A DNA stretch of 47,404 nt. Origin: Eubacteriales bacterium. GTDB taxonomy: Bacteria; Bacillota; Clostridia; Oscillospirales; CAG-272. The notes under the pieces were generated by a model. The model ran no database searches. It was not told the origin of the DNA and saw only the letters and a list, made by a program, of their open reading frames with translations. The DNA lies in contig JAZQVZ010000053.1 of assembly GCA_045632105.1 (NCBI GenBank), forward strand, positions 1-47,404, written 5' to 3'. The position numbers and the translations under genes were made by a program. This document shows, one piece after another, positions 1-47,404 of the stretch (the stretch's first letter is position 1; each line of letters starts with the position of its first letter).

Positions 1-1
1 T

Positions 2-484
2 ATCAAAGCATCGAAAGAGCTTAACGCTCTTGGCAGCGACGACGTAGAATTTCTCATCTCCGCAAACCCCGGAGAGCCACTTATGCCTATGGCGCGTATT
101 GCCTCGGGTGGAGAGCTTGCAAGAATAATGCTTTCGCTCAAGAACGTTATAAATATCAGTGACGGAATCGACACGGTTATCTTCGACGAGATAGACACGG
201 GAATTTCGGGCAAGACCTCGAGAAAGGTTGGAATAAAGCTCAAGGAGATAGGCAACGGCGCACAGGTAATATGTGTTACCCACTCGGCGCAGATAGCTTC
301 CTTGGCGCACAGCCACCTATACGTTTCCAAGCAGGAGCGCGAGGGCAGGACCGAAAGCGCAATCTCAATGCTTACCGAGGCTCAGCGTGTGGGTGAGATA
401 GCGAGAATTCTTGGCGGAATAGAGATAACCGATGCCCAGATAGCGGCGGCTGAGGAAATGATAGCTGACGGCAAAAATTACTGA
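2..484 (+). CDS. recN: DNA repair protein RecN, C-terminal part (5' end lies outside the window)
   Basis: Frame 2 is open from the window edge. The translation reads ...FLISANPGEPLMPMARIASGGELARIMLSLK...FDEIDTGISG...VICVTHSAQIA. This is the SMC/RecN signature, Walker B and D-loop region. Stop at 482-484. Confidence 0.9.
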   Translation: MKASKELNALGSDDVEFLISANPGEPLMPMARIASGGELARIMLSLKNVINISDGIDTVIFDEIDTGISGKTSRKVGIKLKEIGNGAQVICVTHSAQIASLAHSHLYVSKQEREGRTESAISMLTEAQRVGEIARILGGIEITDAQIAAAEEMIADGKNY

Positions 485-502
485 TAACTTTTGAGTTGAT
501 AC

Positions 503-531
503 TTGAAAATAATCGACTTTTGTAGTATAAT
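503..531 (+). promoter_or_regulatory. Sigma-A type promoter upstream of argS (TTGAAA-17 nt-TATAAT)
   Basis: TTGAAA at 503-508, a 17-nt spacer, and TATAAT at 526-531. AGGAG RBS at about 551-555 and ATG at 565. The leader is only about 27 nt, so there is no room for a T-box. Confidence 0.5.
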
Positions 532-564
532 TATAAAGTTGTAAAATAAAGAGGAGTAAAATCT

Positions 565-2277
565 ATGATAGCTATTAAGAAGATGATCTCAAACGAGATC
601 GCAGACATACTTATAAAGCTTAACGCTGACTGCCAGATAGATGCAGAGGCTGTTGAAGCTATGCTTGAATATCCCCCCGACGAAAAGATGGGCGACCTTG
701 CTCTTCCTTGCTTTAAGCTGAGCAGAACTCTTAGAATGGCTCCCGTTAAGATAGCTGCAAGTATAGCAGAGAGCTTCTCGGTTCCCGCAGTGGCAAAGGC
801 AGAGGCGGTAAACGGATATTTCAATCTTTACCTTGACGGAAAGTACCTTGCGGACAAGGTGGTCGGAGAGGTAAATGCAAAGGGTGAAAAGTACGGCGCG
901 CCCGCAGAGATGGGCGAGGGCAAGACGGTAGTTCTTGACTATTCATCTCCCAACGTGGCAAAGCCCTTCCATATAGGACATCTTGGAACTACGGTAATTG
1001 GACACTCGCTTAAGCGTCTGCACGAGTTTGCAGGATATAAGTGCGTGGGTATCAACTACCTTGGTGACTGGGGAACCCAGTTTGGTAAGCTCATTACCGC
1101 TTATCGTATGTGGGGCAACGCTTCTCTCATCGAGGAGGGCGGAATAGATAAGCTGGTTGAGCTTTACGTTAAGTATCACGAGGAGGCTGAAAAGGATCCC
1201 TCTCTCAACGATACCGCAAGAGCAGAGTTCCACAAGCTTGAGAACGGCGACGAGGAGAACATCAAGCTTTGGCGTTGGTTTGTTGATATAAGCCTTGCAG
1301 AGTACCAGAAGACCTACGGTCAGCTCGGCATAGAATTTGACAGCTACAAGGGTGAGTCCTTCTATACCGACAAGATGCCCGCTCAGGTGCAGAAGCTCCG
1401 CGATATGGGGCTTCTTAAGATCGACGACGGCGCGTCCATCGTAGATCTCGAGCCCTACGGAATGACACCCTGCCTTATCCTTAAGCGTGACGGCTCCACC
1501 CTTTATCCCACAAGAGATATCGCGGCTGCCGTATACCGTAAGGAGACCTACGATTTCGATAAGATGATCTACGTTACCAGCGCAGGTCAGAGCCTCCACT
1601 TTGCACAGTGGTTCAAGGTTGTTGAGCTTATGGGCTACGAGTGGTTCGACAAGCTGGTTCACGTTCCTTACGGAACCGTAAGCATCAACGGTGAAAAGCT
1701 TGCTACCAGAACGGGTAACGTAATCCTGCTTCGCGATCTGTTTGCACAGGCTATCGCAAAGGTAGAAAGCATCATGGAGGAGAAGAACCCCGATCTTCCC
1801 AACAGAGATAAGGTTTCCGAGGCTGTTGGCGTTGGCGCGATCGTGTTCTACTATCTTTCCAACAACAGAATCCGCGACATCAACTTTATGATGGAGGATG
1901 CGCTCAGCTTCGAGGGAAATACAGGTCCCTACGTTCAGTACACCTATGCTCGTACCTGCTCGGTACTTGCTAAATCCCAGCTTGCAGATAACGTTGAGCT
2001 TACTATAAGCGCAGAGGAGGAGGTATCTCTCCTTAAGACCCTTTCTCGCTTCGAGGAGGTAGTAAGAGATGCTATCGCGGCTTACGAGCCCTCTATCGTA
2101 ACGAGATATATTCTCGACGTTGCAGGTGCATACAACAGATTTTATCATAACTGCTCTATTCTCGGCGCAGAGAATGAGAGCGTAAAGAATACCAGACTTG
2201 CGCTTACCAAGGCGGCTAATACGGTTCTCGGTAACGCATTCGGTCTTATTTGCCTTGCAAAGACCGAAAAAATATAA
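565..2277 (+). CDS. argS: Arginine--tRNA ligase (class I aaRS)
   Basis: 570-aa ORF with the HIGH-type motif PFHIGHLGTTVIGH. Overall ArgS layout, including the C-terminal anticodon-binding region ...VTRYILDVAGAYNRFYH. ATG with an upstream AGGAG. Confidence 0.95.
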   Translation: MIAIKKMISNEIADILIKLNADCQIDAEAVEAMLEYPPDEKMGDLALPCFKLSRTLRMAPVKIAASIAESFSVPAVAKAEAVNGYFNLYLDGKYLADKVVGEVNAKGEKYGAPAEMGEGKTVVLDYSSPNVAKPFHIGHLGTTVIGHSLKRLHEFAGYKCVGINYLGDWGTQFGKLITAYRMWGNASLIEEGGIDKLVELYVKYHEEAEKDPSLNDTARAEFHKLENGDEENIKLWRWFVDISLAEYQKTYGQLGIEFDSYKGESFYTDKMPAQVQKLRDMGLLKIDDGASIVDLEPYGMTPCLILKRDGSTLYPTRDIAAAVYRKETYDFDKMIYVTSAGQSLHFAQWFKVVELMGYEWFDKLVHVPYGTVSINGEKLATRTGNVILLRDLFAQAIAKVESIMEEKNPDLPNRDKVSEAVGVGAIVFYYLSNNRIRDINFMMEDALSFEGNTGPYVQYTYARTCSVLAKSQLADNVELTISAEEEVSLLKTLSRFEEVVRDAIAAYEPSIVTRYILDVAGAYNRFYHNCSILGAENESVKNTRLALTKAANTVLGNAFGLICLAKTEKI

Positions 2278-2301
2278 TTCAAGATAGAGAGGTAAACAGA
2301 A

Positions 2302-3021
2302 ATGTCCGGACATAGTAAGTGGGCTAACATTAAGCATAAGAAGGAAAAGACCGACGCTCAGAAGGCGAAGGTATTTACTAAGATAGGCAAGGAGATCACT
2401 ATTGCAGTTAAGGAGGGGGGCGGAGATCCTGCATCCAACTCCAAGCTTCGTGACCTTATCCTCAAGGCAAAATCCAACAACGTACCTAACGATAACATTG
2501 AAAGAACCATTAAGAAGGCTCTTGGTGGAACCAGCGAGAGCTACGAAGAGGTAGTTTACGAGGGATACGGTCCTGCAGGAATTGCAGTTATCGTTGAGGC
2601 TACTACCGATAACCGTAACCGTACCGCAGGTAACGTAAGATCCTATTTCTCCAAGTACCACGGAAACATGGGTCAGACCGGTTGCGTATCCTATCTCTTT
2701 ACAGAGAAGGGCGTTATCGTTATCTCTAACGAGGATGGCGATATCGACGAGGATAAGCTTATGGAGACCGCACTCGAGGCGGGAGCAGAGGATTTCGCAT
2801 CCGAGGGAGAGGCATTTGAGATCTACACCGAGCCCGACGACCTTTACGCTGTAAAGGAAGCGCTTGAGGGCGCAGGATATGCTATCCTTTCCGCAGAGAA
2901 GGATAAGATCCCCTCTAACTACGTAACTCTTGAGAGCGATGACGATATTAAGTTCATGGGCTTGCTTATAGAGCATCTTGAGGATGATGATGACGTTATG
3001 AACGTGTATCATAACTGGTAA
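2302..3021 (+). CDS. yebC: YebC/PmpR family DNA-binding transcriptional regulator
   Basis: 239 aa. The N-terminus MSGHSKWANIKHKKEKTDAQKAKVFTK is the family hallmark. Confidence 0.93.
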   Translation: MSGHSKWANIKHKKEKTDAQKAKVFTKIGKEITIAVKEGGGDPASNSKLRDLILKAKSNNVPNDNIERTIKKALGGTSESYEEVVYEGYGPAGIAVIVEATTDNRNRTAGNVRSYFSKYHGNMGQTGCVSYLFTEKGVIVISNEDGDIDEDKLMETALEAGAEDFASEGEAFEIYTEPDDLYAVKEALEGAGYAILSAEKDKIPSNYVTLESDDDIKFMGLLIEHLEDDDDVMNVYHNW

Positions 3022-3036
3022 AACTGCGATTGATCT

Positions 3037-4440
3037 ATGGGCAAGTATAAGAGATTACTGTCTAATACGGCAATTTTGGGAGCAGGTACCTTTACATCAA
3101 AGGTACTTGTTTTCCTACTTATGCCACTTTATACAGCTCTTCTTTCCACCGAACAGTTCGGAATTGCCGATATACTGATGCAGACGGCAAATCTGCTGAT
3201 CCCCGTCGCCTGTCTTGGACTTGGTGATGGATTGTTCAGATTTGCGCTTGATACAAGCAGGGAAAAGCGTAAGCAGGTATTCAGCAGCGCGTTTTTTGTG
3301 ATAGTTATCGGAATGCTTCCGTTAGCTCTGCTCATACAGGCGTTTAACTTTATTAGCATTTATAACGGTTACGTCTGGCTGGTGTTTGCATACGTTTGCT
3401 CGGCAAATCTGCACACTGTCTGCGCTAACTATATCAGAGCCTGTGATAAGACGAAGACCTTTGCGCTGCAGGGAATTGCCAACACCGCGCTTACTATCAT
3501 TCTTAACGTGGTATTTCTTGTGGTCTTTGACCTCGGAGTGCTTGGATACGTTCTGTCGGTGGTATTGGCGGATTTTCTTGTCACCGTGGTCATCTTCATT
3601 GCTTGCCGTCTTTATCGAGATCTTGATATAAGAGTTCCTAAGAAGGATCTGCTTAAGGATATGCTTAAATTCAGTATACCCTATATCCCGACTACGATGA
3701 TGTGGCTTATCACCTCATCGTCGGACAGATTTATTCTGACTGCTTTTGCGGGAGCATCGGAGAACGGTCTTTATGCGGCGGCGTATAAGCTTCCTACGCT
3801 TATTTCCTTGGCAGGAGGCGTGTTTATCGAGGCGTGGCATTTCTCGTCTGTAAACGATGCAAAGCCCGAGGAGAGAAAGAGCTTCTTTGGCGGAGTGTAT
3901 AAGAATTATACGGGTATTATGTTTATCGGTACCTCGTTTATAATTTTGTTTGCCAAGGTGCTTTCGGCACTTTTGCTTGACGAGGCGTATTATTCCTCTT
4001 GGAAATACGTCCCCGTATTAAGCGTTGCCATGCTGTTTTCGGCATTTTCTGCGTTTATGGGAAGCGTGTATTTTCTTGAGAAGAGAAGCACTCGTTCGAT
4101 GATAACGGCGGCAGTAGGCGCGCTTACAAATATAGTGTTCAATCTTTTGCTTATACCCACACAGGGAGCAATGGGCGCGGCTGTGGCAACGGTCATCAGC
4201 TATATGGTGGTATTCGTTATAAGAGCGGTCGATACGGGAAAATACCTGAAATTTGATCTCTGCATACCCAGAGTAGCAGTAAACACCGCTGTTATAATAA
4301 TTCAAACCATTTTGATGATATTTGAAGTGCCTTACTGGATATTCTGGCAACTTGGAATAGTCGGATTTATAGCTGCTTTCAACGGTCGAGAGATAGCGAT
4401 GACGGCAAAAGAGCTTGTTTGCAATTTTCTTAAAAAATAA
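3037..4440 (+). CDS. MOP-superfamily polysaccharide/oligosaccharide flippase (Wzx/SpoVB-like), polytopic membrane protein
   Basis: 467 aa with about 12-14 hydrophobic segments. The N-terminal motif LLSNTAILGAGTFTSKVLVFLLMPLYT is typical of polysaccharide-biosynthesis flippases. Confidence 0.75.
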   Translation: MGKYKRLLSNTAILGAGTFTSKVLVFLLMPLYTALLSTEQFGIADILMQTANLLIPVACLGLGDGLFRFALDTSREKRKQVFSSAFFVIVIGMLPLALLIQAFNFISIYNGYVWLVFAYVCSANLHTVCANYIRACDKTKTFALQGIANTALTIILNVVFLVVFDLGVLGYVLSVVLADFLVTVVIFIACRLYRDLDIRVPKKDLLKDMLKFSIPYIPTTMMWLITSSSDRFILTAFAGASENGLYAAAYKLPTLISLAGGVFIEAWHFSSVNDAKPEERKSFFGGVYKNYTGIMFIGTSFIILFAKVLSALLLDEAYYSSWKYVPVLSVAMLFSAFSAFMGSVYFLEKRSTRSMITAAVGALTNIVFNLLLIPTQGAMGAAVATVISYMVVFVIRAVDTGKYLKFDLCIPRVAVNTAVIIIQTILMIFEVPYWIFWQLGIVGFIAAFNGREIAMTAKELVCNFLKK

Positions 4441-4463
4441 ATAAAATATTTTTCAAAAAAGTA

Positions 4464-4492
4464 TTGCATTTATAAAACAAATATGTTATAAT
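4464..4492 (+). promoter_or_regulatory. Near-consensus sigma-A promoter with extended -10, upstream of rplS
   Basis: TTGCAT at 4464-4469, a 17-nt spacer, and TGtTATAAT at 4484-4492. Confidence 0.65.
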
Positions 4493-4498
4493 ATGACG

Positions 4499-4579
4499 AA
4501 TGTGCGAAAAACACAAGTAAAAGGGTAGTCCGCTGCGCAGCTCTGCATGAATACCCGGATTTTTAAGGAGGACTGAAAG
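4499..4579 (+). promoter_or_regulatory. Structured 5' leader of rplS (candidate ribosomal-protein autoregulatory leader)
   Basis: About 80-nt UTR. GGGTA (4523-4527) pairs with TACCC (4552-4556), enclosing the GCTGCGCAGC palindrome. The leader ends at the AAGGAGG RBS. The structure was judged by eye only. Confidence 0.3.
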
Positions 4580-4930
4580 ATGAACAACTTGCTTCAGGCT
4601 TTTACAAACGAGCAACTTAAGACCGAGATTCCCGTAGTTAATGTGGGTGACACTATCCGCATTCACAACAGAATCAAGGAAGGCAACCGTGAGAGAATCC
4701 AGCTCTTCGAGGGCACCGTTATTGCTAAGCACGGCGGCGGAATCTCCGAGACATTCACTGTAAGACGCGTTTCTTACGGCTGTGGTGTTGAAAAGACCTT
4801 CCCGATCCACTCTCCTAACGTAGTTAAGGTTGACGTGGTTCGTTCCGGTAGCGTTAGAAGAGCAAAGCTCTACTATCTGCGCGACAGAGTTGGTAAGGCA
4901 TCTAAGGTTAAGGAAAAGATCGAAAAGTAA
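4580..4930 (+). CDS. rplS: 50S ribosomal protein L19
   Basis: 116 aa. The sequence ...[58 protein letters not shown]... is canonical bL19. Confidence 0.97.
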
Positions 4931-4951
4931 TTTTTCTAACCAAAGAAATAC

Positions 4952-4987
4952 AAAACGGACATCTTTGGGATGTCCGTTTTGTGTTTT
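4952..4987 (+). terminator. Rho-independent terminator after rplS
   Basis: AAAACGGACATC (4952-4963), loop TTTGG, GATGTCCGTTTT (4969-4980), followed by GTGTTTT. Confidence 0.8.
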
Positions 4988-5010
4988 AATACCCCAGAAG
5001 GAGAACTTTA

Positions 5011-6288
5011 ATGAAAAAGACTATTAGATACATAGCGTTACTTTTGATAATAGTAATAACTTTGTCTTTTGCTTCTTGCGGAAGGCTCTCGTTGACCGAA
5101 ATGTTAGACACATTGCAAAACGGAATGAATATAGAATTAGATATAGCCCCCGAGACTCTTCCTGAGAATACAGAGGAGGAGCGTCCCTCTGAAACGATCG
5201 ACGTGTCCGACGTGCTTGACTCTATGGATACAAATTTTGGTGACGGAGGGCATATAACCGATATAGCAAAGGCGGCAACTAACGGACTTCGTAGTGCAGT
5301 CAGTGTTTATGCAGGCTTTGGATCGGGATTTTCTGTTAGCAGCGCGGCAGGATCGGGTGTAATATATCAGCTTGATGCCGAAAAGGGAAATGCTTTTATA
5401 ATTACTAATTATCACGTTATTTATAATGAAGAGGTAAGCAATCACATAGAGGTATATCTCTTTGGAAGAGAGAGTGGAGATTACGCTATCCCCGCAACCT
5501 TTGTCGGTGGTTCTCCCAACTATGACATAGCAGTTCTTTTCGTTCAGGAAAGCGAGGTTCTTAAGGCCGCAGTGGCAGACGGTACGGCAAAGGCAGTAAC
5601 CATTTCCAATTCCGACACGATAGTAGCAGGACAAACAGCTATCGCGATAGGAAATCCCGAATCCTCGGGAATTTCAGTGACATCGGGTATCGTCAGCGTT
5701 GATTCTGAATATATTCAGATGAGCTCCATCAACGGAAGCGGGTCGGTAGATTTCCGTGTTGTAAGAGTAGATACGGCTGTGAATTCAGGAAATTCGGGCG
5801 GAGGACTTTTCAACGATAAGGGCGAGCTCATGGGTATCGTAAATGCTAAGATATCTAAGAGCGACGTTGAAAATATCGGATATGCAATTCCTTCAAACGT
5901 AGTTAGAGCCATTACCGATAACATAATCTATTATTGCTTTGGAAAAAGCGGTAAGACGGTTATGAGAGCAATTCTTGGTCTTACGGTTACCGTGGGAGAG
6001 CTTTATTCGGTATATGACGAGGAAACGGGAATAATCAAGCAGGCAGAGAAGGTTGTTGCTATGGAAACGACCGCAGGTGCGTTGGCTTATGGGGTGTTCA
6101 AGCCCGACGACGTTATCAAGAGTATAACGATCGGAGAGAAAACGGTAGCCGTTACCCGCAGACACCATTTGATAGATACAATGCTTGATGCTCGCGTAGG
6201 CGATACGGTATTCTTTAAGATAATAAGAGATGGCGTTGAAAAGACGGTTAACGTAACTATTACAGAGAGCTGTCTTACCGAATATTAA
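5011..6288 (+). CDS. S1C (HtrA/DegP-like) trypsin-type serine protease lipoprotein with C-terminal PDZ-like domain
   Basis: Signal peptide with lipobox LSFASC. Catalytic-triad context: ITNYHVI, YDIAVLF, NSGNSGGGLFN. The C-terminal ...DDVIKSITIGEKTV...GDTVFFKIIRDG segment is PDZ-like. Confidence 0.85.
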   Translation: MKKTIRYIALLLIIVITLSFASCGRLSLTEMLDTLQNGMNIELDIAPETLPENTEEERPSETIDVSDVLDSMDTNFGDGGHITDIAKAATNGLRSAVSVYAGFGSGFSVSSAAGSGVIYQLDAEKGNAFIITNYHVIYNEEVSNHIEVYLFGRESGDYAIPATFVGGSPNYDIAVLFVQESEVLKAAVADGTAKAVTISNSDTIVAGQTAIAIGNPESSGISVTSGIVSVDSEYIQMSSINGSGSVDFRVVRVDTAVNSGNSGGGLFNDKGELMGIVNAKISKSDVENIGYAIPSNVVRAITDNIIYYCFGKSGKTVMRAILGLTVTVGELYSVYDEETGIIKQAEKVVAMETTAGALAYGVFKPDDVIKSITIGEKTVAVTRRHHLIDTMLDARVGDTVFFKIIRDGVEKTVNVTITESCLTEY

Positions 6289-6291
6289 AAC

Positions 6292-6321
6292 AAAAAGCTT
6301 CGCTTTAAGCGAAGCTTTTTT
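6292..6321. terminator. Bidirectional hairpin terminator between convergent genes
   Basis: AAAAAGCTTCGC, loop TTTAA, GCGAAGCTTTTT. It has an A-run on one side and a T-run on the other. It overlaps the stop codon of the minus-strand gene. Confidence 0.8.
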
Positions 6322-6844
6322 ATATTCCGTAGGCGCCTGTTAAAGGGTCCTTGAAAACTCCCAGCTTGGGGGTGATAAAGGTGAATATTATAAAGAGAAG
6401 GGCTATTGCGGAGAGCATAAATATTGATATTTTAGGGTTGTTGCAGGGTGTTGATTGGTTGTTGAATTGTCTGGTTTCGTATATATACGCTATTGCCGCC
6501 GAAATAAAGAAGATCGTAATATTCATCCAATCGGGAGATTTACCAAATACGCCGTTATAGGTGTAGAAAAGTACAGGTATAAGCACAAGCCCCAAAAGAA
6601 TTCCGCGAAGCTTTACGCACCAAAAATCCTTTTTTTCACGGAAGAAAAAGCTCTCTACAATAGCAAAGATAAACATAGGCCAGAAGAGAAGCTTCATGTG
6701 CTCCCAGGTTGATTCGTTTACTCCCGAAAGTGGAGCGATCCATACCGCCTCGCCGAGCCACTCGTATAAAAAATGCAGCAGAGTTCCGCCAAGCGACGTA
6801 ACGGCAAAGCCCATCAGCTGCCAAAGTCCCAATGATCGTTTCAT
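6320..6844 (-). CDS. Small polytopic membrane protein of unknown function (DUF6512-like)
   Basis: About 5 hydrophobic helices and the motif GVNESTWEHMKLLFWP. The ORF-track start at 6883 is a TTG. The ATG at 6844 (MKRSLG...) has a GAGGTG RBS 5 nt upstream, so I prefer it. Confidence 0.65.
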   Translation of the reverse strand: MKRSLGLWQLMGFAVTSLGGTLLHFLYEWLGEAVWIAPLSGVNESTWEHMKLLFWPMFIFAIVESFFFREKKDFWCVKLRGILLGLVLIPVLFYTYNGVFGKSPDWMNITIFFISAAIAYIYETRQFNNQSTPCNNPKISIFMLSAIALLFIIFTFITPKLGVFKDPLTGAYGI

Positions 6845-6995
6845 AACACACCTCGAATATTTTTTCAAATAAAGTTTATTCAAAAGTGCGACGTGATATA
6901 CGTAGAGTCGATTATAACTTATTTTTATATTTTAACACAAAGAGGAACATTTCACAGGGATAATTTGAAAATGTGTATGCGGTTACAATTAAAAC

Positions 6996-7030
6996 ACCCG
7001 ATAAGATAAGCATCTCATCGGGTATTTTTT
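6996..7030 (-). terminator. Hairpin terminator downstream of the DUF11 gene
   Basis: ACCCGAT (6996-7002) pairs with ATCGGGT (7017-7023). A- and T-runs flank it on both sides. Confidence 0.6.
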
Positions 7031-7035
7031 GAGAT

Positions 7036-7797
7036 TTATACCGTTCCTGTTACTGTAAGGGTTGTAATTCCGGGGGTGACGCTGTATGCTCCGGTCACAG
7101 GATCCTGCGTGTAGGTTGCGGCGGGAACCGTTATCTGACCGGGAACTGTGGTGAAGAGACCTGTTGCTTCGTCATAGTTGTACTGAACACCTTCTGTCCA
7201 AGCAACGCCGTCAAGGCTTACTGCCAAGGCGGTGAGAATAGGATCGAAAAGGTCGCTTACAGAAGCATTGTCTGTTGCTACTACATCCTGATTTCCGGAA
7301 TTCTGGATAACAAAGGTGTAGGTTATGCGATCATTGTCAACTATTTGAGAGGGAGTTATTGATTTGGAGATGGTCAATATGGGAGCAGCGCTTGCATTTA
7401 CGGTTTCACTTGCAGTGGCAGGAGTGCTGAGTCCGTCACCTGTAACCGTAGCAGTGTTGGTTATAACTCCGCCGAGATTGGGAGAAGCGTACTGGTTTGC
7501 GCGAGCCTGATAAACAAGAACGGCATCACTTCCGCTAGGAATGTTGATCCCGCTTATGACTAAGGGAGGTCCTGCAGTTACCGCAGGAGCAGGCTGGACT
7601 ACCCCGTCGATAAACAGGGTAGCGGAGCCGTCAACATAGGTCAAGGGATAAAGAGTAGTGCCGCCAAAGGGATATCCACCGAGATCGTCTGAAACAATGA
7701 GACCGTTCAAGGCTCCGTTTCCTGTGTTGCGCATAGTAACAACGTAGGTTACGATTCCGTTGGGAGCATAGGTTCCTTCAATAGATGTTTTGCTCAC
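7036..7797 (-). CDS. DUF11/CARDB-like 'conserved repeat domain' protein; the 5' end is disrupted (see finding)
   Basis: Two repeats of the DUF11 type (TYVVTMRNTGNGALNGLIVSDDLG and TYTFVIQNSGNQDVVATDNASVSDLF). The track start at 7797 is a GTG without an RBS. The same frame stays open upstream to 7908. A well-placed ATG with an RBS at 7891 is one frame off. Confidence 0.7.
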   Translation of the reverse strand: MSKTSIEGTYAPNGIVTYVVTMRNTGNGALNGLIVSDDLGGYPFGGTTLYPLTYVDGSATLFIDGVVQPAPAVTAGPPLVISGINIPSGSDAVLVYQARANQYASPNLGGVITNTATVTGDGLSTPATASETVNASAAPILTISKSITPSQIVDNDRITYTFVIQNSGNQDVVATDNASVSDLFDPILTALAVSLDGVAWTEGVQYNYDEATGLFTTVPGQITVPAATYTQDPVTGAYSVTPGITTLTVTGTV

Positions 7798-7971
7798 TGT
7801 CAGAACGTCAAGTATCTCGCCGTATGCTATATTTGAATTTGTAGTGGTTCCGTTATAGGTTAAAGTTGCCTGATTTGAAAAAAATAGCCATAGAGTACCT
7901 CTTTGTATTCAGTTTGAGGGGGCGTCCTCTGTAAATTATATGAAGTATAGTTTCTTAGGTTGAAAAGTTTA

Positions 7972-7999
7972 TTGACTTATGATATAATAAATATATAAT
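7972..7999 (+). promoter_or_regulatory. Candidate sigma-A promoter for the AKR operon (TTGACT-16 nt-TATAAT)
   Basis: TTGACT at 7972-7977 and TATAAT at 7994-7999. GGAG RBS at 8008-8011. The implied leader is very short, which lowers confidence. Confidence 0.4.
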
Positions 8000-8018
8000 A
8001 TGATTTTGGAGATGAACT

Positions 8019-9113
8019 ATGTTTGAAAATGTAAAACGAAATTTTGGTTTTGGCTGTATGCGCTTGCCTATGATAGACGGAGAGGTCGATCACGCGACGG
8101 TTAATCTTATGGTAGATGCCTTTATTGAAGCGGGCTTTAATTATTTTGACACAGCGCACGGCTATATAGACGGTAAGAGTGAGAAGGCGGTCAAGGCGTG
8201 TCTTACTTCTCGTTATAGCAGAGATAGCTATATCCTTGCAAACAAGCTTTCCGACTGGTTTTTTGAAAAAGAGGAAGAGGTGCGACCCTTCTTCGAGCAG
8301 CAGCTTGAGATATGCGGCGTTGAGTATTTTGATTTTTATTTATTCCACGCTCTTAATCGCAATTCCTATGAAAAGCATAAGTCCTGCAACACCTTTGAGA
8401 TAGTTAAGCAATTAAAGGGAGAGGGGCGTGTAAAGCATATTGCTATGTCCTTCCACGATACTGCGGATATTCTTGATAAGATACTTACCGAGCAGCCTCA
8501 GATCGAGGTAGTACAGCTGCAGATAAACTATCTTGATTATGACGATCCGGGCGTACAAAGTAAGCTCTGCTATGACGTTGCTGTTAAGCACGGTAAGAAG
8601 GTTATTGTTATGGAGCCTGTAAAGGGCGGGGCATTGGTAAATCTTCCCGAGACTGCCGTTGCGGAGTTCAAAAAGCTTGGTGATGCGGCTCCTGTTTCTT
8701 ATGCTCTTAGATATGCGGCAAGCTTCCCTGAGGTGTTTATGGTGCTTTCGGGTATGGGCAATATGGAAATGATGCAGTCGAATATCAAGACCATGCACCC
8801 CTTTGTTCCGCTTAATGAAAAAGAGCTGGAGGCAACCGATAAGGCAAGAGATATTATTCGCAAGTATAATCAGATACCCTGTACAAAGTGTAGGTATTGC
8901 GCAGAGGTTTGTCCTAAGAACGTACCTATTGCAGATCTGTTTGCGGTATACAATGAATACGCTTTAGCCAAGGCAACGAAAAAAGACACCAGAGAGGGTC
9001 TTTTGTCCTTTGAGATCAAGGCAACCGACTGTATCGAATGTGGAATGTGCGAGGGTATCTGTCCGCAGAATATCCAGATCCGTCAAAAGCTTAAGACACT
9101 CGCAAAACTTTAA
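8019..9113 (+). CDS. Aldo/keto reductase fused to a C-terminal 2x[4Fe-4S] ferredoxin domain (COG1453-type oxidoreductase)
   Basis: The N-terminus FGFGCMRLP...FDTAHGYIDGKSE is AKR-like. The C-terminus has two CxxCxxCxxxCP motifs: CTKCRYCAEVCP and CIECGMCEGICP. Confidence 0.85.
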   Translation: MFENVKRNFGFGCMRLPMIDGEVDHATVNLMVDAFIEAGFNYFDTAHGYIDGKSEKAVKACLTSRYSRDSYILANKLSDWFFEKEEEVRPFFEQQLEICGVEYFDFYLFHALNRNSYEKHKSCNTFEIVKQLKGEGRVKHIAMSFHDTADILDKILTEQPQIEVVQLQINYLDYDDPGVQSKLCYDVAVKHGKKVIVMEPVKGGALVNLPETAVAEFKKLGDAAPVSYALRYAASFPEVFMVLSGMGNMEMMQSNIKTMHPFVPLNEKELEATDKARDIIRKYNQIPCTKCRYCAEVCPKNVPIADLFAVYNEYALAKATKKDTREGLLSFEIKATDCIECGMCEGICPQNIQIRQKLKTLAKL

Positions 9114-9132
9114 TTTGTCAGGAGAGTTTAAA

Positions 9133-9678
9133 ATGGAAAAAACGTTACGTAATAAAGCAATAAATTTATCGAAGGAAGCCGCTTTTATACTTCTTACGGT
9201 AGTGTGCGCGGTAGTTCTGCCTCAGATATTTCATGCGGCGGGAGTTTTGTTAGGCATGGGTGGAATACTCGGTCAAATATTTTTGCCGATGTATATTCCC
9301 GTATTGATAATCGGATTTTACCGTGGAGCTGCCACGGGCGCTATTGCAGGTTTGATAGCCCCTATTGTCAGCTTTGCAATTACCGAAATGCCCTCGGCGG
9401 CGCTTCTGCCTTTTATCACCCTTGAGCTTATCGCTATGGGTTTGCTTGCAGGAGCTTTTTCTAAGGTAAAGCTTCCTGCTATTCTTCGTGTGCTTTCGGT
9501 ACAGGTTATTGCTAAGGCTGTTCGTCTTGTTGTACTTGCAATATCTCTTTATGCCGCAAACGGCACAGTAGCAACTTCGGCGTTGTTTGCAGGTATTTTC
9601 ACATCTATTCCCGGTGTGATCTTGCAGCTTGCTTTGGTAACCTTCTTGATAATGAAAAAGGAAGCGCGCCATGAATGA
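9133..9678 (+). CDS. Small 5-6 TM membrane protein resembling an ECF-transporter S (substrate-capture) component
   Basis: ATG at 9133 with a CAGGAGAG RBS; the track start at 9010 lies inside the AKR gene. The motif LPMYIPVLIIGFYRGAATGAIAGLIAPIVSF...LPFITLELIAMGLLAG resembles PF12822-type S components. Assigned from memory of the family. Confidence 0.55.
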   Translation: MEKTLRNKAINLSKEAAFILLTVVCAVVLPQIFHAAGVLLGMGGILGQIFLPMYIPVLIIGFYRGAATGAIAGLIAPIVSFAITEMPSAALLPFITLELIAMGLLAGAFSKVKLPAILRVLSVQVIAKAVRLVVLAISLYAANGTVATSALFAGIFTSIPGVILQLALVTFLIMKKEARHE

Positions 9679-10108
9679 GCTCTTAAATATTGCCAGGCAA
9701 AAAATGCTGGATGGCAAATATACCTGTGTTGTTTTGATTGACAACGACGAGTATACCTCTTATGAGCGAGGGGTAAGGCCGCTGCTTTCCTTATTAGAAA
9801 CGGAGCGTTCCTTTGTGGGCGCTGTTGCCTCGGATAAATGTATCGGGGCAGGGGCAGCGCACCTGTACGTTTTGTTGGGAGTGTGCGCGGTATGGGCAAA
9901 TATTATCAGCGAGGCGGCTATTCAAATTCTCAGAAATAACGGAATAGAGGTTTGCTTTGATTTGTGTGTTCCAAGCATTATCAACCGCAGAGGTGATGGG
10001 ATCTGTCCTATTGAAAAGGCTGTTGCCGATGCAAAAAATTCAAATGAGGCTTATGGATTGATTGTTGATGCGCTCAAGCAGCTTGAACAGAATACAAAGC
10101 TTAAGTAA
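9671..10108 (+). CDS. DUF1893 (TM1506-like) domain protein
   Basis: 145 aa with the motifs DKCIGAGAAHLYV, ISEAAIQILRNNGIEV and INRRGDGICPIEKAV. It overlaps the upstream gene by 8 nt. Confidence 0.65.
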   Translation: MNELLNIARQKMLDGKYTCVVLIDNDEYTSYERGVRPLLSLLETERSFVGAVASDKCIGAGAAHLYVLLGVCAVWANIISEAAIQILRNNGIEVCFDLCVPSIINRRGDGICPIEKAVADAKNSNEAYGLIVDALKQLEQNTKLK

Positions 10109-10131
10109 TACAATAAACGAGAGATAAAAAA

Positions 10132-10176
10132 CAAAGAGCTCCTAAGCAAATCGCTTAGGAGCTCTTTGCTTTTTTG
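10132..10176 (+). terminator. Strong rho-independent terminator
   Basis: Perfect 16-bp stem: CAAAGAGCTCCTAAGC (10132-10147) pairs with GCTTAGGAGCTCTTTG (10153-10168). It is followed by CTTTTTTG. Confidence 0.85.
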
Positions 10177-10258
10177 CAAAATGTATACTACGTAAAAACG
10201 CAAAAAAAACTGTTGACAAAATTTGTCGAGAAATATTAGTCTTGCTAAGAAAAGTAAA

Positions 10259-10299
10259 AAGCCTTGGAAGTTTGAATGCTTCCAAGGCTTGTTATTTTT
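10259..10299 (+). terminator. Second, orphan terminator-like hairpin in the long AT-rich spacer
   Basis: AAGCCTTGGAAG (10259-10270) pairs with CTTCCAAGGCTT (10279-10290). It is followed by GTTATTTTT. Confidence 0.55.
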
Positions 10300-10454
10300 C
10301 AATTGAAATCTATATAAAAATCAAAAATGAATGTTTTTTTATGGAAAATCTCAACCAAACTGCATTTTTTATCGATTTTATGTATTTTGAAGTACATTTT
10401 TTGAATTTTTACCTTCAAAAAACTGCAAAAATCAAAATAAAAGCCAAAAAGGGA

Positions 10455-10483
10455 TTGACAAAACATATATATTGTAATATAAT
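10455..10483 (+). promoter_or_regulatory. Perfect-consensus sigma-A promoter of the ABC-transporter operon, preceded by A-tract-rich DNA
   Basis: TTGACA at 10455-10460, a 17-nt spacer, and TATAAT at 10478-10483. Positions 10300-10454 are full of A5-6 and T5-7 tracts, resembling an UP element or curved DNA. Confidence 0.7.
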
Positions 10484-10633
10484 AGATGTAACGATATTTT
10501 TTTGTGGATCTGAGTCAAGCAGATCGGACGGGATATTCCGTTATTATTGGATACAAAAGTGTTCAATGAAGCAAAATATTATCGAAATATAGATGAGGCG
10601 AAAGCCTTGTCAAAAAATATGGAGGTTTTTGCT

Positions 10634-13126
10634 ATGAGCAAAACAATCAAAAGAATTGTAAGCGTTGTGCTTGTTCTTGCTATGCTTGCAGCTATCTGCC
10701 TTACAGTAGTAAGCTGTGCTGATAAGCCTTCCAACGAAAATGGTCCTGCAAAGGAAACGTTGGCAACAGGAACTTACAACACCTACACAACGGCTCTGGG
10801 TACAAACTGGAACCCTCACACATGGGAGAACAATGCAGATAGCGCTGTTATGGGCTACATTGAAACTCCTCTGGTTGACATGACGATCAAGGATTCTAAG
10901 ACTGGTGAATACCAGTGGATATTCCTTGCAGCAACATCTGTTACTGACGTTACCAAGGACAACCAGGCAGACCTCACTAAGTACGGCTGCGCAGAAACAG
11001 ACGCTACTGAGGGTTACGTTTACGAGATCAAGCTTCGTCCCGAGATGTGCTGGGAAGATGGCACCGCTATCAACGCAGATACTTACATCTACTCGATGAA
11101 GGCTATGCTCGATCCTACCATGAAGAACTACCGTGCAAACAACTACTACTCCGGTGAGTCCGCTCTCGCAGGTGCTCAGGCATACTTCGATCAGGGCGCT
11201 CCCATTTACGCAGTTGTTGTTCCCGCATATGGTGAAGGGGATACTCCTGACTACAGTCTCAATCTTGATGAGTGGGATCTGTACATCGACCTCGATTCTA
11301 ACGGAATGACCTTTGCAGGCTATAGCTTCTATGAGCTCTACAAGGACTACGGTATTATTTCCGCTGAGACCTACAATGCTGTTGCAGGCAACGAGAACAT
11401 CTACGGAATGACCAAGATTACTGAAGAGAACAAGGAAGCTGTCCTCACCCTTATGGATGAGTTCTGCTCCGGATTTGGTATTTCCATCTACAACGAGGAC
11501 GGTACCGTTAACGAGGAATTCTACAAGGAATTCTTGTTCTACGATACAAAGGAAATCGGCGCAGCTGTTTCTTGGGATAAGGTAGGTCTTTACAAGGTTG
11601 ACGAGTACACCATCCGTTACGTTTGTGCAACCGCTTACGATTACTACTACTTCCTTACCTCCTGCACATCCAACTGGATCGTTCACGAGGGTCTTTATGA
11701 GGCTAACAAGGACACCACCGGTGAGCTTACAACAACAAAGTACGCTACATCCAAGGCAACAACCATGTCCTACGGTCCTTACAAGATGTCCTCTCTCCAG
11801 GACGGCAAGCAGATGGTATTCGTTCGTAACGAAAAGTACTTCGAGTACAAGACTGACGAAAACGGTAACCTTTACTCCACAACCGAAACCGCTGGATTTA
11901 AGGTTGACGGCGAGTACGTTGAGCAGTACCTCACAGAGAAGGTTGTAATTGACGTTATGACCGACGACGCAGCAAAGCTTGCGTTCCTCTCCGGTAAGAT
12001 CGACGACTGGACTCCCGCAGCTGATGAAGTAGTTAACTACTCCACCTCTGACCAGCTCTACCAGGTAGACGAGACCTACACAATGCGTCTGTTCTTTAAC
12101 ACAGACCTTGATGCACTCACTGCTATGGATCAGGCAGGTAACCAGAACTCTGTAGTTATTTCTAACTACAATTTCCGTAAGGCTATGTCCTTGGCACTTG
12201 ACCGTTCCGAGTTCGTAACGGCTACAGCAGGTTACAAGGCAGCTTACTCCCTTATCAACTCTCTCTACTTCTACGACGTTTACGAAGATCCTTCCTCTAT
12301 CTACCGCAATACAGAAGAGGCTATGCAGGCTGTTTGTAACATCTACGGCGTAGAGTACGGCGAAGGTAAGGCTTACGCAACTCTTGAGGATGCATACAAG
12401 TCTGTAACAGGCTTCAACCTCACAGAGGCAAAGGCTCTTATGAAGGCAGCTTGCGACGAGCTCGTTGCAGCAGGTCTTTACAACAAGGGCGACAAGGTTG
12501 TTATCCAGATGGGTTACAAGGCAGGAACTCTTGATTCCACCGACAACCAGCAGGTAGCACTTCTTAACAAGTATATCAATGCAGCTGCTGCAGATTCCGG
12601 CTTCGGCGAGATCGAGCTTGTTGCTAAGGATAACCTCACAAACAGATACAAGGACGTTTACACCGGTGTATATGCTATCGGTTGGGGCGCTTGGGGTGGA
12701 GCTGCTTTCTATCCCTTCACCATGTTCCGTGTATACTGTGACCCTGATTACGCAGATCTCCACGAGGGTGGATGCTGGGATCCCGCTACTGAGACCCTTA
12801 CACTCACAATCAACGGAGAAGAGGTTACAATGACATGGCAGGAGTGGTCTGTATCTATGACTGGTACAGGCAAGTACGCTGATGCTTCTAACGAAGTAAA
12901 GCTTCAGGTTCTCGCAGCAATTGAAGAGAACTTCATTGAGCTCTACTACTGCATCCCTGTATGCGCTACAACCGTTTGCTCTATGCTTTCCTATAAGGTT
13001 AGCTACTACACCGAAAACTACAGCATCATGTACGGCTTCGGTGGACTCCGTCTGATGAGATACAACTACACAGACGCTGAGTGGGCTGATTACGTAAAGA
13101 GCGTAAATAACCAGCTTGCATACTAA
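10634..13126 (+). CDS. Large (830 aa) lipoprotein, putative substrate-binding protein of the adjacent Opp/Dpp-type ABC importer
   Basis: ATG at 10634 with a GGAGG RBS. Signal peptide and lipobox LTVVSC. It is the first gene of an operon with OppBCDF-like genes. The track start at 10547 lacks an RBS and a signal peptide. Confidence 0.75.
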   Translation: MSKTIKRIVSVVLVLAMLAAICLTVVSCADKPSNENGPAKETLATGTYNTYTTALGTNWNPHTWENNADSAVMGYIETPLVDMTIKDSKTGEYQWIFLAATSVTDVTKDNQADLTKYGCAETDATEGYVYEIKLRPEMCWEDGTAINADTYIYSMKAMLDPTMKNYRANNYYSGESALAGAQAYFDQGAPIYAVVVPAYGEGDTPDYSLNLDEWDLYIDLDSNGMTFAGYSFYELYKDYGIISAETYNAVAGNENIYGMTKITEENKEAVLTLMDEFCSGFGISIYNEDGTVNEEFYKEFLFYDTKEIGAAVSWDKVGLYKVDEYTIRYVCATAYDYYYFLTSCTSNWIVHEGLYEANKDTTGELTTTKYATSKATTMSYGPYKMSSLQDGKQMVFVRNEKYFEYKTDENGNLYSTTETAGFKVDGEYVEQYLTEKVVIDVMTDDAAKLAFLSGKIDDWTPAADEVVNYSTSDQLYQVDETYTMRLFFNTDLDALTAMDQAGNQNSVVISNYNFRKAMSLALDRSEFVTATAGYKAAYSLINSLYFYDVYEDPSSIYRNTEEAMQAVCNIYGVEYGEGKAYATLEDAYKSVTGFNLTEAKALMKAACDELVAAGLYNKGDKVVIQMGYKAGTLDSTDNQQVALLNKYINAAAADSGFGEIELVAKDNLTNRYKDVYTGVYAIGWGAWGGAAFYPFTMFRVYCDPDYADLHEGGCWDPATETLTLTINGEEVTMTWQEWSVSMTGTGKYADASNEVKLQVLAAIEENFIELYYCIPVCATTVCSMLSYKVSYYTENYSIMYGFGGLRLMRYNYTDAEWADYVKSVNNQLAY

Positions 13127-13130
13127 TTAA

Positions 13131-13358
13131 CCGAATATATTCGGATAATTAAGGTAAACTAAAATTGCCGAGAGGGGCTGAATTATGTCCCTCTCGGCTT
13201 GAGTGTTATAATGCCTAACTCGCAGATTGCGAGCCGTCTCTTGACAACGGCTCGCAATGCGTGCGACTTAGAGGATTTGCAGATGACATTTCTGGATTTT
13301 GCTGCTGTTTTTTGCTCCGGACTTGGAGCGGAAAATAGTGCGAGGCAAAAAACAGCAG
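13131..13358 (+). promoter_or_regulatory. Cluster of four perfect hairpins or palindromes in the 273-nt spacer between the binding-protein and permease genes
   Basis: (1) CCGAATATATTCGG at 13131-13144. (2) GCCGAGAGGG (13167-13176) pairs with CCCTCTCGGC (13189-13198). (3) ATTGCGAGCCGT (13226-13237) pairs with ACGGCTCGCAAT (13247-13258). (4) CTGCTGTTTTTTGC (13302-13315) pairs with GCAAAAAACAGCAG (13345-13358). A TGtTATAAT lies at 13204-13212. Confidence 0.5.
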
Positions 13359-13399
13359 AAAAATTCTATTGTAAAAATTAAGTAAAGGAGACAAGCAAC

Positions 13400-14410
13400 A
13401 TGAAAATGGCAAAATACATCTTCAAAAGAATACTTTTGATGCTTTTTGTCCTTCTTGTAATAGTCACCATTTGTTTTGTGCTTGTACGCATGCTGCCTCG
13501 ATCTTTGCCCGAGGGAAGTTTAGCTCAGCAAAATGCTGTTCAGGCACGCTGGGAAGCGCTTGGATATAACAAGCCGATCCTTCAGCAGTTTGGTATATAT
13601 TTAAAGAACATCATCACCGAGTGGGACTTCGGTACTTCTTGGTATATTAAATATATGGAGCCCGCTTGGGATCTTCTTGCGGGACGTTTGTTGCCTACAG
13701 TACTTGTAAACGTATACTCGTTGCTTTTCTCTATTCCGATAGGAATTGCACTTGGTGTTTACGCGGCAATAAAGAAGAACAAATGGCAGGATAGCTTTAT
13801 AAGCACATTGGTTATGGTATTCGTATCCGTGCCTTCGTACGTTTACGCATTCTTGATACAGTTTTTCCTCTTCTATAAGTTCCACTGGTTTGATAAGCCA
13901 GGTGTACTAGCGTTGGCAGAGGCGGCAGAGAAGGCGGGAATTACTCTTGTTGAGGGAGCAGAGTGGAAGGCTTGGTTTACAGGACCTATGTTCGTATCCT
14001 TGATAATGCCCGTATTGGCATTGTCCTTTGGTACGATTGCGGGACTTTGCCGTTTCACCCGTGCAGAGCTTACTGAAACCTTGACGTCTGACTATATGCT
14101 TCTTGCGCGTACAAAGGGACTTACCCGTGCGCAGGCTACATCTCGTCACGCGCTCAAGAATGCGATGGTTCCGATTCTTCCTATGATCATTTCTTCGTTC
14201 GTAGGAATTCTTGGCGGATCGCTCGTTATTGAGAAGATATTCTCTATTCCCGGAGTTGGTGAATTGTATATTATGTCGGTATTCCAGAGAGACTATGACG
14301 TATTTATGATAGATACGATCTTCTATACTCTCATTGGACTTGCAACAAATATTGTGGTGGATATAAGCTACGGCTTTATTGACCCGAGAATCAGAATGGG
14401 GGAGAGATGA
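13400..14410 (+). CDS. ABC transporter permease, OppB/DppB-like
   Basis: 336 aa with 6 TM segments. The motif SDYMLLARTKGLTRAQATSRHALKNAMVPILP is the Opp/Dpp permease EAA-loop region. Confidence 0.9.
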   Translation: MKMAKYIFKRILLMLFVLLVIVTICFVLVRMLPRSLPEGSLAQQNAVQARWEALGYNKPILQQFGIYLKNIITEWDFGTSWYIKYMEPAWDLLAGRLLPTVLVNVYSLLFSIPIGIALGVYAAIKKNKWQDSFISTLVMVFVSVPSYVYAFLIQFFLFYKFHWFDKPGVLALAEAAEKAGITLVEGAEWKAWFTGPMFVSLIMPVLALSFGTIAGLCRFTRAELTETLTSDYMLLARTKGLTRAQATSRHALKNAMVPILPMIISSFVGILGGSLVIEKIFSIPGVGELYIMSVFQRDYDVFMIDTIFYTLIGLATNIVVDISYGFIDPRIRMGER

Positions 14411-14411
14411 T

Positions 14412-16013
14412 ATGAGTAATATCAATAATATGAACATCCCCGCAATTTCAAAGGAAAAATTTGAATTTGTAAATACCAATTTAAAGATTCACGATAAGAA
14501 GTTTGATGACAAGCCCATAGGATATTTCAAGGATGCTTGGCTTAGATTCTGTAAGAACCGCGCATCTGTTGTAGCGGCTGTTATCATCATTGTTATTATT
14601 CTTTTCTCTATTCTTTGTCCGCTCTTTATCACCACCCATGATAACTCGTTCATGGTAAACTATTATGCTAAGAAGCCCGCAAGAGTTACTTGGCTTAGAG
14701 ATAATTTTGGAATAATGGATGGAGGAGTGAACCGTCAGGGCATTACCGAGGCAGAGCTTCTTCGTTTGACTGCTATTGGTATAGGCGCTGCCGACCATAC
14801 AGGTGAGGATACTTCTCTTGCCGCAGGTATGGAGAGCTATTATCAGCCTGTCATCAACGTAAGCGAACCCCAGCAGACGCTGGATGCAAAAAAACAGCCC
14901 GTAAACATTTACGACGTTCGTGTTGACACCTATCTTGAGGTTGGATTCGAGTACCGTCAGATCCCCCAGTCAGAGCTTCAGAAAATTCTTGACTGGCAGG
15001 AAAGTACAGGAAAGCAGATCCTTTACCCTCTTATAGATGAGGATAACGAATGGGACCCCAAGAAGGGAAATGATGATCCCGACCTGTGGTATAAGGCAGT
15101 AAAGAATGCAGGACACCCTGTTGCTTTGAACTCTATGGGACAACCCTATGAGATCACCTACGGTGAGGATATGGAGCTTGAGGATAACTACAAGCGCGAT
15201 GCGAATGGTAATCCTATTTATTACGAATATACGGGTGGTGGAAGCATTGAAACCGCTGAGTATAAGATCCGTGTTCTCTACTACAACTACTATCAGTATC
15301 TCTATGGATTTGAGCCTAACTATGTAATGGGTACAGAATCTCAGGGTTATGATATGGCGCTCCGTGTAGCAGACGGTATTCAGCTTTCTCTTTTGATCGC
15401 TGTGCTTGTATGTGTCATCAACTTCATTCTTGGCGCTCTCTACGGAGCAGTTGAGGGTTACTACGGTGGAGCACTTGACCTTATTTTGGAGCGTGTATCC
15501 GATATTTTGAGCGGCGTACCGTTTATCATTGTTGCAACTCTGTTCCAGCTGCATCTTGCGGCAAAGGTAGGACCTATAATTTGTCTGTTGTTTGCATATA
15601 TCGTAACCGGATGGATAGGTACCGCTTACAGAGTAAGAACGCAGTTCTATCGCTTTAAGAATCAGGAATATGTAATGGCTGCAAGAACACTTGGAGCTAA
15701 GGATAGCAGAATTATCTGGAAGCATATATTCCCCAACACACTTGGTACAATTATCACATCTTCTGCGCTTGCTATTCCTTCTACGATCATGTCCGAGAGT
15801 ATGCTCTCGTACCTTGGAATCGTTAGCCTTGGAGGAAAGAGCGGAACCTCTCTCGGAACACTTCTTTCCGAGGCGGAAACACGTTGGCAGGATGCACCTC
15901 ACCTTATGCTGTATCCCGCTTTGATAATCTCGCTTTTGATGATTTGCTTTAACCTGTTCGGTAACGGACTTCGTGACGCGTTTAACCCGTCATTGCGTGG
16001 AGTGGAGGATTAA
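14412..16013 (+). CDS. ABC transporter permease, OppC/DppC-like, with an enlarged (~240 aa) first extracytoplasmic loop
   Basis: ATG at 14412 with a GGGGGAGAG RBS, 1 nt after the upstream stop. The motif AARTLGAKDSRIIWKHIFPNTLGTII is present. A long hydrophilic segment lies between TM1 (about 14560-14630) and TM2 (about 15350). Confidence 0.9.
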   Translation: MSNINNMNIPAISKEKFEFVNTNLKIHDKKFDDKPIGYFKDAWLRFCKNRASVVAAVIIIVIILFSILCPLFITTHDNSFMVNYYAKKPARVTWLRDNFGIMDGGVNRQGITEAELLRLTAIGIGAADHTGEDTSLAAGMESYYQPVINVSEPQQTLDAKKQPVNIYDVRVDTYLEVGFEYRQIPQSELQKILDWQESTGKQILYPLIDEDNEWDPKKGNDDPDLWYKAVKNAGHPVALNSMGQPYEITYGEDMELEDNYKRDANGNPIYYEYTGGGSIETAEYKIRVLYYNYYQYLYGFEPNYVMGTESQGYDMALRVADGIQLSLLIAVLVCVINFILGALYGAVEGYYGGALDLILERVSDILSGVPFIIVATLFQLHLAAKVGPIICLLFAYIVTGWIGTAYRVRTQFYRFKNQEYVMAARTLGAKDSRIIWKHIFPNTLGTIITSSALAIPSTIMSESMLSYLGIVSLGGKSGTSLGTLLSEAETRWQDAPHLMLYPALIISLLMICFNLFGNGLRDAFNPSLRGVED

Positions 16014-16016
16014 TCT

Positions 16017-18170
16017 ATGGGTAAGATACTTGAAGTTAATAATCTGAAGATCTCCTTCCGTACACAAAGCGGTACGTTAAAGGCGGTTAGAAATATCTCT
16101 TTTGATCTTGAAAGAGGAGATACACTTGCTATAGTTGGTGAGTCCGGCTCCGGTAAGTCTGTAACTTCTAAGGCTATACTTGGAATTTTGGCTGGTAACT
16201 CGATCATCGAGGGCGGCGAAATTCTTTATGACGGTAAGGATCTTCTCAAGATAGACGAAGAGGAGATGCACAAGATTCGAGGAGATAAGATAGCGATGAT
16301 CTTCCAGGATCCGCTTTCTTCCCTCAATCCTATAGTTAAAATAGGTAAACAGATAACAGAAGCAATGCTTCTTAAGAATAAGGCGTCCCGCAAGATTTCG
16401 AGAAAAGAATTTAACGGTATGCTTGAGGTGCTCAAAAACAACCTTATTGAGGTGTACGGAGAGAGCGAGGCTCAGAGAATGGACGAGCTTGTTAACACGT
16501 TCGATAAGTTCAATATTGTGGCCTTGAAGTTTGAAACGCCTTATAATGAAGCATTCAATGCAGCAGAGGAGCTTGTTGCAGATATTGAGGATCTCTCGTT
16601 CCTTATCGAGAAAAAGCAAAGAGTTAATGTAAAGGATAAGCTTGGTTATATTATCAAGAAGCTTCCTACGATAAAAAATCAGTTCCTCACAGGAAACTGT
16701 GGCGACGAGCTTGCAGCTGTAATCAGCTCTCTTAACTCGGTTAGATCTGCATATGACGAGAAGGATCCTGAGACGGCGAAGGCTATTATCGTCGAGCTTG
16801 AAAAGGCAAAGGAGTTCCTCTCTAAGGTAGTACAGACTACTCGCCCTGATTTCTTCAGCTTTGGTTACTACGCAATGAACAATCAGAGCGTGGATCTTTC
16901 GACAACTTCGATCGAAGAGCTTAATGCTAAGACTCGTGAGTACCTGGATACAAGCTTCCTTGTTGATTTTGTTAAGCTTATAATTTCGGCAGAGAAGAAT
17001 GCTTGCAAAAAGTCGATTGAGGCAAAGACAAAGGTTGTTGAGGCAATTCCCGCTGTTCGTGAGTACTTCCTTGCAGGCAACTTTGACAAGAAGGGCGCGA
17101 AGGAGCAGCTCAACGCTATCTCTAAGCTGGTTCACAATTGTATCAACAAGCTTGATACGAATAAGGATAGTATGACATACACGTTTGGCACATCTCTTGA
17201 GAGTGCTATAGACAAGTATTTCCATGCTATTGTTAACAACCCCCGTGAGGAGGCAAGATTTGCAAGACAGAGCAAAAAGCGTGACGCTCTTATCGCAAGA
17301 GGTAAGACGGTAGACTGGAAGGTCGTTCCCGCAGTTGTTTATGACCTTGATGAGCTTGCAGAAAATATTGTTAAGGTTATTGACAATATTTACGCAAAAT
17401 ATCAAAAGGAAATTGCAGAGGCAGACAGCTTAAGCATGGAAAGCCGTGCAAACGCGCTTATTGATTATTTCAAGGAGAAGGCATCTCTTGTAGTTTATAA
17501 GCTTACAAAGAGAATGGCGAAGGAAAAAGCAATAAAGCTTATGGATGAGGTTGGTATTCCCGAGTCGAGAATACGTTACAACCAGTATCCCTTTGAATTC
17601 TCCGGCGGTATGAGACAGAGAATAGTTATCGCAATTGCACTTTCTGCAAACCCTGATATTCTTATTTGTGACGAGCCTACTACTGCGCTTGACGTTACCA
17701 TTCAGTCGCAGATACTTGAGCTTATCAATAAGCTTAAAAAGGAAAGAAATCTTTCCGTAATATTCATTACTCACGACCTTGGCGTTGTTGCTAATATCGC
17801 CGATAAGATCGCGGTAATGTATGCGGGAAAGATAGTTGAATACGGATCGGCAGACGAGGTATTCTATGATCCTCGCCATCCCTACACCTGGGCGCTCCTT
17901 TCTTCAATGCCTGACCTTGATACAAATGAGAAGCTTGAGGCAATTCCGGGAACTCCTCCTAATATGATCTATCCTCCTGAGGGAGATGCATTTGCTGCAA
18001 GAAATAAGTATGCAATGCATATAGATTTTGAGCAGCAGCCTCCTGAATTTGAGGTTTCTCCCACACACTGGGCTGCAACATGGCTCTTGCATCCCGATGC
18101 GCCTAAGGTAGAGCCCCCTCATATAATTACCGAAAGAATTGAAAGAATGAAGAAGAGAGGAGAAGAATGA
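16017..18170 (+). CDS. ABC transporter ATP-binding protein, OppD-like, carrying a ~370-aa insertion in the nucleotide-binding domain
   Basis: Walker A GESGSGKS, Q-loop IAMIFQDPLSSLNP, then about 370 mostly helical residues. After that come the signature FSGGMRQR, Walker B ILICDEPTTALD, H-loop ITHDL and the Opp C-terminal motif DPRHPYT. Confidence 0.9.
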   Translation: MGKILEVNNLKISFRTQSGTLKAVRNISFDLERGDTLAIVGESGSGKSVTSKAILGILAGNSIIEGGEILYDGKDLLKIDEEEMHKIRGDKIAMIFQDPLSSLNPIVKIGKQITEAMLLKNKASRKISRKEFNGMLEVLKNNLIEVYGESEAQRMDELVNTFDKFNIVALKFETPYNEAFNAAEELVADIEDLSFLIEKKQRVNVKDKLGYIIKKLPTIKNQFLTGNCGDELAAVISSLNSVRSAYDEKDPETAKAIIVELEKAKEFLSKVVQTTRPDFFSFGYYAMNNQSVDLSTTSIEELNAKTREYLDTSFLVDFVKLIISAEKNACKKSIEAKTKVVEAIPAVREYFLAGNFDKKGAKEQLNAISKLVHNCINKLDTNKDSMTYTFGTSLESAIDKYFHAIVNNPREEARFARQSKKRDALIARGKTVDWKVVPAVVYDLDELAENIVKVIDNIYAKYQKEIAEADSLSMESRANALIDYFKEKASLVVYKLTKRMAKEKAIKLMDEVGIPESRIRYNQYPFEFSGGMRQRIVIAIALSANPDILICDEPTTALDVTIQSQILELINKLKKERNLSVIFITHDLGVVANIADKIAVMYAGKIVEYGSADEVFYDPRHPYTWALLSSMPDLDTNEKLEAIPGTPPNMIYPPEGDAFAARNKYAMHIDFEQQPPEFEVSPTHWAATWLLHPDAPKVEPPHIITERIERMKKRGEE

Positions 18171-18171
18171 T

Positions 18172-19284
18172 ATGGATAATCAGAATCAAGAAGTTCTCCT
18201 TAGGGTTGAAAACCTGTGTCAGTATTTCAGATCGGGAAAGTATGAGAACAAGGCTGTAAACAACGTAAGCTTTGATATAAAGAAGGGTGAAGTATTCGGA
18301 CTCGTTGGTGAGTCGGGATGCGGAAAGACCACAACCGGTCGTTCAATTATCCGTCTTTATGATATAACATCCGGAAATATCTATTTCAAGGGCAAGAGAA
18401 TTGCCGCAGGAACAAGATCTTATAAGGATGCTATAAAGAAGGCAAACGCTGAACTCAAAGCGTTCGAGAAGCAATGCAAGGCAGAGGGAACTGCCGAGGC
18501 AAAGGAGAAACTCGAGCAAAAAAGAGCTCAGACTCGTGAGTTTGTAAGCGAGCAGAGAAAGCTTATTGCAGAGGCTAATTACGATCATAAGCATTGTGAT
18601 CGAGATCTCGTTACTAAGATCCAGATGATATTCCAGGATCCTATTGCATCGCTTAACCCTCGTATGACAGTAAAGGAGATAATCTCCGAGGGTCTTGTTA
18701 TAAACGGTGTTAAGGATAAGAAGTATATAGAAGAAAAGGTATATGAGATACTTGAGCTTGTAGGACTTGTTCGTGAGCACGCAGAACGTTATCCTCACGA
18801 GTTCTCGGGCGGTCAGCGTCAGAGAATAGGTATCGCACGTTCGGTAATTATGCGTCCCGATATGATAATCGCAGACGAGCCTATTTCCGCTCTTGACGTT
18901 TCTGTTCAGGCGCAGGTAATCAACCTTCTTAACGAGCTTCGCGAAACACTTGGTCTTACCATACTCTTTATCGCACACGACTTGTCGGTTGTAAAATACT
19001 TCTCCGACCGTATAGGCGTTATGTATTTTGGTAATCTTGTAGAGCTTGCAGACTCGGATGAGCTTTTCGCACATCCTATGCATCCCTATACACGTTCGCT
19101 TTTGTCGGCTATTCCTCAGCCCGACCCCCGTACGGAAAAGCAGCGCCGCAGAATTACCTACAACGCTGCAAAGGAGCACGATTATTCTGTGGATAAGCCC
19201 TCCTTGAGAGAGGTAACTCCCGGACATTTTGTGTACTGCAACGATGCGGAAGAAGCAAAGTATAAAGAGGAATTTGGAGTATGA
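18172..19284 (+). CDS. ABC transporter ATP-binding protein, OppF-like, with a ~50-65-aa charged insertion before the Q-loop
   Basis: Walker A GESGCGKTT, Q-loop QMIFQDPIASLNP, signature FSGGQRQR, Walker B IIADEPISALD, then HPMHPYT. A coiled-coil-like KKANAELKAFEKQCKAEGTAEAKEKLEQKRAQ segment is inserted. Confidence 0.9.
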   Translation: MDNQNQEVLLRVENLCQYFRSGKYENKAVNNVSFDIKKGEVFGLVGESGCGKTTTGRSIIRLYDITSGNIYFKGKRIAAGTRSYKDAIKKANAELKAFEKQCKAEGTAEAKEKLEQKRAQTREFVSEQRKLIAEANYDHKHCDRDLVTKIQMIFQDPIASLNPRMTVKEIISEGLVINGVKDKKYIEEKVYEILELVGLVREHAERYPHEFSGGQRQRIGIARSVIMRPDMIIADEPISALDVSVQAQVINLLNELRETLGLTILFIAHDLSVVKYFSDRIGVMYFGNLVELADSDELFAHPMHPYTRSLLSAIPQPDPRTEKQRRRITYNAAKEHDYSVDKPSLREVTPGHFVYCNDAEEAKYKEEFGV

Positions 19285-19700
19285 AGAAAAAAGTACTGCT
19301 TCAATATTCCATAACAACGTCAATTTGTGCAGGAATATCATTTATGATACTCTACACGAATGGCTTTTGGAGAACGTTTGATCTTGCTGAAAAATACAGG
19401 CTTCTTGCGGATGCATTTACCGTTCCCGGTATATTGCTTATTATGATCGCAGCGCTTGTATGGGTAAGCTCAGAAGGCTTTTTCGACGGAATATCGTATG
19501 CTGTAACCCAGTTTAGCGGAATGCTCATTCCGTCTATAGGTAAAAAGTATAAGCATATGAAATACTACGATTACAAAATGGAAAAGAAAGAAAAGCGTTC
19601 CGGCGGATACTCGTTTTTGTTTTTTGTTGGATTGCTGTTTACTGTAATTGCAGTTGTATTCATTATACTTTTTAATCAGGTTTACGTTCCTAAAATATAA
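19281..19700 (+). CDS. Small membrane protein, DUF3899-like, translationally coupled to the OppF-like gene
   Basis: ATGA start/stop overlap at 19281-19284. 139 aa with 3-4 TM segments and a KYKHMKYYDYKMEKKEK loop. Confidence 0.6.
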   Translation: MKKKVLLQYSITTSICAGISFMILYTNGFWRTFDLAEKYRLLADAFTVPGILLIMIAALVWVSSEGFFDGISYAVTQFSGMLIPSIGKKYKHMKYYDYKMEKKEKRSGGYSFLFFVGLLFTVIAVVFIILFNQVYVPKI

Positions 19701-19820
19701 AAATAACTTCACATCCCAAAGGATGTGGCGGAATTTTTATATGGTCTTTAGTTTTTAAAACCTCTTGCTTTTAGAGAATAAAAGTGATACAATACATAAA
19801 CAAAATTAAATAAGAATAAA

Positions 19821-19859
19821 AAGACCGACGAGTATAAAACTCGTCGGTCTTGGTTTTTT
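19821..19859. terminator. Bidirectional terminator between the ABC operon and pepF
   Basis: AAGACCGACGAG (19821-19832) pairs with CTCGTCGGTCTT (19840-19851). An A-run lies upstream and GGTTTTTT downstream. Confidence 0.85.
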
Positions 19860-19865
19860 ATTCAA

Positions 19866-21623
19866 TTACTGAACCAACTCACAGAACTCGTCTATCTCTT
19901 TTCTGATAACCTCGAGTCCTTCACACCAAAATTCCTTGTTTGTAAGGTCGATGCCTGCAATCTTAGCACAGTCTTCTATATCCATAACTGCAGTTGCTCT
20001 AAGCATCTCCTTGTAGGTATCAACAAAGGCTGCGCCCTCCTTCTCGTACTTGGCGTACAAGCCTCTTGCAAAGAGTCCGCCGAAAGCGTAAGGGAAGTTA
20101 TAGTAGCTGAGTCCGCCGCTGTAATAGTGTCCCTTGCACAGCCACATATACTGATGCATAAAGTTCTCATCAAGACCATCGCCGTATGCCTTCTTCTGTG
20201 CCTCGAGCATCAGAGAAGAGAGGCGATCTGCGCTCATGAACTCAGCTGTACGGTTGTCGAACACACTCTTTTCGAAGGTAAATCTTGAGTAAATATCACA
20301 GATGATTTGACATGCATCCATAAGCTCGCTCTCGATAAGGGCAATCTTTTCATCCTTGTCGACGGCTTCCTTGATTGCCGTTGACATCACGAGAACCTCG
20401 TTGAAGGTCGATGCCGTCTCAGCAACGGGCATAGAATATTCCTGATTCAAAATCGAATTTTTGAATACCTGACGGTCGTGGAAGGAATGGCCGAGCTCGT
20501 GTGCCAGCGTTACTACATCACTAAATGAACCGTCAAAGTTGGTAAGCACGCGGCTCTGCTTTGCGGAGGGTACTCCACAGTCAAATGCGCCTCCAACCTT
20601 GCCTTCTCTCGGGTAGAAATCGATCCAGGCATTATCAAATGCAGACTTAACCATTTCGTACAACTCGACGTCGAATTTCTTGAAGACGTTAAGCAGATAC
20701 TCTTTTGCGTCCTCTGTGGTGTATTCCTTGTCGTTCTTACCCATAGGCGCGAAGAGGTCATACCAGGGAAGTGCGCCCTCATGACCGAGAGCCTTTGACT
20801 TTGCCTTCAGATATTTTCTGAATACGGGCATATATTCTTCCATTGCCGACAGGAGTGCGTCAAGCGTTTCCTTCTTCATTCTTGAGGTGTAGAGTGTCTT
20901 TGCAAGAGGACTTTCGTAGCCTCTCATCTCGCACTCGTTCAGTACCTGAAGCTTTATGCTGTTGAGAGCAAATGCAACCGAGTCTTTAATCTTGTCGTAG
21001 CACTCAAGCTCTGCCTCGTACGCCTTTTTTCTGGTTTCAGGGTCAGGCGAGTAGGCGAGATTGCGCACCGAGGACAGGGGGATTTCCTTGCCGTCAATGG
21101 TTGCGGTAACCGAGCTTGTCAGGCTGCTATGCAGGTCACTCCAGGCTCCTGCTCCCGAGATGTTCATTTTAGCAAACAGCTCCTCCTCCTTGTCAGAGAG
21201 CAGATGCTTGCTGTCACGCTGAATATTGTTCAGGATATATTTGTGTTCGTTGAGTGTGGGATTTTTTGCAATGATGGCATCCAGGTCGCTGATCTGTGCA
21301 ATAGCCTGAGAGATTTTTGTTGAGGGCGCCGCCGTTGTGCTTAACAGGCCCATAAGTCTGCCGAGTGCCGATGCCGCCTCGGAGTCTTTTGTATTTGCTG
21401 AGTACTTGAGGTTTGCAAAAATACCGAGCTTGCTTGCAAGAAGATTTAATTTTTCACTAATTGCAATAAATTCGCATACGAGCTTTTCTTCTTCAATGCT
21501 TGAAACTTCGCTCGAGAGAGCATTCAGCGCTTCGATCTCCTTTGTCAAAAGCTCGGTGTCCTCGCTGTATTTCGGGTCTTCAAAGCCCGAATAGAGAATA
21601 TCCAGATTCCATTCCTTGTTCAT
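19866..21623 (-). CDS. pepF: Oligoendopeptidase F family (M3B) metallopeptidase
   Basis: 585 aa with the zinc motif HELGHSFH and M3B-like overall length and layout. Confidence 0.9.
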   Translation of the reverse strand: MNKEWNLDILYSGFEDPKYSEDTELLTKEIEALNALSSEVSSIEEEKLVCEFIAISEKLNLLASKLGIFANLKYSANTKDSEAASALGRLMGLLSTTAAPSTKISQAIAQISDLDAIIAKNPTLNEHKYILNNIQRDSKHLLSDKEEELFAKMNISGAGAWSDLHSSLTSSVTATIDGKEIPLSSVRNLAYSPDPETRKKAYEAELECYDKIKDSVAFALNSIKLQVLNECEMRGYESPLAKTLYTSRMKKETLDALLSAMEEYMPVFRKYLKAKSKALGHEGALPWYDLFAPMGKNDKEYTTEDAKEYLLNVFKKFDVELYEMVKSAFDNAWIDFYPREGKVGGAFDCGVPSAKQSRVLTNFDGSFSDVVTLAHELGHSFHDRQVFKNSILNQEYSMPVAETASTFNEVLVMSTAIKEAVDKDEKIALIESELMDACQIICDIYSRFTFEKSVFDNRTAEFMSADRLSSLMLEAQKKAYGDGLDENFMHQYMWLCKGHYYSGGLSYYNFPYAFGGLFARGLYAKYEKEGAAFVDTYKEMLRATAVMDIEDCAKIAGIDLTNKEFWCEGLEVIRKEIDEFCELVQ

Positions 21624-21650
21624 AAGCCACTCCGTTAGTTTTTTTCTTTT

Positions 21651-21679
21651 ATTATATCACGGATAAGAGAAAAAGTAAA
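21651..21679 (-). promoter_or_regulatory. Candidate pepF promoter (TTTACT-17 nt-TGaTATAAT)
   Basis: On the minus strand, the -10 is at complement(21651-21656) with an upstream TG. The -35 is at complement(21674-21679). Confidence 0.5.
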
Positions 21680-21750
21680 TAGATAATAATTATAACTTAG
21701 AAGAAAAGAGATACATAATAACCCGATAATCGGGATGCTCGTTAGAGAAA

Positions 21751-21780
21751 AAAGAGGAAATGCTTAGGCATTTCCTCTTT
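21751..21780 (-). terminator. Terminator of the hexuronate operon
   Basis: 13-bp stem: AAAGAGGAAATGC pairs with GCATTTCCTCTTT. A T-run follows on the minus strand (complement of 21745-21750). Confidence 0.8.
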
Positions 21781-21790
21781 TAATTTGATT

Positions 21791-22813
21791 TTATCTTTGA
21801 ACTCTGCCTGAGCCGTCGCCGCCTGCAAGCTTTTCTACTTCTGAAACGCTGATTCTGTTGTAATCACCCTCGATAGAGTGCTTGAGAGCAGATGCTGCAA
21901 CGGCAAATTCGATCGCGGACTGTGTATCCTTTCCGGAAAGAAGTGCGTATATAAGGCCGCCACCGAAGCTATCGCCACCGCCTACGCGGTCAACTATATG
22001 GAGATGATAGGACTTGGAGAAGCAATAGCTCTCGCCGTCATAGAGCATTCCTGCCCAATCGTTATCATTTGCAGAGATAGAAGAGCGGAGCGTGATAGCA
22101 ACCTTTTCAAAGCCAAACTTATCAGCAAGCTGCTTTGCAACCGTCTTATAACCCTCGTGATTGAGCTTTCCACCGTAAATATCCGTGTTTTCAGCCTCAA
22201 TACCGAATACGTCCTTTGCGTCCTCCTCGTTGGAGATACAAACGTTAACATACTCGCAAAGCTTTGTCATAGCTTCTCTTGCTTCTGCTCTTGTCCAGAG
22301 CTTTCCACGGTAATTGAGGTCGCAGGAGATCTTAACGCCTCTTGCCTTAGCTGCCTTACAAGCCTCAAGACAGATCTCTACGAGCTCTCCGCCAAGCGCG
22401 GGGGTGATTCCTGTGAAGTGGAACCAGTCAGCTCCTTCAAAAATGCTGTCCCAGTCAAAATCCGAGAGGGAAGCCTCTGCTATTGCGGAGTGAGCTCTGT
22501 CGTAGATACAAACAGAACCTCTCTGTGATGCGCCCTTTTCAAGAAAATAAATACCGACTCTATCGCCGCCGCGAACTATCTTTGAGGTGTCAACGCCAAA
22601 GTAACGGAGAGAGTCAACTGCCGCCTGACCTATTGCGTGCTTCGGGAGCTTGGTTACGTAAACGCTGTCAAGTCCATAGTTTGCAAGGGAAACCGCAACG
22701 TTAGCCTCGCCGCCTCCAAAGGTTGCCTGCATCTGATCATTCTGGAAAAATCTATAATATCCGTTAGGTGCCAGGCGAAGCATAAGCTCGCCGAATGTAA
22801 CTACTCTTTTCAT
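21791..22813 (-). CDS. kdgK: 2-dehydro-3-deoxygluconokinase (PfkB family)
   Basis: The N-terminus VVTFGELMLRLAPNGYYRF...ATFGGGEANVAVSLANYG and the C-terminal DRVGGGDSF motif. It sits next to eda. Confidence 0.9.
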   Translation of the reverse strand: MKRVVTFGELMLRLAPNGYYRFFQNDQMQATFGGGEANVAVSLANYGLDSVYVTKLPKHAIGQAAVDSLRYFGVDTSKIVRGGDRVGIYFLEKGASQRGSVCIYDRAHSAIAEASLSDFDWDSIFEGADWFHFTGITPALGGELVEICLEACKAAKARGVKISCDLNYRGKLWTRAEAREAMTKLCEYVNVCISNEEDAKDVFGIEAENTDIYGGKLNHEGYKTVAKQLADKFGFEKVAITLRSSISANDNDWAGMLYDGESYCFSKSYHLHIVDRVGGGDSFGGGLIYALLSGKDTQSAIEFAVAASALKHSIEGDYNRISVSEVEKLAGGDGSGRVQR

Positions 22814-23370
22814 TATTTTTCTGCCTCCATTTTATCAAGTGCTTCCTTTACGAAGAAGCTGCCGCCGATAGCGGCGATCTTATCAAATGCTAAAAATTCA
22901 TCTATATTGCTTCTGTCAACTCCGCCCGTAGGAATGAACTTTACCTGTGGGAAGGGAGCAGAGAGAGCCTTGAGAGCCTTGAGACCTCCATAGATGTTTG
23001 CAGGGAAGAACTTGACTGTGGTAATTCCAAATTCAAGTGCCGCCATGATCTCAGTAGGAGTAACACAACCGGGATAGTAGGGAACGTTTCTTTCTTTGCA
23101 TATCTTTGCAACAGCGGGGGAAAGTCCAGGGGATACGATAAATGTAGCACCCGCCTTAAGAGCCGCCTCGCATTGTTCTGCGTTGATTACGGTTCCTGCT
23201 CCTATCTCCATATCGGGATAGTTTTTTGCTGCGTACTCGATAGCCTCAGCTGCGCAAGCGGTACGGAAGGTTATTTCAGCGCAGTTGATTCCGCTGTTCT
23301 TGAGAGCGGTAAGTATTTTGTCGGTCTCGGATAATTCTTTAATAACAACAACAGGAATAAATTTTTCCAT
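22813..23370 (-). CDS. eda: KDPG / 4-hydroxy-2-oxoglutarate aldolase
   Basis: Motifs AEITFRT, GAGTV, FIVSPG, PGCVTPTEI, VKFFPA (Schiff-base Lys context) and IPTGGV. Its stop overlaps the kdgK start by 1 nt. Confidence 0.85.
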   Translation of the reverse strand: MEKFIPVVVIKELSETDKILTALKNSGINCAEITFRTACAAEAIEYAAKNYPDMEIGAGTVINAEQCEAALKAGATFIVSPGLSPAVAKICKERNVPYYPGCVTPTEIMAALEFGITTVKFFPANIYGGLKALKALSAPFPQVKFIPTGGVDRSNIDEFLAFDKIAAIGGSFFVKEALDKMEAEK

Positions 23371-23394
23371 TTGCTTTTCTCCTTACAATAAAAA

Positions 23395-24240
23395 TCAAAC
23401 TCCGGAATAAGCAGCAAATCCACAATCTATAGGAAGCACTACGCCAGTGATTGCGGATGCAGATTTGTCATCGCAAAGGAAGAGCGTGCCGCCGAGAAGC
23501 TCAGAAGCATCAACGTATCTTCCCATAGGAGTGCCGTTCAATATCTTTGCGCTTCTAGCTGTAGGAGTGCCGTCCTCGTTGAAGAGGAGCTTGTAGTTTT
23601 GTGCGGAAACAAGGAATCCGGGAGCTATTGCGTTGCAACGGATGCCTGTGCCTGCAAAGTGAGTTGCGAGCCATTGTGTGAAATTGGAAATGCCCGCTTT
23701 TGCCGCAGAGTATGCGGGGATCTTGGTGAGAGGGGTGTAGGCATTCATCGAGGAGATATTGAGTATGCATCCCGCCTTTTTCTCCACCATATCCTTTGCA
23801 AATGCCTGCGTGGGAAGGAGAGTGCCTTGGAAGTTGAGCTTAAATACAAAGTCAACACCGTCTGCTTGAAGATCGAAGAAGGATTTTCCACCCTCTTTTG
23901 CCTCGTGCTGATACTCGTTGTCGGTAGTAGCTCTTGGGTTGTCTCCGCCTGCTCCGTTTACAAGAATATCGCAGGTTCCAAGATCGCGAAGCACTGCCTG
24001 ATGTACCTCCTCAAGAGCCACAGGATCAAGAACGTTTGCCTTGTATCCCTCGCAGATAAAGCCTTCTGCTTTGAGCTCGTTGGCAAGCGCCTTTACTGCA
24101 TCCTCGTTAAGATCGAGAGCAGCAACCTTTGCGCCGGACTGAGCAAATGCTCTTGCCATCGCGCCGCAGATAATTCCGCCTGCTCCTGTAACTACTACTA
24201 CTTTTCCGCTGTAATCTATATTGATAGGAAGCTGTATCAT
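23395..24240 (-). CDS. SDR-family oxidoreductase, probably D-mannonate (fructuronate) oxidoreductase of the YjmF/UxuB type
   Basis: Rossmann motif VVVTGAGGIICGAMA and catalytic YSAAK. Its position between uxuA and eda suggests the function. The substrate is inferred from context. Confidence 0.65.
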   Translation of the reverse strand: MIQLPINIDYSGKVVVVTGAGGIICGAMARAFAQSGAKVAALDLNEDAVKALANELKAEGFICEGYKANVLDPVALEEVHQAVLRDLGTCDILVNGAGGDNPRATTDNEYQHEAKEGGKSFFDLQADGVDFVFKLNFQGTLLPTQAFAKDMVEKKAGCILNISSMNAYTPLTKIPAYSAAKAGISNFTQWLATHFAGTGIRCNAIAPGFLVSAQNYKLLFNEDGTPTARSAKILNGTPMGRYVDASELLGGTLFLCDDKSASAITGVVLPIDCGFAAYSGV

Positions 24241-24252
24241 TTTATTTTCTCC

Positions 24253-25341
24253 TTACTTTTTATCAAATTTTTCAAGGCTATCCCAAACACCGAGCATATA
24301 CATAATGCCGAGTGCGCGGTCGTAAAGACCGTATCCGGGACGAACGTTACCGGGGCCCTCATCCCAAAGGTGTCTGCCGTGGTCGGGACGAATGTATCCT
24401 TCGTATCCGCAATCGTGATAAGCCTTAAGTATTTCGAGAATGCCTGTGTCTCCGTCGCAGTCTCTGTGACTAGCCTCGGAGAAGTCGCCGTTTTCAAAAT
24501 GCTTTACGTTTCTGATATGAGCAAATGCAATTCTGTCACAGTGCTTGCGAACTATATCTGCTACGTTGTTGTTGGGGTCAGCATTAAGGCTTCCGGAGCA
24601 GAGGGTCAGACAGTTGTATTCGTCATCTACCATTTTGAGGAAGCGGTCGATATTAGGTTCGTTGATGAGAAGTCTGGGAAGACCAAAGATATCCCATGGC
24701 GGATCGTCCATGTGTATTGCCATCTTGATATCGCACTCGCGACAGGTGGGCATAATAGCCTCAAGGAAATATTTGAGATTGCCCCAAAGCTTTTCGTGGT
24801 CAACGCCTTCATATGCTTTGAAAAGCTCATCAAGCTTTGCCATACGCTCGGGTTCCCAGCCGGGGAAGGACATATTGTACTTCTCGGTGAAGTCAAGAAT
24901 GTATTTTGCCATAGCGTTGTAGTCGTCCTGGATCATATTCTTTTCATAGAAAAGAGCAGTAGATCCGTCGCCTACGGGGTGGAAGAGGTTCGAGCGTGTC
25001 CAGTCGAATATAGGCATAAAGTTATAGCATATCACTTTTACGCCGAACTTTGAAAGATTGCGAATGGTTGTTTTATAGTTTTCAATGTAGGCGTCGCGTG
25101 TGGGAAGGCCGATCTTTATGTCGTCGTGAACGTTTACGGATTCAACGACGTCCATATTGAAGCCATATTCGTCGAGCTGACGCTTGACCTCGGCTATCTC
25201 GTCCACTTCCCAGATTTCACCCGGCATTTTATGGTGGAGCGCCCAAACGATACCGTCAACTCCGGGTATCTGCTTTATGTCCGACAGCTTTATACGATCG
25301 TTTCCCTCGCCGTACCATCGAAAAGTCATTTTCATTGGCAT
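24253..25341 (-). CDS. uxuA: Mannonate dehydratase
   Basis: The N-terminus M(P)MKMTFRWYGEGND is the UxuA hallmark. 362 aa. AGGAGGG RBS. Confidence 0.95.
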   Translation of the reverse strand: MPMKMTFRWYGEGNDRIKLSDIKQIPGVDGIVWALHHKMPGEIWEVDEIAEVKRQLDEYGFNMDVVESVNVHDDIKIGLPTRDAYIENYKTTIRNLSKFGVKVICYNFMPIFDWTRSNLFHPVGDGSTALFYEKNMIQDDYNAMAKYILDFTEKYNMSFPGWEPERMAKLDELFKAYEGVDHEKLWGNLKYFLEAIMPTCRECDIKMAIHMDDPPWDIFGLPRLLINEPNIDRFLKMVDDEYNCLTLCSGSLNADPNNNVADIVRKHCDRIAFAHIRNVKHFENGDFSEASHRDCDGDTGILEILKAYHDCGYEGYIRPDHGRHLWDEGPGNVRPGYGLYDRALGIMYMLGVWDSLEKFDKK

Positions 25342-25357
25342 AAGTTACCCTCCTGAT

Positions 25358-26758
25358 TTATAATCCAAAATAATTTTTTGCGTTTTTATAGCATATACCT
25401 TCTACGATATTGGCAAGTGCCACATCGTTGTCAGGATATTCGCTGCCTTCTACCCATTCACCGATAAGACCGCAAAGGATGCGGCGGAAGTATTCGTGTC
25501 TGGTGTAGCTGAGGAAGCTTCTTGAGTCTGTAAGCATTCCTATAAAGTTGCCGAGCAGGCTGAGGTTTGCAAGGCTTGTGAGCTGATCTCTCATGCCTTG
25601 TTTATTGTCATTGAACCACCATGCGCTTCCGTGCTGGAGCTTACCCGCTACCTCTGTGCCCTGAAAAGCTCCTATAAGAGTGTCGATAAACGCATTGTCC
25701 GATGCGTCAAGGCTATATATGATAGTTTTGGGCAGGGAATTGGTGGAGTTGAGTCTGTCGAGAAGCTTTGCGAGCTTTTGAGAACCGTTGTTGGGTCCGA
25801 TACAGTCAAATCCCGTATCCGCTCCGAGCGACTGGAACATTTTGCTGTTGGGATTTCTTAAACAGTTGTAGTGTAGCTGCATTACCCAACCATAACGGAC
25901 GTACTCACCTGCGCAGAAAACAAGTAACTCTGTCTTGAGTCCCTCTGCTTCGTCAGCGCTTACAGACTCACCTGCAAGTCCGCGCTTTATGAGCGCGTTT
26001 ATTTCCGCCTCGTCTGCTTCACCGTAGACCATTCGGTCAAGGCCGTGGTCACTTGCGCAGCATCCGTTTTCTGCGAAAAACTTGATTCTGTTTCCAAGGG
26101 CCTTCTTGAGTGTTTCAAGGTCGGAGATTTCAACGCCCGATACCTTTGAAAGTGTTTCTATGTATTCTTTCCACCCAGCCTTATCAATGTTGAGCGCTTT
26201 GTCGGGACGGAAAGAGGGGGCAACTACTGTATCAAAGCTTTTATCGTTTGCTAAAAGCTTGTGGTATTCGAGAGAATCCACGGGATCGTCGGTTGTTCCT
26301 ATGAAGGCCACGTTGCTTTTTCTTATTATACCGCGGACACTCATATTATCGTGTTTAAGCTTCTCGTTGCATAGATCCCATACTTCCTTTGCAGTATCGG
26401 CGCAGAGTACTCCCGTATAGCCAAAATAGTTTTTGAGTTCAAGGTGACACCAATGGTACATGGGGTTGCCTATCGCTTTTGGTAAAAGCTCGGCGAATTT
26501 TTCGAATTTTTCATAAGGGGCGGCGTTGCCGGTGATATAATACTCGTCCACGCCGTTTGAACGCATAAGTCTCCACTTGTAGTGGTCACCTCCAAGCCAA
26601 AGCTCGGTGATGTTCTCAAATCGCCTGTCCTCGTATATTTCGCGAGGGCTTACATGGCAATGATAATCGATGATAGGGAGCTTTTCTGCGTATTTTTTAT
26701 AGATCCTTTGTGCAGTTTTGGTTGTCAAAAGAAAATCTTTGTCCAAAAAACGTGCCAT
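25358..26758 (-). CDS. uxaC: Glucuronate isomerase
   Basis: 466 aa. DFLLTTKTAQRIYKKYAEKLPIIDYHCHVSPREI...GDHYKWRLMRSNGV is canonical UxaC. Confidence 0.95.
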   Translation of the reverse strand: MARFLDKDFLLTTKTAQRIYKKYAEKLPIIDYHCHVSPREIYEDRRFENITELWLGGDHYKWRLMRSNGVDEYYITGNAAPYEKFEKFAELLPKAIGNPMYHWCHLELKNYFGYTGVLCADTAKEVWDLCNEKLKHDNMSVRGIIRKSNVAFIGTTDDPVDSLEYHKLLANDKSFDTVVAPSFRPDKALNIDKAGWKEYIETLSKVSGVEISDLETLKKALGNRIKFFAENGCCASDHGLDRMVYGEADEAEINALIKRGLAGESVSADEAEGLKTELLVFCAGEYVRYGWVMQLHYNCLRNPNSKMFQSLGADTGFDCIGPNNGSQKLAKLLDRLNSTNSLPKTIIYSLDASDNAFIDTLIGAFQGTEVAGKLQHGSAWWFNDNKQGMRDQLTSLANLSLLGNFIGMLTDSRSFLSYTRHEYFRRILCGLIGEWVEGSEYPDNDVALANIVEGICYKNAKNYFGL

Positions 26759-26794
26759 AAACGTTCTCCTTGATTTTTATAATTTATCTTGATA

Positions 26795-28015
26795 TCAACG
26801 ACGTGATGTTTCGCGGTATTCTTTAGGGTTCTTTCCGGTTTTCTTCTTAAATATTTTAGAAAAGTACTGTATGTCCATTATACCGCAATGCAGCGCAACC
26901 GTTTGTATTTGAAGGTGCGTTGTACTGAGAAGATACATCGCATGCTCGATGCGCTTACCCTTTATATATTCGGAAACGGTTTTTTCGGTCTCCTTTTTGA
27001 ATATTGTTGCAAGGTATCCTGCGCTGATGCCGAGCTTTTGCGCTAACGAGGTCAATGACAATTCTGCAGAAATATCCGAGTCTATGATCAATATTGCTTT
27101 TTGAACGATAGGAGAGTAACGCTTCATCGAATGCTTATACACGAGCTTGCAATAAGATGAAAACATTTCTCTCATCATAGCAGAGCAAGCCTTTGTATCT
27201 GTGATAAGCTCTATACGGAGCGCAAACTTAGAGGAGAGGCTGTCTATGTATATAGGATGAACTCCGCCATCCTCTGCCGCCTTGCGGAGCAGGGTATTCA
27301 TAATGATGCAGTAGTTCTTTGCGTTTCGCAAAGGATCTGCTACGCGTCTTTCGAACATATTGTCGTTCAACTGAGATACGAGTAGATTTTCCTTGTGCTG
27401 CTGACCGAGAGAGACAGCGCGCATCAACTCGTTTTCGAATGCGTAGCGCATTTCCATTACTTTTATAGAGGCTTCTATTTCGTCGAAGCTCTCACCGTGA
27501 GTGCCGGGAGAAATAGATGCTACCGCGGGGATGTGCTTTTTGTTGACCTCTACTATGGCGAAAGAAGGGGTATCCCATATCCGTTCGCAAAACGTGTCTA
27601 TCATAACAAGCAGTCTGTCGGAGTCTGTTAGTATAGGGGCGGAAAAGTAATATTCCTTGAGAAGCTTTTGTGATGCCAGCGGAATTCCCGCATTCTCGCC
27701 AATCTCCAGGATATCTTTAGATGAGAGAGGGGAAGAAAGGTACGGACCGATGACAAGAATGTTCTTCTCGCTGGAAACCGGTAGTCTCATATATACATAA
27801 TTAAACTTAAACTCGTCTAAAAGCTTGTATTTTGTTTTGCTTTCGATAATTCCCAATGCTTGTCCCACAGTAAACTCTGATTTTAAGCCAAGGATGCTTG
27901 CAAGACGGATATCCATTATAGCTTCTGCAGGGTCGAGTGAGGAAATTATATCGGTATGAATATGACATCTTTTTAGAACATCGCAAAAAAAGTTCAATTC
28001 GTACTCGTAATTCAT
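26795..28015 (-). CDS. AraC-family transcriptional regulator (about 290-aa N-terminal sensor domain plus C-terminal dual HTH)
   Basis: The C-terminus ...LAQKLGISAGYLATIFKKETEKTVSEYIKGKRIEHAMYLL...IQTVALHCGIMDIQYFSKIFKKKTGKNPKEYR is the AraC HTH. It is only 36 nt upstream of uxaC. Confidence 0.85.
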   Translation of the reverse strand: MNYEYELNFFCDVLKRCHIHTDIISSLDPAEAIMDIRLASILGLKSEFTVGQALGIIESKTKYKLLDEFKFNYVYMRLPVSSEKNILVIGPYLSSPLSSKDILEIGENAGIPLASQKLLKEYYFSAPILTDSDRLLVMIDTFCERIWDTPSFAIVEVNKKHIPAVASISPGTHGESFDEIEASIKVMEMRYAFENELMRAVSLGQQHKENLLVSQLNDNMFERRVADPLRNAKNYCIIMNTLLRKAAEDGGVHPIYIDSLSSKFALRIELITDTKACSAMMREMFSSYCKLVYKHSMKRYSPIVQKAILIIDSDISAELSLTSLAQKLGISAGYLATIFKKETEKTVSEYIKGKRIEHAMYLLSTTHLQIQTVALHCGIMDIQYFSKIFKKKTGKNPKEYRETSRR

Positions 28016-28075
28016 AATTACACCTGTTTTGTAAAATATATGTAATTTTTGTCCAAACTATTGCTTTATAGTGCT

Positions 28076-28104
28076 ATTATAACACGATTTTTTGATAAAT
28101 GCAA
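28076..28104 (-). promoter_or_regulatory. Near-consensus promoter of the araC-uxaC-uxuA-uxuB-eda-kdgK operon
   Basis: The minus strand reads TTGCAT (complement 28099-28104), a 17-nt spacer, and TGtTATAAT (complement 28076-28084). Confidence 0.65.
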
Positions 28105-28237
28105 CAATGTTTTTATCGATAAAATAAAAATATTACAAAAATACATTAAATTTGTACTACCATTTTTTCGTTAAAAGTAGTATAATATAATCGTTATCAT
28201 GGCGCTTTCAACAAAATAAAGTATTTAGAAAGAGGAA

Positions 28238-29692
28238 ATGGCAATGAAAAAAGAAAAGAAACAAAAGAACTTGGATGCAAAGGGGTATCGCAAGTTCGGT
28301 ATGCGCGACTGTATAGCGTATGCTGCAGGAGATCTAGGCTGCAACATGAGCTTTGCGCTCAAGGGCACGATGGCGATCTTTTGGACACAGTTTATGAAGC
28401 TCGACCTTTGGTATGCACTTCTTCTCATCGTGGTGCAGGTGTGGGATGCGATCAACGACCCGCTTATCGGTTCTATAATCGACGCAGACAAACATAAGTA
28501 CAAGAGGAACAAATTCCTTCAGTACATATTCGTAGGTTCTATCGGACTTATCATCGGAGGAGCATGCTGCTTCCTTCCGTTTCCAAACGCTCCCGTTTGG
28601 GCTAAGTTCATTATATTCATCGCAGGCTACGTAGTATGGGACGCTTTCTACACAGTAGCAAACGTTCCTTACGGCTCACTTCTCTCGCTTGTATCCAGCG
28701 ATGTTAAGGACAGAGCATCGCTTTCCGCTTGGCGCTCTATCGGATCTATCTTTGGGAATATGATTCCTATGGTTATTCTTCCTTTTATCATTTACGATAA
28801 GAACAACAACCTCATCGGCGAAAGAGTATTTATCGCAGCGCTTATTATGGGCGTTCTTGGATTTATCTGCTTCCAGTTTATGATCAAAAACACAGAAATC
28901 AGAGAAGAACATAATATAGAACTCAAAGAAGATGCCCCCAAGTTCAACGTATTCTCAGCATTTGGTAACTTTATAAAAAACCGTCCCGCAGTTGGTGCTA
29001 CCATTGCTGCTATGGGTATGTTTATCGGTATGCAGGGTGCTACAACCGCAGTTACCGTTATATTCCAGTCCTACTTTAAGAATGTTCAGATCTCCGGTAT
29101 TGTTCAGCTCTTTGCTATGATTCCGATAGTTTGCTTTACACCTTTGGCAAGAAATATGGTTGCTAAGTTTGGTAAGAAGGAGCTTGCTACATTCGGATCT
29201 ATCATATCTATAGTTGCAGGTCTCGGACTCTTTATTGTCATCCCCGACAACACAGGACTCGATCTTATCATCTACATCATCTGCCAGCTCTTCTTCTCTC
29301 TTGGACTTGGTATCTACTCCACAGTTTCATGGGCTATGATGGGTGATGCTATCGACTACAACGAGTGGAAGTTTGGCACTCGTGAAGAGGGCACCGTATA
29401 TTCACTTCACTCCTTCTTCCGTAAGCTCGCTCAGGGTATTGGCCCGTCACTCGTTCTCGTTATTATGGTTGCATTCGGTTACGTTGGCGCGGATGAGGGT
29501 AACCAGGCTTGGCATGTTGCGGTTAACATGAGATACATTGTTGCTGCTACATTTATGTTCTCTGCCCTCCTTCAGTTTATTGGTCTTGGAGTTATCTACA
29601 ACTTGGACAAGAAGACTCTTAATAAGATGAATGACGAGCTTGCAGAGCGTAAGGCTGTTGCAGTCGCTGTTGAAAGCAACAACGCTGATTAA
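28238..29692 (+). CDS. GPH-family (glycoside-pentoside-hexuronide:cation) symporter, likely glucuronide transporter
   Basis: About 12 TM segments. The N-terminus FGMRDCIAYAAGDLGCNMSF...DAINDPLIGSIID is typical of GPH/MelB/UidB-like carriers. An alternative ATG at 28244 has better RBS spacing. Confidence 0.8.
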   Translation: MAMKKEKKQKNLDAKGYRKFGMRDCIAYAAGDLGCNMSFALKGTMAIFWTQFMKLDLWYALLLIVVQVWDAINDPLIGSIIDADKHKYKRNKFLQYIFVGSIGLIIGGACCFLPFPNAPVWAKFIIFIAGYVVWDAFYTVANVPYGSLLSLVSSDVKDRASLSAWRSIGSIFGNMIPMVILPFIIYDKNNNLIGERVFIAALIMGVLGFICFQFMIKNTEIREEHNIELKEDAPKFNVFSAFGNFIKNRPAVGATIAAMGMFIGMQGATTAVTVIFQSYFKNVQISGIVQLFAMIPIVCFTPLARNMVAKFGKKELATFGSIISIVAGLGLFIVIPDNTGLDLIIYIICQLFFSLGLGIYSTVSWAMMGDAIDYNEWKFGTREEGTVYSLHSFFRKLAQGIGPSLVLVIMVAFGYVGADEGNQAWHVAVNMRYIVAATFMFSALLQFIGLGVIYNLDKKTLNKMNDELAERKAVAVAVESNNAD

Positions 29693-29722
29693 AATCAAAT
29701 AAATACGGTAAAACCGAACCTT

Positions 29723-29758
29723 AAGGCGTCCGACATGATACCGTTGGACGCCTTTTTT
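29723..29758 (+). terminator. Hairpin plus T-run between the transporter and GH2 genes (partial terminator or attenuator)
   Basis: AAGGCGTCC (29723-29731) pairs with GGACGCCTT (29746-29754). It is followed by TTTT. Confidence 0.55.
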
Positions 29759-29798
29759 GAAAACTAACAACTAAAATCATATATAGAACGGAGATTTT

Positions 29799-32078
29799 AT
29801 GAGAAATATTTTAAACCTCAACGAAAATTGGCTTTTCATTAAGGATACTGCAGACGTTACCGCTCAAGAGGGTATCCAGGTAAATATTCCCCATTCATGG
29901 AATGCTGTCGACGGACAGGACGGTGGAAACGACTATTTCCGCGGCTCTTGTTTGTATAAGAAAACTTTAAAGCTTGAAGATCTTCCCAAGGCTGACCGTT
30001 ACTACATTGAGTTCAGAGGTGCGAACTCATCTGCAGATCTCTATGTAAACGGGACAAAGCTCGCTCATCACGACGGAGGATATTCGACCTGGAGAGTAGA
30101 CATAACCGAAAAGCTTGCAGATGAAACAGAAATAGCTGTTATCGTTGATAACTCCGCAAATGAGATCGTTTATCCTCAGATGGCTGACTTTACGTTCTAC
30201 GGCGGTATTTACAGAGATGTGAATATCATCTGTGTAAACAATACTCACTTCGACCTTGATTACTACGGCGCTCCCGGTATCAAGATCACTCCCGCTGTAA
30301 ACGGTGTTGATGCAACTGTTGAGGTAGAGGTGTTCGTAAAGAATATTACCGATGGACAAAAGATCGTTTATACCATATATGACAAAGAAGAAAATGAGCT
30401 TCAGAAGATAGAGTCCGCAGATACCAAGGTGACCTTCGAGATCAAGGACGTTCACCTCTGGCACGGACGCAAGGATCCTTATCTCTATTGCTGTGAGGCA
30501 GAGATAGTCGAGGGCGAGAATGTACTTGATAACGTATGCAGCCGCTTTGGATGCCGTACCTTTAAGATAGATCCTAACAATGGATTTATTCTTAACGGGG
30601 AAGAATATCCTCTTCATGGCGTATCTCGCCATCAGGATAGATGGGGAATAGGTAACGCTCTTCTTCCCGAGCATCATAAGGAAGATATCGACCTTATATG
30701 CGAAGTGGGAGCTACTACAATCCGTCTTGCTCACTATCAGCACGATCAGTATTTCTACGATCTTTGCGATGAATACGGTCTTGTTATCTGGGCTGAGATT
30801 CCCTATATCTCGCGCCATATGCCTACGGGACGTGAGAATACGATATCTCAAATGAAAGAGCTTGTTGTACAGAATTACAACCATCCCTCTATCGTAGTTT
30901 GGGGACTCTCCAACGAGATTTCTATCGCAGGCTCTGACGAAGACCTTCTTGAAAACCACCGTATCCTCAACGATCTTGTACATGAAATGGACAAGACAAG
31001 ACTTACGACTATTGCTGCAGTTTCCATGTGTAAGATGGAAGATCCTTATCTTCAGATCCCTGACGTTGTTTCTTACAACCATTATTTCGGTTGGTACGGC
31101 GCCGAAACCTCAATGAACGGACCTTGGTTTGACAAGTTCCACGAAATGCACCCCAACATTCCGATAGGATGCTCTGAGTACGGCTGTGAGGCGCTCAATT
31201 GGCATACCAGCGATCCCAGACAGGGTGACTATACCGAGGAGTATCAGGCATACTACCACGAGGAACTCATCAAGCAGCTCTTTACAAGAAAATATATCTG
31301 GTCAACTCACGTTTGGAACATGTTTGACTTCGGTGCTGACGCAAGAGCAGAGGGCGGAGAAAACGGACAGAATCATAAGGGTCTTATGACCTTCGACCGT
31401 CAGTACAAGAAGGATGCGTTCTATGCTTATAAGGCATGGCTCGTATCTCCCGAGACCGATCCCTTTGTACACTTGTGCGGTAAGAGATACATTGATAGAG
31501 TAGAGGACGTTACTAAGGTAACTGTTTACTCTAATCTTCCCGAGGTTGAGCTCTTTGTAAACGGCGAGAGTATTGGCAAGAAGACTGCTGAGGATCACTT
31601 CTTCTACTTCGACGTAAAGAACGAGGGTGAAACCACTATCGTTGCAAAAGCAGGAGAGTTTACCGACGAGGGTAAGATCCGCAAGGTAGACGAGATGAAT
31701 ATGGACTATGTTCTCGTTGAAAAGGGCGCGGTACTTAACTGGTTTGATGTTAATGCTCCCGAGGGACGCTTCTCTCTCAACGATAAGATTGGCGATATTA
31801 TGAAAACTAAGCGCGGCAAAATGTGGTTCATCGGCGTTGGTCTGAAAATAAAGAAAAAGATGGATGCCAACAAGAAAAATAGTGGTGACGACAAGAAGTC
31901 CGGAGGCTTTGAGATAGATCTCAAGAGCGGTGACAGCGGACTTATGCAGATGATGGGAAGCTTCAGCGTTCTGCGTCTTTCGAGTATGATGGGAATGATG
32001 AATATTTCCTTTACCAAGGAAGAGCTTTTGAAGATGAACAAAAAGCTTAACCGCATCAAAAAGCCCAAGCAAAACTGA
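29799..32078 (+). CDS. GH2 glycoside hydrolase with beta-glucuronidase signature motifs ('no-loop' type) and an extended C-terminal region
   Basis: Acid/base WGLSNE, nucleophile CSEYG, YNHYFGWY (compare GUS NRYYGWY), and an N-x-K motif GQNHKG at 31371-31379 (compare E. coli GUS GNKKG). It sits in a uxaC/uxuA/uxuB/kdgK/eda plus GPH context. Confidence 0.8.
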   Translation: MRNILNLNENWLFIKDTADVTAQEGIQVNIPHSWNAVDGQDGGNDYFRGSCLYKKTLKLEDLPKADRYYIEFRGANSSADLYVNGTKLAHHDGGYSTWRVDITEKLADETEIAVIVDNSANEIVYPQMADFTFYGGIYRDVNIICVNNTHFDLDYYGAPGIKITPAVNGVDATVEVEVFVKNITDGQKIVYTIYDKEENELQKIESADTKVTFEIKDVHLWHGRKDPYLYCCEAEIVEGENVLDNVCSRFGCRTFKIDPNNGFILNGEEYPLHGVSRHQDRWGIGNALLPEHHKEDIDLICEVGATTIRLAHYQHDQYFYDLCDEYGLVIWAEIPYISRHMPTGRENTISQMKELVVQNYNHPSIVVWGLSNEISIAGSDEDLLENHRILNDLVHEMDKTRLTTIAAVSMCKMEDPYLQIPDVVSYNHYFGWYGAETSMNGPWFDKFHEMHPNIPIGCSEYGCEALNWHTSDPRQGDYTEEYQAYYHEELIKQLFTRKYIWSTHVWNMFDFGADARAEGGENGQNHKGLMTFDRQYKKDAFYAYKAWLVSPETDPFVHLCGKRYIDRVEDVTKVTVYSNLPEVELFVNGESIGKKTAEDHFFYFDVKNEGETTIVAKAGEFTDEGKIRKVDEMNMDYVLVEKGAVLNWFDVNAPEGRFSLNDKIGDIMKTKRGKMWFIGVGLKIKKKMDANKKNSGDDKKSGGFEIDLKSGDSGLMQMMGSFSVLRLSSMMGMMNISFTKEELLKMNKKLNRIKKPKQN

Positions 32079-32103
32079 TATAATAAAAACAGTTAAATAA
32101 AAC

Positions 32104-32150
32104 GGACACGTTACTTGAACAATTCAAGTAACGTGTCCTTTGCTTTTTAA
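32104..32150. terminator. Bidirectional terminator separating the glucuronide locus from the two-component system
   Basis: Perfect 16-bp stem: GGACACGTTACTTGAA (32104-32119) pairs with TTCAAGTAACGTGTCC (32123-32138). It is followed by TTTGCTTTTT. Confidence 0.85.
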
Positions 32151-32179
32151 TAGCAGAAATTTATTAGAAGCTAAAAAGT

Positions 32180-32971
32180 TTACTTTTTGGATGAAGAGGC
32201 CAACTTTGCAAACAGGCTGGCGTTAGTAGTTTCCGCAAAGCTATACTGTGCCATATATTCGCCATGATATAGATTCGCAAGCTCTACTTTTCCGTTTAAA
32301 TAATCAAAATAATCACAATCCAGCTCGGTGACCGAAACTCCAAGCATTCCGCGAGTCTGCACGATGACCGATTCACAGCCCAAGGATTTGAGCGTACTGA
32401 TCAGATCCAATCGCAACTGGTTGTAATACTTTTGGTGAGAATCATCCTCAAACAAAACGGACATAAGCTCATTGCCACTACACATAGAGCCTCTTCTGTC
32501 GATCAAATAGGCAAGCATTTCCTTGGTTTTCTGGTATTTGAATCTTACGTGCGAGTCGCCATATAGGATCTGGAAATTTCCAAATGCAATAGCTCTTAAC
32601 TTTTTGGGCACACGGATAGGTCGGCGGAGATTATCAAGCTCACGCTTAACTCCTTCTACGGTGATAGGCTTGATCAAATATCCACTTGCGTGAAGATCAA
32701 ACGCCGCATCTCGATATGAGCCAAACCCTGTGGCAAAAATAATATTGATATCGGGATTTATTTCCTTTAACTGTTTTGCGGCAGTAACGCCATCCACACC
32801 CCTCATTTCAATATCCAAAAAGGCAATATCGCAGGGCTCTTTTTCCATATGTGCTATGGCTTCTGACGCATAACGGAATCCATACACCTGGGCATTGGGA
32901 GCGGCGCTTTGGATAGAGGAAAGCAGGCCTTGCAAGGCAATCTTTTCGTCGTCTACTGCAATTATTTTCAT
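32180..32971 (-). CDS. Response regulator: REC domain plus SARP/OmpR-like winged-helix with the start of a BTAD-like segment
   Basis: REC motifs IIAVDDE, FLDIEM and GYLIKP. The C-terminus FGNFQILYGDSHVRFKYQKTKEMLAYLIDRRGSMCSGNELMSVLFEDD...CDYFDYL...LYHGEYMAQYSFAE resembles SARP wHTH/BTAD and not LytTR. Confidence 0.8.
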   Translation of the reverse strand: MKIIAVDDEKIALQGLLSSIQSAAPNAQVYGFRYASEAIAHMEKEPCDIAFLDIEMRGVDGVTAAKQLKEINPDINIIFATGFGSYRDAAFDLHASGYLIKPITVEGVKRELDNLRRPIRVPKKLRAIAFGNFQILYGDSHVRFKYQKTKEMLAYLIDRRGSMCSGNELMSVLFEDDSHQKYYNQLRLDLISTLKSLGCESVIVQTRGMLGVSVTELDCDYFDYLNGKVELANLYHGEYMAQYSFAETTNASLFAKLASSSKK

Positions 32972-34815
32972 TTACCTTCCTCCTTTTTGGGGATTTTAAT
33001 GATTGCTGTGGTACCGTCACCGATAACACTTTCAATAGTGAGCGTTCCGTCGCACAAATTCTTAAGACGCTGTGTTACGTTGCTGATACCAATATGCTTG
33101 TGCTCATCATCCGGGTGGTAATTCGTATCAAATCCCACGCCTGTATCACGGATCTCTATCTCATAGCAGGTGTCGGTCTCTCTTGTGGAAATGTAAAGCG
33201 AGGAAACTCCTTCCTTCTTGGATGTTCCGTGCTTCACAGCATTTTCTACAATTGGCTGTACAGTGAGAACAGGCAGCTTGAAGTTGGTAACGGGAGTATC
33301 GAACGAGATCTGCAGCTCATCATCAAAACGCACCTTTTCAATATCAAGATATGCTTTTACAAAAGACAGCTCCTGTTCGAAATGTATCATTTCGCTGCGG
33401 TTTAGATTGTCGATGTTATTACGCAAATATTTAGCGAAAGATTCAATTGTGCTTCTTGCTATTTTGGGATTGATCTCACACAAATGATATATGGTGTTCA
33501 GCGTGTTGAATATAAAGTGGGGCTGCATTTGGGAGAGCATAATTGAAATGCGGCTTTCCTGCAGCTCAAGCTGAAGTGCCTGCTTCTCGGCCTTAAGCTC
33601 GCGTGCCTTTACTGCGGTATTAATTTGAGAGGGAATAATGCGCAGAACTATGATCAGCGCAATAACAAATACAACAATAAATCCTATCTTAGATACGTGA
33701 CCGCCTTCCCACAATCCAAGCCAGGTTGCGGCGAAATCTATAATGAACGTGAAAAGCGTCGCGATTCCCACCAAATACAAAAACTTCTTGGCGCGACTTG
33801 CTTTACGGAAGCTGACGATCTGACAAGCTATCAATGTCAGGACAATAGCAGCCTCGACTACCGCCCACCAAAACCACGTATCGTAAAACTTAACATTACC
33901 GAAAAGAGAAAGAGTTACACAAGCGACAATTGAAGCCGCAGACAGTAAAATGGCTATGGCTCCAACCTTTTTGGCCGTGTTTTTCAATTGAGTTGCAATA
34001 AGCGCTGTGCCGAACAACATGTAAAACATCATGCAAAGTCCTAAGGCTCTGGTATTGAAAATGTTTGGCTCGCTCCAAATACTGACCGCGAAGGCATCAA
34101 ACATAAAATATCCGCCCGCAAAAAACGACATAAATCCGATCAGCCACATTACTCGGCTGTATTTGATATGGATTATGGAAGAAAATGCAGCAATACCGAG
34201 AATAACTGTCGCAATAATGAGTATCAGTGTTCCAATAGTTCTTTCTGACTCTCCCTGCTCAAGCATCATTTTTTCATGGTATAGACCGGGAGCAATCGAC
34301 ATATTGGCAAAAAACTCATCAATTGCGTTTGTATTTCCATATTTGTGAGGATTGTTGAGAATGATAGTGATGGGTTGATCGCCTAAAGAGGGAACAGATC
34401 CCCACATAACCGCACATGCATCCTCACCAAAGCTATCATTTTCTGCGTCAAATATTATCTTTCCGCCACTGGGGAATACCACAGTGCCACCAATATGATT
34501 AAGATAAATGTTGACCGTGTTAGAGGGGGATAGTGGTCCGATCGCCTCGCCGGTTTCGGGATTGTGCATCAAAAAAATACCGTGGAGCGTTACGTCGCCT
34601 TGGTTTGCGGGAATGTGCTCACCCTCTACATAGGTATGCCAATCTCCATCGCCGATCTTGTATTCTCCCTGAAAGGAAACACCCGCAATTGATGGAGATC
34701 CTGCTTGCGATGAGTTCCGTGTTCCGATCCACAAAAAGATTGCGGAAAACAACAAAACAAATATGATCGCAACCGCGAAAAATGTGCATTTTAGGGATGA
34801 TTTTTTTACGTTCAT
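32968..34815 (-). CDS. Sensor histidine kinase: signal anchor, ~170-aa extracellular domain, 7 TM helices, LytS/YehU-type His_kinase and HATPase core
   Basis: The H-box region MLSQMQPHFIFNTLNTIYHL is diagnostic for the LytS family. The ATPase motifs IVENAVKHG and IRDTGVGF are present. The topology is 7TMR-DISM-like. The track start at 34821 is a TTG. The ATG at 34815 has an AAGGA RBS at suitable spacing. It overlaps the response-regulator gene by ATGA. Confidence 0.85.
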   Translation of the reverse strand: MNVKKSSLKCTFFAVAIIFVLLFSAIFLWIGTRNSSQAGSPSIAGVSFQGEYKIGDGDWHTYVEGEHIPANQGDVTLHGIFLMHNPETGEAIGPLSPSNTVNIYLNHIGGTVVFPSGGKIIFDAENDSFGEDACAVMWGSVPSLGDQPITIILNNPHKYGNTNAIDEFFANMSIAPGLYHEKMMLEQGESERTIGTLILIIATVILGIAAFSSIIHIKYSRVMWLIGFMSFFAGGYFMFDAFAVSIWSEPNIFNTRALGLCMMFYMLFGTALIATQLKNTAKKVGAIAILLSAASIVACVTLSLFGNVKFYDTWFWWAVVEAAIVLTLIACQIVSFRKASRAKKFLYLVGIATLFTFIIDFAATWLGLWEGGHVSKIGFIVVFVIALIIVLRIIPSQINTAVKARELKAEKQALQLELQESRISIMLSQMQPHFIFNTLNTIYHLCEINPKIARSTIESFAKYLRNNIDNLNRSEMIHFEQELSFVKAYLDIEKVRFDDELQISFDTPVTNFKLPVLTVQPIVENAVKHGTSKKEGVSSLYISTRETDTCYEIEIRDTGVGFDTNYHPDDEHKHIGISNVTQRLKNLCDGTLTIESVIGDGTTAIIKIPKKEEGK

Positions 34816-34872
34816 ACACAAAGCCGTCCTTAAAATTTATTTTGCCCGAGAATTTGCTTGTTTTTGAAAATT

Positions 34873-34901
34873 ATTATAGCATAATTTTGCGTTTTTTGCA
34901 A
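34873..34901 (-). promoter_or_regulatory. Near-consensus sigma-A promoter of the kinase/regulator operon
   Basis: The minus strand reads TTGCAA (complement 34896-34901), a 17-nt spacer, and TATAAT (complement 34873-34878). Confidence 0.65.
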
Positions 34902-34962
34902 GTCTAATATGAAAAACAGTACTAAAACTCTCGATTAAAAAATATGCAGATTTCCTCCGTAG

Positions 34963-34980
34963 TGTGGAACTTTTGTGGAT
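34963..34980 (+). promoter_or_regulatory. Direct repeat TGTGGAA / TGTGGAT with 11-bp register, candidate response-regulator binding site
   Basis: TGTGGAA at 34963-34969 and TGTGGAT at 34974-34980. They sit where a -35 element would be, relative to the -10 at 34991-34996. Confidence 0.45.
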
Positions 34981-34987
34981 TACTACA

Positions 34988-34996
34988 TGGTATAAT
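34988..34996 (+). promoter_or_regulatory. Extended -10 (TGgTATAAT) without a recognisable -35, upstream of the giant gene
   Basis: TG at 34988-34989 and TATAAT at 34991-34996. The hexamer 17 nt upstream is AACTTT, a poor -35. Confidence 0.5.
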
Positions 34997-35093
34997 AAAT
35001 CGATAAAGTTATCGTGTAGGGTTGTCGCTTCTTTGAAACATATTCAAGTGGCTATATTGACCCTTTGAAAATTCTATGAGGAGGATTTTGGTG

Positions 35094-38000
35094 ATGAAAA
35101 AAAGAATTGCTTTGACAGCTTTTTTGGCATTGTGTGTAGCTATCGCGCTATCCATTGTGCCGATGAGCGTTTTTGCAGCAGACACGACAGGCACCGAATT
35201 GGTGGGCACCAAGTTGACCGCTTCACATGCGGGTCAAACCCTGTCGGGTGATTATTACGTGGAGCCGGGCACTACGCTTACGTTGCGTGGCGGCACCGGA
35301 GTCAGCGGCTTGAAGGTAGATACAAACAAGACGTTGACGATCTACATTCCTGCTGACTCGATATTGTATCTGTATGGTGGGGCCGCAAGTGGTACAACCG
35401 GTGCAGGTGCAGGTGTTGAGGTCAATTTGGGATCCACGCTGAAAATTATCGGTAAAGGTAAGATATACGCCTACGGCGGTAAGGCTGCTAACGGTAGCAA
35501 CGGTGCAAACGGCGACGCTGCTACGTGGGGAGATGATTCAAATACATATATCCCAGACAGTGGATACGGCGGAGCCGGTGGCGGCGGCGCAGGTGCGGGT
35601 ATCGGTACCAAGGGTGGTGCCGGAGGTAGCGCCACGAGCTGGAGACTCGGTTTCTACGGTGGTCGTTCCACATGGACTGACAGTTTCAAGAATAAAAACA
35701 TCAGCGGTCCTGACGGATACAACGGTAATAACGGTAGTAGTGCAAGCGAGTGTGGCAAGATCTACATTTCTGCAGATATAGCATACACCGCAACAGGTGG
35801 TGCGGCAGGTACGTCCGGAGGTAGCGGCGGCAGCAGAGGTGCTTCCGACTACGAGAGTGACGATCACTGGATGCGCGGCTTGGCAGGTGGCTCCGGTGGC
35901 GGTGGCGGTGGCGCAGGTAAAGCTGGCGCTAACGTTGGTACCGGCGGCGGTGGTGGCGGCGGCGGTGGCTCCGGAGGAGCTTCCGGATACGCATGGTCCT
36001 ACCAGTTCCTTGGTGGCGGCGGTGGCGGCGGCGGCGCTGGCGCTGTAGGCGGCTCAGGCGGAGCATGGGGCTCTGATAGTTCGATATCCGGCTGTAAGGA
36101 ATATTGGCTTTTCGGTGGTGTGGAGAGAGTTTCCACATCGGGCTCTTCGGGTGGCACTTCCACCGGTGGATCCGGCGGAAAGGGCGCAAAGGTAAAGATC
36201 ACAGACTGGAGCGAGAGCTATTGGGAATACCCATACGGCGGTTACGGTGGCAAAGGTGGCGATGCTGGTAGCAACTGCAGCACAACAACTGTCCAGAAGC
36301 TTTATGACGTTACCATTGATGTTGACGGCGAGGTGATCGGTACATATCTTGCAAGCGCAACAGAATTCCTTCCCGAGAGCCTTGAGATCCCCACAAGATC
36401 CGGATACGCTTTTGATGGCTTCTACGCAGGCGACGTCGAATACTATGACGCAACCGGCGCAAGAACATCTGCGCAAATTACCGCAGATACAAACATCTCG
36501 GCTAAATTCACAGCTAATTCTTATAATTTCAACATAAACTCCTCGGACGGTAGTACAGGCGGCGGCGCAGGTGCCGGCGGCACGGTTAGTTATGATGACG
36601 GAATCACATTGACCACTCCGTCCCGTGAAGGTTATTTGTTCCGTGGGTGGAAGGTCAGCGTAACTAACGGTTCAATCAGCCCAGATGCATATTACACGTA
36701 TGCTTCTGCAGACTCAATGGCGAGAATGGCTCGTGCGGCTAATTTGGAAAGTGAGGATTTCATCCACATTAACGGGTCGGCGATTACCGGAGGATTTGAA
36801 AAGATTGGTCAGAGCGTAACGCTTTACAATCTTTCTTCTGATCCTGGTGCAGATATCAACATCGAGGAAATTTGGGTAGAGGATAGCTTTACCGTTACAT
36901 TTAAGAATTTTGATGGTGAAATCCTCGGCAAGCAGAGTGGACAGTATCTTGACACCTTGAGAAGCCCCATGCTTCCCAATACTCAAAATGAATACTTCAC
37001 ATACACGTTCAAATATTGGAAGTGTAATATTGACAATGAATACTATACATCCGAGGAACTACCGTTCCTTGGCGCATTCCTTGAATACGAGAGCACGTTT
37101 GGCGACGCCGTTTATGACGGAGTTACCTTTACTGCAGTATATAAGATATCCGAATACAAGAAGGGTATAAAGCTTGACGGATCTCTTGAAAATAACAACC
37201 TCACCAGTGACGGTAAATTGGTATTAAACAGTGGTGATACTAATGTTGACGTTATTACCAACTTTAAGATCACTAATAATGACGGCGTGGCAACAATGCT
37301 TTTGATTCCTGAGTACGACGCAAGCGCATTCTCGATCAAGGCAATATCTGTAAATGGTGAGCTTGTATACGGCACAGGCGCTACATCCAAGACGGTTTTG
37401 AACGGATTTGACGTAATCGTTACGGGTGACGAAACAGCAGGCGACACACTCAAGATCCTTTTGGATAATCTCACCCCCGACGCATCAACAAGTGATGAAA
37501 TATTCATCCAGATCGTATACGTTATGAATACGGCAATCGGTGGAGAGTATAACTTTGGATTTGTAACCAAGCATGCAGAAACCACCGACGAGATCACACA
37601 TGGTGACCGAAGCGAGGCTTACGGAACATACGATCCCGACATAAACAGTCAGACTGATGCATACAAGTTCAACGAGCTCAAGATTACTGTAGATAGCACT
37701 GCAATCAAGGTTGTTATCCGTGCTACCGGTGAGATAACTATTGCTCCTGATCAGACGTTTGTTTACAACGGTCAGATGATGAGCGCAGCAGACGTCAGCG
37801 AGATGATCGCAAACGTATTGCAGTTCACATACAACGGCTTTGCAAAGAAGGAAAACAACACCTTGATGATCAAGTGGTACGACGAGCAGGGCAGAGAGCT
37901 TACAAGCGCACCTAAGAATGTCGGTACATATCAGATAGGTATTTCCGCAGCTGAAACTACGTATTATACTCCCGTTGCAGAGGTAAGAGCAACATTTACA

Positions 38001-41000
38001 ATCACTCCTTACAAAATTTACGTAAGCGCAGGCGACCAGAGCTTTGAATACAACGGCGGCAACGTCGTAATAGGCGGCACTACTGCAGGCGATGCTCTCT
38101 ATACAAAGGACGCTGAAGGTAATTTGGTACCCGTAGATGCGTTTGTAAATTCCGAGATAATCATCAGTGGCGTAACTCTTAACGGCACCTATGTTAATGC
38201 GGGCACTTATACAGACGTTATTCAGGGAGTTCTCCAGTGCATCGGTAACGGTTCGCTTGATAACTACACCGTTGTATACGAAAACGGCAACTTGACGATC
38301 ACCAAGGCAGAAAACGACTGGACAATTCTTCCCGGCGACAAGACTGTTGAGTATTCGGGCAATATCGTTGGTATTGACAACGTTAGCGCTAATTTTGGTG
38401 AAGTCAAGATCGAATATCTTGTAGGCTACGAAAGCACAGCGAATGGCGAAATAGTTCCGATCTGGAGCGAAACACCTCCTACAAACGCTGGTACATATCC
38501 TGTAAAAGTAACTGTTACAGGTAATGACAACTATTCCGATCTTTTGTGTGAAGTGAATCTCATAATCACCAAGAAGGTAATTTATGGTGATGGATTTACC
38601 TTTGGATCTATCGATAAGATCTACAATGGTCAGGCACAGGTTTGGACCACGTTGGAGTATGGTTCTGACGGTCAGATAGAAACCGATGAGGAGATATGGA
38701 TAATCGCATCCGGAAGTAACTCGGAATTTTTGCAGTATATCAGATTTGCAGGATTGATTTATCCTCAGGATTGCATCAATGCAGGCACTTACACCTTGCA
38801 GGCACTCCTTAATATCTCTAATCCCAACTACACATTCATCTTGGATGATGAAGAAGTAGACACCTGGACATGTGACGTGGAGGTTGAAATCCAGAAGCGC
38901 AAGGTTATCGTAACCACAGATGATCAGGAAGCAATTTACAGCGGATATGAGCCTACGGTAGGCCAGGGTCAGGGTTATGTAACGATCACACTTGAGGACG
39001 GCACAACACCCGACTATCTCGCATTAAACTTCTTTGGCGGATACGCATACACATTCGCAGGTAGCGAATTTGATGCAAACGCTACGTATTACGTATATTA
39101 TAAGAGCGAGGACGGCGGGTATTATCAGGCGGTTACTCTCTCGGCAGAGGAGTTTGAAAACAATAAGGCCCTTGAAAACCCCGTTCAGTATTACGTGATT
39201 GCACATGTTGAGCCTTCCGAGATCCTCACATTGATCAAGGCATCCGGTGTAAATGCGGGTGAATATGAATTGTCTGCGATTTTGGAAACTATCAACGGCA
39301 ACTATGAGATCGTTGAGATCAATACTGCTGTATTTACGATCAACAAACAGCTTGTTCCCGTTCCTTCGCTTGGAATACTGATCTACAACGGTCAGACACA
39401 GATCCCTGCTGTTCCCGAGGGATATGAGGGTGTTTATGAGTTTGTTGGCGGAGGCAAGAACGTTGGCGTATACACTCTCACCGCAGTTCTTCTTGATAAG
39501 GATAACTACGCGTGGGAGAACGTTACAAGCATTAACGTAGCATCTCTTCCTACAAACCGCAACTTTACGGTAGAGATCGAGGGTCGCACGATCATCCTGG
39601 GGTACGCGGATATTGCGGATTATACAACAATAAACTTTGTGCTTTCCGCAGGTATGTATGCTGGTACAACTATTGACTCGACGTCCGATGATATAGTTCT
39701 TCCTTGGTACATCGACCAGAAGACTATTGTCCTGGTATATCCCGATGCAACAGAGAACTATGTGTACGGAGCATTTGTAAACGACATTATAGATGCCTTG
39801 GGCGATCCTGTTTGGAAAGACGGTGTAGCTCCCTTTGAGGGAGATGAATGGACCGAAATCCATTGGCTTAACATCGATTACGGCATTTATGCATATCCCG
39901 AGGTAGGCACACACAGCTTGGTGATTTCCCAGGGAATGTTTAACACCAACTACAATGTTCTTATAGAGGGTGGCCGCGTTGAGATTACAGAGAAGATCCT
40001 TACAGAGGATGAGGTCAAGAGTGAGATCTCCACAGTAATCAAGCACTACACCGGACAGACACTTGTACTTGACGCCAATGGTGATTTCGTTATCACTTTG
40101 TTTGATTACAATCACGACAGCCCTGCCAATGCACAGCACGTATTCTACGTAACTGATGTTGATACGCTGAATCATATCAACGCTAACGGTTGGATGAACG
40201 ATGATGTTTTCGATTACTACATTGACGAAGAAACCGGAAAGATCTACGTTCGCGTTACCGTAGCATTGACAGATGAGGTAAAGGCAAACTATAAGCTTGA
40301 AGGTGACGTTGAGTCCTTTACGTTTGACGTTGAGGCATATATTGCAAAGGCAGAGAACGAGTGGACACATGATCCTGAGGTTGATGCTAGCGATGTTCAG
40401 AATATCAAAACATATGCAAGTGCTTTGTTTGGAAATATTAACGATGTTGAGTTCTTCTTGGACCAGAATTGTACGATTTCTGTAAGCAAAGAGGACTTGC
40501 ATGCAGGTACGACCTATTACGCTAAGTTTACCATTACGGATAACAACAACTATTATGGGCTTGAAGCTATAATCGACTTCTCCGTTGATTATATTATAAT
40601 CAACATGCCCAACGTCCGCCTTGATAGTGCAACGGGCGATAAAGCAGGCGAGGGAAATGTAGTATCTATCTTCTATGACGGTCAGATACACACGTTCTAT
40701 GTTCCCACCAGCGACGCATACACCGTAACGTTCAGATCTGAGGGTGAGTGGAAGAACGTAGGAATTTACACCGTAACGATCGCTCTTACAGATAGCAACG
40801 CTATGTGGAGAGATATCTACACACAGCGTGAACTTACGTATAGACTGCAGATCAACAAGAAGACTCTTGTTATTACGGCTGATAATGAGGTGATCACCTT
40901 TGGTGATGCTGCTCCTCAGTACACAGTTACCGCAAACGGACTTGTAGACGGTGAAACCATCGTGGGTCTTCTCGGTAACGAGCTTGCAAGCTATGTAAGC

Positions 41001-44000
41001 TGCATGTACACTCAGGGAGATAACGTAGGCACGTACCCGATAGAGCTTCTCAACGAGATCAAGGATGCTCTTACAAATTACCAGATCACGCTTAGAAACG
41101 GTACGTTGACTGTTAACAGGCTTGTATTTGGTTATGATGACATTACATCCACTGACGGATCAACGTTTGAGGATCTGATCAACAACGGTCCCTCCTTCAT
41201 CTACGATAGCGAGGGAAAGGAAGTGGCTGTTGAAACTCTTCCCGACGAGCTTGAGATTACAATTGTTTATAAGGATGCAGAGGGTAATATTCTTACAGAT
41301 AAGCCCACTGATGCAGGCGAATATACTGTTGAGGTCACAGTAAATGTCAAGGATGGCTACAACGCAAACAATTATTATATTCCTGCAGGCTCCGAGATTC
41401 AGTTGACTATCGAAAAGGCACAGATGACCATTACCGTCAATAATCAGGAGCATGATTATGACGGAAACGATCACAGCGGAAAGATACCCTTCGGAACCTA
41501 CACAATTGTTGTGAATAACGGACAGAACTTGGTCGGCGGTGTTACACTTACCATAAGCGGTGAGTACATCAATGCCGGAACCTATGCTGACAAGATCTCC
41601 GCTACGCACAGCTATAACACAAACAACTACGAAGTTACAATTATTAAGGGTGATCTTACCGTCAACAAGGTTGATAACTCTTGGGATTTCGATCTTGAGG
41701 TGGGAGATAACCTTGAATACGGTCAGGATTCCGTTGTGGACGGTTCTTACTTCTTCTCCAACCCCAGATTTGGAGACAGCGACGTAACCTACACGTTCTA
41801 TGAATTGATCAATGGCAGCTGGGTTCGCTTCAGTGGTGTTCCTACCAACGCAGGTGAATACTACGTTATAGCAAGTGTTCCTGGTACCGACAACTATAAT
41901 GAGCTTGTTTCCGGACGCATTGAGTTCAGGATCAGACAGGCAATCGTTACACTTGACGGTATTGTCTTTGAGGATTCTGCTGTAATCTACAACGGCGAGG
42001 CTCATTCTATTGTGGTAACCCCCAATGAGTATTCCGAGTTCTTTAACATCAGCTATGTTGGCAACGGACGCATAAACGCAGGTACATATAGCGTAAGCGC
42101 AACGTTTGTACTTGTTGATCAGCGCAACTATGTGCTTGACGGTGCCGACACACTGTCTGCAGAGCTTGTGATAGATACCGTTAAGGTTACTATCACAGCA
42201 AACAACGATTCGTCTATGTACGGTGAAGCTATCAACACACTCACCTACGGAATTGCTTTTGAAGGTGCAGAGGGATATGACAGCTTCTATGCAAACAACA
42301 TCGGTCGCATAGTGCTCACAACCGATGCAACCAGCTGGTCGAACGTTGGTGATTACAATATTCTGGTTAACTACACCTCTAATAATAACTACGAGGTTAC
42401 AGTGAACAACGGAACTTATGAGATCACTAAGTTCATAGATAATGATATCTTTGATATTACATCGAGCGACGTGAACTACCTGATGGATCTTATCTATTCG
42501 GCAAACGCACTTCGCGGAGAAACCACGATAGAGTTTACATTTGCTACTTCTGCGGAAGGTCCTTTCACCGGCGAGCTTCCCAAGAACGTAGGCACTTACT
42601 ACATCAAGGCAACTGTTCCCGAAACGGATAACTATGAAGGCGCAGAAGCAATTGGATCCTTTGATATTACTAAGGCTACACTTAGTGCTATTACGGGAAT
42701 CACATACAATGCGGATACAGCAACCTGGAATGCAGTAGTTACCACTACGGACGGCAAGCAGGTAGATTGCGACGTTACATACCTGGTAGGCGGAAACAAT
42801 CTTACGGCTCCTATCTTTACTGCAACCAATACGGGCAGCTTCAGCGTAATAGCAGTAGCTGCTGACAGTGCAAACTACAATGACAGTGAAGCGGTTACTC
42901 TTGTAACTGTTTATAGCGTAAGCTTTGCTGATAAGGTTGAAAACCACGACAAGCAGCAGAACCTTGCAGACATGACTGATGCAGCTTTTGCAACCCAGTA
43001 CCGTTTTGCAGGCCAGGCGGCTACCAGACCCGATATGATTCCTACTATTGTAGGATACACATTCCGTGCATGGCAGCTTGACAATGCTGATTACAGCTTT
43101 GCCGACGGTGTATATGACAACGTTACACTTTACGCGGATTGGACCGTTAACAGATACACACTCAACTTCTACAACGAGGTAGTGAGTGGCAGCGGCATTG
43201 TTAACGGAGTATTTGTGGAGGGAACACTTTCTGCAGAATTCCTGACATCTTACACCGTAACATACGGATCACCCTTCAATCTCACCGGTGTTCATATCCC
43301 GACCAAGGATGCTGATGCGGTTTATACATACGTATTTGCATACTGGGCAGATGCTCTTCGCGGAACCGAGTTTGACAGCACGATCTACGTATATGACAAC
43401 ATGGACTTCTATGCTGTTTATGCAAGTGATGCAAGAGAATTCACCATCACATATATGGTTTCCATTGACGGCGGTGCATATATGCAGCATGGGGTTGTAA
43501 CCCTGCCTTACGGAGCTGATCTTGTAAGCCTCGGTAATGTAACTTGGTTTGTTGGTGACACATGGTATACCGATGCCGACAGACTTGTTTCTGCACCCGA
43601 CTTTGTTCCTGCAGGAGACATGACTCTCTACGGAGCATATGTGTTCGATATCGGTGCAGGTGACGTTAACGCAGACGGAACAATTGACACTGACGACATA
43701 GTTAACTACCGTCGCTTTGTTGTTGGCGGTTACAATATCGTAATGGTTGAAGCGGGAACCGAATGGTCTCTCGTTAACTCCGATGATTTTGATCCTTCCA
43801 AGACCTACTATCTTGTTCGCGTTTCGGATGCAAACCGAGATGACAGCGGAGATATCAGAGATATTACTACTATCCGTATGGCATTGACAGGTGGATACGG
43901 TTACATCATTGAGACAAACGGCTCCGTAACAGGAGAGTCTGTCAATACTGTTATGAATACCATTGCCGGTGTTAAGGATCCCGAGGAGCTCCAGAGCGCA

Positions 44001-45350
44001 ATCAACTATCCCGCAGGCGATGTTCGCATCAAGCTTACCGAGGATATCACTCTTACAAGCGCACTGGTTCTCGACAGTGGAAGCAATGTAACGATCAACC
44101 TTAACGGACATACGCTGACACTCCCGGATACCAATAATTACGGAGTAGCAGTAAAGAACGGCACTCTTATAATCGAGGGAGAGGGCAATGTGGTCGTTCC
44201 AGGATATTACGGATTTGCAACATCCTCTGTTGCCGACACAGGTCACATCGTGATCAATGGCGGAACATTTGTTGGTGCAAATGCTTACTATCTGTTTGGA
44301 TGCTATAACGGAAGCATTACGATCAATGACGGTGACTTTACAGCACTCTACTGTATTCTTAACAACTATGCGAGTGACGATTACGGTAACATTATGAGCG
44401 GTGTTGCAACTGTTAACGGCGGAAGCTTTGAGGTTACAGATACCGATACTTACTACCGTCCGTTCATATTCCTTGGTGACGTAGAGGTTGCAGGCGCTGC
44501 TGATTATAGAGTTCGCACTGCAGAAAACCTTGCAATCGCATTTAAAAACGGCGGTAGAGTAATACTGACAGGTAACATAGTTATTGATGAAGATGCACTT
44601 GCTGTATACATGCCTTATTACTTGGGCATGGATAGCATGGTTATTCCCGCCGGAAAGAGCGTTGAGCTTGATCTTAACGGATATACCATCAGCCACGAGG
44701 CAGAGTGCACCGCAAGCTACGCAATGATCTATAACAAGGGAAGCCTTACAATTAACGATAGCGTTGGAACAGGTAAGATTTCCTTTAACGATACCGGCGT
44801 GGGCGATCCTAATAGAGATTGGGCATCGTACACCATTCATAACACAGGAACTCTCGTAGTAAACGGGGGTACGATCGAGCATTTGGGTCAGCAGACCTAT
44901 AACGCAAACAATGCGATCTTCAGCTATTCCGGAAGCACTACCATCAACGGTGGAAAGATTTTGGCTCAATACAGCAGATCCGTTCGCCTGTGGAAGGGTT
45001 CTTTAACCGTTAACGGCGGTGAATTCGACGGTCAGATCTGGATTCACCCCACAGCTGAGTGTGCGTTGACTATTACAGACGGTTCCTTTATGCCTGCTAC
45101 ATACGGTGGTGACTTCTCCTCCGTGTTTGTAGAAAACGACCGATATGAGGTTGCTCTCTCCATAACAGGCGGCACATTCCAGACTAAGATCGGATGCAGC
45201 AATGCAGATCAGCTGGCAGGTGCGGTAAGCGGCGGCGTATTTACCGTATCGGCAAAGGAAAATACCAATGCTACGCTGATCAACGACGGCTATGAGTTTG
45301 TTTCAAACGAGGACGGAACTTATACGCTGGTTGAAAGAGAATTGCAGTAA
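35094..45350 (+). CDS. Giant (3,418 aa) secreted multi-domain surface protein. It has a Gly-rich N-terminal region, Listeria-Bacteroides repeats, a cohesin-like module, about 15 MBG-like repeats, a dockerin-like module and a C-terminal beta-helix-like domain.
   Basis: Single uninterrupted ORF. ATG at 35094 lies 9 nt after GAGGAGG; the track start at 35076 overlaps the RBS. Signal peptide MKKRIALTAFLALCVAIALSIVPMSVFA|AD. I saw no LPXTG, SLH or C-terminal TM segment. Confidence 0.9.
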   Translation: MKKRIALTAFLALCVAIALSIVPMSVFAADTTGTELVGTKLTASHAGQTLSGDYYVEPGTTLTLRGGTGVSGLKVDTNKTLTIYIPADSILYLYGGAASGTTGAGAGVEVNLGSTLKIIGKGKIYAYGGKAANGSNGANGDAATWGDDSNTYIPDSGYGGAGGGGAGAGIGTKGGAGGSATSWRLGFYGGRSTWTDSFKNKNISGPDGYNGNNGSSASECGKIYISADIAYTATGGAAGTSGGSGGSRGASDYESDDHWMRGLAGGSGGGGGGAGKAGANVGTGGGGGGGGGSGGASGYAWSYQFLGGGGGGGGAGAVGGSGGAWGSDSSISGCKEYWLFGGVERVSTSGSSGGTSTGGSGGKGAKVKITDWSESYWEYPYGGYGGKGGDAGSNCSTTTVQKLYDVTIDVDGEVIGTYLASATEFLPESLEIPTRSGYAFDGFYAGDVEYYDATGARTSAQITADTNISAKFTANSYNFNINSSDGSTGGGAGAGGTVSYDDGITLTTPSREGYLFRGWKVSVTNGSISPDAYYTYASADSMARMARAANLESEDFIHINGSAITGGFEKIGQSVTLYNLSSDPGADINIEEIWVEDSFTVTFKNFDGEILGKQSGQYLDTLRSPMLPNTQNEYFTYTFKYWKCNIDNEYYTSEELPFLGAFLEYESTFGDAVYDGVTFTAVYKISEYKKGIKLDGSLENNNLTSDGKLVLNSGDTNVDVITNFKITNNDGVATMLLIPEYDASAFSIKAISVNGELVYGTGATSKTVLNGFDVIVTGDETAGDTLKILLDNLTPDASTSDEIFIQIVYVMNTAIGGEYNFGFVTKHAETTDEITHGDRSEAYGTYDPDINSQTDAYKFNELKITVDSTAIKVVIRATGEITIAPDQTFVYNGQMMSAADVSEMIANVLQFTYNGFAKKENNTLMIKWYDEQGRELTSAPKNVGTYQIGISAAETTYYTPVAEVRATFTITPYKIYVSAGDQSFEYNGGNVVIGGTTAGDALYTKDAEGNLVPVDAFVNSEIIISGVTLNGTYVNAGTYTDVIQGVLQCIGNGSLDNYTVVYENGNLTITKAENDWTILPGDKTVEYSGNIVGIDNVSANFGEVKIEYLVGYESTANGEIVPIWSETPPTNAGTYPVKVTVTGNDNYSDLLCEVNLIITKKVIYGDGFTFGSIDKIYNGQAQVWTTLEYGSDGQIETDEEIWIIASGSNSEFLQYIRFAGLIYPQDCINAGTYTLQALLNISNPNYTFILDDEEVDTWTCDVEVEIQKRKVIVTTDDQEAIYSGYEPTVGQGQGYVTITLEDGTTPDYLALNFFGGYAYTFAGSEFDANATYYVYYKSEDGGYYQAVTLSAEEFENNKALENPVQYYVIAHVEPSEILTLIKASGVNAGEYELSAILETINGNYEIVEINTAVFTINKQLVPVPSLGILIYNGQTQIPAVPEGYEGVYEFVGGGKNVGVYTLTAVLLDKDNYAWENVTSINVASLPTNRNFTVEIEGRTIILGYADIADYTTINFVLSAGMYAGTTIDSTSDDIVLPWYIDQKTIVLVYPDATENYVYGAFVNDIIDALGDPVWKDGVAPFEGDEWTEIHWLNIDYGIYAYPEVGTHSLVISQGMFNTNYNVLIEGGRVEITEKILTEDEVKSEISTVIKHYTGQTLVLDANGDFVITLFDYNHDSPANAQHVFYVTDVDTLNHINANGWMNDDVFDYYIDEETGKIYVRVTVALTDEVKANYKLEGDVESFTFDVEAYIAKAENEWTHDPEVDASDVQNIKTYASALFGNINDVEFFLDQNCTISVSKEDLHAGTTYYAKFTITDNNNYYGLEAIIDFSVDYIIINMPNVRLDSATGDKAGEGNVVSIFYDGQIHTFYVPTSDAYTVTFRSEGEWKNVGIYTVTIALTDSNAMWRDIYTQRELTYRLQINKKTLVITADNEVITFGDAAPQYTVTANGLVDGETIVGLLGNELASYVSCMYTQGDNVGTYPIELLNEIKDALTNYQITLRNGTLTVNRLVFGYDDITSTDGSTFEDLINNGPSFIYDSEGKEVAVETLPDELEITIVYKDAEGNILTDKPTDAGEYTVEVTVNVKDGYNANNYYIPAGSEIQLTIEKAQMTITVNNQEHDYDGNDHSGKIPFGTYTIVVNNGQNLVGGVTLTISGEYINAGTYADKISATHSYNTNNYEVTIIKGDLTVNKVDNSWDFDLEVGDNLEYGQDSVVDGSYFFSNPRFGDSDVTYTFYELINGSWVRFSGVPTNAGEYYVIASVPGTDNYNELVSGRIEFRIRQAIVTLDGIVFEDSAVIYNGEAHSIVVTPNEYSEFFNISYVGNGRINAGTYSVSATFVLVDQRNYVLDGADTLSAELVIDTVKVTITANNDSSMYGEAINTLTYGIAFEGAEGYDSFYANNIGRIVLTTDATSWSNVGDYNILVNYTSNNNYEVTVNNGTYEITKFIDNDIFDITSSDVNYLMDLIYSANALRGETTIEFTFATSAEGPFTGELPKNVGTYYIKATVPETDNYEGAEAIGSFDITKATLSAITGITYNADTATWNAVVTTTDGKQVDCDVTYLVGGNNLTAPIFTATNTGSFSVIAVAADSANYNDSEAVTLVTVYSVSFADKVENHDKQQNLADMTDAAFATQYRFAGQAATRPDMIPTIVGYTFRAWQLDNADYSFADGVYDNVTLYADWTVNRYTLNFYNEVVSGSGIVNGVFVEGTLSAEFLTSYTVTYGSPFNLTGVHIPTKDADAVYTYVFAYWADALRGTEFDSTIYVYDNMDFYAVYASDAREFTITYMVSIDGGAYMQHGVVTLPYGADLVSLGNVTWFVGDTWYTDADRLVSAPDFVPAGDMTLYGAYVFDIGAGDVNADGTIDTDDIVNYRRFVVGGYNIVMVEAGTEWSLVNSDDFDPSKTYYLVRVSDANRDDSGDIRDITTIRMALTGGYGYIIETNGSVTGESVNTVMNTIAGVKDPEELQSAINYPAGDVRIKLTEDITLTSALVLDSGSNVTINLNGHTLTLPDTNNYGVAVKNGTLIIEGEGNVVVPGYYGFATSSVADTGHIVINGGTFVGANAYYLFGCYNGSITINDGDFTALYCILNNYASDDYGNIMSGVATVNGGSFEVTDTDTYYRPFIFLGDVEVAGAADYRVRTAENLAIAFKNGGRVILTGNIVIDEDALAVYMPYYLGMDSMVIPAGKSVELDLNGYTISHEAECTASYAMIYNKGSLTINDSVGTGKISFNDTGVGDPNRDWASYTIHNTGTLVVNGGTIEHLGQQTYNANNAIFSYSGSTTINGGKILAQYSRSVRLWKGSLTVNGGEFDGQIWIHPTAECALTITDGSFMPATYGGDFSSVFVENDRYEVALSITGGTFQTKIGCSNADQLAGAVSGGVFTVSAKENTNATLINDGYEFVSNEDGTYTLVERELQ
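35886..36062 (+). repeat. Imperfect GGY/GGC trinucleotide tracts encoding poly-Gly runs (G6, G9, G8)
   Basis: ggtggcggtggcggtggc..., ggcggcggtggtggcggcggcggtggc..., ggtggcggcggtggcggcggcggc... This is the most GC-rich, lowest-complexity DNA in the window. Confidence 0.8.
36300..37160 (+). other. Listeria-Bacteroides (InlB B-repeat/Flg_new-type) repeat region, about 4 units
   Basis: Units of the type YDVTIDVDG...PTRSGYAFDGFY...ISAKFTANSY, ...PSREGYLFRGWKV, and FTVTFKNFDG...YTFKYWKC...FTAVYK. Confidence 0.7.
37165..37575 (+). other. Cohesin-like module inside the giant protein
   Basis: VDVITNFKITNNDGVATMLLIPEYDASAFSIKAISVNG...LKILLDNL...IFIQIVYVMNTAIGGEYNFGF follows the pattern of the three downstream cohesin-like modules (N-x-G-x-x-x-[ML]-L-L-x-[LP]-[DE]-Y-D-x-[SN]). 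Confidence 0.45.
37700..42908 (+). repeat. Array of about 15 divergent MBG-like Ig-fold repeats
   Basis: A recurring protein pattern every 90-130 aa: Y[ND]G(Q/E)... then (N/K)(A/V)GTY... then NY... then (G)xLTIxK. Examples: FEYNGGN...NAGTYTD...NYTVVYENGNLTITK; HDYDGND...NAGTYAD...NYEVTIIKGDLTVNK. The repeats are divergent at the DNA level. Confidence 0.65.
42909..43658 (+). other. Second Listeria-Bacteroides repeat region, about 3 units
   Basis: YSVSFADK...GYTFRAWQLDN...VTLYADWTVNRYTLNFYNE...YTYVFAYWAD...FYAVYASDAREFTITYMV...WFVGDTWYTDAD...MTLYGAYVF. Confidence 0.7.
43659..43895 (+). other. Dockerin-like module (two EF-hand-like Ca-binding segments)
   Basis: GDVNADGTIDTDDIVNYRRFVVGG, then about 30 aa, then SDANRDDSGDIRDITTIRMALTGG. 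Compare the dockerin consensus GDVNGDGxVNxxDxxLLxxYL repeated twice. Confidence 0.6.
43950..45347 (+). other. C-terminal parallel beta-helix-like domain (two tandem halves)
   Basis: Periodic motifs: VTINLNGHTLTL...VKNGTLIIEG / VELDLNGYTISH...YNKGSLTIND. The turns INGGTF, VNGGSF, VNGGTI, INGGKI, VNGGEF, ITDGSF, ITGGTF and VSGGVF recur. Confidence 0.5.
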
Positions 45351-45401
45351 TTACTAACTTTAAGTTACAAAACATTATTTAAGAAAGGAGATGCGAAAGC
45401 T

Positions 45402-46103
45402 ATGAAAAAATTAATATCGGTTTTATTAATACTTGGCACGATGCTGATAATTGGCTTCGCATCTCCGGTTGAGATCCTTGCGGCAGAAAAAGGGAACACT
45501 GTCCTCATTATGAAGGGCAGGGTGAACGAGGAAACTCAAGAAATTGAGATCGACGTGACCGTCTCGGAAAATACGGGCGTTTGCAGTATGCTGCTTTCGT
45601 TGGATTACGATACGTCCGTATTTACCCTGACAGATTTGGAATACGGAGATGCGTTATCATCGCTCTCTCCGATCCACACCAATACCGAAACCGACCAAGG
45701 ATTCGGTATATATCCGTTTAAGATCACCTATTTAGGTGAGGCAAACGACACAACAATCGGCCATATGATGACCTTACGCTTCCGCGTTAAGGATAATGCG
45801 CCGGACGGAAGCTACGCGATCACATTGAAGCACGACCGCGATCAAGGAGCTGCTTACCTTGAAAACGGCAAAATTTTGACCAAGAACCTATTGGTTGACA
45901 GTGCCACGATCACGCTTTCGAAAAACAAAATTACCGCGATTGATACATCTGTAAACAATAACGAACAGCCACAGCCTGATCTCAATTCGAATGATTTGTG
46001 GATCCCTATAGTATTAGGATGTGTTGTTCTGTCAGGCGGTTGTTTTGTTCTGATTCCGCTATTGATCAAGCGCAAAAAAATTAAGAAATGGAAGAAAATA
46101 TGA
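45402..46103 (+). CDS. Membrane-anchored single-cohesin protein (signal peptide, cohesin-like domain, linker, C-terminal TM anchor)
   Basis: Signal peptide MKKLISVLLILGTMLIIGFASPVEILA. Cohesin-like IEIDVTVSENTGVCSMLLSLDYDTSVFTL...MTLRFRVKDNAPDGSYAITL. Linker NNNEQPQPDLNSND. TM LWIPIVLGCVVLSGGCFVLIPLL followed by IKRKKIKKWKKI. It starts 51 nt after the giant gene with no terminator in between. RBS AAAGGAG. Confidence 0.75.
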   Translation: MKKLISVLLILGTMLIIGFASPVEILAAEKGNTVLIMKGRVNEETQEIEIDVTVSENTGVCSMLLSLDYDTSVFTLTDLEYGDALSSLSPIHTNTETDQGFGIYPFKITYLGEANDTTIGHMMTLRFRVKDNAPDGSYAITLKHDRDQGAAYLENGKILTKNLLVDSATITLSKNKITAIDTSVNNNEQPQPDLNSNDLWIPIVLGCVVLSGGCFVLIPLLIKRKKIKKWKKI

Positions 46104-47404
46104 CAAGCACTAAACGAAACGGACTTTTCCGTGTGCTTATGCTTGCATGGGCTATTCTATTTGTTCTGCTTTTATTGCCAATTGGAATAATGCAGGTAAG
46201 CGCAGCGGAAAATAATACTGCCGATCTACCGGTGGTTAGAGTTGAAAACAAGACCGTTCATCGCGGTCAAACATTTGAATTGAAAATATATTTGGATCAA
46301 AACCCGGGATTGATTTCTCTAATGCTTGATCTTGAATATGACAAATCGGTAATGGAGCTTGTGGGAATATCACATGGACAAGCATTGGGCTCCCACACAT
46401 TCACTACCACTAATACGGAAATAGAGAATGGATTTTCGATTACACCGTTCTATATGTTATGGGACGGCAGAACGCAGGATAATTCCACAGGTGTTCTTGC
46501 GACTCTTACCTTTAAAAGTAAGGTCGATGCTAAAATTGGAGATTATTCCGTAAACGTCAGCTACGACAAGAAGAATACTAATATCGATTACGGCAAGCCG
46601 TGCGATGTGAAAATTAAAAACGGATGCGTCACATTGATCAAAGGCGCATATAGCGTAAAGTATTTGAATTATGACGGTTCTTTGCTTTACGAAAAGGATT
46701 ACAGTGAAAATGAAGTTCCAAGCTACGTAGGTCCTGCTCCTACACGTCCGACCGACGAATATTATTCTTATAAATTTGAAGGTTGGCAGGGAGTGGTTTC
46801 CGATACTTCGAACATTATCTGCTATGAGGCAAAATACGAGCTGATCCCGCAGATCTATCAGGTGTTCTTCTTTGTTGACGGAGAATACTTTAATGCGTTC
46901 GAGTGTTCTTACGGAGAGGCGGTTGACCTGTCTTTGATACCCTCCAAGAAAAACTTTGTGTTTGACGGTTGGTACACAGATGAGGCATTAACGCAGAAGG
47001 CTACGTTTGCAAAAATGCCTGCTCAGGATCTCAGACTATACGGAACGATGAAATTCAACGTACGCGAAAATCCTGTTCCCGAGATTACGCTTTCCGTCGA
47101 TAGAATGGAAGCGGACCATGCTTACGTTGCGGTAGATGTAACGAAGAACCCCTCGATTTCCGGTTTGGTGCTTACCTTGGACTATGACCGAAACGCATTG
47201 ACGTTTGAAGGCTTTGAACAGGGTAAGGCATTCGACTCGCTGCAGTTTGATTATACAAATACTGATGAAGGATATTCTGCAGAACCGTTTAGATTCTATT
47301 GGGAACACACCGTTAATACGATGGATACGGGCAGGCTGCTGATACTGAAATTCAAGATCAACCATGAGGCGGCAGTCGGAGTCTACAACGTTACAATGAC
47401 GTAT
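46100..47404 (+). CDS. Secreted multi-cohesin protein, 5' part (continues beyond the window; not in the supplied ORF track)
   Basis: ATG at 46100 overlaps the upstream stop (ATGA). My manual translation gives 435 codons with no stop to the window edge. Signal peptide ...LLLLPIGIMQVSA|AE. Cohesin-like FELKIYLDQNPGLISLMLDLEYDKSVMEL...ATLTFKSKV. Two Listeria-Bacteroides repeats (YKFEGWQG, FVFDGWYTDE). Second cohesin-like AYVAVDVTKNPSISGLVLTLDYDRNALTF...LLILKFKINHEA. Confidence 0.8.
   Translation, partial: MTSTKRNGLFRVLMLAWAILFVLLLLPIGIMQVSAAENNTADLPVVRVENKTVHRGQTFELKIYLDQNPGLISLMLDLEYDKSVMELVGISHGQALGSHTFTTTNTEIENGFSITPFYMLWDGRTQDNSTGVLATLTFKSKVDAKIGDYSVNVSYDKKNTNIDYGKPCDVKIKNGCVTLIKGAYSVKYLNYDGSLLYEKDYSENEVPSYVGPAPTRPTDEYYSYKFEGWQGVVSDTSNIICYEAKYELIPQIYQVFFFVDGEYFNAFECSYGEAVDLSLIPSKKNFVFDGWYTDEALTQKATFAKMPAQDLRLYGTMKFNVRENPVPEITLSVDRMEADHAYVAVDVTKNPSISGLVLTLDYDRNALTFEGFEQGKAFDSLQFDYTNTDEGYSAEPFRFYWEHTVNTMDTGRLLILKFKINHEAAVGVYNVTMTY

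What the first reader, a model, noticed from the sequence alone, without database searches (positions are those of the whole stretch)
35094..47404. Operon-encoded, non-cellulosomal cohesin-dockerin assembly system built around a 3.4-kaa secreted adhesin-like protein
The 10.3-kb gene encodes a Sec-exported protein with no LPXTG, SLH, cell-wall-binding repeat or C-terminal TM segment. Its only recognisable attachment device is a dockerin-like module (43659-43895). Fifty-one nt downstream, with no terminator, lies a 233-aa protein made of a signal peptide, one cohesin-like domain, a P/Q linker and a C-terminal TM anchor with a KRKKIKKWKK stop-transfer tail. That is the exact logic of an anchoring scaffoldin, but membrane-embedded. 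An ATGA-coupled third gene encodes a secreted protein with at least two more cohesin-like modules and Listeria-Bacteroides repeats. No glycoside hydrolase or CBM is involved, so this is not a cellulosome. It appears to be a dedicated display or assembly machine for a giant MBG-repeat protein, likely under the adjacent two-component system. Isolated non-cellulosomal cohesins and dockerins are known. A compact operon that pairs a giant adhesin with its own anchor and scaffold cohesins is not, to my knowledge, a characterised system.
Basis: partly seen in the sequence, partly recalled or inferred. Interest (0 to 1): 0.8.

Follow-up and report, generated by a model that had tools for sequence, protein, structure and literature searches.

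The report
Membrane-socketed cohesin–dockerin giant surface protein
An uncultured gut Clostridia bacterium encodes a 3,418-residue secreted repeat protein carrying a dockerin, next to two membrane-anchored cohesin proteins and a two-component sensor, and this conserved gene set most likely plugs the giant protein into the cell membrane without any cellulose-degrading enzymes.

Summary
Gene 1 (35094-45350) encodes a Sec-exported 3,418-aa protein with no LPXTG motif, SLH domain or C-terminal TM helix.

- **Dockerin.** Its module at 43647-43913 fails Pfam's cut-off. It aligns over both Ca-binding repeats to Pfam-positive dockerins (hhalign 98.2%, E 6e-14), with one 22-residue insertion between the repeats.
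- **Cohesins.** Gene 2 is signal peptide, cohesin, C-terminal TM helix and basic tail. Gene 3 has two cohesins plus Flg_new.

New findings:
- Gene 3 orthologs also end in a TM anchor, so it is a second membrane socket, not a secreted scaffold.
- A fourth, translationally coupled membrane gene follows.
- All six components, including the two-component system, recur in deeply diverged metagenomic loci (24-42% identity) in permuted order.
- Some loci carry two giant genes.
- The dockerin is a conservation island in the giant protein.

Binding itself is untested: AF2 models failed and no multimer tool was available. TM-anchored single cohesins with unknown partners were already reported in 2024 and 2026.

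This is therefore a new variant of a known kind. It supplies those orphan cohesins with a concrete, testable partner.

The parts
32180..32971 (-). Response regulator (263 aa). It has a receiver domain plus an output domain that Pfam does not recognise.
   Evidence: Response_reg scores 64.5 bits. Homologs lie beside the cohesin operon in L009/L010 (about 69% identity) and L015-17 (41%).
32968..34821 (-). Histidine kinase (617 aa). It has one TM helix, an extracellular domain of about 165 aa, six TM helices, then His_kinase and HATPase_c domains.
   Evidence: PF06580 scores 77.8 bits and PF02518 scores 38.9 bits. Linkage is conserved in other loci.
34988..34996 (+). Candidate extended -10 promoter element (TGGTATAAT) in the divergent intergenic region.
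   Evidence: Read directly from the sequence. This is an inference only; the consensus scan did not list it as a full promoter.
35094..45350 (+). Giant secreted protein gene (3,418 aa counted from the ATG at 35094; the ORF opens at 35076).
   Evidence: ORF. RBS AGGAGG at 35080-35085. About 30 orthologs at 41-79% identity.
35094..35177 (+). Signal peptide (MKKRIALTAFLALCVAIALSIVPMSVFA).
   Evidence: It is the only hydrophobic segment in the protein. Sequence.
35211..36293 (+). N-terminal glycine-rich domain of unknown fold. It is the most conserved part of the protein.
   Evidence: Gly content is 29-37% per 100 aa. Conservation is 0.8-0.89. It has no Pfam or PDB sequence match.
37737..42773 (+). 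Stalk of MBG-type and related beta-rich repeats.
   Evidence: MBG_2 scores 72.7 bits in 3 stretches, MBG_3 scores 43.7 bits in 4 stretches, and DUF5643 is weak. The boundaries are approximate.
42900..43646 (+). Flg_new (Listeria-Bacteroides) type repeats immediately before the dockerin.
   Evidence: Flg_new scores 16.7 bits in 2 stretches, below the cut-off. TIGR02543 scores 19.4 bits. The boundaries are approximate.
43647..43913 (+). Dockerin module with two F-hand Ca-binding repeats (loops at 43662-43697 and 43827-43862). A 22-residue insertion separates the repeats, and each repeat is followed by GGY(N/G).
   Evidence: Motifs. PDB profile hits. hhalign gives 98.2% probability, E 6.2e-14. 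It is a conservation island at 0.75-0.80. There is one copy in every giant homolog.
43914..45347 (+). C-terminal domain of 'NGGTF'-type repeats, probably a beta-helix. It is the most variable part of the protein.
   Evidence: Conservation is 0.31-0.54. Only about 28% identity across the stretch that includes this domain in a 59%-identical ortholog. PF13229 Beta_helix is precomputed for orthologs P0274 and P0275. This copy has no Pfam hit.
45402..46103 (+). Gene 2, a 233-aa membrane-anchored single-cohesin protein. Signal peptide 45402-45485, cohesin about 45489-45917, linker, TM helix 45999-46067, and tail KRKKIKKWKKI 46068-46100.
   Evidence: Cohesin scores 33.7 bits, above the cut-off. TM helix. 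There are 96 homologs at 50-78% identity with the same architecture. 52 of 53 distant short relatives also end in a TM helix plus basic tail.
46100..47404 (+). Gene 3, cut by the window end. Signal peptide 46100-46207, cohesin 1 at 46235-46555, Flg_new at 46856-47041, and cohesin 2 from about 47087. Full-length orthologs are 646-656 aa in close loci (up to 714 in the L015 type) and end in a TM anchor.
   Evidence: Cohesin scores 54.4 bits in 2 stretches and Flg_new scores 41.3 bits.

Best explanation
This is a self-contained, non-cellulosomal cohesin-dockerin tethering system.

**Proposed mechanism.**
- The giant protein is exported by Sec.
- Its sub-terminal dockerin folds around two Ca2+ ions and docks non-covalently onto one of three cohesins.
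- Those cohesins are carried by two single-pass membrane proteins: gene 2 with one cohesin close to the membrane, and gene 3 with two cohesins on a longer arm.
- The roughly 2,800 residues N-terminal of the dockerin (Gly-rich domain, MBG stalk and Flg_new repeats) then project away from the cell, so the giant protein acts as an adhesin-like fibre.
- The variable C-terminal beta-helix domain stays near the socket.
- The neighbouring histidine kinase and response regulator control expression.
- The fourth, coupled gene encodes a membrane protein with a cytoplasmic YegP-like domain. It is an accessory of unknown role.

**Shown.** Domain identities, membrane topology signals, gene coupling, and conservation of the six-gene set.

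**Inferred.** The dockerin binds these particular cohesins, the complex sits on the cell surface, the protein is an adhesin, and the two-component system regulates it.
For: **Domain identity.**
- The cohesins pass Pfam's curated cut-off in genes 2 and 3.
- The dockerin is established by hhalign over both repeats (98.2%, E 6.2e-14) and by PDB profile hits that are dockerins only.

**Matching types.**
- The nearest multi-cohesin relatives of the gene-2 cohesin carry Pfam-positive dockerins.
- Three of the five share the GGY(N/G) signature seen in the giant's module and two read GGW. This cohesin clade therefore travels with this kind of dockerin.

**No alternative anchor.** The giant protein has no LPXTG, SLH or C-terminal TM segment.

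**Membrane anchoring of the cohesins.**
- Both cohesin proteins have a signal peptide plus a C-terminal TM helix and basic tail.
- 52 of 53 distant short relatives share this architecture, and none has LPXTG.

**Co-transcription signals.** The gap before gene 2 is 51 nt with no terminator. ATGA-type overlaps join genes 2-3 and, in the close orthologous loci, genes 3-4.

**Conserved linkage across deep divergence.**
- The locus L015-17 has the order HK, RR, cohesin-TM, two-cohesin protein, gene 4, giant. All six are homologous to the window's set at 24-42% identity, in a different order.
- L021 has the order giant, Coh219, Coh656, gene 4, second giant.
- L019 has two dockerin-bearing giants.

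**Selective constraint.**
- The dockerin is a conservation island (0.75-0.80, against flanks of 0.56 and 0.50).
- It lies within the best-matching segment between distant giants.
Against: - No interaction was tested or modelled. AF2 on the dockerin region gave pLDDT 35 and 49.7, and the resulting fold search was meaningless.
- Pfam Dockerin_1 is below its cut-off.
- The second repeat alone is not significant against PDB (E 0.38). In one clade a 9-residue insertion interrupts its Ca loop.
- The stoichiometry is uneven, with three cohesins for one dockerin. The cohesins may serve other cargo encoded elsewhere.
- A cohesin held about 28 residues from the membrane would lie beneath a Gram-positive wall, so surface exposure depends on the giant protein threading outward.
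- The most variable domain sits next to the dockerin, and the most conserved domain is at the far N-terminus. That is not the usual pattern for an adhesin tip.
Confidence: 0.6

Rival explanations
1. The two membrane cohesin proteins are general anchoring scaffoldins of a genome-wide, non-cellulolytic cohesin-dockerin network. The giant protein is just one of several dockerin-bearing clients that happens to be encoded nearby. The system would not be dedicated to it.
For: - There are three cohesins and one dockerin in the operon.
- Related loci carry two giant genes. In L019 both have the dockerin module, and one giant also has its own N-terminal cohesin.
- Relatives of this cohesin clade occur in scaffoldins that sit beside dockerin-bearing peptidases and phosphatases.
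- Lachnoclostridium sp. MSJ-17 is reported to have TM-anchored single cohesins and 39 dockerin proteins (PMC11557425).
Against: - In every locus examined the cohesin-TM pair sits next to a giant MBG gene, with the dockerin module found wherever the region is readable, even when the gene order is permuted.
- No other dockerin motif occurs in the 47-kb window or in the flanks of the related loci of this system.
- A search with the dockerin segment found only two fragments of orthologous giants, but that search has limited sensitivity.
Confidence: 0.2
2. The dockerin-like module is an internal Ca2+-binding structural element that does not bind cohesins. The cohesin-fold proteins bind something else, such as a glycan, a wall polymer or another protein. 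The genes would be neighbours because all contribute to one envelope structure.
For: - The module is internal, not terminal.
- It carries a 22-residue insertion and fails Pfam's cut-off.
- In one clade the second Ca loop is interrupted.
- AF2 could not fold the module confidently.
- From established knowledge (Peer et al. 2009, cited in PMC6487960), many non-cellulosomal cohesin- and dockerin-like modules have no demonstrated partner.
Against: - Both repeats align in register with bona fide dockerins.
- The post-helix GGY signature matches dockerins attached to the same cohesin clade.
- The module is conserved more strongly than its flanks.
- It co-occurs strictly with cohesin genes.
Confidence: 0.12
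3. The system mediates cell-cell or cell-partner recognition in trans. The dockerin on a giant fibre of one cell would engage membrane cohesins, or the N-terminal cohesin of another giant protein, on a neighbouring cell and so drive aggregation.
For: - Some giants carry both an N-terminal cohesin and a dockerin, which would allow chaining.
- Cohesin-dockerin adhesins are proposed to mediate partner recognition in ANME/SRB consortia (PMC10553843).
Against: - The window's giant protein has no cohesin of its own and no independent anchor. In trans it would not be attached to its producer.
- Membrane-proximal cohesins would be poorly accessible to another cell.
Confidence: 0.05

Closest known systems
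Ruminococcus flavefaciens CttA X-dockerin bound to the ScaE cohesin (PDB 4IU3), and the R. champanellensis XMod-DocB:CohE complex (PMC7456326)
   Same: A non-enzymatic surface protein or fibre is held on a Gram-positive cell through a single cohesin-dockerin pair. The anchoring cohesin protein is monovalent. From my own knowledge, cttA and scaE lie in one gene cluster.
   Different: ScaE/CohE is attached covalently to peptidoglycan by sortase (PMC7456326, PMC12484212). Here both cohesin proteins have a C-terminal TM helix and no LPXTG. Those systems are part of cellulosomes with CBMs and GHs; this one has none. Here the dockerin is internal, has a 22-residue inter-repeat insertion, and follows Flg_new repeats rather than an X-module.
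Single-cohesin proteins with a C-terminal transmembrane helix ('non-SLH anchoring scaffoldins') in H. luporum, C. cibarium and Lachnoclostridium sp. MSJ-17 (PMC11557425), and in Ruminococcus spp. (bioRxiv 10.64898/2026.02.05.704116)
   Same: The architecture is the same as gene 2: signal peptide, one cohesin, and a C-terminal TM helix presumed to sit in the bilayer.
   Different: The papers state that the binding partners are unclear, and they discuss those proteins in the context of enzyme-bearing cellulosome- or amylosome-like systems. Here the partner candidate is encoded in the same operon. It is a giant non-enzymatic repeat protein, and the set includes a second TM-anchored two-cohesin protein, a YegP-like membrane protein and a two-component system, all conserved together. 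Homology between these published proteins and gene 2 was not tested.
Cellulosome anchoring scaffoldins (SLH-type OlpB/SdbA, sortase-type ScaE)
   Same: The logic is the same: a cell-bound cohesin receives the dockerin of a large secreted protein.
   Different: A cellulosome needs dockerin-bearing CAZymes and usually a CBM-bearing primary scaffoldin. None is present in the operon. The anchor is a TM helix rather than SLH or LPXTG.
Non-cellulosomal cohesin/dockerin adhesin genes in ANME archaea and syntrophic sulfate reducers (PMC10553843)
   Same: Cohesin- and dockerin-domain proteins without CAZymes are interpreted as adhesins.
   Different: The lineages and architectures differ, and as far as the text read shows no operon of this composition was described there. 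Homology was not tested.

Membership tests
Cohesin domain (Pfam PF00963) | Sequence match at or above the curated gathering score | tested here: met
   Gene 2 scores 33.7 bits and gene 3 scores 54.4 bits (two stretches), against a cut-off of 24.1. The full-length gene 3 ortholog scores 54.6 bits.
Cohesin domain (Pfam PF00963) | Nine-stranded beta-sandwich (jelly-roll) fold | not tested
Sequence matches to solved cohesins are weak (best E 0.028-0.06).
Cohesin domain (Pfam PF00963) | Binds a dockerin | not testable with these tools
Dockerin (Pfam PF00404 Dockerin_1) | Sequence match at or above the curated gathering score | tested here: not met
   The isolated segment scores 11.6 bits, E 0.35, against a cut-off of 22.9. 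The whole protein gives no hit.
Dockerin (Pfam PF00404 Dockerin_1) | Two tandem F-hand repeats with Ca ligands at loop positions 1, 3, 5, 9 and 12, each followed by a helix | tested here: met
   The loops are DVNADGTIDTDD and DANRDDSGDIRD. AF2 predicts a helix after loop 1 at modest confidence. The second loop is interrupted by 9 residues in one distant clade.
Dockerin (Pfam PF00404 Dockerin_1) | Homology to accepted dockerins over both repeats | tested here: met
   hhalign of 29 giant-protein modules against 12 dockerins from proteins in the same search gives 98.2%, E 6.2e-14, over 66 columns. Five of those proteins were scanned and score 33-41 bits, above Pfam's cut-off. The PDB profile search returns dockerins as the top 21 hits, best E 1.6e-5.
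Dockerin (Pfam PF00404 Dockerin_1) | Compact module of about 60-70 residues with a short inter-repeat linker | tested here: not met
   There is a 22-residue insertion between the repeats relative to canonical dockerins. AF2 suggests a beta-hairpin there, with pLDDT of 62-78.
Cellulosome | Dockerin-bearing glycoside hydrolases, and a CBM on a scaffoldin | tested here: not met
   There is no GH or CBM domain in genes 1-3 or in the gene 4 orthologs. The GH2 gene at 29799-32078 lies outside the operon, next to an MFS sugar transporter gene and near a uronate-catabolism cluster, and has no dockerin.
Sortase- or SLH-anchored surface proteins | C-terminal LPXTG sorting signal, or SLH repeats | tested here: not met
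   No LPXTG-like motif occurs in the C-terminal regions of genes 1-3, and none in 53 short relatives. There is no SLH hit.
Two-component regulation of the operon | Conserved physical linkage of the HK/RR pair with the structural genes | tested here: met
   Homologous pairs are adjacent in three arrangements: the window (divergent), L009/L010 (convergent, about 69-70% identity) and L015-17 (co-directional, 41-42%). Actual regulation cannot be tested here.

The most novel reading that the evidence does not exclude
The six-gene cassette may be a widespread, undescribed Gram-positive surface organelle that both holds and senses a giant fibre. In this reading the dockerin plugs into membrane-embedded cohesins. 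Their conserved cytoplasmic W-x-[KR]-[ILV] tails, together with the co-conserved YegP-like membrane protein and the linked histidine kinase, would relay attachment or mechanical load into the cell. That would be outside-in signalling through a cohesin-dockerin joint. In loci with two giants, one carrying its own cohesin, the fibres would chain end to end.
Probability: 0.12. Interest if true: 0.85.

Novelty: new variant of a known kind. Interest (0 to 1): 0.6.

Why it matters
**Why it would matter.** Cohesin-dockerin pairs are best known as the glue of cellulosomes. Outside them, most cohesin- and dockerin-like modules are orphans with no known partner.

- Recent genome surveys flagged membrane-anchored single cohesins in gut Firmicutes and explicitly left their partners open.
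- This locus and its relatives offer a specific, operon-encoded partner: a giant non-enzymatic repeat protein.
- They also define a conserved accessory set: a second TM cohesin protein, a YegP-like membrane protein and a two-component system.
- An exhaustive profile search gave 473 clusters at E<1e-10. They include 53 short proteins of 195-250 aa among the best 150, of which 52 share the TM architecture. The anchoring mode may therefore be common in uncultured gut Clostridia that appear to lack sortase-type signals on these proteins.

**What it makes testable.** Three defined cohesins can be assayed against one defined dockerin. The dockerin variant with its 22-residue inter-repeat insertion is of interest for specificity and mechanostability studies.

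Tried and rejected
2. **First AF2 run failed.** A 200-aa dockerin region with a 3-sequence alignment gave pLDDT 35 and was unusable.
3. **Second AF2 run weak.** The 109-aa module with 29 sequences gave pLDDT 49.7. Only helix 1 and an insertion hairpin were moderately confident. Foldseek on that model found nothing with E<=0.001, as expected for a poor model.
4. **Short-query homolog search.** A search with the 124-aa dockerin segment returned only two fragments. The word index seems to miss short queries against very long proteins. Searching with the whole giant protein worked.
5. **Metagenome scan.** A JGI metagenome scan with the dockerin profile found nothing.
6. **Genome scan.**
   - It gave one close MAG, Clostridia bacterium RGIG9409 from yak cecum.
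   - It also gave one unrelated Oscillospiraceae locus (L008). That locus proved to be a dockerin-bearing GH78 rhamnosidase system, not this cassette.
7. **Second repeat alone.** Against PDB it was not significant (E 0.38), although the alignment to a dockerin repeat was in register.
8. **Autoproteolysis idea dropped.** I considered that gene 3's pre-TM domain is an autoproteolytic ZU5/FIIND-like domain, given a weak Pfam hit ending at H-[LF]-S. The motif is absent from the L021 homolog, so I dropped the idea.
9. **Terminal domains unidentified.** Sequence searches of the Gly-rich N-terminal domain and the C-terminal domain found no Pfam match. PDB was searched with the N-terminal domain and with the C-terminal 649 aa, and returned nothing for these domains.
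10. **Internal repeat count failed.** Iterating an HMM from one MBG unit did not find the other units.
11. **Exact look-up failed.** The window's gene 2 was not found, so the remainder of gene 3 had to be read from orthologs.

Full report
**1. What is in the sequence**

The region holds three co-directional genes on the + strand.

*Gene 1 (giant protein).*
- The ORF opens at 35076. The ATG at 35094 lies 9 nt downstream of AGGAGG and is the likely start. That gives 3,418 aa.
- It begins with a signal peptide. It has no other hydrophobic segment and no LPXTG-like motif near its end.
- Pfam detects MBG_2 (72.7 bits) and MBG_3 (43.7 bits), Flg_new below its cut-off (16.7 bits against 27) and a weak DUF5643. 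It detects no SLH or wall-binding repeats.

*Gene 2.*
- It follows after 51 nt, and no terminator-like hairpin falls in that gap.
- It encodes 233 aa: signal peptide, a cohesin (PF00963, 33.7 bits against a cut-off of 24.1), a short N/Q/P-rich linker, a 23-residue TM helix, and the tail KRKKIKKWKKI.

*Gene 3.*
- It starts in an ATGA overlap at 46100.
- Within the 435 codons available, it has a signal peptide, two cohesin stretches (54.4 bits) and a Flg_new repeat (41.3 bits).

*Neighbours.*
- A histidine kinase (PF06580 and HATPase_c) and a response regulator are transcribed divergently at 32180-34821.
- The rest of the window is ordinary chromosome: ArgRS, YebC, an Opp-type transporter, uxaC/uxuA sugar-acid catabolism and a GH2.

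**2. Is the dockerin real?**

This was the weakest point of the finding, because Pfam Dockerin_1 scores only 11.6 bits, below the 22.9 cut-off. Four lines of evidence settle it.

1. **Motif uniqueness.** The strict Ca-loop motif D-x-[ND]-x-[DN]-x3-[DN]-x2-D occurs exactly twice in all six frames of the 47-kb window. The two copies are 55 residues apart in the same protein.
2. **PDB profile hits.** A 5-sequence profile of the module retrieves dockerins as 19 of 24 PDB hits (best E 2.4e-4). A 29-sequence profile retrieves dockerins as the top 21 hits (best E 1.6e-5). Only repeat 1 drives these scores. Repeat 2 alone is not significant (E 0.38), although it aligns in register with a dockerin repeat.
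3. **Relatives of the gene-2 cohesin.**
   - An exhaustive profile search with the gene-2 family found multi-cohesin proteins as close relatives of the gene-2 cohesin.
   - Many of them end in compact two-repeat dockerins. The five scanned score 33-41 bits, above Pfam's cut-off.
   - Three of those five carry the same post-helix signature ...RRxx(V/I/A)GGY(N/G); the other two read GGW.
4. **Profile-profile comparison.** hhalign of the giant-protein modules against those canonical dockerins gives 98.2% probability, E 6.2e-14. Both repeats align, and the giant's module has a single 22-residue insertion between them.

The module is therefore a genuine dockerin of an unusual, interrupted variant. 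Structure prediction did not help. pLDDT was 35 with 3 sequences and 49.7 with 29 sequences, and the fold search on the model was empty.

**3. Conservation of the gene set**

*Gene 2 family.*
- It has 96 homologs at 50-78% identity, all of about 230 aa with the same architecture, nearly all from metagenomes.
- One distant member is deposited as 'MAG: hypothetical protein [Clostridia bacterium]'.
- The only close genome hit is an uncultured Clostridia MAG from yak cecum.
- A SASP gene nearby in related contigs points to a spore-forming Firmicute.

*Operon in close relatives.* Every contig with enough flanking sequence shows the same order:
1. a giant gene (3,322-3,559 aa where the gene is intact);
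2. a cohesin-TM gene (231-233 aa);
3. a two-cohesin gene (646-655 aa);
4. a fourth gene (291-409 aa).

Genes 2-3 overlap in every locus read. Genes 3-4 overlap in the close loci such as L001 and L004, but are separated by short gaps in L009 and the L015-type loci.

- The full gene 3 product ends in its own TM helix and basic tail. It is a second membrane anchor rather than a secreted scaffold.
- Gene 4 encodes three N-terminal TM helices, weak DUF1508/YegP-like repeats and an acidic, proline-rich linker.

*Distant relatives.*

| Locus | Gene order |
|---|---|
| L015-17 (one copy is NCBI GCA_017650795.1) | HK, RR, cohesin-TM, two-cohesin protein, gene 4-like, giant MBG protein |
| L021 (JGI) | giant(Doc), Coh219(TM), Coh656(TM), gene 4-like, second giant |
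| L019 | two-cohesin protein, gene 4-like, giant 2202 (N-terminal cohesin plus Doc), giant 3674 (Doc) |

- In L015-17, the gene-2 relative P0204 is only 24% identical to gene 2.
- All six products there are homologous to the window's set by BLASTP at 24-42% identity.
- That giant carries the same dockerin variant followed by beta-helix-like repeats.
- In L009/L010 the two-component system sits downstream and convergent, yet is about 69-70% identical to the window's.

Gene-order permutation with retention of all components across this depth is strong evidence of functional coupling.

**4. Anatomy and constraint within the giant protein**

- All 40 giant homologs that match the module HMM carry exactly one dockerin module. 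In the 3.1-3.8-kaa proteins it lies at about aa 2,725-3,100, always followed by a C-terminal domain.
- A 28-ortholog alignment gives these conservation scores (mean fraction of sequences sharing the commonest residue, in 60-aa windows):

| Region | Conservation |
|---|---|
| Gly-rich N-terminal domain | 0.8-0.89 (most conserved) |
| Flank before the dockerin | 0.56 |
| Dockerin | 0.75-0.80 (a distinct island) |
| Flank after the dockerin | 0.50 |
| C-terminal 'NGGTF' repeat domain | 0.31-0.54 (most variable) |

- The C-terminal domain is exchanged or duplicated among orthologs.
- The best BLAST segment between the window's giant and the distant L015 giant spans the dockerin and its immediate flanks.
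- The two dockerin repeats are not symmetric. Loop positions 10/11 read T-D in repeat 1 and I-R in repeat 2, and helix positions 17/18 read R-R and R-M.
- Repeat 2 is almost invariant among the closer orthologs.
- I infer a single binding mode centred on the second helix, but this is an inference only.

**5. Mechanism**

The best-supported reading has these steps.
- The giant protein is exported by Sec.
- Its dockerin binds Ca2+ and docks onto one of the three cohesins.
- Those cohesins are displayed by two tail-anchored membrane proteins. One sits close to the bilayer (gene 2, with a linker of about 28 residues). The other has a longer arm (gene 3: Coh1, Flg_new, Coh2, a further domain, then the TM helix).
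- Because the dockerin lies at about 83-86% of the chain, the roughly 2,800 N-terminal residues would extend outward. From established knowledge of tandem Ig-like or beta-grasp repeats, each a few nm long, I estimate a fibre on the order of 100 nm. The variable C-terminal domain would stay near the socket.

Supporting points:
- The absence of any other anchor in the giant protein fits this reading.
- So does the absence of LPXTG in the cohesin proteins and in all 53 short relatives examined.
- The match between the cohesin clade and the dockerin subtype fits as well.

Untested points: actual binding, surface exposure through the wall, what the fibre binds, and regulation by the kinase. The kinase has an extracellular domain of about 165 aa.

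**6. Rivals**

- **General scaffold (confidence 0.2).** Three cohesins for one dockerin, and loci with two giants, suggest that the sockets take more than one client. This overlaps with the main explanation.
- **Structural Ca module, unrelated cohesin-fold ligands (0.12).** This is disfavoured by the in-register homology, the subtype match and the strict co-occurrence.
- **Trans cell-cell recognition (0.05).** This is conceivable for giants that carry their own cohesin, but the window's giant has no independent anchor.

**7. Comparison with what is known**

- Functionally, the closest system is the ruminococcal CttA/ScaB X-dockerin bound to the ScaE/CohE cohesin. There, however, the cohesin is sortase-linked to peptidoglycan and belongs to a cellulosome (PMC7456326, PMC12484212).
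- Single-cohesin proteins with C-terminal TM helices have already been noted computationally.
  - They are described as possible non-SLH anchoring scaffoldins whose partners 'remain unclear' (PMC11557425).
  - They are also reported in several Ruminococcus species (bioRxiv 10.64898/2026.02.05.704116).
- The membrane anchor by itself is therefore not new.
- I found no paper describing a giant MBG/Flg_new dockerin protein encoded with TM cohesins, the YegP-like membrane protein and a two-component system. The absence of a hit in the held library is not proof of absence.
- It is not a cellulosome, because there are no dockerin-bearing CAZymes and no CBM.

**8. Verdict**

The architecture and dedicated-operon logic are strongly backed by comparative genomics. 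Binding and function are inferred. Gene 3's role and the novelty claim need correction.
- Novelty is 'new variant of a known kind'.
- Interest is about 0.6. A specialist would not be astonished by another non-cellulosomal cohesin-dockerin pair. The cassette does give orphan TM cohesins a concrete partner, defines an interrupted dockerin variant, and appears widespread in uncultured gut Clostridia (473 clusters at E<1e-10).

Noticed in passing
window 46068-46100 (tail of gene 2); homologs P0002-P0096 and P0099-P0244: The cytoplasmic tail of the cohesin-TM protein ends in a conserved W-x-[KR]-[ILV] motif (…KKWKKI). It occurs in 88 of 91 close homologs and 32 of 53 distant short relatives. That is more conservation than a simple stop-transfer signal needs, and it may mark a cytoplasmic interaction.
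   Followed up: partly
beyond the window end; L001:12657-13814, L021:14518-15432, L019:1966-3264, L015:13065-14210: A fourth gene is present in every locus of this system that extends far enough downstream, overlapping gene 3 in the close loci (L001, L004, L013, L021). It encodes three N-terminal TM helices. In most loci weak DUF1508/YegP-like repeats and an acidic/Pro-rich linker follow (the L021 copy shows no YegP match), and sometimes an extra C-terminal domain. Its function is unknown.
   Followed up: partly
window 35211-36293: The glycine-rich N-terminal domain of the giant protein (up to 37% Gly) is its most conserved part. It has no Pfam or PDB sequence match. The same kind of domain appears at the C-terminus of P0278 and in the middle of P0279.
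   Followed up: partly
window 43914-45347: The C-terminal 'NGGTF' repeat domain after the dockerin is the most variable part of the protein. It is replaced, lengthened or duplicated among otherwise close orthologs (for example L004 and P0257). This suggests module swapping or diversifying selection.
   Followed up: partly
L019:3335-21025; L015:14249-20699; L021:705-11873 and 15883-21873: Some related loci encode two giant proteins. The 2,202-2,205-aa giant has an N-terminal cohesin-like domain as well as the dockerin, which would allow giants to chain onto one another like adaptor scaffoldins.
   Followed up: partly
gene 3 orthologs, for example L001:10699-12660 residues about 460-600: The domain between cohesin 2 and the TM helix gives a weak FIIND/ZU5 Pfam match (18.8 bits, below the cut-off) that ends at an H-[LF]-S-x-W motif resembling an autoproteolysis site. 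The motif is missing in the L021 homolog.
   Followed up: partly
window 32180-32650 (-): The response regulator's 150-aa output domain matches no Pfam family. By eye it resembles a winged-helix, SARP-like DNA-binding domain (…FGNFQILYGD…EMLAYL…).
   Followed up: no
window 10547-19284: The Opp-type ABC transporter genes are unusually long: the binding protein is 859 aa, one permease is 544 aa, and one ATPase is 717 aa with its ABC_tran domain split into two stretches by a large insertion.
   Followed up: no
L008:2736-11026 (Oscillospiraceae MAG SIG622): This locus holds a GH78 alpha-L-rhamnosidase with an N-terminal dockerin. Next to it is a 1,288-aa protein with Flg_new, a cohesin-like stretch and a C-terminal dockerin. 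It is a different, enzyme-bearing cohesin-dockerin system picked up by the genome scan.
   Followed up: partly
L022:8162-13630 and 16628-19729; L023/L024:783-12847: Multi-cohesin scaffoldins whose cohesins are the closest relatives of gene 2 sit near dockerin-bearing non-CAZy enzymes (Peptidase_C1-dockerin, Metallophos-dockerin). In L022 the scaffoldin lies directly after an ECF sigma and zf-HC2 anti-sigma pair.
   Followed up: no
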